Positions 1 through 64,000 of a stretch of 64,000 nucleotides of DNA are shown one piece after another. The number at the start of each line of letters is the position of its first letter. The stretch's first letter is position 1. A model generated the notes under the pieces. The model was given only the letters and a program-made list of their open reading frames with translations, had not been told where the DNA came from and ran no database searches. The stretch comes from Mayamaea pseudoterrestris (lineage: Eukaryota): assembly GCA_027923505.1 (NCBI GenBank), contig BROI01000025.1, positions 62,001 through 126,000 of the forward strand, in the 5' to 3' direction. The translations under genes were made by a program, and so were the position numbers.

Positions 1-462
1 GCGAATAGTTTACTCAAGCGAGCCCGCATGGGCGATCAGGACGCAGGTGCTGCTCAATCCATATGCCTCATGGCAACCGATCACCCCAGTATGTGCTCGC
101 CCAAACTAATCGGTCTTCTCGAGTCGGACAATTGGAAGGTTGTTGTTGTTCATGACGGTCATGATACGCTCCGCTTACTTAAGACAAGGAACTGGGATCT
201 TGTTTTAATCGACGATGGCTTATCAGGCATTGACTACAACCAGTGCGTTTCGCAGTTTCGGGCGTGGGAGCACGAGAATCGCGTCAACCGACAAAGGAGC
301 GTCTTCCTAGTGAGTTCCTACAAGATTCCACCCCTTTCAGACGGAACATCCATTGTACTAGCACCCCTTGGTTTTGACCATGTGATTCGTAGACCGATTG
401 AGTGGAGTGATTTGCAGGAATTCCTTTCGACCGGGTGTAAAAATATGTGCATTGTGCGATAG
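1..462 (+). CDS. 3' end of a gene with a C-terminal response-regulator receiver-like domain (probably 5'-truncated by the window edge)
   Basis: ORF 28..462 has a REC-like pattern (WKVVVVHDGHDTLRLL..WDLVLIDD..GIDY..CVSQFR..GFDHVIRRPI); the frame is open back to the window edge. Confidence 0.55.
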   Translation, partial: ANSLLKRARMGDQDAGAAQSICLMATDHPSMCSPKLIGLLESDNWKVVVVHDGHDTLRLLKTRNWDLVLIDDGLSGIDYNQCVSQFRAWEHENRVNRQRSVFLVSSYKIPPLSDGTSIVLAPLGFDHVIRRPIEWSDLQEFLSTGCKNMCIVR

Positions 463-767
463 ACGCTTTATGAATCATTTACACCTTGCAGCAAACAAGT
501 ATGTCAAATTTACCTTGTCGCAAATTTACACGGCATCTATAGGTATGCATTACTCATTCCAATAGATATGTCGCATGTCTCTGGCAGACGGTGGCGGTCA
601 GGCGCAACAAAAAGTGTTCATGAGTCGTGACGTCAGTTATACTCTTTATCATAATCATTTAAACATCCTCAATGTTGTCTGCACAATTTTATTTTGACAA
701 TTTATAGGAGCATGCTGGGCTTCACACCTGACCCGTGACACCGTGCGCGCAGCGTTTGTTACAATTG

Positions 768-3700
768 CTACCACTCATCGCCTTCAATCGAAGACACGGC
801 GCTTGCGAAGCTGTCGTCAAAAGAACGATCATAATTCATGTTGAAAGGGTGCGGGTCAACTGTAGCTGCCGACGCTTCGAGACTTTGGCCCGACGTTGGT
901 AGCTCCACCCTATTCGCGTCGACTTCATACGCAGGTAGTGATTCGTACAAACCGCAGCAAGATTGAGTCAGCAAAATGATAAATGAAGGGGGCAAGTTCA
1001 GCAGCAATGCAAGTGCATTTTCATTCTCTAGATTGTCCCTTGTGCTTGGCCATAACAACACTTGAATAAGAGCGGCGCAAGCAAGGCGATGAGGACTTGG
1101 TTTATTTCCTTCCATTTGAAGCTGCTTTTTCAACCAATCAACCAGCCATGGAGTTGCTTGGACGAGGTCTTGCCGAGTAATGCACCAAAAGCTTCGCATA
1201 AACAATTTTGCAGCAAATACTGGGTCGACACGGCCTCGAGAAGCGTCGTGAAACTCTCCATATGTGCGCACATGTAGAACGTGCTGCTCCAACAGCCAAA
1301 GAAGATGAAGCAGCGACTCGCCAAGCACAAACGTTTGTGGCGACATTGTTGAAAGGATTTGAATTTGGTCGGTTAAAAGGAAATCTTCCGCTTCGTCCAT
1401 ACTCATGCCGCACTCGCTCATTAATATATCACAACATTCAAGCGTCAATCCCTCGTTGCCGCCTAGCAGATTCGCTCCAGCTTGTAGGTTGTTAACAAGT
1501 GTGCACTGCTTTGATAATAACGCGATATCAGGTGCGAATGGTGACTTATGCAAAACCAATCTGCCGGCATGGAAACACGCTGCATTGATTACAATTTGAA
1601 GAGGAACGCCCGCCACAGGATCATTTTTGGTGTTTAATACGAGTAGGGATGGTAGCAACACATCAAAGTCGATACCAACTTGTTCTGCAGCAGGATTCAA
1701 TGCGAGCCGTACATCATTAATTATGCGACCATGCCGAGTTAGCTCGTCGTAATTACCATTCATTAATGATTCGTACATAGCGGGTAAAAGGACTTGTGCA
1801 TCGCAACCAGCATTCGCCATGCATGCACGAGCTAATTTCCAAATCCATTCCGTTGGAACACTGTGTTTGTCGTGCTCCATGTCACCGTTTATTTCTAAAA
1901 TTTCGCTGAGCTGCTGCACTACCCAAGACCGAACTTCTAATTGGCCCAACATCACATGCCTTCCATCCACCTCCAGCACAGAAAATGCCAGCCGTGTTTT
2001 GTTGTCAAGAGAATCCCAATACAGCACTCCAGACACATCATCGATTAGCTTAAACAAGAGGTCTGCCGCGTCCGAAGATGAGGAAACAATCAGTTTGACA
2101 AGCGATAGACAGTATTCCATTGACAAACTCTCGCCCCCAACAGTGTCATCGCGACTGCGATTTCGAAGCTCGTCAGGGATCACGGCATTGAGAAGCAATA
2201 GAGCAGTCGGTAGAAAATTGCGAGTGACTGCCGTCCGTAACAAGCAACGCAGTGGCCACAGATTATCGTTGCTTTCATCCTTGTACACCATGAAAGCACT
2301 TGCGGCAGCAAGCATCATGCATGCGCTAGATGAGTCGTAATGTTCGTTGGTACTCAAAAATTGTTCCAAAGTGCGCGAGCAAACAATTCCGCCATGGATC
2401 AAAAGACTGACTGTCATATCAGAAAGGTGTTGCAAGACTAACTTGTCCTGTTCAGCGATTGGAACCGAGGTTGCTGAGTCAATCAATTGTATGCCATCCA
2501 GGAGCCCTTCGAGCGTGGCTCGCTCGTCGTCGTCATCAATCTTGTTGTAGGAATTCCAAAGTAGCCTCAATGACTCCGCGTCTTGGAGCATATCTAATGC
2601 GACGCTAGCTGCAGAAAAGTAATTACCATTGTTCATCAGCCAACTGAGAATTTGTTGGAACGACGTTGCAGCACCATTTTGCATTGCTGCTTTGCGCATT
2701 GTAACAACAGCCCAGCCCTTGGTGCTACTCCGAGCGCCTAATTGAACACTAACGACTGGATGCTGCGATTCAAATTCCAATTTATCGTTAGCTTCTTGCC
2801 TTGACCGAATTTTAAACTCGCGCAGCAGGCGCCTGGACTTTTGCCTCGGAGTCAATGTAACAACGCCCGCCGAATCATCTTTTAAGTTACGACTCGTCGA
2901 TGTTAATAGGTCTTGTAAATTGCTGTTTGATAAGCGGAAAATGGCATCCTCCACTGTGAATCCAGGCGATGCATCTGTGGTCACTCCATCAACTTGCTCG
3001 TCGCTCCAGGTAAGTATAACGGGCGGCGTAATAGTCTTACGTGGCTTCGGCCGTTTCTCCAAAAGTCTAAGTGGTAGCACCGGCGACCATGAGGACTTTA
3101 AATCAAGCGGTTCACCATTGCCAATTTCGCACACGTGTGCGCCGTGCAAAGCCGTCGCTCCTTCCCAACAAACAAAGTATCGAAGCGATGATATTACAAG
3201 GATACACCATCCTTGGCCAAGAGAGCACCAGGTGGAACTTGCATCGGCAGCAACTCCTACTGGCAACGTCAATTGGGCAAAATTAGCGTCGCGCAACTCG
3301 GTTGTGATGGCCGGTCTCAAATTCCGCTTCTCATCATGATCTAATCGATAAAAGTCATTTATAGTTAAGTCGTCACTTGGAACGTACTCAATGGCTTGCA
3401 AGGTTCGCTGCACAATTGAAATGTGCCCTTCATGATCATCGATAAACACCATTGCCAACGCTGGTGGAACAGTCCACGGAAATGACGCACCGACGACCAA
3501 AGTAGTCAATTCTTGTACATCAGGCAATCGAATAGGAATCATTTGAAATTTTCCAATGCTTATAGAACGCTTCCTTGCTACTTCATCAGCCGCGTCCTCT
3601 GATTCACCAGACAGCTCGGGCGCAGCGTTCATTGCAGGTGGCTCACCAGGAATAATATTCGCAAATTCATCATCCGACGCATCTATTCGAATGGCTAGCG

Positions 3701-5291
3701 CCTCGCACGCCGCATATCCCAGCACCAATAGAAATTCCAATCCGCCCCAGTAGAAAGGAGAAACATCGCGTGGAACAAACGGCAAGTACACGGTACGCTC
3801 CTGCGAGTAGGTGCGGAGGGAAACAAACGTGACAAAACCACCATTGTCACGGCGCTTGGACAGGCGGCTTCTCGCTGCAACTGACTCGAACGTTGTACCC
3901 GATGCCACCGAGGTGCCCGAGTCTGACACGACGGACGCCGCGCGACTCATCGATGGATGGGTCTTTGCCGCTGCATTTTCTCCATCACTACTATTACTTG
4001 GTGGCTGCAACAACTGTCGTCGCGTCCTGTGCCGCTTTCGCCCCGCACCAGCCACGACAATGTAGTCAAACGCTGCGACGCAATGCGTCGGTTGATTCTT
4101 GTTTGTTTCAAACACCAAACTTGGTAAATCTGTCGTGGAATCCCACAGCGAGTGATCCCAGACGGACACGCTAGTCGAGTTGAACGTTTTGCCGACTACT
4201 TTGTCATTTTGATTTATTAATTCGTCATCGTCGTCGTCATCTAACTCGTCGCCTTCCTCCTCAGCCGTCGCACTAAGCGTGTCTTGTTTTCGTTGCGTTC
4301 GTCCCTTCTTAGTACCTTGCCTCCACGCCAACGACAGCGACACGGAATGCAGCGGCTGACAAAGTGGCAACAGCTGCTCCTTGATGCGCTTCACCACGCT
4401 TGGTCCCAGCAGAAAGGATTCCATGCCGTTTGAAAAGGGATCAACTGCATCAGTTTGAATTGTTGTAGTGGATTGTTTGGTGGCGCCTGCTGGAGTCTTG
4501 CCCACGAGCAAGTCGCAAGTGTCGTAAATGTGAACCTGTCCAGCCGTTGTCAAGCATGCGAGCAAGAGTCGAGCAGGAATGTCATTGTCATTGTCTATAT
4601 TTGCTACCCCTGGCTCGCTGTTCTCTGCTGTAGATTGTTCATTTGCCGTCATTGATTCGGTTCGTCGCTGCATCTGCCATTCTCGTCTCGTCTTGTCTCC
4701 CTCGTCACTACGCCCAAGACTGAGCAAGTGCACCAACTCGTGCGCTCGCTGGGACGGCTCGTTGTCGCAAATTGCCGCTTGTCGAAACAGACAGACGGAT
4801 ACTAGCTGCACTGGGGATATTGATGATGATGACGCGTCAAGAGTCATGGAGCTTGGCCACTGCAGGCGACGTTTCGTTTGACAAACGGGAACGAACTGCG
4901 GTGCATTCGTTTCGTCTCGTTCGTCTGCATCATTTGGTTGCTGCTGTCGCTCGATCAGTTCCAACAGTATCACGTCTCCAGCTGTTTCTATGGACGACGA
5001 CGAAAGAAGGGTGGCCGTGAGAATCAACGACGATTCGTCATCGCTCGTGTCTTGTTCATCTTCTTCTCCAGCAATTTTTACGACGATTGCATCCCGCACT
5101 TCATCCGCCGATACTTGGGCCGCAACGTGGAGAATGATTCGTTCCTCCTTGGTGCGACTCACTGTAGACGATGATTGATTATTATTTGGACCATCAGCAA
5201 CCGAACATTCCCATCGCGGCCGTTTCCAGTCGTACTGCCACGGCTTGTTCCTTATAGGCAATGATGATGAGTTATTCTCGAGTAAATTCAT
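768..5291 (-). CDS. Large hypothetical protein (1507 aa)
   Basis: Uninterrupted 4.5 kb ORF; no domain recognised by eye. Confidence 0.75.
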   Translation of the reverse strand: MNLLENNSSSLPIRNKPWQYDWKRPRWECSVADGPNNNQSSSTVSRTKEERIILHVAAQVSADEVRDAIVVKIAGEEDEQDTSDDESSLILTATLLSSSSIETAGDVILLELIERQQQPNDADERDETNAPQFVPVCQTKRRLQWPSSMTLDASSSSISPVQLVSVCLFRQAAICDNEPSQRAHELVHLLSLGRSDEGDKTRREWQMQRRTESMTANEQSTAENSEPGVANIDNDNDIPARLLLACLTTAGQVHIYDTCDLLVGKTPAGATKQSTTTIQTDAVDPFSNGMESFLLGPSVVKRIKEQLLPLCQPLHSVSLSLAWRQGTKKGRTQRKQDTLSATAEEEGDELDDDDDDELINQNDKVVGKTFNSTSVSVWDHSLWDSTTDLPSLVFETNKNQPTHCVAAFDYIVVAGAGRKRHRTRRQLLQPPSNSSDGENAAAKTHPSMSRAASVVSDSGTSVASGTTFESVAARSRLSKRRDNGGFVTFVSLRTYSQERTVYLPFVPRDVSPFYWGGLEFLLVLGYAACEALAIRIDASDDEFANIIPGEPPAMNAAPELSGESEDAADEVARKRSISIGKFQMIPIRLPDVQELTTLVVGASFPWTVPPALAMVFIDDHEGHISIVQRTLQAIEYVPSDDLTINDFYRLDHDEKRNLRPAITTELRDANFAQLTLPVGVAADASSTWCSLGQGWCILVISSLRYFVCWEGATALHGAHVCEIGNGEPLDLKSSWSPVLPLRLLEKRPKPRKTITPPVILTWSDEQVDGVTTDASPGFTVEDAIFRLSNSNLQDLLTSTSRNLKDDSAGVVTLTPRQKSRRLLREFKIRSRQEANDKLEFESQHPVVSVQLGARSSTKGWAVVTMRKAAMQNGAATSFQQILSWLMNNGNYFSAASVALDMLQDAESLRLLWNSYNKIDDDDERATLEGLLDGIQLIDSATSVPIAEQDKLVLQHLSDMTVSLLIHGGIVCSRTLEQFLSTNEHYDSSSACMMLAAASAFMVYKDESNDNLWPLRCLLRTAVTRNFLPTALLLLNAVIPDELRNRSRDDTVGGESLSMEYCLSLVKLIVSSSSDAADLLFKLIDDVSGVLYWDSLDNKTRLAFSVLEVDGRHVMLGQLEVRSWVVQQLSEILEINGDMEHDKHSVPTEWIWKLARACMANAGCDAQVLLPAMYESLMNGNYDELTRHGRIINDVRLALNPAAEQVGIDFDVLLPSLLVLNTKNDPVAGVPLQIVINAACFHAGRLVLHKSPFAPDIALLSKQCTLVNNLQAGANLLGGNEGLTLECCDILMSECGMSMDEAEDFLLTDQIQILSTMSPQTFVLGESLLHLLWLLEQHVLHVRTYGEFHDASRGRVDPVFAAKLFMRSFWCITRQDLVQATPWLVDWLKKQLQMEGNKPSPHRLACAALIQVLLWPSTRDNLENENALALLLNLPPSFIILLTQSCCGLYESLPAYEVDANRVELPTSGQSLEASAATVDPHPFNMNYDRSFDDSFASAVSSIEGDEW

Positions 5292-5590
5292 CGTTCAGAC
5301 ATGTTTTGGAATATATTTTGATTGTTTGTATTGAATTTAATTTGGAGACTGCCATGGTTGCGAACGATGGAAATCCATCAATCAAAACCGCTGAGACTTT
5401 ATGATGTCTTACCGTTTTAAAGCGGTACTCACCGATCGCCACTCGTTCCTTCGAAACAACCACCATGTCGGCAAGCAATGTCGGCAAGCGCCAACTTACT
5501 GTGGTTATACAAGCTCTACAAGCTGTACAAAAATCTACCGGTATCAAATTGGCAATAGAGAGTTAAAGGTGAATTAAAACAACAAAATTT

Positions 5591-8147
5591 ATGATCTATT
5601 CCTCCCCGACAATGTCGCCAGTTGTTGACAGCAAGCTCCAGCACCTTGTCAAGAAGATTCTCGAGTCGACCGATGCAGCCTCCTCGACCACAAGTAATAA
5701 TGATGCTGCAGCTAGTACCAGCGAAACAATCATGAATACGCAGCCAAGTGTTGACTACGTTGTAACCATGCTGCGCACCAAGTATAAGGAGTACTTGCGA
5801 AAAGACTTGGTCACGCTGAAAAGCCAAGTGGAGCAAGTGTTGCGGCAGCGCGACCGCAAGCGCAAGTCGCACGACGACGACGAAGACGCTTACGATGCCG
5901 CCGTCATGGCCGAGGAAGCGCTGCGGGAAAGTGTGATGTCAAACGACGGTGGTGGTGGTCTCAATGCGTCGCTGCGGGAGCGATACAAGCAGGTGCAACT
6001 GGAGCGTGAAACGACTAGTCAGCAGCAAGATGAAACGGCATCAACCAAAAGTGATACAAAGCCCGGCAGCAGCAAGAAACTGACTCCAAAGAAGCGCAAA
6101 AATATGCTCTCCAAATCATCATCATCCACAAATAATACACTCGACGCATCGTCAGTACCGGATTTCATGACACCCGTCCCTCGCCCCGACGAGCGCTATT
6201 CCGACTTGGGCGGCATGGACGCTATCATTTTGGAGCTGCAGCAGCTCGTCGAGTACCCCATGGTCCGGCCCGAGCTTTATAGTCATTTAGGCATTGATCC
6301 GCCGCGGGGTGTTTTGCTGCGGGGACCGCCCGGCACGGGCAAGTCGCACTTGGCGAATGCAGGTATGTGTATGTTGTTGTGTGTGTGTGTAATACAATCT
6401 TGTCGAAGCTCTTTGGATGATATTAAGTCAAATTGGTTTTTACTCACGAGCTTAACTCTTGTTTACAGTCGCCGGTGAGTTGGGCGTTCCATTCTTTCGC
6501 GTGTCAGCTCCGGAGCTAGTTTCCGGCATGTCGGGCGAGTCGGAAGGCCGCATACGCGACTTGTTCGCTCGGGCGAGTGCACTGGCTCCAGCACTCATAT
6601 TTTTGGATGAGCTCGACGTGATTGCACCCAAACGAAGCGAGGGAACATCCACCAGAGGCATGGAGAAGCGCATGGTGGCGCAGCTGCTGCTGAGCATGGA
6701 CATGGTGCGACCGCAAAATAATCGCAATCAAGCGGCCGTTGTCGTCTTGGCCGCCTCGAATCGACCAGATGCATTGGACGCGGCACTGCGACGGGCGGGG
6801 CGATTTGATAAGGAAATACTATTGGGAGTGCCGGATGAAGCGGCGCGGGAACGTATCTTACGCACCATGACCAAAAGTATGCGACTGTCGGGCGACTTTG
6901 ACTACAAAGTCTTGGCGCGCAGGACTCCTGGGTTTGTCGGTGCAGATATTCGTAGCTTGGCGAGGGAAGCCGCAGTTCTTGCCATTGATCGAATCTTTCA
7001 CAATGTGCTATGCGAGCAGCAGGATGAGAATCCAGAAACGCCTGGTCTGGCAGTCGATGGACTAGATGCGGAGGATCGTATGAACGTCGTGTCGTTGACA
7101 CAGGAGCAAATGGAGCCATTGTACGTTACCATGGACGACTTTTTGCAAGCTGTTCCCTTGGTGCAACCATCCAGCAAGCGCGAAGGCTTTGCCACAGTTC
7201 CTGATGTAAGCTGGGAAGCCATTGGTGCACTGGAAAGCATTCGCGAGGAGTTGTCGATTTCCATTCTAGAACCCATTCGCAATCCGGAAAAGTTTCAAGC
7301 CTTGGGTCTCTCGTTACCAGTTGGATGCTTGCTTTATGGACCACCTGGATGCGGCAAGACCTTGCTTGCCAAGGCGATTGCCCATGAGAGTGGCGCTAAC
7401 TTTATCAGCGTCAAGGGCCCCGAGCTCTTGGACAAGTATGTTGGCGAAAGTGAACGCGCTGTCAGACAAGTGTTTGCTCGCGCGAGCGCGTCAAAGCCAT
7501 GTATTGTATTTTTCGATGAATTGGATAGTCTTTGTCCTAAACGAGGAAGTGATGGTGGCAGCGGGGGTGGTGTCAGTGAGCGGGTCGTCAATCAGCTGTT
7601 GACGGAGCTCGATGGGCTTAACAGCCGCCGCAGTGTCTACGTTATCGGAGCTACAAATCGTCCCGAGCTGATTGACTCGGCAATGCTTCGACCTGGTCGT
7701 TTGGATAGGCTGCTGTACGTTCCTCTGCCAACGCCAACGGATAGAGTAGCAATTTTGAAGGCACTAGCGAGCGGAGTTGCCTTGGCTGACGATGTGGACC
7801 TAGAGGCGATTGGACTGTGCCATCGAGCAAACGGTTACAGCGGCGCTGATTGTGCCGCACTACTGCGTGAGGCTGGTTTGGCGGTGTTGAAGGAAGATCT
7901 TGCTCGAAAGGTTGACACTCTGCCAGAGTTGTTAAGAATCACTGCCAAACACTTTGACGCCGCCTTTAACGCTGTCATGCCTTCTGTTTCCAAAAAAGAC
8001 CAAGCTCGATACGATCGTATGCGAGATCGCATGGCACGAGCGCGATCAAGAGGGGATGTAGCGGACCATGGTCCCGTCCCTGACGATGCTCTTCATGACA
8101 TGAGCGATGAACGTGCACCAAGTCCCGACAAGGCATTAGCAACCTAG
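5591..8147 (+). CDS. NVL: NVL2/Rix7-like type II AAA+ ATPase (60S ribosome biogenesis); intron 6363-6468
   Basis: Two AAA modules (GPPGTGKS / IFLDELD / RAGRFD and GPPGCGKT / FFDELD / RPGRLD); REGFATVPDVSW linker; the GTATGT...TTTACAG intron joins ORFs 5591 and 6459 in frame. Confidence 0.9.
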
Positions 8148-8251
8148 CGTTCAAATTATCACTACCCACTTTGTAAAGTAATAGATAACGCAGTCAACTG
8201 TATATTACATGCAATCTCCTAAAAGAGACAACAATGCCACTTAAAAAATCC

Positions 8252-9943
8252 TCACTCCACTACGGCAAACGCTCCCAACTCCACGCACTGCTTGGCCAGT
8301 GCCAGCCACGTCAAATCGCAAAGATAGTCCCGGCAGGTGCGACTGGCGTGCGAGTCATCTTCCCCGGTATCGTCATTGTCGCAGAGCGCCTGCAGCTGAT
8401 CCACCTTGCATGTCCGCGGGTTCTGCTTGAACTTTTGCAATACGTAAATCAAGGCTTCGTAGCATTCGTTGGAGACTTGCAGGCCGTCCTGCGATGGCAA
8501 GCTGTTGTTGCCGTTGTTGGTGCTGTTGGTCGTTGTTGTTGCGTATAGACTCTGCTTCTCCGAAAGCGACGCCGCCCGCACCAGCGTGTCAAGTCGGACC
8601 CGCAGCGCCGCGTTTCGACCAACGACGGCGGTGTCCGTCGACATGCACTCTTGATCTTGTTGCTGCTGCTGCTGCTGCTGCTGCTGCAAAGCTTGCGCTC
8701 GCTGCCACTTGGCTCGCTCATTGTGCTCCCTATACGTGCGTTGCAGCGTCTCGTGAATGTACTGCACCGTCACTTGGTTCTGCAACTGCGTCCAAGTTTC
8801 ATCCAGCATGCTTTCCAGCTCGCGTTTGGCTTGCTCCGACACTTGGTTCAGCGGCCTCGTGCCAAGTTCGCGATGCAGCGCCATGCGGTGCTTGGTCTGC
8901 GCAGACAGCAGCTGCTTGGTGGCCTTCTGCACCACGCGCCCGTAGGACCAGTCGTGCGTCGCCAGCGCCACGGTAACGTGAAAGCTGCATTCAGCGGCAC
9001 ACGCCTTGGCGCAGTGCACGTAGCCGCGCGGCAAGTATAGCACGTCGCCCGGTTGTAAAACGGTCTGCAGCAAGACGTTTCCCTGCAAAACGTAGTCTGG
9101 CACGGGCAGTGACTCGCATTTGCCCACTTGCTCGTGTCGATAGGGCAGCGCCACGGGCACTTGCTCGTAGACGATCCACTCCTTGTTTCCCAGCAGTTGC
9201 ACCACCAAGACGTCGCGGTCATCGGCGTGCGCCGGCACGGACTGCACCATGGGTGGTGTCAAGTAGGTATTGACGTAAACATGCGGCAGCGAGTGTTGCA
9301 AGTCGTGACACAGTGCAAACAAGTGTTCGCTCAAAATTTCGGCGTGGTTGATGACAATGGAGCAACCGTCCAAGTAGGCCGCAAACAGTGAATGGTGGTA
9401 CTTTTCCGCCAGGGCGTCTGGTCCTAGGTTGGATTGATTCTGAAAGAGCAACGTTTGTGAAAATGATGGTTGCTGCTGCTGCTTGATATTATCAATGTCG
9501 TCGTCGTTGAGCGAAACGCTCTCCTCCGACTGTACGCGGCAAGCTTCCAGTAGCTGCAGCAGCACGTTCCAGCCATTTCGTATCAAGCTGGTGTATGGAT
9601 CGTCAGCAGCATTACTAATACTGTTATTCGTTTTACCATTCATAGCAAAATTACCATTTCCATTCATAGTATCACTCGCATTCGCGCAAAAGAGCGCGCA
9701 GGAGCGCTGGTAGACGGACTCGAAGAAGGTTGACACGTCAAGCTCGCTGCCGTTGCGCAAGATGGTTTGCAAAGCCAAGGATTCTGATTCAGGTGGTTGC
9801 AAAGATTCTGGTGGCGGTGGCTGCTGGTGCTGCTGTTGGTCTTGCGGCGGCGGCTGCGTGTGGACGTTGTTGTCGTCAATCATGTCGTCGTCGTTCATAT
9901 CGTTGTCGTTAGTAGCAGTAGCGTCTTGCTGCTCCTGCTGCAT
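8252..9943 (-). CDS. JmjC/cupin-4 2-oxoglutarate oxygenase (RIOX1/NO66/MINA-like)
   Basis: NTYLTPP..AHADDRDVLVVQLLGNKEW..LQPGDVLYLPRGYVH: HxD...H iron-binding motif. Confidence 0.8.
   Translation of the reverse strand: MQQEQQDATATNDNDMNDDDMIDDNNVHTQPPPQDQQQHQQPPPPESLQPPESESLALQTILRNGSELDVSTFFESVYQRSCALFCANASDTMNGNGNFAMNGKTNNSISNAADDPYTSLIRNGWNVLLQLLEACRVQSEESVSLNDDDIDNIKQQQQPSFSQTLLFQNQSNLGPDALAEKYHHSLFAAYLDGCSIVINHAEILSEHLFALCHDLQHSLPHVYVNTYLTPPMVQSVPAHADDRDVLVVQLLGNKEWIVYEQVPVALPYRHEQVGKCESLPVPDYVLQGNVLLQTVLQPGDVLYLPRGYVHCAKACAAECSFHVTVALATHDWSYGRVVQKATKQLLSAQTKHRMALHRELGTRPLNQVSEQAKRELESMLDETWTQLQNQVTVQYIHETLQRTYREHNERAKWQRAQALQQQQQQQQQQDQECMSTDTAVVGRNAALRVRLDTLVRAASLSEKQSLYATTTTNSTNNGNNSLPSQDGLQVSNECYEALIYVLQKFKQNPRTCKVDQLQALCDNDDTGEDDSHASRTCRDYLCDLTWLALAKQCVELGAFAVVE
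8657..8687 (-). repeat. CAG/CAA microsatellite encoding polyQ
   Basis: (tgc)n run on the + strand inside the JmjC CDS. Confidence 0.8.
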
Positions 9944-10548
9944 GGTTGATGTAGTATGTATTGACAGATGGTATACCGTAGTCGCTTTGTTTCTTCTAGA
10001 GGTACATCTGACTATGGCGGTGGTGCAGATTGGCCGTCACGCGGATGACTTCCATGGTGACGCCGCACTTTGCGAAAATGACGTCGATTAGTAATTGTCT
10101 CACTGTGACTCAATAGTCATTACGACTATTGCCCCACGACAAATGACCCGACAACTGGCGTGTCTGGGTCATTTTCGTTTGCATGCATCATCCACCTCTC
10201 GTCGCTCGCTGCATGCCGCTTTGTCCGTCCTTCTGCAACAACAACAAGTGCAACAGCTCCCTCATATTGCATACACCGTTAGCTGCAACAATCTATTACA
10301 GGAATCCTTTTTGGTTGTCAACGCACAATTAAGATTGAGCCAAGACCTGCTGCTGCTAAATCATAAAGTTGCGTGCGCAAGTGTGACACCTGCAGCAAGA
10401 GGTCCGTCTCGATCGATCCGAAGCGCATTCGGTATATACTTATTGCCACTCGACAATTTACATATTGACCATCGCCAAAATCATTGATTTAATTCTGTGA
10501 TTTGCATTCTTCATTTAAGGACGTCTATTACTACCGCAATCCATAACA

Positions 10549-13170
10549 ATGAAGCTACTCAAATTTGCGCGACTGAGCCGCACCAAGTCGGACGAAGTCA
10601 CGCCGCAAGTGTCCAATACTACGAGTACGGCGGCTGCAACTACCAGTGCCAGCAATGCAAATGCAAGTAATACGTTCCGCCGCGCCGCCAAAAAGACCAA
10701 TAGCAGTGGCAGTAGCTCCAACGATCAAATGACGAGTAGTAACGGAAGCAACAACAATAACACTGACAATAACGAAGCATCCGCAAACAACACCAGTGTC
10801 TTTCGCGTCACGGTCCCCCAAGGCGTGTCGCCGAACCAAGAGTTTCAAGTCTACGCCGGCGGACGCATTGTGAGGGTGCGGTGTCCGCCCAACGTGCAGC
10901 CGGGGCAGTCGCTGCAGATTACCGTGCCGCGGAGCAGCAGTGATAATGCGCAAAGTAATGGTAACAACAAGAAGAATAAGGAGCAGCAGCAATTGAGTGG
11001 AAGCAGTAGCCACAGTCATGACTATAATAATAATCAAGCGGCAGCGTCTGCAAATAACGCGTCACAGCAACCAAACAACAATCACATTGCCGACAGCTCC
11101 AACGTTTCCAAAATCGAGGGCGAGCCAAACTCGTACAATGTCACCATTCCCACTGGCTATTTGGGCGGCCAGCAGTTTCCCGTCACGATAAGTGGACAGT
11201 CGCTCATGGTGACGGTTCCAACCAACGCGCGGGCTGGCATGAAGGTGCGGGTGAATCCGCCGCCGGCGGCGGCGAATGGTAACATGGCAGCGGGAAGTAA
11301 CAACAACGAACTGTCATTTCCGAACAATAACGGCAAACCAAAGTCACACGACGCGGACAGTAATGACACGCAACTCTTCGAAGTCCAAGTCCCCGAGGGC
11401 GTCCAGCCGGGACAACCCTTCGCCTTACTTGCAGGCGGCGTGCGCGTCTTGGTCACCTGCCCCACCAACGCCGGTCCCGGCCTGCGGATTCGCTTCAATC
11501 TACCAAAGGCGCTCATGCACCAGCGCAAGGTGCCGCAGAACGAAGCCGCACTCATCAAATTGTCGTACGACAAGGATGGTTGGGCGCGCACGATTCGCGT
11601 CACGGACATGCGCTTCCAGTGGGTGCGCATGGACGACAAGGGTGACATTCATGTTAGCACGGAGCGGTTCGATCCCGACAAGTCGGCGTATGTGAGACAT
11701 TTGGAGTTTCGGCAGGGGAGTGACCCGCGCATACGTGACGGCATTTTGACGCTCGTGCCGGCGAACGAAGCGTTTGTGGCGAGCAGCATTAAAGGTGCCA
11801 ACGATCAGGAGTTGGTCACGTATGGGGATATTTGCGACGCGCAGGGACAAGCGTTCGAGGCCAAGGCGGAGTGGTTTAAGGAAAAGTGTGAAATGCTGCG
11901 GGTGGAGTTTACGGAGGGACACATGCGCATCAATGTGCGGCGCGCGCACTTGCTGGAGGATTCGCTATTGGCGATTATGAGTTTGAGTCGACGCGACATG
12001 CGCAAGTTGTGGCGGTTCGAATTCATTGGGGAGCAGGGAATTGATGCGGGTGGATTGGCGCGCGAGTGGTTTCAGTTGGTCACGACGGAGATTTTTGATC
12101 CGGACATGGGGTTGTGGCATTCGAGCGAGACGAACCAAATGTGCATGCAAATTAATCCAGCGTCGAGTGAGTACCATGTTTTGTGATTGTGTGGTGAATG
12201 CTGATTGCGATATTGGTTGAGTGATGAGCGAGACGGTCACGTCAGAGAAAAGAGATTGCATGTATCTTTAACACTTGCTAAAAAAATCCGCCCTCTTCCC
12301 ATCCGTACAGAATATGTTTGCGACGAGTATCATGTGTATTACCGATTCTTAGGTCGCATCATGGGCAAGGCTCTCTTTGACCAGCAGCTAGTCAATGGAC
12401 ACATGGTCCAATACATTTACAAGCATATTCTTGGCTGGCCCATTTCGTTCAAGGATCTCGTCATGGTTGACGAGGAGTTTTACAACAATTTAAAGCAGCT
12501 CAAGCAACTTGCCAATCATGGCCAAGACTTGTCGGCACTATGCCTCGATTTTACCACCACTGAGGAAGTCATGGACACCAAGGAGGAGCTGGAGCTCGTT
12601 CCAGGCGGATCCGATATTGAAGTCAACAATGATAACTTGCCCGAATACTTGGAAGCCAAGCTAAAGTACCGCATGCTTGATCGCGTCAAACCCCAAATGA
12701 ACGAACTACTGTTAGGGTTCTTTGACGTGATTCCCGAGCCGCTGCTCACAGTCTTTGACTTTCAAGAATTGGAGCTGCTCATGTGCGGTCTTCCCGTGAT
12801 TGACATGGATGATTGGATGGCGAATACAGAGTATTGCGGCGAGTACGAGAGCTGTGGACCAAATCACTCGGCCTGCCGCTGGTTCTGGGAAGTGGTGGAT
12901 GAGTTCGACCACGAGACCAAGGCTCGATTACTGCAGTTTGTGACTGGAACATCGGGTGTTCCGTCACGAGGATTTGGCGTATTGCAAGGGAACGATGGCA
13001 ACATTCGCAGGTTTACGATCAACGGGGTCAACGTTGACGTGTGCCTCTATCCACGCGCACATACCTGCTTTAATCGCATCGACCTCCCAATGTACGAATC
13101 GAAGGATGAGCTTCGCGAAAGGCTGAAGCTAGCAGTGACAATGGTTGCCACTGGTTTCGATATTGAGTAA
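10549..13170 (+). CDS. HECT E3 ubiquitin ligase (NEDD4-like catalytic domain) with N-terminal ~45-aa repeats; intron 12167-12310
   Basis: INVRRAHLLEDS, FIGEQGIDAGGLAREWF, RLLQFVTGTS, PRAHTCFNRIDLP (catalytic Cys); the GTGAGT...TACAG intron restores the frame. Confidence 0.9.
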
Positions 13171-13423
13171 ACGACAAATCTTTTTCCAATGGCACGAGTT
13201 TAGTAAATCATGCATTTTAAATACGTTATTATTATCATTTTGAAAATATCTGCAGCTTTCTCTCAGAAATCGGAAGGGCATAGCGCATGCCATTAGGACG
13301 CATTTACATCATCGCTATTAATACTCAACCCAATCGTCAAAGTTGAAGTCGAAAACAAGCTGCCAACCGGTACACTCAAGCTGGTAAATAATATATTATC
13401 TACAGTTCTTTTCTTTATCTGCA

Positions 13424-14823
13424 CTAACCCATCTGGGCAATCTGCTGCTTAAACTGCTGGACAGCCGGAATCGAGTGGGCCATTGGAGCTCGCTCAAAAT
13501 CCTCGTAATTCCACTGGATCGTCTTTTTCAAATTGTCGCTTGGACCTTCAACAATACGGTTCCGCTGCGCCTTGACAAACTCCTGAAAATACTGCCGGTA
13601 AGACTCCTGATTCAGCGAGTAACCCATGAGATTCTCCAGCGTGCTCTTGGTAAAGGGGACGCTTTCGTCCATTGCATCCAAGTCCTCTGGATTCATCGCA
13701 GCAACAAGCTGACACACCAAATGAAAGCCACGTGTGTACGGCAAGGCCGCTCCCTGATCGCGCAACACTTCGGCCGCCTCGTCCGCAAAGTCGTCCGACT
13801 CGGAGCAAAACGGACAAACCTCTTCCGCATCCTTCATCCATTCCACATCCTTGTCGTCATTCGTACACGACAAGAACGTGACGGGGTTACCCGATGGATT
13901 GGGTCGGTGCTTGAGCAGCTTGATAATCTCCTGGACAGCCTGGACGCCTCCATTGGGCACGCCGTCTCCAAAAAAGTAGCGCGCAATGCTGGCGCCCTGA
14001 CCGCGCCCAAACGAGTCCTTCAACTTTTCCAGCGCCGGAGTCGTGCCGGATGGACCACGCGCAAAAACACTTTCAATCTGCCCAAACGCATCCGCCAAGA
14101 ACGTCTTTGGGTCGCGTCCCTGCCTTGTGAGCGAAATGCGGTCCTGGCGGTTCAAAAACTCAATTCCAATCTGATTGAACGGAACATAGGCCAAAATCTC
14201 AATCATATCCTTCAAACGATCCTTGGCTTCCTTCCAGCGCGTGTTTGGCTGACGCGTGACTGGGTCCGTGGTATCGGAAGCGCACTGCATCGAGCCGGAA
14301 TCGTCGACAATGAACTCCAACGAGTCAAACTCGGTCAGCATAATGAGCTTGTTCATGAGGCCAATGGGAACTTCGTACTTGCCCAAGACACTGCCGAGTT
14401 CATCAACCATGGTTTCGGCAGTCACTTTCGGAATAAAAGTGAAAGATTAGAGAGTCAGAGACAGATTCGCGAGTAAGTACTCGGCAGCAAGCGATCCCTT
14501 TTCATTCGCTCTCGCTCACGCTCACTCTCAACACCAAATCTCGCTCAGTACTCACTTCCAGCGGCAACACAAATCTCAGGTTCCTGCACAAGCTCAATCG
14601 CAGCATTGGTCGACTCGGAGAGTGGTGTATCGGTCCCAAAATTGTCATTCATTTGCGCGTAATCGTCCATGGACGAAACCACCGGCAGCGCAACATCGGG
14701 TCGAGCGACGGTTGTGGCGGGAGCACCACCCGACTGCTGCTCCTGATACATTTTGAACTCGGGGTTCAACTTCATGACCCCATTGATCTTGATGTACTTT
14801 TTAGGAGGAGTTCCAGACATCAT
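13424..14823 (-). CDS. vWA-like domain protein; intron 14425-14555
   Basis: FIVDDSGSM (MIDAS DxSxS), GTTP, FFGDGVP; exon 1 MMSGTPPKKYIKINGVMKLNP.. is joined by a GTGAGT...AAG intron. Confidence 0.75.
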
Positions 14824-15103
14824 GGTGATATATATATAGTTTGGTAATACCGGTAGATGGAGAGAAAGTGACAAAAGATTCGATGCGGCGGCAACGACGA
14901 AACGGATCGCACGCTTTTTGCTTCCGCGAAACGGCTGCCATAACGCGCGCCCAACGCGCGCCAAGACTCGAACGTCATGCGGGACTTGCATCCCTTTGCT
15001 CGAACTACACGCAACTTTGATTGTTAACTGTAAGCAATACATAGTTTATGCCGTGCTTGATGTGTAAAGGTACTATCTATGTACTATGTGGTGGTCTAGT
15101 CTA

Positions 15104-16179
15104 TCACTTACTTTTAGTAGCTTCAACAATAAACATGGGATCGCGATAAATGCTGCCTGGGACAGTGGCAGTAATGTCAAACGCCTTGCGTGGTTCATCG
15201 AAACCACCGGCATACTGAAAGTAGCCATTGATAAGCTCCAAATGCTGTCGGTCGTTCATGCTGAGCCACATTTTGATTGCCTTGGTGGGAAAGCATCGAT
15301 TCGACTGCGACACTATCATTTTGCCGCCGGGGCGCAACACGCGGTGGACTTCCTTCAATACCTCCACTGGATGGATCAAATAGTCAATGGACACGACGCA
15401 CGTCACCACGTCAAAGCTATTATTTTCATATGGCAACTTTGGATCCACGTTGAGATCGACTGCCTTGTATCCACCCGTCAATTGATCGTTGAACGACAAC
15501 TCCGTCCCACTGATGCCCGTCGCACAAATCTTGTGCATCGTCTTTGGAAACTCCAACGGATAGTGACTCACCCAGCTGGAGCAAATATCCAAAACGTCAC
15601 TACCAGCTGGAACGTTGTTGCGGTAGTACTGCGTCAATGCCGCCACGGCGGGTTCGTCAATGTGGTAGACGAGCTTGGGAAAGGCGTAAAACTGCGCGTC
15701 GCTCGATGGATCGGAACGATCAAAGTCTTGCTGGCGAAAGGGCCATTCTTTCGGCCACTCTCTCACGAGTGAGACTGGTCTGTGTGAAGAAAAGATGGGA
15801 GCAGTGGTTAAGAATGTGATTGCGTCTCTCGAACATGCCAATGGTTTACTCAAGATACATACTTGACTGGAAAGGAGTAGGGCGTCGAGTCACCCGTGAA
15901 CCTTCGCACCAGCATTCCCCTCGTCCTTGGATTGTCAGCAGTTCCACCACCACTACTCATTTGCACCTCCTGATCAATGTATCGAGGGTTGTTTGCAACT
16001 GCCTCTGCGGCTTGGCAAGTCTCGGGATCGGCTGTCGTCATGACGACTGCGGAGCACGCCGCGACGAATCGAGTCGCCGACGATGACAGAAATTTGGCAC
16101 GATTCTGCAATGACATGCAAGTGACGGACTTGATGCAGCAACATTGCAGCACTAGCAGAAATGGCCAATGGAACCTCAT
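15104..16179 (-). CDS. Class I SAM-dependent methyltransferase (type 11) with N-terminal signal/transit peptide; intron 15780-15862
   Basis: DAQFYAFPKLVYHIDE, VLDICSSWVSH, FDVVTCVVSIDYL, HRVLRPGG, SNRCFPTKAI; hydrophobic N-terminus. Confidence 0.85.
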
Positions 16180-16420
16180 GGTCGAAATCGAAAGATCTGA
16201 CAGAGAGCGAAGGTGAATCGCGCTTGAGCAAACGAATGACCTGGAAAGGTCGTACCGGTTTCAATCGTGAAAAAGAAAAGAAAAATGACTACGGTACCGG
16301 TATGACGTCATTCACAGTCACAAACAACATGATCCAAGATTGACCTGCCGAAACGACCATGACACTTTTGATCTTGGTTCTGGAATCGAGACAACGGATT
16401 AGAGACGAACAAATTGCAGT

Positions 16421-17077
16421 ATGTCATTAAGAAAGTGTCAAATTGTTCTACTGCTTTCAGGCTGGTTTCAAGCTGCTGTCTGCGATGCAAATCAAGTGTC
16501 TGCCATCAACCTTCATCGGCACATGCAGGAGTCTTCGCAATCCGACTATGACTTTTATTGTCAAGAGTTTGAATCCATCTATGGAACCTGCGCCTGCACA
16601 TCCAATCCTGACGCCGCGCTCGGCGTCATTTCAACCACGGCGTTCGTCTCGTGCACGCCGCCAAATTTAAACGTCAATGCCAACTTTACCAGCAACGAAC
16701 GGTATCTCTCCACTTTAGAGTATTGCAACGACCTTACAGATACTTGCATGAATGTCAACTTTGCGCAAGATGGATCAGTCAACGACTGCAACGTCGAATA
16801 CGTTGTGTCGGGTCAAGCGCTGGCAGCCTGCTCGAGCTGCGCTCCCTGCACGTCTGTTGACAATAAAAATGTCATCTTTCAAGGCTTTACCATTGACTGC
16901 AACAATGTTTACGCGAATGCTTCGCGCGACGAATGCACGCCGCCGATGGAGTTGCTGCAGTTTGATCCGTTTGTGAAAGACGAATCGGGAGCAGCTACGA
17001 GCGCCAATGCTTGGTCAATGTGGAGCATGGTTGTGACATTGGTTGCAACATTCGCAATTACATTTGCGCGCATTTAA
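16421..17077 (+). CDS. Small secreted Cys-rich protein with a C-terminal hydrophobic (GPI/TM) tail
   Basis: Signal-like N-terminus, many Cys, SGA-type omega-like site followed by a hydrophobic C-terminus. Confidence 0.7.
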   Translation: MSLRKCQIVLLLSGWFQAAVCDANQVSAINLHRHMQESSQSDYDFYCQEFESIYGTCACTSNPDAALGVISTTAFVSCTPPNLNVNANFTSNERYLSTLEYCNDLTDTCMNVNFAQDGSVNDCNVEYVVSGQALAACSSCAPCTSVDNKNVIFQGFTIDCNNVYANASRDECTPPMELLQFDPFVKDESGAATSANAWSMWSMVVTLVATFAITFARI

Positions 17078-17298
17078 CTTCAGTTATACTCTCATTAAAA
17101 CTTCTGAACAATTTATCTTACGAAATGCAATGCGTGCCACATCTTTATTTACGCCAAATACATCGATTTGTGCATTTCGCTACAATAAGGCAGGTGTTGC
17201 AATCTGGCGGAAACTGATCCATCTTTTATACAACATCGGGCCACTAGAAGATGACCACGCAATTGTTATTAGGGATCATACTCGAATCTTTGCATGCT

Positions 17299-18795
17299 TC
17301 AAATTACTTGTTTGAGACAGGCTACTGCCAATAGGGCAGCGCCATAGCTAGCTTCAGTATTTTCGGCGCGCATAATAACTAATGAGTCCTCACCAAACGC
17401 TTGTCGAAGTCTTCGTTGGCGCATTTTTATCCACACGTCATTGCGAGATCCACCCCCGCATGTTCTGACAACAGTTGGTTTGTTTGGAGTTGCCCCAAGC
17501 CGGCCCAATGCCAAGAAGCCATCTCTTTCCACGTCACTAATGCCTTGAAGAATACCGTGCAGAAAGTCGCGTTTATTGTCGGGCCGCGGTTCCAAGATTG
17601 GTTCTTTGCTACCATCAGCTACCGGGAAGCGTTCCCCTTTAGTTACCAATGGATAGTACTGCATAGGACTGTCTTGCATTGGATCAATATCCTGGCTGAG
17701 ACGGTCAAGCTCGTCATTTGTAAACTCAAGCTGCCTCAAAATGGCGCATCCCACGTTGGAGGCGCCCCCAGCCAACCAAGCTTCCTGCGCTGGATCGCCA
17801 CCAAACGAAGATGGGAAGCGATGACTGTAGACACCAGTCAAGGAGTCTTCAATGTAGGTGCTGCTAAGTTGCTTAATAGCCAAGGTTGAACCCAGCGACG
17901 TAACTGCCGTCCCCAGTGGTGGCTGAGAACCAACTGCTGCAAAGAATGCTGCGTTTGAGTCCGTCGTTCCTCCAGCAATGATGCAATTTTTTGGTAGACC
18001 ATACCGATCAGCCATGTGGTCTCTAACCGTGCCCAAGGGGTCACCTGGTGACACGACGTTGGAGGGTAAGACTTCGAGTGGAATGTGGGCTGCTCGCAGT
18101 AGTTTCGCCATCCATTCAGGCCATTGTAAGGCTCGCACATCGTACCCAAGCTTCAAGCAATTGTGCCAGTCTGAGGATACTGTATTGGTTTGATTGGATG
18201 GATCGCGGCAGAATTGTAGTGCGACATAGTCAGCTTGATGACAGAGTCGTTCGCTTGAAGCGATGAGCCTGTCCTCATTCCACGCTAAAAGCTTTGCCAA
18301 ACTACCCGTTGCGCTAACCGCAACATGGTTTGGAGGTGCATATTGCTCAAATCGTTTCATGGCTTTGGAACCATATTCGCCAGCACTGCTGACAACATTG
18401 TAGTTGTACATGCATGTTGGGCGTGTCGGCATTGCGGTCTCAGCGTCGACCGTTAAGCAACTTGCCGACGTTCCAGAGAAGCAAATGGACTTGACTGATG
18501 CCATAGGAACTGAATTGGAAGCCTCGCTCAAGAGCGAGTCAATTGCTTGCATCCATGCGTCCGGACTATCAAAGTCAGATGTCAGATCCCAAGCCACAGC
18601 CGTTGTATAGACTTCCGTCATATCATGAGTAGAGACGACAGATATCCGAGCACCCGAAGTCCCAAGATCAAATCCTACTGAGTAGCTTTGCGATTTTTGC
18701 ACGGAGAGTGCCATTGTTTGAAAAATGAGGGCAAGAAAAAGAATGCCGATGTAAACAATGCGCGAAAGAAAGACCTTAGTCATACATCTTCCCAT
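17299..18795 (-). CDS. FGGY-family carbohydrate kinase (D-ribulose/xylulose kinase-like)
   Basis: GFDLGTSGAR, SGTSAS, HQADY, SDWHNCLKLGYD, GTTDSNAAF, SLGSTL, GGASNVG, GERFP, GGGSRN, EASYGAALLA. Confidence 0.9.
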   Translation of the reverse strand: MGRCMTKVFLSRIVYIGILFLALIFQTMALSVQKSQSYSVGFDLGTSGARISVVSTHDMTEVYTTAVAWDLTSDFDSPDAWMQAIDSLLSEASNSVPMASVKSICFSGTSASCLTVDAETAMPTRPTCMYNYNVVSSAGEYGSKAMKRFEQYAPPNHVAVSATGSLAKLLAWNEDRLIASSERLCHQADYVALQFCRDPSNQTNTVSSDWHNCLKLGYDVRALQWPEWMAKLLRAAHIPLEVLPSNVVSPGDPLGTVRDHMADRYGLPKNCIIAGGTTDSNAAFFAAVGSQPPLGTAVTSLGSTLAIKQLSSTYIEDSLTGVYSHRFPSSFGGDPAQEAWLAGGASNVGCAILRQLEFTNDELDRLSQDIDPMQDSPMQYYPLVTKGERFPVADGSKEPILEPRPDNKRDFLHGILQGISDVERDGFLALGRLGATPNKPTVVRTCGGGSRNDVWIKMRQRRLRQAFGEDSLVIMRAENTEASYGAALLAVACLKQVI

Positions 18796-19050
18796 TCTCA
18801 GCCCTCAAAATCGTTTGATTTCCTCTCGCACACTGTGTTTGGTGCTCTTGGACTCATTTCTTGGCCAGTTGAGCTGCCGACAACCCTCATGGTGAGTGAC
18901 GTTCCTTGCTCGCGCATTTTTTTCTCATTGAAACGTCATCATGTCGCAACGTTGATTGCGTCCTTCGCCAACGAGAACGTTTTGCATGCCTTCGCGGTTC
19001 GTCAAGCTAATCTCTTGGTGTTTGTCGTTGTATTGTAGAACCAAAAAGCA

Positions 19051-19620
19051 ACACATTCGCGGAGCGGGGAGGTGGTAGGATCAACGGTTCAACATGGAAG
19101 CAAGGGCTTTCACGCGCTTCGCGCGCTAACCCCTATCGGTACAAACAATGGGAACGCTCTAATGAGATGCAGCAGGTTTTGCATATACTAGACAATTATG
19201 CAAAGCTATGGCATATGTATTGCTGCATGTATGAAGTGATTATTAAGGGTTCAAAGACTTTCGCGCGCTTCGCGCGCATGTACAATTACCGTAGGCAATG
19301 GACAGAGTAGTTTGGGATCCTTCAAAGCCAGTCTACCGGTAGATCAAACAAAACTGCGTGGGTTTAGTAATGAGAGAACTAACAAAGTCAAGAAAATGAC
19401 ACATACCATAGTATTGTGTCCATTGTCTCCATACCGGACCATTGCGTCCATTGTCTACATACCTATCGGAATGGGTAGTTGAAACTGCTTCGCCAAAGGT
19501 AGGAGATGTCGTAGAACGACACGGTCATTTTGACGGTCATTGCCTTACAAACTTCATATTGTCGCAGCGGCAGTATCACACAATTAATCTCGTGGAGCAT
19601 GTCCGGAGAGATCCTACCAC
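19051..19620 (-). mobile_element. Older, longer (~570 bp) non-autonomous mini-element with both Helentron termini
   Basis: Starts ACACATTCGCGGAGCGGGGAGGTGGTAGGATC and ends AATTAATCTCGTGGAGCATGTCCGGAGAGATCCTACCAC, matching the termini at 22146 and 30795. Confidence 0.7.
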
Positions 19621-19950
19621 TAAAAGCAAAGCACAATGGCATCATCATCAATGTAACCGACCATCCTTTTGTTACTGCAGAACAAGACGAACCCTGGAAA
19701 GGCGGCCACTGTACTAGTACAATGTCGCTGGACTGGCGTGCCGAAACGTTCGGATGATGTCATAACGAGCCGGCCAGTCATTGATGATTGCTCGCCAACT
19801 CCCACTCGTTCCGTTCCATTCGTTGTGGCAAGCCAGATGCACTCGCGCATCAACACTAAAGATGTCTCAGCAATGGTCCTGCCTCGTCTTACACTCCGCA
19901 AGTACGACTTGGCAGTGGTTACAATCCCCGATGCAAGGATGGATCGAGAG

Positions 19951-20321
19951 GCAAAGCTATGGCATATGTATTGCTGCATTTGGAAGTGAAGTTATTAAGG
20001 TTAAGGCAAGCCAAACACTCGCGCTCAACACTGTCAAACGAAAGACAGTAATGTTGACACTGGCCCTCAAAGCAATGATTTGATGGTTGATGCCAGCAGT
20101 TCGTGTCGATATGGACCAAAGGAGAGGCTAGATATTGCACTAATTGAGTGGTAATCAATGGCAATTTGACAGCATACTACTAAAGTGAAGCAATGTGTTT
20201 TACATAGCTAACATGGTCATTGTGAGGGTCATTGCATGCGCCCGAGGCGAAACGTCATGCAGTCGCAGCGGCAGTATCACACAATTAATCTCGTGAAGCA
20301 TTTCCGGATAGATCCTACCAC
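19951..20321 (-). mobile_element. Truncated mini-element (lacks the ACACATTCGC terminus)
   Basis: Shares GCAAAGCTATGGCATATGTATTGCTGCAT with 19200, shares its body with the array units, and ends GATCCTACCAC at 20321. Confidence 0.6.
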
Positions 20322-22145
20322 AAACACATTCGCGGTGCGGGGAGGTGGTAGGATCAATGGTTTCACAAAGCCTGCAAAGACTTTTGCGCGCTCCGCGCGC
20401 GCAAAGACTGTCAAACAGTAGACACAGTGGTCTTCAAAGCAACCATTTGATGGGATGATGCCAACAATTCTTGTCTATATGGAACAAACAGAGAGGCTAG
20501 AGGTTGCAGTAATTGAGTGCAAATAAATGACTCATTGGGAGCAAGTACAGCATTGTGTTTGGGGTAGCTAACACGGTCATTGTGAGGGGTCATTGCATGC
20601 GCCAAAACCATGTGACGTCAACTACGTCGCAGCGGCAGTATTCCAATTAATGTCGTGAAGCATGTTTGGATGTATCCTACCACAAACACATTCGCGGGGC
20701 GGGGAGGTGGTAGGATCAATGGTTTCACAAAGCCTGCAAAGACTTTTGCGCGCTCCGCGCGCACAAACATTGCCAAATAGTAGAGAGAGTAAAATTGATG
20801 CTGGCCTTCAAAGCAGCCATTGATGGGTTGATGCCAACAATTCTTGTCTATATGGAACAAAAGGAGAGGCTAGATATTGCAGTAATTGAGTGGTAATCAA
20901 TGGCTCTTCAGAGCATAATCCTAACGGAAAGCAATGTCTTTGGGATAGCTAACAGGGTCATTGTGAGGGGTCATTGCATGCGCCCTAAGCCTGACGTCAT
21001 CTGCGTCGCAGTGGCAGCCTTCCAAACACATTCGCGGGGCGAGGAGGTGGTAGGATCAATGGTTTCACAACGCTTGCAAAGACTTTTGCGCGCTCCGCGC
21101 GCACAAACACTGCTAAGTAGTAGATACAGTCAAATTGACACTGGCCTTCAAAGCAACCATTTGATGGCTTGATGCCAACAATTCTGTCTATATAGAAGAC
21201 AAGGAGAGGCGAGATATAGCAGTAATTGAGTGTATAACTCTTTGAGAGCATACTCCTAACAGTAAAGTAAGGCAATGTGTTTTGGGATAGCTAACAGGGT
21301 CATTGTGAGGAGTCATTGCACGCGCCGAAAGCTTGACGTCATATTTGTCGCAGTGGCAGCGCACCAATTAATGTCGTGAAGCATGTTCGGATGTATCCTA
21401 CCACAAACACATTCGCGGGGCGGGGAGGTGGTAGGATCAACGGTTTCACAAAGCCTGCAACGACTTTTGCGCGCTCCGCTCGCACAAACACTGCCAAACA
21501 GTAGAGACAGTAATATTGTCACTGGCCTTTAAAGCAACCATTTGATGGTTGATGCCAACCTTACTTGTCTATATGGAGCAAAAGGAGAGGTTAGAGATTG
21601 CATAAATTGAGTGGTAATCAACGGCGCTTTGAGAGCATACTCCTAAAGTCTAGCAATGTGTTTTGGGATAGCTAACATGGTCATTTTGAGGGGTCATTGC
21701 ATGCGCGCAAAGCTTGACGTCATTCACGTCGCAGTGGCAGCCCTTCCAATTAATGTCGTGAAGCATGTTCGGATAGATCCTACCACAAACACATTCGCGG
21801 GGCGGGGAGGTGGTAGGATCAATGGTTTCACAAAGCCTGCAAAGACTTTTGCGCGCTCCGCGCGCACAAAGACTGTCAAACAGTAGATACAGTGGTCTTC
21901 AAAGCAACCATTTGATGGGTTCATGCCAACAATTCTTGTCTTTATAGAACATACAGAGAGGCTAAAGATTGCAGTATTTGGTGCAAATTAATGGCTCTAT
22001 GAGAGCAAGTACAGCATTGTGTTTGGGGTAGCTAACACGGTCATTTTGAGGGGTCATTGCATGCGCCGAAAGCTTGACGTCATCTGTGTCGCAGTGGCAG
22101 TATGCCAATTAATGTCGTGAAGCATGTTCGGATATATCCTACCAC
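20322..22145 (-). repeat. Tandem array of five diverged non-autonomous mini-Helentron units (starts 20322, 20684, 21024, 21405, 21787; lengths 362, 340, 381, 382, 359 bp)
   Basis: Junctions read ATCCTACCAC-AA-ACACATTCGCGG(G/T)GCGGGGAG-GTGGTAGGATC (left half deleted at 21024); units are homologous along their whole length but not identical. Confidence 0.9.
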
Positions 22146-22397
22146 AAACACATTCGCGGGGCGGGGAGGTGGTAGGATCAACGGTTTTTTTTGTTACTGC
22201 GGAAAGTATTGCTACCACTGAGTTTTTACATTGATAACGTTTCACTATTTTACTGTCACTAGTTATGCCTTTGCAACCAAGAGCTACATATATTGTCGTT
22301 CCATTTACTCCGTCTCACCATTTTCCGCGCCATCGTTGACCACTCCAACCGAAGGGAATCCCAGCTGGGCGGCGAAAGGATGGTTGGTTGGACGGCT

Positions 22398-23051
22398 CTA
22401 GTAACACTTAGCCAGGTCAGTCCATTCGCCATAGAATCGTTCATTCAATGACGAGGCCGGGTAGAGTTTTTTCATGAGAAACTCAATGGAGCTGTCAATA
22501 AGACAATCATCACAGGCCTTTTCCTCGATGTCTTCAATGTTGTACTCATCGACAAGGGTGATATGCTTTGGCTTGTACTGCATTGTCGGTGTAGTGAGGT
22601 GGAAGGTTTGTAGGCCAGTCAATACCTCCTTGCCCTTCGCAACGGTGTAAGGCACAATGTCGCAAGCAACAATGCAGCGCGCCTGGAAAGACTGCTTCGA
22701 GGTAGGGTTCAGCTCCATCAAAGGTTCAGTGCTGTACTTGTTGGCGCAGCGAGTGACCAGATGCCCCAAGCCACAGTTCTGCAAGTGGGGATTCATCTGA
22801 TCCTGCTCAAGCTTGAACTCCTGCCCGACCGGGTGCAAAAACATGGTTCTGGTGTTGGTAGGGTCCCTGCTGCTGTACTGGGTCGCAGTGATCAAACAGA
22901 ACTGACCACCCTTCATTTTCAAACGACGCAGTTCGCTCATAGTTTCGCCCTTGGTCATGCCTTGCTTGAGGACCGGTGGTGAGGACGGAGGCCCTTTCTT
23001 GATAGGCTGCTTGTCAGCAGACTTGGCAGGTGAGGCGCTTGTTTTTCCCAT
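22398..23051 (-). CDS. Second ORF inside the Helentron, 217 aa, unknown function
   Basis: ATG-initiated 654-nt ORF co-oriented with Rep-Hel and lying inside the element termini; basic/Pro-rich N-terminus. Confidence 0.6.
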   Translation of the reverse strand: MGKTSASPAKSADKQPIKKGPPSSPPVLKQGMTKGETMSELRRLKMKGGQFCLITATQYSSRDPTNTRTMFLHPVGQEFKLEQDQMNPHLQNCGLGHLVTRCANKYSTEPLMELNPTSKQSFQARCIVACDIVPYTVAKGKEVLTGLQTFHLTTPTMQYKPKHITLVDEYNIEDIEEKACDDCLIDSSIEFLMKKLYPASSLNERFYGEWTDLAKCY

Positions 23052-23540
23052 GGTTGGAGTTTTTCAGCAGTGAAGTCGTAGGAGCTGCGTTTTGTGAGAG
23101 TTTGGATGGAACGTTCGACAACTTGGCGCGTCAAAAATGTCGAACCCAAATGTTGCACATGTTGCAAAAGGCTCCAAATATTGGTTAGTATCTGTCAGTT
23201 GAGTCCAAATATTCCAGTTCCAATGGAATAGTTAGACACCAAAAATTGTAAAACAAAGCCGAAAGAAGTCAAGTGATTTGAAATAAGTTCAACGGGTCGT
23301 GGAGCTTTCGTCCTCGTCGTCGAAGTCGAAAGGCTCGGCTGTGCGCGCAACGGCCTGTCCAAATCATGACTCACCGGTACTCCGTCTTGATGTCACACCG
23401 TTATTGAACAATTTTGTTTGACGAGTATTATGTTTAGCTATAGGCTGCTTCTATGGAAAGCAGAAACAACTACAACTACATGAGACAATAACCTAAGAAG
23501 ACTATAAGTCACATAAAAGTACTCTAGTAAGCTATTTTAC

Positions 23541-26500
23541 CTACTGAATATATGTGTTTCGCAGATGAGACCGAAATGGTTCAACTGCAGATGTCGGAAA
23601 CCACTGCTGTGCTTGTAGGCGACAGCCTGACTGCACCAATTGCATGACTGCAGCTTTGTTTGCAATCATATTCTGTACATTCATTAGTACATGAACTCCA
23701 CAGTCATAATTGTTAGTCTGGGGAGTTACTCGTGCATTCTGTATTGCTATTGGCGCTCCTTGACTGCTTGATCGGCGAAGTCTGTAAATAAGCTGTGTGC
23801 CAAACTCCACAACACTTTCCTGATTCCTTGGGGCAGATCCACGTGGTTGACAGGAATCAAGAATTATCATCAGTGCACCATTCGAAGACATACCATTAAC
23901 AATGACCAGGAGGTTCCAGTGGTTGTTTTCATTGATTGGTATTATCCATAATTGGTTGTGTTGAAATGCCCTGGTCATAACTGCACTGGTATCAGTTGGA
24001 AGGTCATTGTGTAGCCGATAAACGACATAGATATATGTTGAGAAGAAGCATATGCCATCAGATTCATCACCAGCGGAATGCAACAGAACTTCACCAAAAT
24101 GATTAATCACATGTCCTGTAAGTTCCCCTTCAGGCAATAATGACATACAGTTCATATCTGAATCATGGTGGGTGCTGCTGATTTCATACTGAGTTGGTGT
24201 TGCAGCTGGGGATCGCATAGTGATGGCTTGTCGTGGTTGCTTAATGTTTGTGGATGTTGATAGATTGGCAGCCTCCATTTTTAATTTTCTTTTTGGAGAG
24301 GGAGTTACAATGGAACTTGTTTTTAACTGATTCAATTTTGCTGATCGCTTGGCATGCCGCATGTATGGTGTTTGGGCAATAGCTGTGTCACATTGTTTGG
24401 AGCAGTCATGCCAGAAGCCATTAGCATCTATGTCCATACGCCATTTCGTTGCACATATATCTGGACGGAGTTGTTTGAAGCTTGCTCGCTTAAATGAGTG
24501 TGACAAAGGCATACAACGAAGGCGACTGCCAAGCTTGACACGGCTGAACATGACGTAAAGCATTTCAAATGTCAAACGCTTGCTTCCTTTGCATGGTTCA
24601 AGTAGCATGACAATGTAATCAAATGTGCCTCCTTGGACTTTCCAAACTGTGATTGCCAAGGCCAGATCAACTGCATGACACATGTAATCCAGTTTTGTCC
24701 TGCCAAACCGTATAGAAGGATTTTTGCGTGAGTGCTTCCCAATTGGTATGTGTACCTCACTGCGCGTTCCATCAGCTGCATACGGTGCAAGATTTAGTTC
24801 CCGTGGCCATGTATTTGCATTCACACCATCCACGCAGACAATTATGTAGTCAGGTGGGCTTATTAGATTTACAACTGTGTCTGTGGAGGCATTAATTGAT
24901 TCAATGACTGCTAGCCGTTCGCAATCATCTGTCCATGCCACACCAACAATTGTACACTTAGTTCCATTGGCAACACCATATAGCACGTTCCCACTTCCAT
25001 TGTCTAGTATCATAGCTGGAGCTCCAATGTATGCATAGGCAAAGAGTTCTGGATGGTCCAATTCATTATAAATCAGCCCTTTGATTGAATTTGCAATGCT
25101 TTCAGTGTTGCATAATTCACGCTGCCATCTGAGTACCTTCTGCTTAAGCACCTGGCCACATAGCTGCGCTCTAATTGCATTGATGACTGCACGGTCACGA
25201 TTTGTAGTAGTGATACATGTAGCCTTGGTCAACCAGTTATGATCTGATGCTATGTCTTCACATGTCAATGGCGTTGTCAATTGGTCCATGATTGCATCTG
25301 TGATGGGACGAAATGAGGCTTCTGCTTCTGTCCATCTTGTTCCTTCAGGGTAAGTCATTGGTAAAGCACGGAATTCATTTAATCGTAAGCAGTGCTGTGG
25401 GTCATCTGCTGCTCGCATTTGTGTGCTCATGTTAAAGACCTTAAATTGGCGGAATAGTTCTGCTGCCTGCGCTCCAGTGCTTGTCTGCTTGAGTGATGAG
25501 TAAAACACATTGTAAAGATCATGACCATTTGTAATGGATGGCATTTGAAGGAAATCGCCAGAGAGTAATATAGAAATGCCACCAAAAGCTTTTGTTGGAC
25601 TGTACATGCTTCTAAGCCGGCTGTCGATTTGAACCAATGTACCAATGGACACCATTGAAACCTCATCAATAACAACAAGCTTCAGTTTGTCACCTCCAAT
25701 TGACTGGAATATTTGCTCTATCATGCTATTTGCATTCAGTGCTTTGCATCTTGTCTTAAACGCTGAGTCTACTGTGCGCCCCTTTGGCAAATTTCCTGCT
25801 CCAACTCCTGTAGTGCATGTCTCCAGTACTCTTCCTCCATTATTGTGTATGATAGTATCAACTTTTGTGATTACATAAGTTTTGCCAACACCTCCTCCAC
25901 CATGCATCATGACCAAATGTTGTTCTTGGGTGTCAATTAAAGTTGCAACAAGGGCACGCTGCTCACTGTTTAGGTCAGACAGGTCAGTTTCCATGGTCTC
26001 TATGTCATCACCAATGCAGTCATCCATAGGGCCATTATAAGTGGATATTCCAGCTAATGTGACATCCTCACTCTGTTTCTGATCCATTGTGTTGATTCCA
26101 CGGATTATGTCCTGATAGGTCAATTGTTGTTGTTGTAAAGGGGCACTTGCCTGATGAATGTCTGGTTCATATGGCTGGCTTGTCACATTTGTAGCACCAA
26201 ATATATATGTTTCTGGATTGATAACTTTACATGCTGCAGAGTTGTCATTCACGTCTGCACCATGAGAATTAGAATTGTTCCAGAGCTTGGTGCACTTCAT
26301 AACTAGCTCATTTGTTTGTTTTCTGAGTACCATGTCAGGATCTGCTAGTTCACCAGCTAAAGTAAGCAATTCTGATGCACTAAGCTTTCCCTTGGCTTCT
26401 GAATCCTCACTGTTATCATGCATGCCTTCAGCATTCTGGCAAGATTTTTTTTGAAATGTGTGTCCTGGTATATCTCGCCAGTGGTCAGTGTTGCGGTCAC

Positions 26501-29500
26501 GCCATAAACTACTTAGTTCCTCATTACGGTGTGACCGACATCTCATTTGCATAAAGTTAAGTAGCATGCGGTAGCGCATTTTGTTGTGGGTCAGAGCATC
26601 ATACCTATCAAATTGATGAATCATATGTGCTAATCCATCTGCATCAAAGTTAAATTCTGTTGGGAGTGAATGGCGCCATGGAATTAGCATTGTCATGACA
26701 TACTTGGCAAACTCTGAGACTTTACAATGCCAATCATCAACAAGGTCTGTATCATCAGGTTTGTTTCCTGGAAAAAGAGGTATACAATGTCCAGCAGGTA
26801 TGGCTAAACGCATTTTGCATCGGATAGTAGCCTCATATTCGTCATATAGTGGATGGTCTTCTCCAAGAGCAAAAGTTAGCCTAGCATCTCTTCCTTTTGA
26901 GCTAAGTTTAGGCTCGTTATCGGTCACATCAGCTGGCTTATGCTTGTGCTTCAGCTCTACAATGCATTCATAATCCATGTAAGAGTACTCCTCAAAATAT
27001 GGACCTCGGTGGTTATATGATTCTGCTTGTGACAAGTAAACAACATCACCATTCCATAACTTATAAGCAGCTGCTCCACCAATAGCATCATTGCTGCTGT
27101 CATTAACTTTGCTTCCGGTGATTAGCTTGTGCAATGTTCTGTCAACAAACTCATCATTATCATCATCTTCTATTGACGTGTCATTTGGCGCATTGGCAGT
27201 ACATTCGTCTGGGGCATTGTTGGTACTTTTGGTTCTAGTGAATGGCAGGATTGGACTTTTTAGGTATGATACTGCAGCATGAGGATAGATGTAGCGAAAT
27301 GATTCACTAGTAATGTAGGAGGTTGAGCCTAAGAGAGCATAAACCATCAGAGGCATAGACCATTCATGACATCCAACAAACTTGTGACATGTTCCCGTTG
27401 CTAAATGTATTCCTGTGCGTACATCTGTGCCAGTGTCATCTGCGCGACTAGGATACTTCTGAATGTCATCAAGTTTTGCTAGCATCATGGCAGCTGCTTG
27501 CTTCAAAGGTGCCCCTTCTTTACACATATATTCAGTGTAGTACTCTTCCACTGCATTTGATGTATCAAGCCCTGTGATAATTGCTGAGTTGTTGTGACAT
27601 CTAAGTACATTATTTAAACATATATTTGATTCCACAAGCATCTTATCGGTTTCAGGGCGCTGTAGTTCCCATATTATTGGTCCATCCAGATGAGTGCGTA
27701 TTAGCTGACCTTCCAACGGCTCATATGGTTTGTTTATTTGTTCCTTCATGGCTTCACTTATTGGAGTGCCTTCAAGTACTGCTTTTTGATGTGTTTGAAG
27801 ATTGGCATGCTGGTGGATCTTAATCATCAGTGGCTCTGTTTCTGTCTCATGGACTCCGCGAGGCATGCTCAAACGACATCTAGTTAATCCTTTTGGTGGC
27901 TTCTCACATGTAAAGCCATGGACATGATGATTTACTAGTGCTGCATGCTTCTGTCCTGTTTCAATAAATCCTTTATAATCAATTGCAGCATTTGGCACAA
28001 CTAAGTCAGCAGCACGTGGTGGCCTGTCAGTAGCTTCAGCAGAGGTAACTGTGCCTAGCCATTCCCGAACTTCTTGTGATACATGTGTGCATGACATGCT
28101 GTCTAGAATTTTTCCTACCAGTTGTACAACATCAGTGGCAGCAGTAGCAAGACGAGTTAAGAGGTATGGTGTCAAGCATGATGAATGTATTCCAGCATGA
28201 AAATGCAAGCGACCCTCTTTTTGTGGTTCTGTTACTCCACTAATAGCTGCTACTTTGCCATATGCTCCAGTTTCACGCATAGTATGGTCACGTGAGCGTC
28301 TAGTCGTCTCATTAAGAGGGCATCTTAGTATTGCTTCTGTCATTGTATCAAGTGTTCTTTTGTACATCATGGCCCCAAGGGCAGGGCGTAGTCTAGTGAG
28401 TCTAAGGCGTGCGCTGGTATTATCTCGGAAGACAGTTGGCAAAGCCTCACGCTTAAATCCTTGCTTTGTAAGAGGGTTACATGGATTGTTCCATTCAGTT
28501 GTGTCAATCAAAGAATGTCGCAACACAGTTAAGTCTTCAAATTCAGGCTGAGCAGCAGTCACAAAGTGGGATAGTGGCCCATAGCGGAAACGGTATGCTT
28601 TCATTTTTGGTCGGGATGAGGCACGCTCAAAAGGGCTGAAAGGCACAGTTCCACTGACCATAGATACAATGCGACATATATATGAGTTTAGCTTCTTTGC
28701 TTCTGGCTCATGTGGATTATCCTGTGCCCACTGTAATCGCTTTCGAAAGGCATTGGAGTTACATAGCTTTCCAAGAGATGCCATCTGGCTGCGTGTGTTA
28801 ACTGACAGTCTGGCTGCTTTTCGTATGCATGTGTGGCGTTGCATTTGGTTGAAAGCAGTGGCAATGAACAACTGATCGTCAAATCGTCCATCATAAAATT
28901 TGAAGCAGTGCTGTAACTGGTCAGTTTTCATTGTTGATTTTGGAACTCCTTTGCCAAGCATGAATAACTTGGCAAATACAGACCCATATATCTTGTCATT
29001 CTCATCCCATTCAACTAGTGGCTCTTTTTCACGTTCAATGACTATAGGCTTGGACTTTTCTATGGGACTCTCTATCTCTCTAGCACACTCAGATAATGGC
29101 TGCTCATCTTCAGTCAGGTTTTGCTCTTCATTGTCAACAGTATTATCTGCATCTTTGCCTGGCATGTTCTCATCTGATGGTTGCACTATCTTCATGAGGG
29201 CGTTGACAGCATTATTATCTATGCCAGACATAAGTGATGGCTTTGGAAGTACAACAGAATATGTCTTATCAATGGGAAAGGGTTCATCTGATTCTAAATC
29301 TATGCTTTCTGTATCTGCACTGGAGTCCTTGCCGGGGGTACTAAGTGTGGGCATGCTCTGCTTGTGTATGTCAGATATTAACTTATCATTGCTAACGATC
29401 ACAGCTGACTCAATTCGCTCTGCTTCCGCTAGCATTTGTTTGGTAATTTCTGGTGATCTGTCAATTATTACATGAGCAAAGAAAGGATTCTCAAGTTTGG

Positions 29501-30632
29501 TCCACACGTCAAGGTAACTATAAGCAATCTCTGGGTCAATGGAATATAAGCCACGGAACTTGCTCTGGATTTTACGCCACGAATCTGCTGGCCCAATAAA
29601 TGTAACCTGTGTATCGATCCCATTGGAAGTATCTGCTGTCACTCTTGGTAGTACCTTTGCCACTTCAACTGGTCCATTGGAAGGGAATGCAATATGGTGT
29701 GCTGTCGAATGGTTTGCCCGTACCAAAATATCAATATTGAACGCACGTGCAGGCAAGATAGCATTCTGTGTAGTGCCATTGAGCTGGCGCAAGTCACCTT
29801 TTCGTCCATAGTCATGGCCATTTGCTAAGCTGAACTTGTGCGCCTTTGGATTCACACTACAAATGTTGCATAGCACAATGTTGCGGGTAGTGTGAATTAA
29901 ATCAGGATTGAGGTGATAATATTTACCGCCATAAAAATAGACAGACACATGCTTCTTGACTAAATCTTGTGGCAAAGCTTCAATTTTACTAACTTCTTCC
30001 TTGGTTAATACAAATGCGCTATTTAAATTATTTAAAGGGCCAGCATCAACTATATTATTATGATACAAAACTTCATTGCAGGAGGCACAGGCAGCCATTC
30101 GTCCACTTCCTGAATCCTTGGCAAGCGCACTTTGCTGACAGCGAACCATGTCATTCTGTCCAATAGCTCCTCCAATTGCATTCATTACACGAGCAATGAC
30201 TTCCGGGCTGTTGATGTCTTCGTCGTTGTAAATGAAGGCATCTGGGTCCAGTCCAAGCCTGTAGTAGTAGAACAAAGCCAGCTTGGGGTGTAAGGTATAA
30301 TTCTGTGATTTGCCAATTAATTCAATAGTCTTTGCATCAACATGCTTCATTTCAAGTATAGTATTGGCAATCTTAAGTAAATAATCTTTTTCATTTTGTT
30401 TGTCATGCGTTCGTTTTGTGCGTTCGTGTTGCTTTGCTTCCATGTTCAGTTTCTTCAACTCATCAACAATATCCATTTCTATACTTACCTTGGGGCAAAG
30501 CTGCTTACCGACTAATCTTATTACAAAGGATAATGATGCTCTCTTTATCAAACGATGCGAAAGGTCGTGTCTTCGGAGAGAAAGCGTCGACGAGTCAACG
30601 ATCGACGAGCCTTCGAAGAGGTGCGAAACCAC
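23541..30632 (-). CDS. RepHel transposase: HUH-Y2 Rep + PIF1-like SF1B helicase + C-terminal Ulp1/C48 SUMO protease (first ATG at ~30476)
   Basis: FVTAAQPE (motif I), TEPQKEGRLHFH (HUH), YYTEYMCK (Y2); GGGGVGKT, VVIDEVSMV, SGDFLQMPSI, QMRA, ITVWKVQGGT, YVMFSRVK; WIIPINENNHWNLLVI..LDS..QTNNYDCGVHVL (H-D-C triad with oxyanion Q). Confidence 0.95.
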   Translation of the reverse strand: MVSHLFEGSSIVDSSTLSLRRHDLSHRLIKRASLSFVIRLVGKQLCPKVSIEMDIVDELKKLNMEAKQHERTKRTHDKQNEKDYLLKIANTILEMKHVDAKTIELIGKSQNYTLHPKLALFYYYRLGLDPDAFIYNDEDINSPEVIARVMNAIGGAIGQNDMVRCQQSALAKDSGSGRMAACASCNEVLYHNNIVDAGPLNNLNSAFVLTKEEVSKIEALPQDLVKKHVSVYFYGGKYYHLNPDLIHTTRNIVLCNICSVNPKAHKFSLANGHDYGRKGDLRQLNGTTQNAILPARAFNIDILVRANHSTAHHIAFPSNGPVEVAKVLPRVTADTSNGIDTQVTFIGPADSWRKIQSKFRGLYSIDPEIAYSYLDVWTKLENPFFAHVIIDRSPEITKQMLAEAERIESAVIVSNDKLISDIHKQSMPTLSTPGKDSSADTESIDLESDEPFPIDKTYSVVLPKPSLMSGIDNNAVNALMKIVQPSDENMPGKDADNTVDNEEQNLTEDEQPLSECAREIESPIEKSKPIVIEREKEPLVEWDENDKIYGSVFAKLFMLGKGVPKSTMKTDQLQHCFKFYDGRFDDQLFIATAFNQMQRHTCIRKAARLSVNTRSQMASLGKLCNSNAFRKRLQWAQDNPHEPEAKKLNSYICRIVSMVSGTVPFSPFERASSRPKMKAYRFRYGPLSHFVTAAQPEFEDLTVLRHSLIDTTEWNNPCNPLTKQGFKREALPTVFRDNTSARLRLTRLRPALGAMMYKRTLDTMTEAILRCPLNETTRRSRDHTMRETGAYGKVAAISGVTEPQKEGRLHFHAGIHSSCLTPYLLTRLATAATDVVQLVGKILDSMSCTHVSQEVREWLGTVTSAEATDRPPRAADLVVPNAAIDYKGFIETGQKHAALVNHHVHGFTCEKPPKGLTRCRLSMPRGVHETETEPLMIKIHQHANLQTHQKAVLEGTPISEAMKEQINKPYEPLEGQLIRTHLDGPIIWELQRPETDKMLVESNICLNNVLRCHNNSAIITGLDTSNAVEEYYTEYMCKEGAPLKQAAAMMLAKLDDIQKYPSRADDTGTDVRTGIHLATGTCHKFVGCHEWSMPLMVYALLGSTSYITSESFRYIYPHAAVSYLKSPILPFTRTKSTNNAPDECTANAPNDTSIEDDDNDEFVDRTLHKLITGSKVNDSSNDAIGGAAAYKLWNGDVVYLSQAESYNHRGPYFEEYSYMDYECIVELKHKHKPADVTDNEPKLSSKGRDARLTFALGEDHPLYDEYEATIRCKMRLAIPAGHCIPLFPGNKPDDTDLVDDWHCKVSEFAKYVMTMLIPWRHSLPTEFNFDADGLAHMIHQFDRYDALTHNKMRYRMLLNFMQMRCRSHRNEELSSLWRDRNTDHWRDIPGHTFQKKSCQNAEGMHDNSEDSEAKGKLSASELLTLAGELADPDMVLRKQTNELVMKCTKLWNNSNSHGADVNDNSAACKVINPETYIFGATNVTSQPYEPDIHQASAPLQQQQLTYQDIIRGINTMDQKQSEDVTLAGISTYNGPMDDCIGDDIETMETDLSDLNSEQRALVATLIDTQEQHLVMMHGGGGVGKTYVITKVDTIIHNNGGRVLETCTTGVGAGNLPKGRTVDSAFKTRCKALNANSMIEQIFQSIGGDKLKLVVIDEVSMVSIGTLVQIDSRLRSMYSPTKAFGGISILLSGDFLQMPSITNGHDLYNVFYSSLKQTSTGAQAAELFRQFKVFNMSTQMRAADDPQHCLRLNEFRALPMTYPEGTRWTEAEASFRPITDAIMDQLTTPLTCEDIASDHNWLTKATCITTTNRDRAVINAIRAQLCGQVLKQKVLRWQRELCNTESIANSIKGLIYNELDHPELFAYAYIGAPAMILDNGSGNVLYGVANGTKCTIVGVAWTDDCERLAVIESINASTDTVVNLISPPDYIIVCVDGVNANTWPRELNLAPYAADGTRSEVHIPIGKHSRKNPSIRFGRTKLDYMCHAVDLALAITVWKVQGGTFDYIVMLLEPCKGSKRLTFEMLYVMFSRVKLGSRLRCMPLSHSFKRASFKQLRPDICATKWRMDIDANGFWHDCSKQCDTAIAQTPYMRHAKRSAKLNQLKTSSIVTPSPKRKLKMEAANLSTSTNIKQPRQAITMRSPAATPTQYEISSTHHDSDMNCMSLLPEGELTGHVINHFGEVLLHSAGDESDGICFFSTYIYVVYRLHNDLPTDTSAVMTRAFQHNQLWIIPINENNHWNLLVIVNGMSSNGALMIILDSCQPRGSAPRNQESVVEFGTQLIYRLRRSSSQGAPIAIQNARVTPQTNNYDCGVHVLMNVQNMIANKAAVMQLVQSGCRLQAQQWFPTSAVEPFRSHLRNTYIQ

Positions 30633-30962
30633 CGCGACACTGCGCCAACGTGACGTGCTCGGTCATGGTCATCGCACGTGCGGGTCATTTTGAATTCAAA
30701 CGCAAGGAGTACTACTATTTGGGAACGCTAAGGAGCATGTCGCAGCGCGGGACACATTAATCTCGTGAAGCATGTCCGGATAGATCCTACCACAATTATT
30801 CGTTGCCTTCATAAGGTGCTTAGCTGAATTGTTGCGAAACAACCAACATATACGAGTCAGGCGTACACTCAGACAGCCTGAAATCTTGGCTTCGTTCTTC
30901 TGTAGGTACGGCTAAAGACATCAGTTTGATACCTCCGTTTTTTTTTGACTACTTCTTCATCA

Positions 30963-31907
30963 TTAAGTATCCGTTAAAATAATCAGTTCTCCAGTTTCTC
31001 GCGCGAGCTCGGCAGTGTTACGAAGCGCTTCAATAAAGCAGGTATCGTGCACCAAAAAGCTGCTGCAGGTGCAAGCAAGAAGCCACGAGTTCAAAACCTC
31101 AAACCAGTCGGTAGGCAAAAGCCCAGGCGCTGACCATCCCAAGCAATGAACAAGAAAGTACACCAGAACGTTGAGCAACGTTACAATGCCCATGGCGGAC
31201 GTTATAGGTCCCACTTCAGTCAAATCCATGGGTTGATTGTTTCCTCGGTAAGCATAAACTGAAACGCCGCAAGTAGCCAAGGTCGTCGTGAGCAACGCCG
31301 ACGAGATTGTCTCTAGCTCACAAGAAGACAAAATGTAGCAGCATGCCAAGGATTGGATCAGAGTTGCGAATCCGTAGAGCTTCCACCCGGATGGCACTGT
31401 CACGTTAGTCAAACTACCCGGTGATAGGGAATTTTGCAGCCAGAGAACTAAAAGACCAGCTACAAACCGAAGAGAGGGAACTTTTCTCATAGATACCATA
31501 AGAAAAGCCATAGAAATCGACCGTATTGACGCAACTGCAAAGACTTCGGCTATAGAAATGGTTGAGACTGCAAACAAATGGACATTGAAAGTCTTGTTTG
31601 CCAGCCTCTCCTCGCACCACAACAACAACAAAACAAACTCACCGATTGACTCGTTTTGAAAGTGCATCGCCAAAAGCAGTTCATCTTCCGGAAATGTTGT
31701 GTTCTTTCCTTTTTCCAGCCTTTGAAAACCTCGAGGCAAGGAAGCGCCACCGCGAGAGTTAACTCCATCGTTGCTTTGCATCAATCGCTGGTCGCTCGGC
31801 AACCGAAAGCACATTATGCCCTCAAAACGAATGAGAAACGATAGTAGTCCAATCAAGATGCGCATTGCACAAAGGCAGGTAATATACAAGGCAAGCAGTA
31901 TATACAA
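30963..31907 (-). CDS. Multi-pass membrane protein, Bax inhibitor-1/LFG-like (divergent, possibly truncated)
   Basis: Several hydrophobic helices; ISSALLTTTLATCGVSVYAY..DLT and FLVHDT resemble the BI-1 family; the usual last helix is not seen. Confidence 0.5.
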   Translation of the reverse strand: MYILLALYITCLCAMRILIGLLSFLIRFEGIMCFRLPSDQRLMQSNDGVNSRGGASLPRGFQRLEKGKNTTFPEDELLLAMHFQNESIGEFVLLLLWCEERLANKTFNVHLFAVSTISIAEVFAVASIRSISMAFLMVSMRKVPSLRFVAGLLVLWLQNSLSPGSLTNVTVPSGWKLYGFATLIQSLACCYILSSCELETISSALLTTTLATCGVSVYAYRGNNQPMDLTEVGPITSAMGIVTLLNVLVYFLVHCLGWSAPGLLPTDWFEVLNSWLLACTCSSFLVHDTCFIEALRNTAELARETGELIILTDT

Positions 31908-32281
31908 CGAGTAGTGGGAGAGGCGTCGCGGTCTTTTGTAAGACAGACGATATGATGGGCGAAAATCTTTGTTGTCAGCGAGGACGAGTTGGATGCTTCA
32001 ACGTAACACATATAAATGCATTAGCGAAATAGTCGATTAATTTGGAGCGGATCAACGTTCGGCAATTGTTCATCCTGAGGGCGAAGGAATTTGAGGCACG
32101 CTCAGCATTGTTGGACTGTGATTGAAGCGTGAATGAAAATTGGCTCGATGCTGCATCCTTCGGAGCGCGATACGATGGGGGCTGGATTGGGACAGTATAT
32201 AGACGTATTCCTATTCTCTTTCTCCCCGTATCACAGCATTGTCATAATCTAAGATACGCTACTATAGTTCCCATGGCAAAA

Positions 32282-33121
32282 TCACTGGTAAAAGTAATCA
32301 TTCAAGTCGGGTATTCCGCAGCTGTCTTGGAGATAGCCTGCCACCATGAGCTTGCCCCAGCCTTGTGAAAGATTTGGCCCACCACGATTTTGGCATAGCT
32401 TGATCTTTTTCTTCAAGTCGAGGTAGCGTCGCTCGCTGCGACCATATTCCTGAAACTGTGTTGGACCAGCCGGAGGAATGAGTCGCATTTCGTTCAAGCC
32501 AGTTGCGGCGTTCAACCAAACGAAAAACTCGTTGATTGCTTGTCGACCTCCTTCCCACCCAGCCGCAGCGTTTGTGACTGTGTCCTTGTCGATTTCGACG
32601 GGCAAGTCGCGGCGATAGCCAGCTGTTGCCTTGGATATGAGCTGAACGTACTTTTCGAACTTGTACTGCGCGTCGCGCATATCGTCCGCGTAGTCTGGAG
32701 GCATGCTCAATCCAAGAATGCGGAACGTATTGGTGAATTCGCGTTCCATGCGGTTTGGATTGCCTTGCCCATTGTTATTGTTCGCCTGGTAAAGGTCGTT
32801 GACGGTTCCATAGTTTGATGGATCTTTCAGCAATTCTTGGAACTCAAAGACGTAAAAGTCTGCAGATGTTTGTAGTGGAACGCGATACTGAAGGTAACTT
32901 CGGACTGCTTCGGGCGGCAAGTCGCTTAGATTCCCGTCACTTGGTCCAGTGAGTTTGCTGGAATCGGCATTTGAAACGAAGGAAAGCAATGGTGTCAAAG
33001 GAGCAAGGCTCGCGAGCTTGAACAGATCGCGGCGTGAAGCAAAAGGTTGGCCTTGAATGTTCAGCGCATTTGACAATTTGATGCACAATAAGGCCGTAGT
33101 TGTGGCTGCAATTACTTTCAT
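32282..33121 (-). CDS. Hypothetical protein with a bipartite (plastid-type) leader
   Basis: ORF 32282..33217; likely start MKVIAATTTALLCIKLSNAL followed by an SRRDLF twin-Arg-like motif. Confidence 0.7.
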   Translation of the reverse strand: MKVIAATTTALLCIKLSNALNIQGQPFASRRDLFKLASLAPLTPLLSFVSNADSSKLTGPSDGNLSDLPPEAVRSYLQYRVPLQTSADFYVFEFQELLKDPSNYGTVNDLYQANNNNGQGNPNRMEREFTNTFRILGLSMPPDYADDMRDAQYKFEKYVQLISKATAGYRRDLPVEIDKDTVTNAAAGWEGGRQAINEFFVWLNAATGLNEMRLIPPAGPTQFQEYGRSERRYLDLKKKIKLCQNRGGPNLSQGWGKLMVAGYLQDSCGIPDLNDYFYQ

Positions 33122-33402
33122 TGGGCAAGTAGGTAGTTGGTTTGTCACTTTGGAATGGCCGAGTAGAAAAAATATGGGCGAAGATCGAAGACGACGAACC
33201 GCGCCGATTAGGATCACATCTGTCGTACTGGTACTTCTGTCGTAGCGAGAACCACTGGTACTGCGTATAAGTCATAGGCGTTCAGCACTGTTATAGACTT
33301 AGGTGGCTGGTGCGGGAACCTACAATTTGTCGACTACGTAGTAAAATCGTAATGTTGTTCACTGATTCAAGCATCTGTTCTTTACAGTAACACTAAGTCA
33401 AA

Positions 33403-33858
33403 CTAGGCAGTCGTTGGACGGCATCGCCATCGAATGCCTTGACTTTCCAAATCTTCCTCAATCTCCTGGTCAAACTGTCCGGTGATAGTGACAGCATACA
33501 CTCCCGGAAGAAAATTGTCCACTCGGATCCAGCGTGCCGCCCAGGAGTTCATGGGATCCATGACGGCAACGTGGCCGTCGTAAAAGGCCGTCGTGCAGCT
33601 GTTGACTCGTTCCATATTGTCCGTCATCTCGAGGAATAAACAATTCTCGCATCCTTCGTCGTAAAACTGCTCCTGCGTTTTTAATAAGCCACATCGCTTG
33701 CAGGCTCGAATGGTGCGCAGATTGTTCGGGACGGAGGCGTTGGCGAGCTCGGCGACTTGGGGAGCGACTCCTTCCTGTCCGTCGTCTTCTTCGTCATCTT
33801 CATCTCCTCGACCATTGTTCATTTCGTCACGTGCGTATGCCATTTTGCTATATTGCAC
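33403..33858 (-). CDS. SPT4: Transcription elongation factor SPT4
   Basis: RACKRCGLLKTQEQFYDEGCENC..CTTAFYDG..MDPMNSWAARWIRV..PGVYAVTITG zinc-ribbon signature. Confidence 0.95.
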   Translation of the reverse strand: MQYSKMAYARDEMNNGRGDEDDEEDDGQEGVAPQVAELANASVPNNLRTIRACKRCGLLKTQEQFYDEGCENCLFLEMTDNMERVNSCTTAFYDGHVAVMDPMNSWAARWIRVDNFLPGVYAVTITGQFDQEIEEDLESQGIRWRCRPTTA

Positions 33859-34343
33859 TCTGTTTGCTTATTACAGTGATTAAAACACAAATGTAGACCA
33901 TGGAAACGACATGACAAGTCGCTTGCTTGGAAGACGGTTGCAATGGGACGCTTCGTACGACGTACGTACAGATCACCATAAACGCTGCGACACAAAACGA
34001 CTTTGCCTGCCTTCGCCAATGATCAAAGGCAAGACGAGAATCATGCTGTCTTGGATTCATCCTTCATTCATTGTCGCGTCGCAGAAGAGCTGCTATTCAT
34101 TGACTGGCTTACTCCGTACAACCTCTACGGTAGCTCCAGAGCACTCTGTGCCCGTCTCAAGAGCCAACTTAACTCGATCTCAATAAGTTTGCTGCAACAG
34201 CCTCGTACGCCCATCGGCGGCCATGCTAGTTAAACAAACTCCCCCTTGTAATAAAATTAATGTTGGTACTTCAAGTAAATAGTTTCCGCTAAGATAGCAA
34301 GGCGATACAAATACTACATAAAACGCGTCAAAGCCGAAAAAGT

Positions 34344-36263
34344 CTACCGAAATCGCGAAGGATCAAATGCAAACATGGACTTGCCGTCCACGTACCCAGT
34401 ACTGGACTTGGCCGACGCAACAAGAGCTCTTCCAGCATTGCCATCGTCATCATCTCCAAATACGTTAAATGCGGGCGTGGCGCGATCATTCATTTGCTCC
34501 TCTACCTCTGCTTCAAGTACGCAACAGGAACATCCTCGGCGGGTAGCTTGCTTGAGCTGCCAATGTTCGGCGGGCAGGCATGTATCCAATAGCACCTTAT
34601 TGGCTATTAAAATAAGCTTGTGAGCAAAGACAACCTCTTGGATGGCTCCCTGCTCATTTGGCGAGAGATCTGAAATGGCGGGGAGCTTGCCGTATGTACT
34701 TGTGAAATCGTCGAGCACCTTTGCAGCAGCATCCATAACTGTAGCTGCTATTTCAGTGGACTTTGTCCCCGTCATGTACTGCAAAAGAGATCGCAGCGAC
34801 CAGTATGCGTTCGTTCCGTGTTCCACCCTGCCGTAAAATAGAAACTCCAACTTGCAAACATATGGTAGGTACGCCGATGCTTCAATCAAATCTGACTTGC
34901 TAGTTTCCTCCAGCAAGCCATCATCCTTGAGCGCAAGGTAGGCATCTGCGCAAGCCATCCAAGTTTCCACAAGGCTGGCATGTACTCGCGATAGTCCCTG
35001 CATGGCGGAAAGATAGCGTGGAAACATTAAGCTTGCTGATTGCTCGAGGCTGGCAGTGAGCGGCGTCGTGGCAGCCACCGAGTCGGTCCATCGTAGCAGC
35101 AGTGCATCATTATTGTCTTGCTCTGTAGTCCCACTTGCTTGATGGTTCTGCAGTCTCAAAGCTGCTTGAATTGTTTGATGACAACCAGCATAGCAAACAA
35201 CGTGGCGATCATCCGGAAAGGTGCGCTGGAGAGGCGCCAACAAGATTGGCACGACGGCCGATGGAAGCATCCAAACCATGGTGCGCGCAACGGTTCGTCG
35301 GCGGCGGGCATTATTATCGCTTGTGGTACCATCGTCGTGGTGAACGCTAACATGCAGGAGCGCGTGCAATCGGCAAAGGCCATGCAAAAGCTTGTCCAAC
35401 GTAGTCTGCGACAAGGCCCGACGCTCGACCAGCACAGCCAGCTGCACCAGCCATAGTGGCGTCTGCAGATTGACGATATTGCTGAATAAGCTAGTTTTGT
35501 TACTGCTGTCTGATTTTATTCGTGCATTGTTCGTGGCAGCATTTGTCTGCGAAACGAGCGCATTCAGGAGACTCGAAATGACGCGACTTCCCAATCCGCA
35601 GGCTCCATCCGCGACGAATAAGTTAGTATTTGAAGTCACGCGTCGATCCATGGCATCGGCTAAACAAGTGGCGAACATTGTGACTGACATTTGGTGGTAG
35701 GTTAGAGTTGCTGATGTTGCATCTTTTTGCTGTATCCATACGTAGTAGTCGCGCGACCCATGCACATTCTCCTTGGTGTCGCGGCCAATCCTTGCAATCT
35801 GAAAGGTTGCAGAGTCATTTTCTACATTCTTAACTGTCGTCGTTGCTAGTATCTTCTGCAGCAATGCTTCCAATTCGGCCTGCGTCTGAACAAAGTCGGT
35901 TCCCATCAACTCGGCTTGGTCAGCATCCTCCTGAGTCGTAGTTGCTACACTACCGGTAGCATTAGTGCTTTGCGTAACATGATTCACCCGCATATTTTGC
36001 ACAGCCCGAGAAAGTGCTTGCGTCCACCTTGCTGCATACCACGAGCGACGCTGCCTCTGCAGTCGACCGGGCGAGAGCAGCAAGCGACTTGCAAAATCAG
36101 TCTGCAGCAAGATTAATCCAGTCGCAGTGGCTGCCGCCAGCGCCGTGGAACCAAGCAGCAGCCATGATGAGTCGGAGTCTTGATTCATAATAATTGTTAA
36201 ATAGTAGCTGCTGCGAAAGTTGGGAGAATTGCTACTCCTACGTAGAAAGAAGTACAGTAGCAA
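34344..36263 (-). CDS. Hypothetical protein with an N-terminal hydrophobic anchor (likely start MNQDSD ~36188)
   Basis: 1.9 kb ORF; no family recognised. Confidence 0.7.
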   Translation of the reverse strand: MLLYFFLRRSSNSPNFRSSYYLTIIMNQDSDSSWLLLGSTALAAATATGLILLQTDFASRLLLSPGRLQRQRRSWYAARWTQALSRAVQNMRVNHVTQSTNATGSVATTTQEDADQAELMGTDFVQTQAELEALLQKILATTTVKNVENDSATFQIARIGRDTKENVHGSRDYYVWIQQKDATSATLTYHQMSVTMFATCLADAMDRRVTSNTNLFVADGACGLGSRVISSLLNALVSQTNAATNNARIKSDSSNKTSLFSNIVNLQTPLWLVQLAVLVERRALSQTTLDKLLHGLCRLHALLHVSVHHDDGTTSDNNARRRRTVARTMVWMLPSAVVPILLAPLQRTFPDDRHVVCYAGCHQTIQAALRLQNHQASGTTEQDNNDALLLRWTDSVAATTPLTASLEQSASLMFPRYLSAMQGLSRVHASLVETWMACADAYLALKDDGLLEETSKSDLIEASAYLPYVCKLEFLFYGRVEHGTNAYWSLRSLLQYMTGTKSTEIAATVMDAAAKVLDDFTSTYGKLPAISDLSPNEQGAIQEVVFAHKLILIANKVLLDTCLPAEHWQLKQATRRGCSCCVLEAEVEEQMNDRATPAFNVFGDDDDGNAGRALVASAKSSTGYVDGKSMFAFDPSRFR

Positions 36264-36656
36264 TAGTTGTCCAGGTAAAAACGAATGATCCCCATGGTGA
36301 GCTTCGAGCTTCGGCAGTCACGCTGAGACATCGAGCTATGTGTTGCATGACTTTTATGTTCTTAGCACCAGCTGAGACCAAAGCGCTCACGTCAAGCGAA
36401 GCAGGCTTGAGTATCAGGCCAATAGGTATTGCAAATGAGCTTGCTTTATCAGGCTTATCTCATTGTAATTCTACCATTGATAAAGAAAACTTAGTAGCTA
36501 AGAGCAACTTTTGAGTGCAGCTCGCGCACGTCTGCAATTTTAATTCAAGTAGTTTAAGAAGTACCAAAATGTAAATTTCTATTATTTATATATAATATAT
36601 GAGTCAAAGTCTCGCTTGTCAAAGCATCCTGTGCCTCGCATCATAAATCATGTCAA

Positions 36657-37619
36657 TTACTGAGGTTGATCTATCTCCCTGACAGCCTGCACGGCTCCCA
36701 CGACTCGCTCCAACGACTCGGCCTGAGCATGTTCAGGATGCGTCGCTAGGTAAATGGATATGATGACAAGAATCTTGATAAAGTCTCGTAAAAGATCTTC
36801 AACATCGCCTCCAAAGCCCTGAAGTGCAACATCCTGATCGGGCAAAACATCCAGCAATAAGTTCAGTATGTCGTGCTCCAACAAGCCTTCAATAAACTTG
36901 CAGTTCCATTTTGATAAACAATTCTCAAAGTTATCTGTCTGGACGCACTCGTCAAAGCTGCGAGCAATGTGTGTAATCATGTCGCCAGCCTGCTCGTTCA
37001 AGTGTTTGCGCGTCGAAGTCACGACAGTATGCAGTGTCAACAATCCAAGCTCGGATCGAATCTTTGGCTGCGTGAAGTCGCCCATTACCATGAGCACCAA
37101 AAATCCCCGAATGACGAGTGGATGATCAACGTAGTAGTTGGTGTAGTCTACAACCTCCGCCAGGAGTGACTGAACATGTTTGGAATTGACACGACGCAAG
37201 TCGGACAGTTCATGAATCACATAACTCATGCGCCGACAGGCATCCGTCACCATCAAATCCTTGTAGTAGCTTGCAACGAGCTCGGTTATACCAGGTTCTG
37301 GAAATGAGCGATTGCAGCAGAGTTGCGTCGTTCGAACGCGTTCCTGCAAGCGAAGATGGCATTTGGATTGAGGTTTCGTCACTGAGCCGGAGCTTGACGT
37401 CTTTCCTGTAGTCGACGTGTTCTCCGTCTTGGGCTTGAGTATATCGTTTTGAGCCGAACGACCAATGATTGCCTTCCAGAAAGATACGATATTCTGCCAG
37501 AACCAGCGCGCAATCATCAACCATATTGTAGTTGTAGGCGACGTCGTCGTCGAAGTCGTCGCCGCTGCAGCTTCCTTCTTGATTTTGTTCTTCTTGATCT
37601 TGCTTTTCTTTCGCGTCAT
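36657..37619 (-). CDS. Hypothetical protein (320 aa)
   Basis: ATG-initiated ORF with Lys-rich N-terminus and a helical-looking C-terminal half. Confidence 0.6.
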   Translation of the reverse strand: MTRKKSKIKKNKIKKEAAAATTSTTTSPTTTIWLMIARWFWQNIVSFWKAIIGRSAQNDILKPKTENTSTTGKTSSSGSVTKPQSKCHLRLQERVRTTQLCCNRSFPEPGITELVASYYKDLMVTDACRRMSYVIHELSDLRRVNSKHVQSLLAEVVDYTNYYVDHPLVIRGFLVLMVMGDFTQPKIRSELGLLTLHTVVTSTRKHLNEQAGDMITHIARSFDECVQTDNFENCLSKWNCKFIEGLLEHDILNLLLDVLPDQDVALQGFGGDVEDLLRDFIKILVIISIYLATHPEHAQAESLERVVGAVQAVREIDQPQ

Positions 37620-38798
37620 TGTTTTGTCCTTCCTCTAGAGTATGTATGAATTGAACGGGAGATGCGCAAACTTGGCTGCGTTTTTCTTTGAGTGGATACA
37701 GCCTTGTTCTGCCGCGCCGAATGGATCTTTGGTGCGCGACGACGCGCCTGTCATGCTGCCAAATTCTTGTGAATCATTATCATTCCATAGTTACTAAACG
37801 AAATAGAGTACTGCGAATCATGCAGTGTACATTACAACTCATACGCATCGTGAATACTTCATCAACGACTTCATCGTTTCGCCGCGCTACTTCACCGTTC
37901 CACCGCTACTTTATCTTTGCAATGCCAGATTATGTACGGGGAGAGCAAGTAAATCATACCAATGTGGAGCCTTGGTTGTTGATGCAGAAAAGGCTTTTAT
38001 CTACCCAATTCACATCAATAACACGGATGCAGAACTTGCATTAGTCAGTCAGGGCCAGACGAATCTTGTCAACCAACTCATTTGTGAGTCCTACCAAAAC
38101 CTTCATCCTCCTTTTATTATCTACCGTAACCTCTTGTTGCATGCCTTATTGGTCTTTTACTTTCCAAACAAATCGGTAAAGACCAAAAGACCACGTTAAT
38201 ATCAGCTCGCACCCGAGTAGAACCGGAGTAACTTTAATTCTGAGGTCCGCTATTGTCATTCGTGCTCAAACACCTACGATGGTCTTGGATGGCAACCAGT
38301 GTTTGGCCCTGCATAGCTCGCGATTTCGTATACTCCAGTCAAACGTCAGCGAGGCGACAAGACTTGACTGCAGCCGCCGTGATCGTGGTCCATCGTGGTA
38401 CGAAGATATTGTTGTGATGCTGCGAAGGGAACAATGACCTAAGCCCAACTGCGATACGCCATGCACGGATCGGCTTGGTCTTCAATGTGCGATTTCGCAG
38501 GCGTCAAAGTGGATACCAGTACTCCTTTTGGATTACAAATGCATAGTTGGTCTATGAATAGCGTAGTGTAGGGACATGCCAGTCGCAAAGGAGTTTGGAG
38601 TAGGCCCAAACGAACAATCGCATTCTCTTCAGGGCAATATTCTTAGCACGTTCAATTATATGCAAAAGTCCGGAAGTACGAATGGGCAATATCTTCAGAA
38701 TGACTGCATCTCAGAGTTGCCCCGGCACCTCGACGAACGATGATCCATGCGCTGCACCTCTCACTTTCATCGCGACGAAGAAGGTTTAGTTCGCCACC

Positions 38799-41700
38799 AT
38801 GTTTACCAGCTCTCTCTTTACCCTGGCATTCGTGCTGGGTGTATTCAACCACGCTCCTCTTGCTGATGCAGGAAGTAAGTAGAAATTGTGAGCAGAGGCA
38901 TTATTTCCAAGCGAGTGGATGGTTACGCCGAGAACGAGAGCATGATTTGTAATATTCTCTGACTCTCGCTCGCTCGATTCTTTATCACTGCAGAACCCGT
39001 TGCCCCGGCTCCGGTCAAACCTCCGACATCTGCTCCCGTCAAAGCCCCAACGAAAGCACCAGTCGCTGCAGCGCTAACCGGTGGCAGTTGCGCCAATCCC
39101 CTTGCCAAGTTCGCCGATGGAACTACCAAAATGTGCTTCCCCGCCATTGCCGGACAGTGGTACAATGCGGGCAGCGTCTGCGTCGAGTTGCTCAACGGAG
39201 TGACGGACTCGGTCAAGGTCACTTACGATACGGCGGATAGCGGCTACTGCTTGACGGAAGTGCAGGCATACCTGGGGGAGAATCCAGGCTCAAGTCCAGG
39301 CCAATTTCCAGCCAAGGCCACTGGCCTCACCACCTCGAGTTGCGTCACCAACTACTCGCTCACGACGACACTGCCACTCAAGTGCTGCTCCAGCTCCACC
39401 ACCTGGACCAACAAGCCGTACAAGCTCGCCGCTCACTCGCACGTTCAGTTTGCCAATGGCGGCGGCGGTCAGACGGCTTGGAGCGACGGCGATGAAATTG
39501 ATGGCGGCTCGTGGGCCACCTACTCGCCGGTTGTGGTGAATTGCGATTGCTCGGCCATTACCGTCAAGGCTCCGACAAAGGTGAGTGTGTTTTCATAAAT
39601 GAGTCATGACTGTTAATGTTCCCACTGTCGTGGTCGTCGTCTGCGACCGGTAGCGTTACGCCCTCTAATCGCGTCAAATTTATTACACTTTGCAGGCTCC
39701 AGTCAAGCCACCGACTAAAGCACCGACAAAGGTATGTTTAGGTTATTCAAATGAATTAAAGCTTGCCTCTTGTGTTTGTTACTTTATCGACCCGCGTCTC
39801 TTGCGCTCGATTTTGACGCGCTTCCTCTTGCTCACATCCTTCGTTCGCTTGCCCCACAAAGTCACCAACGAAGGCACCAACGAAGGCACCGACGAAGGCA
39901 CCAACGAAGGCACCAACAAAAGCACCAACCAAATCACCGACCAAAAAACCGACAAAAGCACCAACGAAGGCACCCACCAAATCTCCGACCAAAAAACCAA
40001 CGAAACAGCCTACAAAAGCTCCGACGAAGGCAAGTTCTTGTGCATGCTCGTTCACACGCTCGTCATTCCAGACACTAACACACTCATCTCCGATAACCAA
40101 CCTTTCAGGCTCCCACCAAGTCACCAACAAAGGTGAGTGTGCTGAGCTGGCCTGTTGTTGACGTGGCGTTTTCTCGCGACCAATTGTTGCTCTTTTTGGC
40201 TTCTTCCCTCAATTAAATTTTTGTTTTCCGTTTACAGTCACCAACACGTAGTCCGACAAAGCAGCCGACGAAGAGTCCCACAAAGGTGAGTGTTGCAGCA
40301 GTTATACTTTTCGAGTCGCTTACCAATAATTGTATTTGTAGACAACAACTCACCAACAAAATCGTGTCAATCCACAGTCGCCAACACGTAGCCCGACGAA
40401 GCAGCCGACGAAGAGTCCCACAAAGGTAAGTTGGCGAGTGTGTTGCTGCTGTCATGTGACTAGAAATACAACATGAACCACTGTCACCTTACCCCACATG
40501 TCTTGTGACGTCCCACCGCGCAGAACCCAACCAAAGCTCCTGTCAAACCACCTACAAATGCTCCGGTCAAGCCGCCCACGAATGCGCCCCAGAAACCACC
40601 AACGAACAAGCCGGTTAAACCACCAACGAATGCTCCAGTCAAGCCGCCGACGAATGCTCCAGTTAAACCACCAACCAACGCACCTGTCAAGCCACCCACC
40701 AACAAACCGGTCAAACCTCCTACTGGTGCGCCAGTCAAACCTCCAACTAGTGCACCGATCAAACCGCCAACAAGCGCTCCAGTTGCGGCACCCGTTGGCT
40801 TTGCCGTTACTCCAACATCTTGCTCAAATCCCGTCGCAACGTTTTCGGATGGCAGCATGAAGCAATGTTTCCCAACCAAGGTAGGCTCTTCTTTGTGCCC
40901 TCACGTCTGTTTGCAATGCATCGTGTTGCTGATTCTCCCCTTTTCTATAATCTCGGCGTTTTTCGCAGGCTGGACAAAATTATAATGCAGGAGAAGTTTG
41001 TGCTGAGATTTTGAATGGGAACACAGATAAGGTCAAGATAACCTACAACACGACAGGCACGGCTTACTGCTTAACCGAAGTACAGGCCTATTTGGGAGAA
41101 TCGATGCCTTCCGCGGTCCCTGGGCAATATCCCACCAAGGCTACTGATCTTCCCACGGCAGGCTGCTTTCAAGTCTACTCAGTCACAACTGACCTCATCC
41201 CGAAATGTTGCACAACAACGACGACATGGTCCAACAAGTCTTTCAAACTGGCCGCGCACTCGCATGTTCAATTCGCCAATGGAGTTGGAGGTCAAACTGC
41301 TTGGAGCACTGGAGCAGATCTGCCTGGCGGTTCATGGGCCATGTACTCACCCGTCGTTCTCAACTGTGGCTGCTCTTCGAACATTAACCCGGCACCTGTG
41401 AAAGCTCCTACAGCGGTAAGTGAAAGCGCGTGTGAATCGAGGCAGCCTTCATTACTGCCATTATTCACTTTGCCGCGATTTATGACTAATCATTGACATT
41501 TTAAATGTTGTCAGGTCCCTGTAAAGACGACTGCTGCCCCAGTCAAACAGCCAACAAATGCTCCTCAGAAACCACCAACGAATGCTCCACAGAAACAGCC
41601 AACGAATGCTCCTGTAAAATCTCCTACAAGCGCTCCGGTCACTGCGCCGATTGCGTTTGCACCCCCAGTCTCAACAGGCGATGCTTGCTCGGCATACTAT

Positions 41701-43613
41701 CCAGCAGACGGGTCGACAAAAAGGTGCTACAAGATGCTTGCCGGGCAAACTATTCCAGCGGGTGAAGCATGTGTGCAAGTGGTTAACAGCCCTGCCGGAG
41801 ACACTGCCAAGATTACATACAATATGACCAGTTCTGCTGCTTGTTTGAAAGAGGTTCATGCATACTTTGGTGACTCAATTCCTGTCAACAACGGTGGCAA
41901 TCCAAACCCTGGCGGTTTCCCGATGACTGACAGTTCACTCTCAGGCTGCACCAAATTGTACACCTTCACGACTCCTTTACCTACAGACTGCTCCAAGAAC
42001 AGCGTATTCAGTAACAAGGTTTGGAGACTGGCAGCTCACGCGTCAGTCCAATTCACAGATGGGAATGGTGGTCAAACTGCGTGGAGTGTGGGTAAAGATG
42101 TGAAAAATGGGGGTAGTTGGGCAACCTACTCGGAAGTCATTCTCTCTTGTACTTGTGGGGCCATCCCTCCAGTCACGGCCCCCGTAACGATGCCTACAAA
42201 AGCACCAACAAAAGTAAGCTTCTAATGGTGTAGCATTGTTGCTCAGTTTTGTGTGCTTCACTTGTCTTACAATGCCGTTCTTGCTCACAGATTCCAACCA
42301 AGGCACCAAGCAAAGCTCCAACAGGTAAGCCAACTGGCAAGCCAACCGGGAAGCCAACTGGCAAACCAACCGGCAAACCTACCGGTAAACCAACAGGCAA
42401 GCCAACAGGCAAGCCAACAGGCAAGCCAACAGGCAAGCCAACAGGCAAGCCAACCAGCAAACCAACCAGCAAACCAACCAGCAAACCAACAGGCAAACCA
42501 ACTGGCAAGCCAACCGGCAAGCCAACTGGTAAGCCTACTGCTAAACCAACAGGCAAGCCCACCAGAAAGCCAACTGGTAAACCGACTGGCAAGCCTACCA
42601 AAAAGCCCACAGGCAAGCCAACTGGAAAGCCAAGCAAAGCTCCAACACGCAGTCCTACAGTTGCTCCAACACTTGCTCCAACACTTGCTCCAACTAAACC
42701 ACCAACTAACGTTGGCGCGGATGGCTGCTTTGCTTCATTCACAACTGGGTCAATGACAAGCTGCTACCCTGCCGTTGCTGGCAAGAATTATGGTGCAGGC
42801 CAAGTGTGTGCTGAGCTTTTGAATGGTGATAATGGTGACTCAGTCAAGATCACGTATGATACCACTGGTAGCAACTACTGCTTGACAGAAGTCCAAGCTT
42901 ACTTTGGTGACACAATCCCCACCAACAAGGTAGGCAATCCTATGATCGGCAACTTTCCAGCAAAAGCCACCATGAGTGGGTCTTGCATCAAGACCTACAC
43001 ACTCCAAACTCCACTGGTCCCTGGATGTGTTGCTGGTGCTGAATTCATGAATCGCATTTACAAGTTTGCTGCTCATTCTCATGTTCAGTTTGCGGATGGT
43101 TCAGGTGGGCAAACAGCATGGACCAAAGGCACAGAAATTATTGCTGGAGGAAGCTGGGCAATGTACTCGGAAGCTGCATTGAATTGTAAGTGTGTTGCAC
43201 CAACAAAAGCTCCAACGCGCAGCCCAACAAAACTGCCAACGGGGAAACCAACAGGCAAGCCCACCAAGAAGCCTACTAGTAAGCCAACTGGGAAGCCAAC
43301 TGGCAAGCCCACCAAGAAGCCTACTGGTAAACCAACTGGAAAACCAAGCAAAGCTCCTACTGGAAAGCCAACTGGCAAGCCCACCAAGATGCCTACTGGA
43401 AAGCCTACTAGCAAGCCCACCAAGATGCCTACTGGTAAGCCTACAGAAGCTCCTAGCAAGTCTCCCACGTTTGCTCCAACGTCATCACCTACTGGAGGCC
43501 CAACTAGTGCTCCCACCTCCGAACAAACCTTTGAGCCGCTTCCTAATTGCCCGACTGCTGAGAGTCCCAAGATTCTTCACTTTCAGCCTGACGAAGCTGC
43601 CTATGAGCTCTAA
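38799..43613 (+). CDS. Secreted mucin-like P-T-K repeat protein with four copies of a ~125-aa Cys-rich domain; exons 38799-38874, 38994-39580, 39696-39731, 39862-40029, 40109-40132, 40238-40285, 40378-40425, 40524-40880, 40969-41415, 41515-42213, 42291-43613
   Basis: Signal peptide [25 protein letters not shown]; xPTK/PTGK tetrapeptide arrays; repeated [46 protein letters not shown] domain; splice sites read from the sequence keep the frame. Confidence 0.85.
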
Positions 43614-44051
43614 GAAGGTTTCATTGCTGTCGGTTTATCATATAATTAAGATAGTTTAGCAACTCTGGTTTAATGCTTTTATTATGTCTCTGACATAATA
43701 GCAGTTTGTATCGTGGCCATGGCAGATGGCAACAGTGATGCAGATGGTGACATGAAGGCATTTCTATTGGTAGATCAATTCTGGTCTCATCCTTGCGCAT
43801 GATATTCCACTTTTTTGTGCTCGACGGCCAACGTGGAGTATGTATCATAGCAACCTTTACTCTTTACAGTAGCAGTGTACATATATTGAAACTGGTCGGT
43901 CGTGCGTTGCATTTTTATTTTGGTTGCTTGCAATCGCGACGTCGAACCATCATGTTACTTCATTGGCAAATATATTCAAAATTGTTGTTTGTTATCTATT
44001 TGATTCACTCCCGCTTTCGACAGTGGAATCCACCATCCTCCTTTTGTCATC

Positions 44052-44366
44052 TTTCAAACTGCCATAACATACTCAATGTGCGCCCTATTGCAACCAACCA
44101 AGCTCAATAGACGGTGGTTACAGCGGTGGATATGTCGTCTGAATTAGAACGCGAATATCTATTGTGGTTGCAAAGTTACAGACGATGTAATGCCACGCAT
44201 TTCCATTTTCAATTATGCTCGCCATTCAAACAGCCATAACATACCCAATATGGGACCAATCGCAACCAAAACAATCTCAATAGAGGGCGGTGACAACGGT
44301 GGAGATGACGTAATAATTACGATACGATTTGCTAATGTAGTTCAAAAGTTACAGACGATGTAATGC
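44052..44366. repeat. Degenerate two-copy tandem repeat, period ~174 bp
   Basis: TTCAAAC.GCCATAACATAC.CAAT..GCAACCAA..CTCAATAGA..AAAGTTACAGACGATGTAATGC occurs at ~44052-44192 and ~44225-44366. Confidence 0.75.
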
Positions 44367-44384
44367 GGAACATGTGGCCATGGT

Positions 44385-44595
44385 TGTTGGATCTAGAATA
44401 TATCTTGCGCGCCCTTGAAGCGACACTAATGATTAAGCAGAACAGAGTCAATAAAACCACTTTACTTATTTTCTCCAAGAAGTGATCGTCCTCGATCCAC
44501 TCCTTCGGTTGCCGCTTACCGCGCTTACTTAAATGTGACCGTCTTCGTGACGTCACCGCTGCCGCTTCGGTTTGGGTTCTCATCCATGCTCAACA
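44385..44595 (-). repeat. Copia 3' LTR (211 bp)
   Basis: Identical by eye to 49348-49519 plus 50201-50239. Confidence 0.95.
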
Positions 44596-47500
44596 CACTC
44601 CTTTGGGCCGAGTAGTACTTACTGCTCGAGGCCAGATTCATAACCAGGTTGCGGAGCTTTCCAAACTGGGCTCCCTGCAATGGTTTCGTAAAGAAATCCG
44701 CGACCATGTCTCCGGTCGGACAATGCTCAATGTTGACTTCACCAGCAGCCACGCGATCCTTCACAAAGAAGTACCGAACATTCATGTGTCGTGTGCGCTT
44801 TGTACTTGAGCTTCTGCCATTCTTTTCCAACAGCATTGAACTCATATTGTCTTGATACAATTTCATGTCCTTGACCCCGAAACCTTGCGCCTTCAGAAAA
44901 TATCCTGTCCACAGCAACTGCGGTAGCACATCATGAACTCCCACGACTTCACTCTCCGTCGAGCTTCTTGTTACCAACTTCTGTTTAGCCGACGTGCTGT
45001 ACACTGACCCTTGACCAAGTGTCATTGTTCCACCAGTGTGACCCTTCATGTCTGGGTGTACCGCGTACGACGCATCGACCCACCACTGGACTATTCCGGA
45101 CTGGTCCGCCTTCAGCGTCAAAACCATGTCCACGCTCCCGCGTAAATACTTCACCACTCTTGCAGCCTTCTTATAGTCGTCTTCGTCCGGCTGCTGCAAC
45201 CTCGTGCTCAAGAAAGAAATTGCTGTGCGAATGTCCGGTCGCGCACGCTGGCTCAGGTACAGACACTGCATCACAATTGTCACAAAAATGCTCTTCTTTT
45301 CTTCGCTCAGCATGACTGGATTTTCCGAAATCTGAAACAAGTGACTGGCCGCCGGAGTCGCTGCCGTTCCATCCATGTCGCCTGGCGCATGATGGAGCAC
45401 ATTCTTCACATAGTCAATCATGTTGATTGCTACTTCTCCAGGCTTAGTATAGTCCAATACCATGCCGAGGTAATCGTGTACTTTTCCACGTGACTTGTTC
45501 ATTGGAGTCTCCTTACCGAACTCCTCATCCATCTGCGCGATGAACTCATCCACGACGCTCACTTCAATGTGCGAAATCTTCAAATCATCCACGTGCCACC
45601 CCACGGTGATTTGCTTTCCATTGACCATCTTGTTACACACACATGGATCGTACGGGTTCTTCTCAAAGCCCCACTCGAGCAATTTTGCAGACAACTTCTC
45701 CCAGAATAGTCGCGCTGCTCGCAGTGTGCCGTAAAGTGCCATGAGTAATTCAACGTACATGACTTTCTCGCCGTTCTCCATTGTGACGCAAGGCTCGTAC
45801 ATTTCGCGATCAATCTCCAACAGTAGCTCCACCATCTTCCCAGTGAAACGAACGTGCACCAACTCGTCCATTTCCGCTTGCATGAACGCGCCCGGAACAT
45901 CAACCACAGCAACCTCGCGTCCTTCCATAGCGTCAATGATTGCCGTCAGAAAAATGGCCTCAGTCGCTATCGTGGGAGATGCCGCATCTTCCTTTGCAGT
46001 GTACGCTCGTTGCTTGCGTCCATCTGCACATCCGCGTCCCTTCACAGTTCCGCACCTCTTGCGCTTGAGAAACATCAAATATGCCAGCGCGTCCTTACGC
46101 TGCTGTGGAGTCAAAGTGCACTGGGGGACTGCCTTCATGACGTGCCTATCGTGTAGCTGCTGCATTTCCTTGCGCACTGCCTCCACTCCAGCATCGCCAA
46201 ACGCCTTCAAACCTTGCCGCATATTCATCTGTGCCGTGACGAGTGGCTCCGACACTTCCTCTGCAGCGTCGAGCGTGAACAAATGAGCGAACGATCGAGG
46301 TTTGCGCGCACGCAGGCCATACCGACCAGTGCGTGGGCCATAGCGCGCTTCGAAATCCTCTTCATCTGCAGCAGCTGGCACTCCTTCAATTTCGCCTTCA
46401 TCGGGCACTCCTTCAATTTCGCCATCATCCATGGCCGGCGCGTCGTCAAGTTCGCCGTCAATGGCTTCACCATCCTCATCGTCCGGCACTCCTTCAATTG
46501 CGCCGTCAGCACTATCGTCGTCGTCGCTGTCGTTGTCGTCATCGGTCGCATTCACTCCTTCGCTTCCGCCGGCAGAGTCGTCGTCGCCGCGAGAAGCGTC
46601 GTCATCGTAATCAGAGTCATCATCATCCTCGTCGTCATCATCGTGCCACATGACTGGCTCAGCAGCCTCCGCAACACGGTGGCGGTCCATGAACATGATG
46701 CCCGGATTGGCCTTCTGTTGACGAGCGAGACGATGCACGCGCTCAATGACATCATCAGGCATGGGCAAAGGCGTAGCGTGGCCACGATTCAGAATTTTGC
46801 CCGAGGACAAACTGAGGAAATAAAACCCGCCCTGCACATTACCAGTCGGGCGCAGAGCCAGCGCACCAATCGTGCGCGCCTGCATGTCATTGCTGTGCGA
46901 CTCATGCGTTTGCACATACTGACCGAATTCATACTTGCAATGCCGATTAAAGTCAACTGTCTGACCAGTCACAATGGTACGTGGACTGAGATCCTTCGAA
47001 ATGCCACGCTCGTTCGGAAACGCATTCAGCCAAAACACGGCAGACTTCGTCATTTCGATAACCAATCGTGCCGGCACGTGCTTAAACGGCAACGTGTTGT
47101 ATGTCGCGCGCACCCGTTCCTTCACGACACGGATAAAACGTTCGATTTCGCCAACGTGCTCATCCTCAGACGTCGCATTGAGCGCCACTCCGAGATCAGC
47201 CAACGCGCCAAGCATTGGAGCGAACTCCCCATCCATCAGAGCCGCGACGACACGGAACCCACCGCGTGCGTAAATCTTCAACACAGACTCGATTGCCTTC
47301 AACATAACCGGAAGCGTACGGTTTTGAATCACCTCGACCGTAGCAAAACGAATGCTGCGGGAGAACGTCACCAACATAGGGACCTTGTTGATATACATGA
47401 TGTCTGCACAAAGAGTAACGTCTCGATAGCGACTCATGATAGCCGGTGGAAGCTGCTCAACAATCGCAGGCTTCACCAGATGCGACGCGCGACGTGTCGT

Positions 47501-48630
47501 CTTTCCTTTTAACGAGCCAACATCGGGTCCAAAGATGTGTTCAGCCGCCAGGATGTCGGCTTTTGTCACGGGGCAGTTCGGCAACTGATTGCTAGTAACG
47601 ATGCGCAGGTAATCCTTGAGGCTTGGCCGTCCAATTTTGATTTGCAATTCCCTAGCTCTAACAGCGCGTAAATAGTCATCATTGGTGTAGTTAGTACGGT
47701 TATCGTCTACCGTAGTCAACATCGCCACTCCATCCTTGACATCGCCGCGCTTGCCCTTCGAAAAACTCTCGCATACATACAGCCCAGAGTCAGTCTCGAC
47801 AAACTCTCGCTGCTTACCGTCCGGCTTCTCCACGACGAACCTTGGACGCTCCACGCCGTGCATGAGATACTCCACGGTAAACTTCTTCCGGACTTGCGCC
47901 AAACTCAAAATGTTCGCCAGCCCCTGCGGATACCACCATACCGGACCATAGCCCTCCAAGTCGCCCATCATGTTCGTCCTCACTGTACCAGCATTGCACT
48001 TGATCACCATCCACGTCGGTACCGGGCGAATGTTCGTCAGCATCTTGGCGTTGCAGAACAGATCCACTGTCGACTGATTGTCCAAGAGCACGGCCTTCTT
48101 CGAAATGTTCACTTTCGACTTCGGCGGCTGCGCGAACATGTAGCCAATCTCGTCGTCGTCGTCGCTATCTTCCTCGCTACCCAGCGTGAAGTGCTGCGCT
48201 CCACTAGCCTCTGCAGCCGGCGCACTCTCCGTAGACTCCGTTCTAGTAGGACAGTCTCGCTGCACATGGCCAACCTGTTGGCAGATCCAGCATCTGGGAG
48301 GGTCACGCGCGGTACCAGTCGTGTGGAACGCCACGCCCTCGTTCGTTGGCAGCGTGGCTTCGCCATCTGCGTGCTCACGACGCTGCATGATGTTGTACGC
48401 ATCGTGGATCGTCAACGGGAAGTTGTCATGCCCGTCGAGATAGCAGTTGCGCAAGTGCTTGCAATACCCAGCGTACTCGCCCGTCGCGCCACGCACGAAA
48501 AGCATTGCAAGCTCGAGCTCCTCGGCGGCCTTGATGTCCTCAGCGGTCGCCTGAGTACGGTTGTCATCCTTGGCAATGTTCGACGCGACAATATCATTGT
48601 GCATCGTGACGCCAACTGCCTTCGCGACAA
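44525..48630 (-). CDS. pol: Copia polyprotein: gag C-terminus/zinc knuckle, aspartic protease, integrase, reverse transcriptase, RNase H (open frame running into the 3' LTR)
   Basis: CWICQQVGHVQRDC; LLDNQST; ADIMY..MDGEF..EHVGEIER (DDE); VVDVPGAF..LYG..WHVDD; WVDASY..SSTESE..QDN..ADFFTK. Confidence 0.95.
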
Positions 48631-49320
48631 CTCGGCTTGAATGTCCACGACTTGATCCACAAGTTTGCAGCGCCCTTCGTACGTATGCGAGATCTCCTTG
48701 ATGATCGCCAGCAACTGAATTCCGTCCGTTTCCTCCTCGGCGTCTCGGAACTTGGCATGCTACTTGACACGATCCTTCATACGCTCCGTGCATTGTCCAT
48801 ACAACACGGCGTAGAGTCCAGCGAGGAAGTCGGAGTACACACGCACGCGCTCGACATGTTCTTTCTTGTCGGCCTTGTATTCCTCAAGCATAATGGACCA
48901 GTCTCCATCCGTCGTGTCGTCAGCCTTGACTGGACGCGCAGGCTCGGCAGGAATTGCCAGTTCCACGTTGCGCATCCCCTTGAGCAGCTCCTTGGTATAT
49001 TTCTTGTAGGAGCGCCCGACGAAAGTGATGATCTCGTTCGTCGTTCAAATGAATCCATCGGGATCGCGCGAACCGTTGTAATCGTAGATGAAACCAGCGA
49101 GCGTCGGCTCGCTTCCTTGGAAATTTCCACTCGGCGCACGAATCGGTCCGTTGAGTCTGTTTCCATTGCCGTTGCCTTGGTTCCCGGCACGAGTCCCAGC
49201 TCGAGTACCTCTACGGTGACGGTTACGTCGGCTTCCTTCGCTTGCTGGCAGAGCGGGAGGTGCACCTCCACCGCTCGACGCCGTTCCTGTCGTCGGAGTA
49301 TTGCTCGTCGTCGAAGACAT
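48630..49320 (-). pseudogene. gag: Disrupted N-terminal gag
   Basis: ORFs 49045..49320, 48760..48975 and 48412..48714 share one frame interrupted by TGA (49045-49047) and TAG (48760-48762); a frame change near 48630 is needed to join pol. Confidence 0.8.
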
Positions 49321-49558
49321 TTCTTTTCACTCCCTTCTTGGAGAAAATGTTGGATCTAGAATATATCTTGCGCGCCCTTGAAGCGACACTAATGATTAAG
49401 CAGAACAGAGTCAATAAAACCACTTTACTTATTTTCTCCAAGAAGTGATCGTCCTCGATCCACTCCTTCGGTTGCCGCTTACCGCGCTTACTTAAATGTG
49501 ACCGTCTTCGTGACGTCACTAGCAGGTATGCAACAGAAAGTAGTATCACTATGCCGTT

Positions 49559-49628
49559 AAAAGTAGCGCACCTCGGAATCGAACCAAGGATAACCGGCTA
49601 TATCACCTCTAAACACGCTGCTACTTTT
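49559..49628 (-). ncRNA. tRNA-like Pol III module in the TRIM LTR (copy 1)
   Basis: B box GGTTCGATTCC within a CCTTGG/CCGAGG stem, imperfect A box, closing AAAAGTAGC/GCTACTTTT stem, TTTT terminator; not a complete cloverleaf. Confidence 0.45.
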
Positions 49629-50029
49629 CCGTCTGCTAGTGTACTATATGCTGCATACAAGGCACCATGCACTATGACAAGTAAAGGTATCGCTCTGGTT
49701 GCTGTTTTTCGTGTGCAACCTGCTACTCCCCTAGCTTTGCGCGTCATAGTGCTAACTCGTCTTCCGTTTCAGCTGGCATTTTCGTCTCGCGGGGGAATGT
49801 CACTTTTCAGTTTTTCCTGCGGCGTTTCGGGCTCGGCGCATCTTTGTGCACTCCCCAGGGTCCGCGACTCCCCATCGTTCGTTCGTGACAAACCCGTGCA
49901 ACCAGTGAATTTTTTGCTTTTTCTTCGCTTGATTCGATCGCAACTCGAACCAGCAGCCTCAGTCCAGATCTCTCGATAGGGACGCTACCATAGCAGGTAT
50001 GCAACAGAAAGTAGTATCACTATGCCGTT

Positions 50030-50099
50030 AAAAGTAGCGCACCTCGGAATCGAACCAAGGATAACCGGCTATATCACCTCTAAACACGCTGCTACTTTT
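50030..50099 (-). ncRNA. tRNA-like Pol III module in the TRIM LTR (copy 2)
   Basis: Identical to 49559-49628. Confidence 0.45.
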
Positions 50100-50301
50100 C
50101 CGTCTGCTAGTGTACTATATGCTGCATACAAGGCACCATGCACTATGACAAGTAAAGGTATCGCTCTGGTTGCTGTTTTTCGTGTGCAACCTGCTATCAC
50201 CGCTGCCGCTTCGGTTTGGGTTCTCATCCATGCTCAACAATGGTCATCGGTGAACGGCGTGCGTCGAAGGCAAGGAATCGCACACTTCGAACTTTTTTCT
50301 C

Positions 50302-50328
50302 TGACCACTTGGAAATTCCAAGTGGTCA
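50302..50328. repeat. Perfect 27-bp palindrome (13-bp arms)
   Basis: TGACCACTTGGAA-A-TTCCAAGTGGTCA. Confidence 0.85.
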
Positions 50329-50749
50329 TAGGGTCAAGCTGACCACAGTGGTTTTTCGAAGTTGGTGACGTCACATTAGGATATGTTGCTTCGAAACTTC
50401 GAACTTTGAAGTTTTGAAAAGTAGTCCAATGGGCACCTTAGTGGCGCAAGGACGCCCAATGTGTTCCAAATGCCAGAAGTGTTCCTTTAATCGAGCACGA
50501 GTACGCCACTTTGTGTCAGATAAAGACTGCTTACGCAATAGTTTAAGTTTCCAGTGGCAAAGTCGTTGATAGCGTGTATATAAGCCTGTCGTGACGAAAT
50601 AGTCATTGTCTACATGTTCTTTTAGCCTCCAAGATCAATCGGCCCAAGGATTCAGTGAGGCAATAATCTTTTCATGGAGTATGACCGACTCAGCCTTGAA
50701 CCTCCTCTTCACACTTTCTCTTTTTCGAAGAGTCGGTTGCATCTTAAAC

Positions 50750-53700
50750 ATGATCAAAAGCTCTTTCTTTACCCTAGCATTCGTGCTGGGTGTGTCTAAC
50801 CATGCCCATCTTGTCGAAGCAGGCAGTACGTATGAATGCCAGCGTGATAACGAGGACGCCGCGTGATGGATCGCAAAGTAGTTAGTGCAATGATCCGAAA
50901 TTATATTCTTCTGCTGACTCGCCATTTCGCTCTGCCTACACTACAGAACCTGTCAAACCCTCTCCAAAACCACCAACGCGAGCACCAATTGATAAACCCA
51001 CAAAACCACCGACCAAAGCTCCGACATATGCGCCGGTCCAGATGAGAGCATTTGCTGGCGACGCTTCTACTGTGAGTTGCTAAAATTGGTCATTATACTT
51101 CCGCAAGTCTCGTTTCGCCATTATCGGCAAATTCTCACCATTAGCTCTTCATTCACTGTCTTTTTCGCCTTGCTTTAGCTTGTTACCGGCATTGGCAAGG
51201 CATCGACGGAGTTTTTCATCCCCATGCCAGAGACAGTCTTATTCGAAAAGACATTCAAGGCCATTTCAAGGGACTCGGCTGGACCAGTCAACACTTTGAT
51301 TTCGGTCACAATCTCCACCAACGGCACCATTGTCTACTGGGACCACTGGGAGGATGGCTATGAGAATCCTTCCGCCGCCTCAATGCAACCCACCACGGAA
51401 GTTTGGGGCGACGGCAACGCCGCTAACGGATGCGCACCTCGAAAAGGGGTTTCTTGCACCAACGCAAATGACAAGCTTTTCGCTGGACAGGCCATTGTCA
51501 TTCAAAACGACGTCTACACGCCCCGCGCTGCAACGGGTGCGCCGAGAGTCTACGACGGAGGCGACAACGTCAAGGCCACCTACCCAGTTGCCATGACTCG
51601 TGGCGCTTATCCAGATGCACCAGGATCGTTGTTGGCGGGTGCAGTTGAGGTCTACGACACAAGCTATGGTTGGGGAACGGACTTTTTCTCGCCAGTGGGA
51701 ATCAACGCTGACATTGCGACCGGAGCATTTGGATATGTTGCCATGTACTGTCAAGCCAAGGAGGATAATACGATTGTTGAGTTTAACGGAGGCTCCACCA
51801 AGACTCTCAAAAAGGGAGAGACAATTCTCTTTGAGAATGTCCGGGTCGCCGATCGGGTCACGTCCTCCAAAAGTATTCAAGTTGATGTCATAACGGGAGA
51901 TCCGGGATCAACCTACGAAATGCGCTGGTACGTTATCTCGGAAATGAAATTGTCAGTACAACGCATCACTCACATTTGCCTCTTTGTGTTGCTCTTCGCA
52001 CATATAAAGGTACGCGCTCTTGCCACGCAACATGTACTCAAAGAGCTATGTTGGACCAGTCGGAAACACAAAGGTAGGTTCTTCAGGTTTCTAGTTATTA
52101 ACCAGCGTGATGATATAATTGCACGTTTTGACCCAGCAAATTTTTGGATCAAAAAAACACTTCGACTCAATTTATTTTGTCTTTGTACCGTCCTTGATCG
52201 TTCCAGGGTGGCGTCGGGTACGTCATTTTCAATCCCAACCCATTCAGCGTTACCGCCGACTACAAGTGGAGTGTTTCTGGTACCACCAGGTCAGCTTCAC
52301 TGAGCATTCCAGCTCGCTCCAACCGTATGACTCAATCAATACCATCTGGAACAGGGGTTTTCATTGATTCCGATGACGGTGACATCCTAGCTTTTTCGGT
52401 CATTGATATTGACGAGACTGGCCAGCTCTTTGATTGGGGATTCCCGGTGCAGCCTCGAGACGCACTGACACCGCAGGTCCTCATTGGTCTAGGATTCGGG
52501 TAAGTAGAACTTTTGGTGTCCGCGAGCGTGAGTCGCGCACATTGGTCGAAATATCAAGCGCTTGCTTCATCCACTTCAAGTTATGTGTTTTCGCCAGTGC
52601 TTACAACTGGTAGCCGAACTTTCTAATCTTCTTTCTTTCTTTTTTCTTTCTTTTTCTGTAGTTGCACAAACAATGCATGCGACTATAGAGGCGTGCGGTC
52701 TGTTGTTTGGGTCACCTCGGTGGCCGATGCTGATCTCTACATTGACTACGACAACGATGGGACTGTCGACGAAAAACGTTCAATCAAGGCCTTAACAAGC
52801 AATTTGGTATACAACAGCAAAACCAGAGACATGAGTGGCGCATTCATATTTGCAACCACGCCAAATTCTGGTCCTTTGGGCACACCAAGTGAGTCGGCCT
52901 CTGCCTTTGTCTATCGTAACTCATAACCCCCTGCTTATTGCTCCCTACCATTCATGACTTTCAATTTTCTCACACGAACGATCACACATCACACTTATCT
53001 CTTAACAAAAGTTAACCTTGCAGCTGCCTGGGGACAGAATCCCGATTTCTCCTTCAGTGGTGATGATTATGCCCTTGACCTAGGAACGCTTGTTGTGCCG
53101 TTTCCTTCCATCAAAGTCAGCAAGCACATTGAGCTGACGGGCGACGCTAACGGTGACGGCGAATACACTGCTGGCGACACGGTCACATACACAATCCGCA
53201 TTGTTAATCAGTCTCCGCGTGAGATTGCCGCTGGAGCATTTACCATTTTGGATCCAGTTTTGAGCCAGATGTCCTACATCACCGGCTCTACCAGGTACAG
53301 CTGCGGGCTTGGAGCCGTTTCATCGACCGTACCGGATGGAACGACGGGTACAAAGTTTCCATTGGACGAGGTGGGCCTTCTTTCAAGATGCTTATTGAGT
53401 TCAAAGGGCGGTGAACACGCTGTCTCATTTCAGGCCAAGATTCTTGATACTGCCGTCAACGAGTTAAAGAATGCTGGAATCCTGAAAAGTAATGTCTGCG
53501 GAGATCTTCCGTTTGAGGTCACCGTCCCGCTGGTGGTTCCACCTACAGAGTCACCTACCAAGAGTCCGACGCTTGCTCCATCCCTTCCCCCAATTTCAGT
53601 AGGCGCCAAGGGCTGCTATGCTACCTTCACAACTGGGTCAATGATCAGCTGCTTTCCTTCAAAAGCAGGGCAACATTACAATGCAGGACAAGTGTGTACT

Positions 53701-54549
53701 GAGCTTTTGAATGGCGATAATGGTGACTCAGTCAAGATCACATATGATACCACTGGAAGCAACTACTGCTTGACGGAAGTCCAAGCTTACTTTGGTGACA
53801 CAATCCCTGCCAACAAAGCGGGCAATCCTATGATAGGCAACTTTCCAGCAAAATCCACCATGAATGGGTCTTGCATCAAGACCTACACACTTCAAACACC
53901 TCTGGTTCCGGGATGTGCTGCTGGTGCTGAATTCATGAATCGCGTTTACAAGTTTGCTGCTCATTCTCATGTTCAATTTGCGGATGGTTCAGGTGGGCAA
54001 ACAGCGTGGACCGATGGTAAAGATATTACCACTGGAGGAAGCTGGGCAATGTACTCTGAAGCTGCATTGAACTGCAAGTGTGTGGCACCGACAAAAGCTC
54101 CAACACGCAGCCCAACAAAACTGCCAACGGGGAAACCAACTGGCAAGCCCACCAAGAAGCCCACGAGCAAGCCAACCGGAAAACCAAGTAAAGCTCCAAC
54201 AGGCAAGCCTACAAAGAAGCCAACTGGAAAACCAAGCAAAGCTCCAACAGGCAAGCCCACCAAAAAGCCTACGGGCAAGCCCACCAAGAAGCCCACAGGC
54301 AAGCCCACCAAGAAGCCCACAGGCAAACCAACTGGTAAACCAAGCAAAGCTCCAACAGGCAAGCCCACCAAAAAGCCAACTGGCAAGCCTAGTAAAGCGC
54401 CAACTCAAGTCCCGACTTTACCGCCTAAAATCACGTTTGCGCCGCCCTATGAAGGAAACTGTCCCGTCCCAAGCAATCGCAAGGTTCTGGAATTGTCGAG
54501 TAGCAAGAGACAGGTCGATCACTCGAACCGTCGTCACCGCGAGCGTTGA
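50750..54549 (+). CDS. Secreted multi-exon paralogue: bacterial-surface-protein-like N-terminal region, DUF11-like repeat, one Cys-rich domain, PTGK/PTKK mucin tail
   Basis: Signal exon [25 protein letters not shown] paralogous to 38799; YWDHWEDGYE..EVWGDGNAANG; VSKHIELTGDANGDGEYTAGDTVTYTIRIVN; Cys domain near-identical to 42710-43200; internal exon boundaries not all resolved. Confidence 0.8.
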
Positions 54550-54863
54550 AGAAGCGACCTTTCCTTTCAAAAGTCACGCACTAAAAATAAGTATCTACTA
54601 ACAATGGAGTAGACAATATACATCAAATGCAAATATACTTAGTAGAGTGATATCCATCAAGTACTTGGTTGTTGGACCATGGCTCAACTTGGACCATTTC
54701 CTTTTTGAACAAGCGCCCTTACCATTTTCAATTGTCACATACGCCGCTTGTCCCGCCATGAGTAGCAGCTTTTTGCGGCCTCTTAACTAGCAAAATTGAA
54801 GCAAGCATCCTTTGTTGTAAATTACTGCCTCAAACACAGATTCGTTTCGATCGCTATGCTCTA

Positions 54864-56660
54864 CTAGTCGTCAAGGTCATGGACTTCCATTTGAAAACCG
54901 GAAAACGCCAGGGGCGATGGTTGCTGCTGCCCTTGACCATCTGAGTGAAAACTATTCCGACGCAGCCGCTCGCTTCCCTCAACACTGGTCCGACGACTTG
55001 CTGTTGCATCGTTCGTTGGCTCGTTCATCATGTTTCCGTCGCGCGAGTACGACGAACCATTTCCAATCACCGACATTGGTAGCGCATGATACACTGACCG
55101 GTCACCATCAGCAGCACTTGCGTCTCCCGAGTCAAGTGACAGGGTGGTTTGATGGTGCAGGACCGAGGTGGATGAGTGATTGTCACGATCCGATCCAATG
55201 CCACTCATATTGTCTTGCATTGCGTGTGGCGGTAGTGGAATGACCGATAGCTTACCGGCGCTAGTGTTACTATCGCCCCTCGCATGATGCGGATCGTCCA
55301 GCTGACTCGTCATGGAAGTAGTGTTGGTATGTGTCGCATTGCTCGACATGGTCATCGTCGTCTTGATGCCACTTCCATTCAGCGCCTTTTGCGGCTGCTC
55401 CTGTGACTTGTCCTTGCCAAAATTATCTTGGTTGTGATAATAGTATCGAGCAGCTCGTTCACCATTCTCAAGCATGCTATCTCCACTGCTGGTGCTTCCG
55501 TCGTCGTCATCCTCCTCCTCATACATGAACCGTCCACTCATTCCAAATGCCATGCTCGATCGATCATTCATCCGTTCCTGCTGCTGTAGCTGGCCTTCCT
55601 TTTGCGTCAAGAATATAATATAGCCACCCGCAAACAACAAACTCAACAAGGTAATGACAACGGTAATAATAATCGTTCGATCATCGTCATTCACCTTGGC
55701 ATTTTCATCCACCATCATGATTGGCGCCATGGTGGGAACCGCGTTGCTCACTTGAATGCTTCGTAGACGCACCGGAATGGTATTATTGACAGCGTCGGTC
55801 AAGGACTGCACAAAGGGAGCTGAACCCCATTCAAACGGAACCATGAACAGTTGCTGAACCAGCTGCGACGTGTCGAGCAAGGCCGAGTTCCAGCCAGCGA
55901 GTGATTTTGAATCGTCGCCATCGTCGGCATCATTTGTGTCGTCATCATCATCATTATCGTTGTCGTCATCATCCGTCGCCACGGTTGGCGTCGACCCATC
56001 GCCTCCGGGCGTCCTCAAGGCATAGACAATCGTTTGATTGTAGCTAATGGAGACTGCCTTTAGCAGAAACTGGTTGGCGTTCGGCGGTGCATACGTGTCG
56101 TTGCGAAACTCCCAGGTGGGAACGATCCGAAAGGCGCTTTGGTCAATTCCGTCCTGGTCCTTGGTGGCGTCGAGCCGATGCACTTCAATGGGCGTGGTAA
56201 TGACGCTTTCAATGTAGACGGATCGAGTCGATAGACTGTTCCAAAATGACGCCACGTGCATGGAGGTGATGTTTTCCCAACTCAGAATCGTGCCGGGTGT
56301 AATGTCGGCTTGAATATTGTCAAAAATCATGGTGATAAAGGGTTCAAAGGCGGTGGATAGTTCTGCCGAAATCGTTGGTTCCAACGTTGGAACCGGCGCA
56401 ACTGTAGGTGATGGAGACGCGCTGGTATCATTTATTGATGCAGCGTCTGCTTCCCTCGTTGGTGCCGGCGATGTCGTTGAAAGACTGCTCGATGACGGAG
56501 TATTTGTTGAAAACACCAGCGTCGGCGCAAATGTCGAGCTCGCGGCAGGAGCAGCCGTAGGGCCATCAGTTCCATCGTCATTATTATTATTACCGTCATC
56601 TGTTTGAGCCTTACATTCTTGAAAAATAATCAAGGCAAATAGAAGGAAAAGCAAAGGCAT
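54864..56660 (-). CDS. Type I single-pass membrane protein (signal peptide, P/T/S-rich stalk, TM helix, low-complexity tail)
   Basis: MPLLFLLFALIIFQECKA leader; IIITVVITLLSLLFAGGYIIFL TM segment. Confidence 0.75.
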   Translation of the reverse strand: MPLLFLLFALIIFQECKAQTDDGNNNNDDGTDGPTAAPAASSTFAPTLVFSTNTPSSSSLSTTSPAPTREADAASINDTSASPSPTVAPVPTLEPTISAELSTAFEPFITMIFDNIQADITPGTILSWENITSMHVASFWNSLSTRSVYIESVITTPIEVHRLDATKDQDGIDQSAFRIVPTWEFRNDTYAPPNANQFLLKAVSISYNQTIVYALRTPGGDGSTPTVATDDDDNDNDDDDDTNDADDGDDSKSLAGWNSALLDTSQLVQQLFMVPFEWGSAPFVQSLTDAVNNTIPVRLRSIQVSNAVPTMAPIMMVDENAKVNDDDRTIIITVVITLLSLLFAGGYIIFLTQKEGQLQQQERMNDRSSMAFGMSGRFMYEEEDDDDGSTSSGDSMLENGERAARYYYHNQDNFGKDKSQEQPQKALNGSGIKTTMTMSSNATHTNTTSMTSQLDDPHHARGDSNTSAGKLSVIPLPPHAMQDNMSGIGSDRDNHSSTSVLHHQTTLSLDSGDASAADGDRSVYHALPMSVIGNGSSYSRDGNMMNEPTNDATASRRTSVEGSERLRRNSFHSDGQGQQQPSPLAFSGFQMEVHDLDD

Positions 56661-57299
56661 TTTGCATGTCCTCGTTGGGATGATGGAAGTAGAGAGGCTC
56701 TTCGGAGAAAATGTCACGAGCCTCCTCTTCGGAGCAGGCTGGAATTCAGAGTCAAACACATTTCGTGTATTCATATAGTTCGTCATCATCTTGTCCATTG
56801 AGTTCCACAGCAAGCAGCAATAGCAGCGAATAACGAGGACAAGGAAATAGAGAGTGGACTGGCGGAAGCATCAGCAGTCATGATGTCGCGGCGGCGCGGC
56901 GCGAAAGAACGTCCGTCCGTGACTCACGGAGTACCGTAGTGACAGATGCTATTGTACAGTACGTACATGTTGATCGATTAACACATTCGCGGCGGTGTAG
57001 ATCAATGGTTACAGCTGTTTTGCCCCAAAACTATCTCTAATACTGGTCATCTTTTTATGTCGATTGCACAAAAAATACTATCGCGCGGACAATATGAAGC
57101 AATTCCTAACAAATAGGTCAGTACAACCACAACCTAGCAATATATCTTTTATTACACCACTTAAGCATTAGTCATGGTCATAAAGTGAGGTTATTGAAAG
57201 GAGGCAAGCAATAAAGCAAAATAATGTAAATTCTCGAAGAATATCTGCATCGTTATGAAACGCACGTACTCCACATTGGCACAGTGATCTTCTTGCAAG

Positions 57300-58171
57300 T
57301 TACCAGAACCAAAAGTAGCTCTTTTTTTGCTCCTCACCATTCGTCAACGCCTGCACGTTGTAAGTAAACTGTTTGTTGAAGGCGCGGGCCTTCCAGTAAA
57401 AGTCAATGTACCAGACGAAAAAGGGAATGCTTTCATTCTTCATAAAGACGGAGCGAATAAAATCTTCGCCGTTTGCAACAATGAAGCTTCCCAGCTCGAG
57501 CGTGGACAAGTGCTTGACAATTTCATCATAGGCTGGCTTGACGTCGGCGGGCGTAAAGTAGGCGCGCATGAGTGGAAGGCCAATCTCCTCCTCCTCGGCC
57601 AAGTGAGGCAACAGGTTGGCTTCGTACTCTGTCACGTCTTTCAAGAGCTTGTCGACAGAGTCGTTGACTTTGAGCGCGGCAAAGGCGCTTTCGAGCGACG
57701 TGAGTAGTTTGAGAATGCTCGTGTGGTCATCCGTGAGCTGCGTAGAAGAGAAATAGAGATGAAGGTGTTAATTGATGAGCTGTGCTGTGTTGTCACGTTG
57801 TCAACTTCATATATCACAAGCCATCTACAAAACGAAAAGAACGCGACCATGAGACTCACCCTGGCCGGAAGCTTGGCACGCGTCAAAATGAAAGGAGTGA
57901 CGATGTTATCCTCGTTGGCATGATGCAAGTGAATGTGCTCCACGTGAGCGGCTGCCGCATCCTGCAACGCCTTTAACTCCCATTCCTCCTTGATGCCACC
58001 ACGAGCGTTGACCGCCGTCAAGGCTGACTTGAATGCCGTAATCTCGCTGCGGATGGCCGTGTGAGCCAGGATCCAGGCGTCTTCATCTTTGGGGTAGTGC
58101 CAAGAGGACTCCTTGTCGGGTCCAAAGTCTTTGGAGACTTGGTACTCTGGATCGCTTGTCTTGAAGGTCAT
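57300..58171 (-). CDS. Hemerythrin (HHE) domain protein; intron 57738-57859
   Basis: WILAHTAIRSE, HIHLHHANED, LTDDH, HLAEEE metal-ligand motifs; the GTGAGT...CGCAG intron joins two ORFs. Confidence 0.85.
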
Positions 58172-58670
58172 GGTCAATGGCGTTTGCAGTTTGCGAGAGT
58201 GTTTTGTCGCCAGCTTGTAGATTGTAGATTTGTGGGCAGTTTGATTGTTCCGACTCACAACAGCAGGAAGCAGGATCAGATGGCCATCTTATTGCCATGC
58301 AGGATCCAATTGTTCCGCAGAGTATTCACAGTCGAGATTGAGTCTTGCTTGGCGGCGCTCTACCCTCTTAGCTAACATTCATCGGCCTTTGAACTATTGC
58401 CATTGCATTCGAAGTAACCAGCATACCGGTAACGGTCCTAAAAAATTAAGATGTTGATTTGATTGAGCTACCAGTATATATGATAGACGCCTCATCTGTT
58501 AAAGCAGTGATAAAGATGCACTTTAACCGTGACCGAGTTACCTGTAATCCAGCGATGGAAAGCCCTCAAGCGTGGAGCCCCTTAGTGCTTCAACAGACAT
58601 GGAAAGTCTAGAAGTCTCATCAAAATCAGCTGGCTGGTGATTCAGCAGACAGGACGTGAAATTTAAAGCA

Positions 58671-60050
58671 CTAGCTCTGCTGCTGCTGGTCCATCACTTC
58701 TTCCTTGCTTTTTTCTTGCCGATATTGATCGCGCACCAGCTCGCGCATCTCCATGGTCTTGAGCCTCACTCGTTTCACAACGTCATCAATGTCGCCACCT
58801 TCCTTGTCCATAATATTCAATACCTCCTCCCTCTCTCGGTTGACTGCCGTCAAAATCGAGTCAACTTCCTCGGAACTATACTTGCTCTTGAGGAACTTGA
58901 GTGCAATGTCATAGGCTTCCTCCCAACTGCTTTCGCCTGTAAATGTCCCCTTGTCATCGGCTTTGAACACACCGCCACCAATGGAATTCGTCTTTTTGGC
59001 AGTGACAACCATTTCAAAGAGCTCTCGCGGCATCATTTGCTCCAACAATCCACGCTCCACATAATCCACAAAGTGTTTCATCACGTACGACGGCAAAAAG
59101 GCGGCGCTTCCCGCCAGTCGCTCATTCTTGTGCGTGACTGGTACAATGCCTTCCACCGTGCCGCACAAGTCATGGTCCACATCCAACACGGGCGCGCCGC
59201 ACAAACCTTCCGGCAGTGGCTCGGGTGTACTCGCAAAGAAGCGATCCTGCGTGTGCATGGAGAGGGTTCCCGTTTCTGTGTATGGGTAAAATATGCGAAC
59301 ATCATTGTCGACTGCTGCTGACGACGACTGTTTCTTGTCAAAGGTGGAACTGTCAGTGGCGTTTGGTTCCGACACGACATAACCATCAAATATCATTTGC
59401 TCTCCCTTTTCGTAAAGTTTGTCCGCGTGTCTGAGATGCAGTATCTCAACTCCCAAGCCAGTCAATATTTTCAGCGAGGCTTGTTCCTCCTTGAAATGAA
59501 CCAAGGCAATGTCGCGGCCTTCCGGATGGTGAAATGGTTGTGCGTTCAATGCTAGCTTGGCAAGACTCTCCTGCGGCTTGGTTGAATCGTAAACTTCCAA
59601 AGAATACGCAACATGCTCCTGTCTCACCTGCTTGAGCCAGTTTTGTGGATAGTAGTCGTTCCATAGAAAGGGCGAAAGAACGTGGCTCGAGCATACCACA
59701 TGAACCTGCGGCCGCAATTCTCGGGGAACGAATTCAAGCCAACCAAGCTCCATTATGTTGCGGCCAGCTCCTCCCGCCGGCGAGTACTTGTGTTGACTCT
59801 TGTATTGTTTCAGCTCTCGCTGACGCTGCGATGCTTCCAAATGAGCATATGGTCCGTCCTTTTGGTTTTCTTCCGGTGGATCAATGCCAAGAAGAAAGCA
59901 AGATGCTCGGCTGAGGATTTCATAGTCTTTCATTCCAAAATCTGGTTGCTTGAAATATACGGATAGTGCCAATGACTTAATTGGCCTTTGTGCAGTAAGA
60001 ATGGGAGTCATTCGCCGCTTTGCGACACGCATGACGCTAGTGAATCTCAT
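58671..60050 (-). CDS. Conserved-looking protein with a possible trypsin-like fold; basic N-terminus suggests a mitochondrial presequence
   Basis: VVCSSHVL / DIALVH / GLCGAPVLD motifs; Arg-rich N-terminus. Confidence 0.65.
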   Translation of the reverse strand: MRFTSVMRVAKRRMTPILTAQRPIKSLALSVYFKQPDFGMKDYEILSRASCFLLGIDPPEENQKDGPYAHLEASQRQRELKQYKSQHKYSPAGGAGRNIMELGWLEFVPRELRPQVHVVCSSHVLSPFLWNDYYPQNWLKQVRQEHVAYSLEVYDSTKPQESLAKLALNAQPFHHPEGRDIALVHFKEEQASLKILTGLGVEILHLRHADKLYEKGEQMIFDGYVVSEPNATDSSTFDKKQSSSAAVDNDVRIFYPYTETGTLSMHTQDRFFASTPEPLPEGLCGAPVLDVDHDLCGTVEGIVPVTHKNERLAGSAAFLPSYVMKHFVDYVERGLLEQMMPRELFEMVVTAKKTNSIGGGVFKADDKGTFTGESSWEEAYDIALKFLKSKYSSEEVDSILTAVNREREEVLNIMDKEGGDIDDVVKRVRLKTMEMRELVRDQYRQEKSKEEVMDQQQQS

Positions 60051-60243
60051 GGTGACAATGCGGACTGCGGATGTGATGTTTGTGTGGTCGATGAATTCTG
60101 CAAATGATTGTGTCGCATTGGTTTACGCTACGAAGTCGCACTGGTTTTCATCCTTCGTCGACCACGAAAAGATGCGCGATGCAATCATCCGATCATCACA
60201 CTTTCAAACAGCAAACAATCAATACAACTCTCATTTCACATTC

Positions 60244-61149
60244 ATGTCATTGACTGGTCGTTACTTGATTGATCGCATGAAGCGGGCCTTGCCTCGTTTT
60301 CGCTTGCCGGTTCCGCCCTACCATTTGCCGTCGTACTGGGAAGGCGTGTATCGCTCGCTGGGACCAGATGATTCCTTTGAATGGGGAAGAATCTCGTCCA
60401 GCGACTTGTTTCAATATAGTTACACGCAATATAATAGTAAAGATGGATATCAGAATGACGATTCACTTTGGAGGAGTTTGATTGCTACTTCTACGTCATA
60501 TACTTCCTCCGGCGTTGCATTTAAAACGACGACACTCGGCGAAACTCTCAACGTTTACCCAAACGCCACTAAGGACGAGCCTATTCTCATGCTCGGCTGC
60601 GGAAACTCGGAGCTTGGCCCTGACATGATTCATACAGGTAACTGGCGCGGACCAATACTCATGGTGGACGTTTCGGCCCGCGTGGTGGAATCCATGAGTC
60701 TGCGCCACGCCGAGTTGATTTCATCGGGCGACTTGCAATTCATTCAGGATGATGCAACAATCCTTTCGGCTTTTGGTGAGAATCAAGTGAGTGCCGTCTT
60801 GGACAAGGGACTGGTGGATGCCGTCTTTTGCGCCGATGACTTGCAGAGCTGTTGGAAGGTGCTGCAGAGTGTGCATCGGGTGTTGCAGCCTGGCGGATGT
60901 TTTGTATGCTTGTCGTTTTCGCGACCCGAGTTTCTACTGGAACGAATGTTACAGCCAGACGCTTCTAGCAGGAAGAAACACGAATCTACAAACAGTGCAT
61001 TGCTGGATGCCAGCAAGCGGCTCCAGTGGTTCCGCAAGGCATGGGAAAATGTCGAAGTGCGACAACTTGATCGGATCCTTTTGTATCGCTTTCGGAAAAC
61101 GCGAAATGATAGTCTTAATATTCGAAAAACGCGACGAGTACAACGGTGA
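60244..61149 (+). CDS. Class I SAM methyltransferase (EEF1AKMT4/METTL13-like)
   Basis: YW..VY, SFEW, ILMLGCGNSELG, VDVS, VLDKGLVDAV, HRVLQPGG. Confidence 0.85.
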   Translation: MSLTGRYLIDRMKRALPRFRLPVPPYHLPSYWEGVYRSLGPDDSFEWGRISSSDLFQYSYTQYNSKDGYQNDDSLWRSLIATSTSYTSSGVAFKTTTLGETLNVYPNATKDEPILMLGCGNSELGPDMIHTGNWRGPILMVDVSARVVESMSLRHAELISSGDLQFIQDDATILSAFGENQVSAVLDKGLVDAVFCADDLQSCWKVLQSVHRVLQPGGCFVCLSFSRPEFLLERMLQPDASSRKKHESTNSALLDASKRLQWFRKAWENVEVRQLDRILLYRFRKTRNDSLNIRKTRRVQR

Positions 61150-61207
61150 ATGGGAATGTAATGGAATGTGTCCGAAAAGAACTGGCTCTGCCGATAGCAG
61201 CTACCCA

Positions 61208-62608
61208 TCACGATGACTCGTGGTCTCGGCTTTGCCGCACTCGTTCCATGGCGGCGTCAATCTGCTCGACGAACCAGCGCGGGTTCAGAGCTGGTTCAAT
61301 GGTGGGCGTCCGAATCAAGTGCTTGCCGTGCTGCTCCAAGATTTGGGCGCCGCTCAGTGTTTCCCAACTGTCATCGTGCTGCTGTTTTCGTACACTAGCA
61401 ATCCCATCATGCTCCAAGTTGTGAATATTGTCATCAAACAAGACATGCTGTATCGAATCATTGCTAGGAATCCAAACGGGCTTGCCGGCCCATGGAGCAC
61501 AGCCATGCATCTTCCAAAACTGATAATCGTCTTGAATGCCGCAAACAGTTTGCGACTGGATCAAGGCAACGACTGCGTCATCGCCCGACGCCACTAGCTC
61601 GTCCGCCTGCCAAAGCTGGTACACGTGCGGAGGTTGGCGGGTCCAAACGCCGCGATATAGTTGGTCTGGACGCAGTATGAGATTTTCATTGTGAAAATTT
61701 GGATAGTCGGGATGCTTTCCTGTAGCAAAAAGCGAAAGACACTGGGCAATGTCATGAAGATCGCTTCCCATGGTTCTCAAGACGAGAGTCAGCTTGGTTT
61801 GTCGTCTTGAAAGTTCCTGTAGCGTCTCCCAGAATGCTGGCAAGATGTGGGGCAGCACTGGATGCGTCTCGTGCAAATGGTTCTGTGTGAGTTTTGATTC
61901 CAGCATGTCGTAAAGAGGCTTGTAATTTTTGCCACGGTGGTGAACAAACGTTTTGCTTTGTCTTTTATAACTGGTTCTGTAGTATGGACAGCAATTATTC
62001 GGCCATTTCCATTTCGTATACAATGGAGGAGGAGAACAATGATTTGGTGTCGTCGCATAAATGGGATCTCCATTCCACCAAACCTTAGGTACCAGCTTTG
62101 AAGTATGCTCTTTGTATGACAAAGGCATGGAACATTCCCCCGTATCTTCGTCTTCGTTCGTCCGATCACTTGCTGGTGTAGGTTCCATTCGCACAAAGGC
62201 TGACTTGGCGAGCATTTTATTGAGGACATCTTCACGAGTATCGCCACCTGCTTCGTCTCCCAAAAGTATCGTTTCATTTATATCAAAGTGTAAAACAAGG
62301 TGAAGAGGAATCTTATTAAAAAAATTAAAGACCTGCAACGGCGGCAGTTCATCTCGAACTATCGTAATCGTCTGCCGACTTGACAATCGTTTGTCGTCGT
62401 CAGGGTGAGTGGCCATGGCCCTCCTAGCAAGCAGAATTTTCTGGTTTCGCTTGAAATTTTGGAATGCCACTCTCAAATCAGCTGTAAGACAAAAGAGTAC
62501 TAGTAGGATGAATAGGAATGCGCGATTGCGCATCGGACAAGGTTGCTTTTGGCGACGTGTGAGGTGTGAGGTGATGGTGAAATTCTTTGTCTTTTCATAC
62601 GCGCTCAA
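61208..62608 (-). CDS. Hypothetical protein with HAD-like motifs
   Basis: LVLHFDINETIL, LVLRTMGSDL, VLFDDNI; start codon uncertain. Confidence 0.65.
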   Translation of the reverse strand: MSAYEKTKNFTITSHLTRRQKQPCPMRNRAFLFILLVLFCLTADLRVAFQNFKRNQKILLARRAMATHPDDDKRLSSRQTITIVRDELPPLQVFNFFNKIPLHLVLHFDINETILLGDEAGGDTREDVLNKMLAKSAFVRMEPTPASDRTNEDEDTGECSMPLSYKEHTSKLVPKVWWNGDPIYATTPNHCSPPPLYTKWKWPNNCCPYYRTSYKRQSKTFVHHRGKNYKPLYDMLESKLTQNHLHETHPVLPHILPAFWETLQELSRRQTKLTLVLRTMGSDLHDIAQCLSLFATGKHPDYPNFHNENLILRPDQLYRGVWTRQPPHVYQLWQADELVASGDDAVVALIQSQTVCGIQDDYQFWKMHGCAPWAGKPVWIPSNDSIQHVLFDDNIHNLEHDGIASVRKQQHDDSWETLSGAQILEQHGKHLIRTPTIEPALNPRWFVEQIDAAMERVRQSRDHESS

Positions 62609-62868
62609 TTGAGTAAAGGTGCGATTTTGAAATGTTCTTGTTTCTGACGGCGGGATTAGTTTTCCGGCCCCGGTAGGTCCAAATCAGGATCATTTATTAT
62701 ATCCCCTTATTCTAAGAAACTATGTCTGGCGAGGAAAATGCAAAGCTAGCTACGGTTCCATATACCTTGTTGTTGAGTAATGTCTTAACGTGATATTTGT
62801 TTAAATCTTCTAGTGTCTACTCTGTATCTGTACACGCTCAAACTATATCTTAACTCGTCGCCACCACC

Positions 62869-64000
62869 TTACCGAAACTGATTCGATGTGGTTGAAAAAT
62901 CGCCCGCGCACTCGGCAAACGGATCGTTTGGGTCAAACACCTTCTTGGGCTGGACCTGCGCCTGCTGATTGCCCATGCGAGCATTCGGTGCAAACATATT
63001 ATTGGGCATGTGGCGTTGTTGTTGTTGCTGCTGCTGCATCATCATTTGCTGTTGCTGATACATGAGCATTTGTTGTTGTTGCATCAACATGGCAGCTTGT
63101 GGATTCTGCGCTTGCTGCTGCTGCATCTTCATCATTTGAAGATTTGGTGCCGCTGGCATGCCATTGCCAACCGAGCTAATGCCGCTCATCATTCCGTTGT
63201 TTACGCTACCCATGTTCATGTTTTGCATCATGGCTTGCATCTGATTCATATTTTGCATTGGAGCCATGCCAGTTTGCTGCTGCATAGGATTCATCATCAT
63301 TGCCGCACCACCATTATTAACGGAACCAGCGTTCGTAAACGACTGTCGAGGAACCGGACTGCCATATAATGCCATAATATCGGCAGATATTGCAGTAACT
63401 GGTGGCCGAGTACCCGTAGGACCTTTTTCGGACGACCTGCTGCGTCGCGGTGACTCGAGCTTACGGGATGCATCCTTGGGCAGCTTCTCCGACGAATTGT
63501 TCCGACGCATTGATCGCCCACCTTCTGGCTTGCGCTCCGATGACTTGTCTCCTCGACGACGGCCAGAGGATGACGTCGGCACGGGACTTGATTGTTCCGT
63601 GGTTGTTGCTCCAAAGTCAAACAAATCGATTGGTGCACTCGCCGGTGCAGCCGCAAACCCATGATGATTGTTACTATGCGACAAGGCATTATCCGACTGA
63701 AAGTCCAGCAAGTCAATCAACACTGGCGGCGCCGCATTAAGTTTTTCCTCCATGGCCTCCGAGCTCTTGGTGCGCCGCACCGGTCCACGCTTGGGGCTCC
63801 TGGTCGTTTCGTTGAACGACGTACTTCCAACAGCAGCAGCAGACGACGTCTTACCGCCACCTCGCGCCTCCAGGCGACGACGCGCCGCATCCGACGGCGG
63901 TCCAATCGAAGCAGCAGCCGGTGGTGGCGGCGAAAATAGCGCGTTTCCAAAGTCGGCTTCAAAGTGCATGTCGGCTGGTGGCGGCGCCGATGCGGGAGCC
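62869..64000 (-). CDS. C-terminal low-complexity part of a probable clathrin-adaptor/endocytic protein (5' end outside the window)
   Basis: FEADF, DLLDF, DLFDF and DPF motifs; M/Q/N-rich tail; frame open to the window edge. Confidence 0.6.
   Translation of the reverse strand, partial: APASAPPPADMHFEADFGNALFSPPPPAAASIGPPSDAARRRLEARGGGKTSSAAAVGSTSFNETTRSPKRGPVRRTKSSEAMEEKLNAAPPVLIDLLDFQSDNALSHSNNHHGFAAAPASAPIDLFDFGATTTEQSSPVPTSSSGRRRGDKSSERKPEGGRSMRRNNSSEKLPKDASRKLESPRRSRSSEKGPTGTRPPVTAISADIMALYGSPVPRQSFTNAGSVNNGGAAMMMNPMQQQTGMAPMQNMNQMQAMMQNMNMGSVNNGMMSGISSVGNGMPAAPNLQMMKMQQQQAQNPQAAMLMQQQQMLMYQQQQMMMQQQQQQQRHMPNNMFAPNARMGNQQAQVQPKKVFDPNDPFAECAGDFSTTSNQFR

Follow-up and report, generated by a model that had tools for sequence, protein, structure and literature searches.

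A young diatom TRIM of already published design, with a decayed and probably tRNA-Leu-like module in each LTR

The element found on the minus strand of the 64-kb window (the whole stretch of 64,000 nucleotides that was analysed) is a young, 677-bp non-autonomous LTR retrotransposon of the TRIM type in a diatom genome. The original prediction had placed a TRIM at 49520..50196 with its primer-binding site (PBS) at 49990-49979, and both were recovered, the former as two identical direct repeats of 206 nt and the latter as TGGTAGCGTCCC on the minus strand, adjoining the 5' LTR. The parts of the element are as follows.

49520..50196, minus strand: whole TRIM, 677 bp, in the order 5' LTR, PBS, 265-bp internal region, polypurine tract (PPT), 3' LTR
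49991..50196, minus strand: 5' LTR, 206 nt, with 100% identity to the 3' LTR
49979..49990, minus strand: PBS TGGTAGCGTCCC, abutting the 5' LTR at its end
49726..49738, minus strand: polypurine-like tract AAAGCTAGGGGAG, read from the sequence, abutting the start of the 3' LTR
49520..49725, minus strand: 3' LTR, 206 nt, with 100% identity to the 5' LTR

The LTRs terminate in 7-nt inverted ends, TAGCAGG...CCTGCTA, and not in TG..CA. TRIMs with tRNA-derived sequence in their LTRs were named Helenus/TRIMp3 in PMC10886601 (Kojima 2024, Biology 13:119), and the architecture of that group, comprising two LTRs, a short non-coding interior, a PBS, a PPT and a length below 1000 bp, is present here at 677 bp. 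Within the 64-kb window, the TRIM resembled neither the copia ORF nor any other stretch, and no further copies were found.

Of the two LTRs of a Ty1/copia element, one houses the TRIM and its sister represents the uninterrupted target, with 100% identity to the flanks on both sides of the insertion.

49516..49519 (left) and 50197-50200 (right), no strand: target site duplication (TSD) TCAC, 4 bp, with the empty site at 44553-44556
44385..50239, minus strand: Ty1/copia element hosting the TRIM, with its intact LTR at 44385-44595 and its split LTR at 49348-49519 and 50197-50239
44380-44384 and 50240-50244: TSD of the copia element, ATGGT, 5 bp

The TCAC found on either side of the TRIM falls within the 4–6 bp that characterize Helenus duplications. 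The two LTRs of the copia element are also identical to each other, and the location of the TRIM inside such an element, together with its own identical LTRs, indicates that this copy is very young, so that the family may still be active. Contigs in all four runs joined 49515 to 50197, as expected for copia LTRs without the TRIM insertion, and in one run a TRIM LTR adjoined a different flank; the four runs consisted of assembled contigs, the depth of which is not equal to copy number. The copia element was rejected as the helper of the TRIM, given its TSD of 5 bp against the 4 bp of the TRIM, and was further ruled out by the replacement of a tRNA-type PBS with a self-complementary site and by the lack of any sequence in common with the TRIM. 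The self-complementarity at the PBS site of this neighbor is strong (15 perfect pairs, equalled by 0 of 1000 shuffles), and its transcript is predicted to start at or just before TCACTTCTTGGAGAAAAT if the element primes itself in a Tf1-like manner.

Each LTR probably carries a decayed copy of a class II tRNA gene, resembling tRNA-Leu(UAG) and lying in the sense orientation relative to the TRIM, with the following components.

50034..50116, minus strand: tRNA-derived module of the 5' LTR (LTR positions 81-163), 83 nt, detected with ARAGORN at -ps95 and -ps80, with shuffle controls
49563..49645, minus strand: the same 83 nt in the 3' LTR, detected with ARAGORN
50100..50109 (twin at 49629-49638), minus strand: A-box-like TAGCAGACGG (TRGC...GG), the motif being as worded in PMC10886601
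50046..50056 (twin at 49575-49585), minus strand: B box GGTTCGATTCC in the T-arm hairpin CTTGG/TTCGATT/CCGAG
50030..50033 (twin at 49559-49562), minus strand: TTTT, one base past the discriminator A and the sole sense-strand T4 run of each LTR

At 95% of its default threshold, ARAGORN modelled a class-II-like cloverleaf with the acceptor stem AGTACAC/GTGCGCT (6 of 7 pairs), a long variable arm, the discriminator A and an anticodon loop of 8 nt containing TAG, and the Leu-type TAG anticodon and the long variable arm are mutually consistent. Both boxes that define Helenus were recognized, box B being exact and box A reading as TRGC, A and then ... CGG, with the A in place of the Y of Kojima's TRGCY as its single departure. 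The perfect B box within a T-arm hairpin, followed by a T4 terminator, had been anticipated and was confirmed. The limits proposed for the module, in contrast, had to be replaced, since the cloverleaf comprises 83 nt instead of 60 and begins 23 nt further upstream, and the supposed acceptor-like stem AGCAGCG is in reality the 3' strand of the D-stem plus the anticodon stem. On the sense strand, the T4 run that directly follows the module is the only one in each LTR and the internal region has none; about one T4 per 471 unique nt is expected (an estimate from composition), and the dearth of other terminators is thus no sign of selection.

A fortuitous B-box-like hairpin without any tRNA ancestry is quite improbable as an account of the module. 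It would fit the B-box consensus alone, which was unremarkable, with three matches in the window (the LTR copies accounting for two) when 0.87 are expected, as well as the post hoc choice of the features and the negative outcome of the standard searches, in which ARAGORN at the default threshold reported 0 tRNA genes and no match to the Rfam tRNA model was obtained at E ≤ 10, including for a 96-base query. The combined features speak otherwise. Of 400 shuffled windows, 23 contained a B box within a 5-bp hairpin, and 0 did so once TTTT at tRNA distance was also required. With ARAGORN at -ps95, the two LTR copies were the only matches in the 64 kb, and 200 shuffled windows produced 13 matches, one of them followed by TTTT (a smaller set gave 2 in 20). 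Moreover, the real match is sense-oriented and falls within a 206-nt LTR, and its Leu-type anticodon accompanies the class II architecture. On these shuffle controls, for the composite of hairpin and TTTT and for ARAGORN at -ps95 alike, the module is tRNA-like above chance.

The idea that the LTR carries a tRNA-like gene consequently stood with respect to a tRNA-type module and fell with respect to gene status. None of the features of a functional tRNA gene (detection by standard finders, a 7-nt anticodon loop and a stable cloverleaf) was found; the fold z-scores were −0.26 for the 60 nt delimited originally and +0.89 for the 83-nt module, the minimum free energy structure of which is not a cloverleaf. 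The unstable fold and the failure of ARAGORN at default and of the Rfam tRNA model to detect the module point to a decayed tRNA copy rather than a tRNA gene. In the Helenus paper, derivation from tRNA was judged by Censor similarity to Repbase tRNA or SINE2 entries, whereas ARAGORN at or below 95% of its default threshold and Rfam were used here.

The PBS demands a primer ending in GGGACGCUACCA. According to the original prediction, a Pol III transcript of the module would be trimmed after ..GCGCUA and CCA-tailed, and the element would thereby provide its own reverse-transcription primer, a model now considered very unlikely. The reported match of 10 of 12 positions plus one G-U pair between module and PBS was reproduced, but of its eight "perfect" terminal bases only CGCTA is templated, the other three being the hypothetical, universal CCA. 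The model draws on the last five templated bases, which, in the register set by the T arm, are CGCUA, just as the PBS demands (about 1 in 1000 at equal base frequencies for a register specified beforehand), on the unusual U72/A73 end common to the module and the required primer, on acceptor and T stems that could stack as a minihelix, and on the position of the best LTR-PBS duplex exactly at the 3' end of the module, which is marginal when 18 nt of the PBS region are considered (29 of 1000 shuffles). For the 12-nt PBS, however, 108 of 1000 shuffled LTRs formed a duplex at least as good as the real one, and an exact 6-nt overlap between LTR and PBS was reached in 572 of 2000 shuffles, both at chance level. 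In addition, this very young copy has a PBS that departs from the complement of the module 3' end at two of the nine templated positions. A PBS tends to acquire the sequence of the primer really used, with about half of the progeny carrying the primer sequence, as described in PMC4549124, and repeated self-priming should therefore have equalised the PBS and the module end. The unitig of the element showed no variant letter at the PBS across the four runs. A 36-nt block formed by the U5 end and the PBS was also found, with four differences (positions unlisted), in contigs of 5–6 kb in all four runs, where it adjoins LTR sequence unlike that on the module side of the TRIM, so that the PBS block appears to be common to longer elements. 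Finally, the module RNA lacks a stable fold, and Kojima saw no complementarity of this kind in the Helenus families of PMC10886601. The self-encoded primer is thus unsupported, and it is very doubtful that the CGCUA(+CCA) end common to module and PBS is non-coincidental, be it as a CCA-tailed self-primer or as a regulatory U5-PBS stem.

Even less can be said for priming of the Tf1 type, in which the U5 segment GGUGCGCUAC of the transcript would fold onto the PBS and be cut as the primer, with no tRNA involved, and which is extremely improbable. The segment and the PBS could pair over 10 bp, with a single mismatch and one G-U pair, and the neighboring copia element has a strong signal of such pairing, but the duplex of the TRIM is equalled by the same 108 of 1000 shuffles, the 15 perfect pairs of the neighbor show the scale of a real signal, and the TGG with which the PBS begins, the complement of CCA, would be needless for self-priming.

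Priming by a host tRNA was also considered. The PBS of GalEa begins with TGGTAGC, like that of the TRIM, and is assigned to the 3' end of tRNA-Met by the authors of PMC5445492; the A73/U72 signature suggests initiator tRNA-Met as the candidate primer of the TRIM. A degenerate pattern describing tRNA genes whose 3' end would suit the PBS matched 33 loci in metagenome contigs, at one of which ARAGORN reported a tRNA. This tRNA (L026) is a tRNA-Met with anticodon CAT, confirmed at 47 bits when six of the 33 loci were analysed with Rfam, and it is uninformative for the diatom owing to its metagenome origin, its GC-rich region and its C1/U72 mismatch. A wider pattern for tRNA 3' ends matched 18 loci in viral contigs, in eight of which a phage tRNA contained the match, and was likewise uninformative for the host. 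The 18-mer spanning the LTR end and the PBS had 0 matches in viral contigs, and a literature search by the letters of the PBS retrieved only unrelated primers. In the text available from PMC2806351 (Maumus 2009), on diatom LTR elements, tRNA and TRIM are mentioned 0 times and the lone "PBS" is a saline buffer.

The sole diverged variant of the LTR that was observed, in a 151-nt contig with a depth of 2.5, presented 14 differences in 127 nt, keeping a sequence compatible with the B box and losing the TTTT, and the exact 22-nt pattern of the module had 0 matches in metagenome contigs and 0 in genome contigs.

The best joint explanation, and a fairly probable one, is a recently moved element of the Helenus/TRIMp3 type, with a Pol III module, priming by a host tRNA and enzymes supplied in trans. 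The A box, the B box, the sense orientation and the adjoining TTTT make a role of the module as a Pol III promoter plausible. The module would act as DNA and not as a tRNA, its two boxes recruiting TFIIIC and Pol III, and transcription would start near LTR position 81. The weak TTTT (LTR 164-167) would let some transcripts through in the 5' LTR and would serve as the terminator in the 3' LTR, in which case R would extend over ~81-167 and U5 over 168-206. A host tRNA with the 3' end GGGACGCUACCA would then prime reverse transcription, an autonomous LTR element with U5 end, PBS and leader in common with the TRIM would supply reverse transcriptase and integrase in trans, and integration would generate the 4-bp duplications.

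A possible but rather unlikely alternative to this Helenus-type reading is that a real TRIM captured a fragment derived from a tRNA or a SINE and retained it as a passive relic, with transcription from a Pol II LTR promoter and priming by a host tRNA. The sequence contains a TATA-like CATATAGT at LTR positions ~76-83, which either precedes the module closely or overlaps with its start and makes a conventional Pol II LTR promoter equally possible. The TTTT abutting the module would bring Pol III to a halt in the 5' LTR much of the time and leave shortened transcripts, which counts against the Pol III reading. Also in keeping with a relic are the loss of the TTTT from the diverged LTR variant, the thermodynamic instability of the module and a decay too advanced for default ARAGORN or the Rfam tRNA model. 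Nevertheless, a perfect B box and a near-consensus A box amid decay form the pattern reported for Helenus, in which the boxes are conserved, and the module is sense-oriented, with no second T4 run on the sense strand.

The diatom TRIM is thus of an already published design. If the Helenus-type reading is true, tRNA-derived Pol III TRIMs reach the stramenopiles, beyond fungi, animals and one lycophyte, and such an occurrence would support repeated independent origins of the tRNA-module design. TRIM copies of this type can inflate or confuse tRNA-gene prediction and repeat annotation in diatoms and, if the family is active, it would be a usable system in which to examine Pol III as the possible driver of an LTR element. 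A true self-primer would matter far more, as the first LTR element with a genome-encoded primer of tRNA type, but the evidence weighs against it.

Among known systems, the Tf1/sushi elements and the plant copia elements of the TAR lineage share with the original model the idea of a primer supplied by the element; in them the PBS is fully complementary to the 5' end of the transcript itself, whereas the pairing in the TRIM is at chance. Plant retrozymes are also small non-autonomous LTR elements with a functional-RNA module in LTRs unrelated to those of the partner (PMC10886601, PMC5680766), but their LTRs carry hammerhead ribozymes, and no Rfam ribozyme family was matched in the diatom TRIM. 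As in tRNA-derived SINEs (SINE2), a decayed tRNA head would be retained for its A and B boxes, although SINEs are moved by LINEs and have no LTRs, PBS or PPT, and the diatom element has the full set of LTR-retrotransposon signals. The plant Cassandra TRIMs resemble it in the Pol III-type small-RNA gene module and terminator carried by each LTR and in the logic by which the module would set U3, R and U5. The module of Cassandra, unlike the tRNA-type module of the diatom TRIM, derives from 5S rRNA, for which Rfam gave 0 matches at the gathering threshold in the window and none at E ≤ 10 on 49400-50300.

The closest likeness is to Helenus/TRIMp3, the publication of which in 2024 (PMC10886601) renders out of date the earlier view that the arrangement was undescribed. 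In that paper, boxes A (TRGCY..YGG) and B (GGTTC) are tRNA-derived, animal families duplicate 4 bp at the target site, the autonomous partner mostly has LTRs of its own, and insertion of a SINE2 into a TRIM LTR is proposed as the origin; the idea of a self-primer is weighed there, with the complementarity absent from the families studied, and Pol III transcription is stated to be unvalidated. The diatom element agrees with this group in being a TRIM of less than 1 kb with two LTRs, a PBS, a PPT and a short TSD (of 4 bp, as in animal Helenus), in carrying sense-oriented, probably tRNA-derived boxes A and B in each LTR within a module that is no functional tRNA, and in sharing the PBS region with a putative autonomous partner from which its LTRs largely differ. 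It departs from Helenus in its more decayed module, with an 8-nt anticodon loop and a score below the ARAGORN default threshold, in its A box (TAGCA instead of TRGCY) and in a module 3' end that partly resembles the primer demanded by the PBS, unlike in the families described by Kojima. The hosts in Table 1 of PMC10886601 are fungi, animals and Selaginella only, with no stramenopile among them, whereas the host here is a diatom.

Two direct repeats of 206 nt each, 100% identical, were found to bound the 677-bp TRIM, a non-autonomous LTR element (window 49520-50196), and its structure leaves hardly any doubt about this classification. Its parts are the following.

50196..49991 (49991-50196), minus strand: 5' LTR, 206 nt, TAGCAGG...CCTGCTA termini
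50116..50034, minus strand: tRNA-like module in the 5' LTR (ARAGORN, 95% of default)
49990..49979, minus strand: primer-binding site (PBS), TGGTAGCGTCCC, immediately 3' of the 5' LTR
Between the two LTRs, minus strand: internal region, 265 nt, non-coding
49738..49726, minus strand: purine-rich tract, AAAGCTAGGGGAG, ahead of the 3' LTR
49520-49725, minus strand: 3' LTR, 206 nt
49645..49563, minus strand: tRNA-like module in the 3' LTR (ARAGORN, 95% of default)

The minus orientation was assigned because a plus-strand reading of the TRIM lacked both a purine tract and a PBS of the TGG type. When compared with the window by BLAST, the TRIM matched only itself. The internal region holds a second near-B-box, GGTTCGAGTTG (49941-49951, minus strand), some 30 nt past the PBS and followed by GCGATCGAATC, which is possibly another tRNA-like scrap, or chance.

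ARAGORN at default found no tRNA in the window, LTRs included, and no Rfam match reached the gathering threshold. The Rfam tRNA model gave no match at E<=10 on 901 or on 96 bases around the module, where the only match at that level was a 16-bit snoRNA match judged meaningless. At 95% of the default ARAGORN threshold, the two LTR copies were the sole matches in 64 kb; in shuffled windows the counts were 2 matches per 20 windows and, in a larger set, 13 per 200, with TTTT after a single match of the 13. The B-box consensus, GGTTCRANNCC, occurs three times in the window (expectation 0.87), twice as the TRIM LTR copies. A B box within a 5-bp T-type hairpin was seen in 23 of 400 dinucleotide-shuffled windows, and in none of the 400 when TTTT 6-11 nt past the stem was also required. 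This combination of tRNA-like features in the LTR is not chance. Together with the identical LTRs and the PBS, the ARAGORN matches and shuffle controls upheld the original prediction of a TRIM whose LTRs carry a tRNA module, with its boundaries re-drawn as an 83-nt cloverleaf (ARAGORN at 95% of default; LTR positions 81-163).

Acceptor: AGTACAC/GTGCGCT, 6 of 7 pairs
D arm: includes TAGCAGACGG
Anticodon stem: abnormal 8-nt loop with TAG, Leu type
Variable arm: long, 4 bp
T arm: CTTGG/TTCGATT/CCGAG
3' side: discriminator A, next C, next TTTT

The long variable arm is a class II tRNA mark, consistent with Leu. AGCAGCG, previously taken as the acceptor, was found to be the 3' strand of the D stem plus the anticodon stem, and the 60-nt version proposed earlier folded no better than shuffles (z = -0.26; 81 of 200 shuffles at least as good). 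Nor does the 83-nt RNA have the fold stability of a tRNA (z = +0.89): 166 of 200 shuffles fold at least as well. The A box, B box and T4 run all lie in sense orientation. We read the module as a decayed tRNA gene copy, in which promoter boxes and terminator survive, and not as a working tRNA; tRNA ancestry itself is held with good confidence.

The TRIM is located inside a Ty1/copia retrotransposon (44385-50239), both on the same strand.

44525-48793, same strand as the TRIM: copia ORF, domains RVT_2 and zinc knuckle
44385-44595: intact copia 3' LTR, TGTTG...CAACA termini
49348-49519 and 50197-50239: copia 5' LTR, split by the TRIM, both parts 100% identical to the intact LTR
49331-49348 against 49431-49448, minus strand: self-complementary pair inside the copia element

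Aligned on the intact LTR, the two split parts overlap by four bases, TCAC, so insertion of the 677-bp TRIM into the copia LTR duplicated a 4-bp target; the empty site is kept 5 kb away, in the intact LTR. The target duplication of the copia element itself is 5 bp, ATGGT. The copia came first and the TRIM second. Identity within both LTR pairs dates the two insertions as very recent, so that the TRIM has moved recently. Four public sequencing runs were compared, all as Logan contigs. In all four, contigs joining 49515 to 50197 represented other copia copies without the TRIM; in the neighbouring gag region, 6 differing letters and 3 gap letters were counted. TRIM unitigs of 500-510 nt showed 0-2 differing letters (0 in three of the four runs), and in one run the LTR end adjoined a different flank, that is, another insertion or a solo LTR.

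No tRNA-type PBS was found in the copia element. Instead, a 15-nt stretch whose first base is the final one of the 5' LTR, ATTTTCTCCAAGAAG, pairs without a mismatch with LTR positions ~113-128, and this duplex (-21.1 kcal/mol) was equalled by none of 1000 shuffled LTRs; it looks like Tf1-style self-priming, as has been predicted for plant copia elements of the TAR lineage (PMC6317226). No diatom case came up in the literature, which was gathered for other questions. The gag frame from ATG 49320 (48601-49320, minus strand) is interrupted at codon 92 by an in-frame TGA and at codon 187 by an in-frame TAG, beyond which it is still coding-like, and the long 1422-aa ORF begins in another frame. Although its LTRs are identical, this copy may therefore be defective, or may depend on read-through or frameshifting.

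The module had also been proposed as the reverse-transcription primer of the TRIM itself. The arithmetic was correct: with CCA added, the module end gives GGUGCGCUACCA, where the PBS requires GGGACGCUACCA. The two agree over eight contiguous positions, but the universal CCA accounts for three of these. The best LTR duplex with the 12-nt PBS (-14.2 kcal/mol, at the module 3' end) was equalled by 108 of 1000 shuffled LTRs, and the best with 15 and 18 nt of the PBS region by 68 and 29 of 1000, respectively. The longest exact overlap of the LTR with the needed primer, 6 nt, was attained in 572 of 2000 shuffles. If the T arm fixes the register beforehand, the five terminal matches would have a chance of about 1 in 1000 (equal base frequencies), which leaves self-priming a small residual probability. 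Against it, at two of the nine templated positions the PBS does not match the module complement, both in this very young copy and in unitigs of all four runs. Moreover, contigs of 5-6 kb in the four runs share with the TRIM a 36-nt block made up of the final 25 LTR nucleotides and the PBS, with 4 differences, which may fall in either part. Of the 18 leader bases past this block, about 15 match by eye, the LTR side departs from the TRIM at once, and the internal side spans 3.7 kb in the contig of one run. These contigs look like a longer, possibly autonomous relative with the same PBS but without the adjacent module, in which a module further upstream in the LTR is possible. Self-priming is thus not supported, and a host tRNA is very probably the primer. 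The PBS implies a primer ending in U72/A73, an end typical of eukaryotic initiator tRNA. Among metagenome contigs scanned for tRNA genes ending as the PBS requires, 33 loci were obtained, the sole real tRNA being L026 1452-1522, a tRNA-Met(CAT) (Rfam 47 bits) with exactly the required 3' end; its C1/U72 mismatch and GC-rich region indicate that it probably does not derive from a diatom nucleus. The PBS begins TGGTAGC, as does that of GalEa, which its authors assigned to the 3' end of tRNA-Met (PMC5445492). For Helenus, a tRNA-like sequence as primer was likewise considered, and no PBS complementarity was found (Kojima 2024, PMC10886601).

In the proposed mechanism, which follows the one suggested for Cassandra and Helenus, the A and B boxes would recruit Pol III. 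Transcription would start near LTR position 81, read through the weak T4 of the 5' LTR and end at that of the 3' LTR, so that R would be roughly 81-167; a host tRNA would prime reverse transcription at the PBS, and proteins would come from a partner element making 4-bp duplications. The neighbouring copia was rejected as this partner, given its 5-bp duplication, lack of shared sequence and different priming site. The arrangement of the boxes makes a Pol III role plausible, and the predicted function is held tentatively, at slightly under even chances. A Pol II promoter could be used instead, since a TATA-like motif adjoins the module start. Sense-strand T4 runs, at one per 471 unique nt, are about as frequent as base composition predicts, and one low-depth diverged LTR variant lacks T4, both of which weigh against Pol III. 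The B box of that variant (n=1, low depth) is compatible: its purine position has A in place of G, and a C-to-T change makes one pair G-U.

Elsewhere in the window, the 2363-aa product of an ORF at 23541-30632 (minus strand) is a Helitron-type transposon protein, with Helitron_like_N, PIF1 helicase and C-terminal Ulp1 (C48) protease domains. A sugar-kinase ORF has the diatoms Seminavis, Thalassiosira, Attheya, Conticribra and Discostella as best named relatives, the nearest non-self protein being just 66% identical. Long 12-nt-period arrays (42258-43565; 25 register-shifted copies reported) lie within ORF 42249-43613, and a distinct ORF, 52954-54549, encodes PT repeats. Two tandem units of ~172 nt (44053-44366; 78-84% identical) flank the copia element, abutting its 3' LTR, and a near-perfect 16-nt palindrome, CTCTGACCACTTGGAA / TTCCAAGTGGTCATAG with 1-nt spacing (50299-50331), lies 60 nt outside its 5' LTR.

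The suggestion that such an element was undescribed has been superseded by Helenus, TRIMs with tRNA-derived sequence in their LTRs and the same design, grouped with Cassandra and Ajax as TRIMp3 (Kojima 2024, PMC10886601). In that account, boxes A (TRGCY, YGG) and B (GGTTC) are the conserved parts, most copies are considered unable to encode a tRNA, LTRs generally differ from those of the autonomous partner, and target duplications are 4 bp in animal families (Gypsy-dependent) and 5 bp in fungal ones (Copia-dependent). Titles and abstract openings on terminal-repeat retrotransposons and diatoms yielded no TRIM of this kind in diatoms, and the matches listed for Helenus/TRIMp3 literature from 2024 on included no diatom case. 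Hosts in Table 1 of the Helenus paper are fungi, six animal phyla and Selaginella, with no stramenopile, although its Supplementary Table S1 might add hosts (PMC10886601). What is new in the present TRIM is thus its host lineage, a diatom, the design being already in print.
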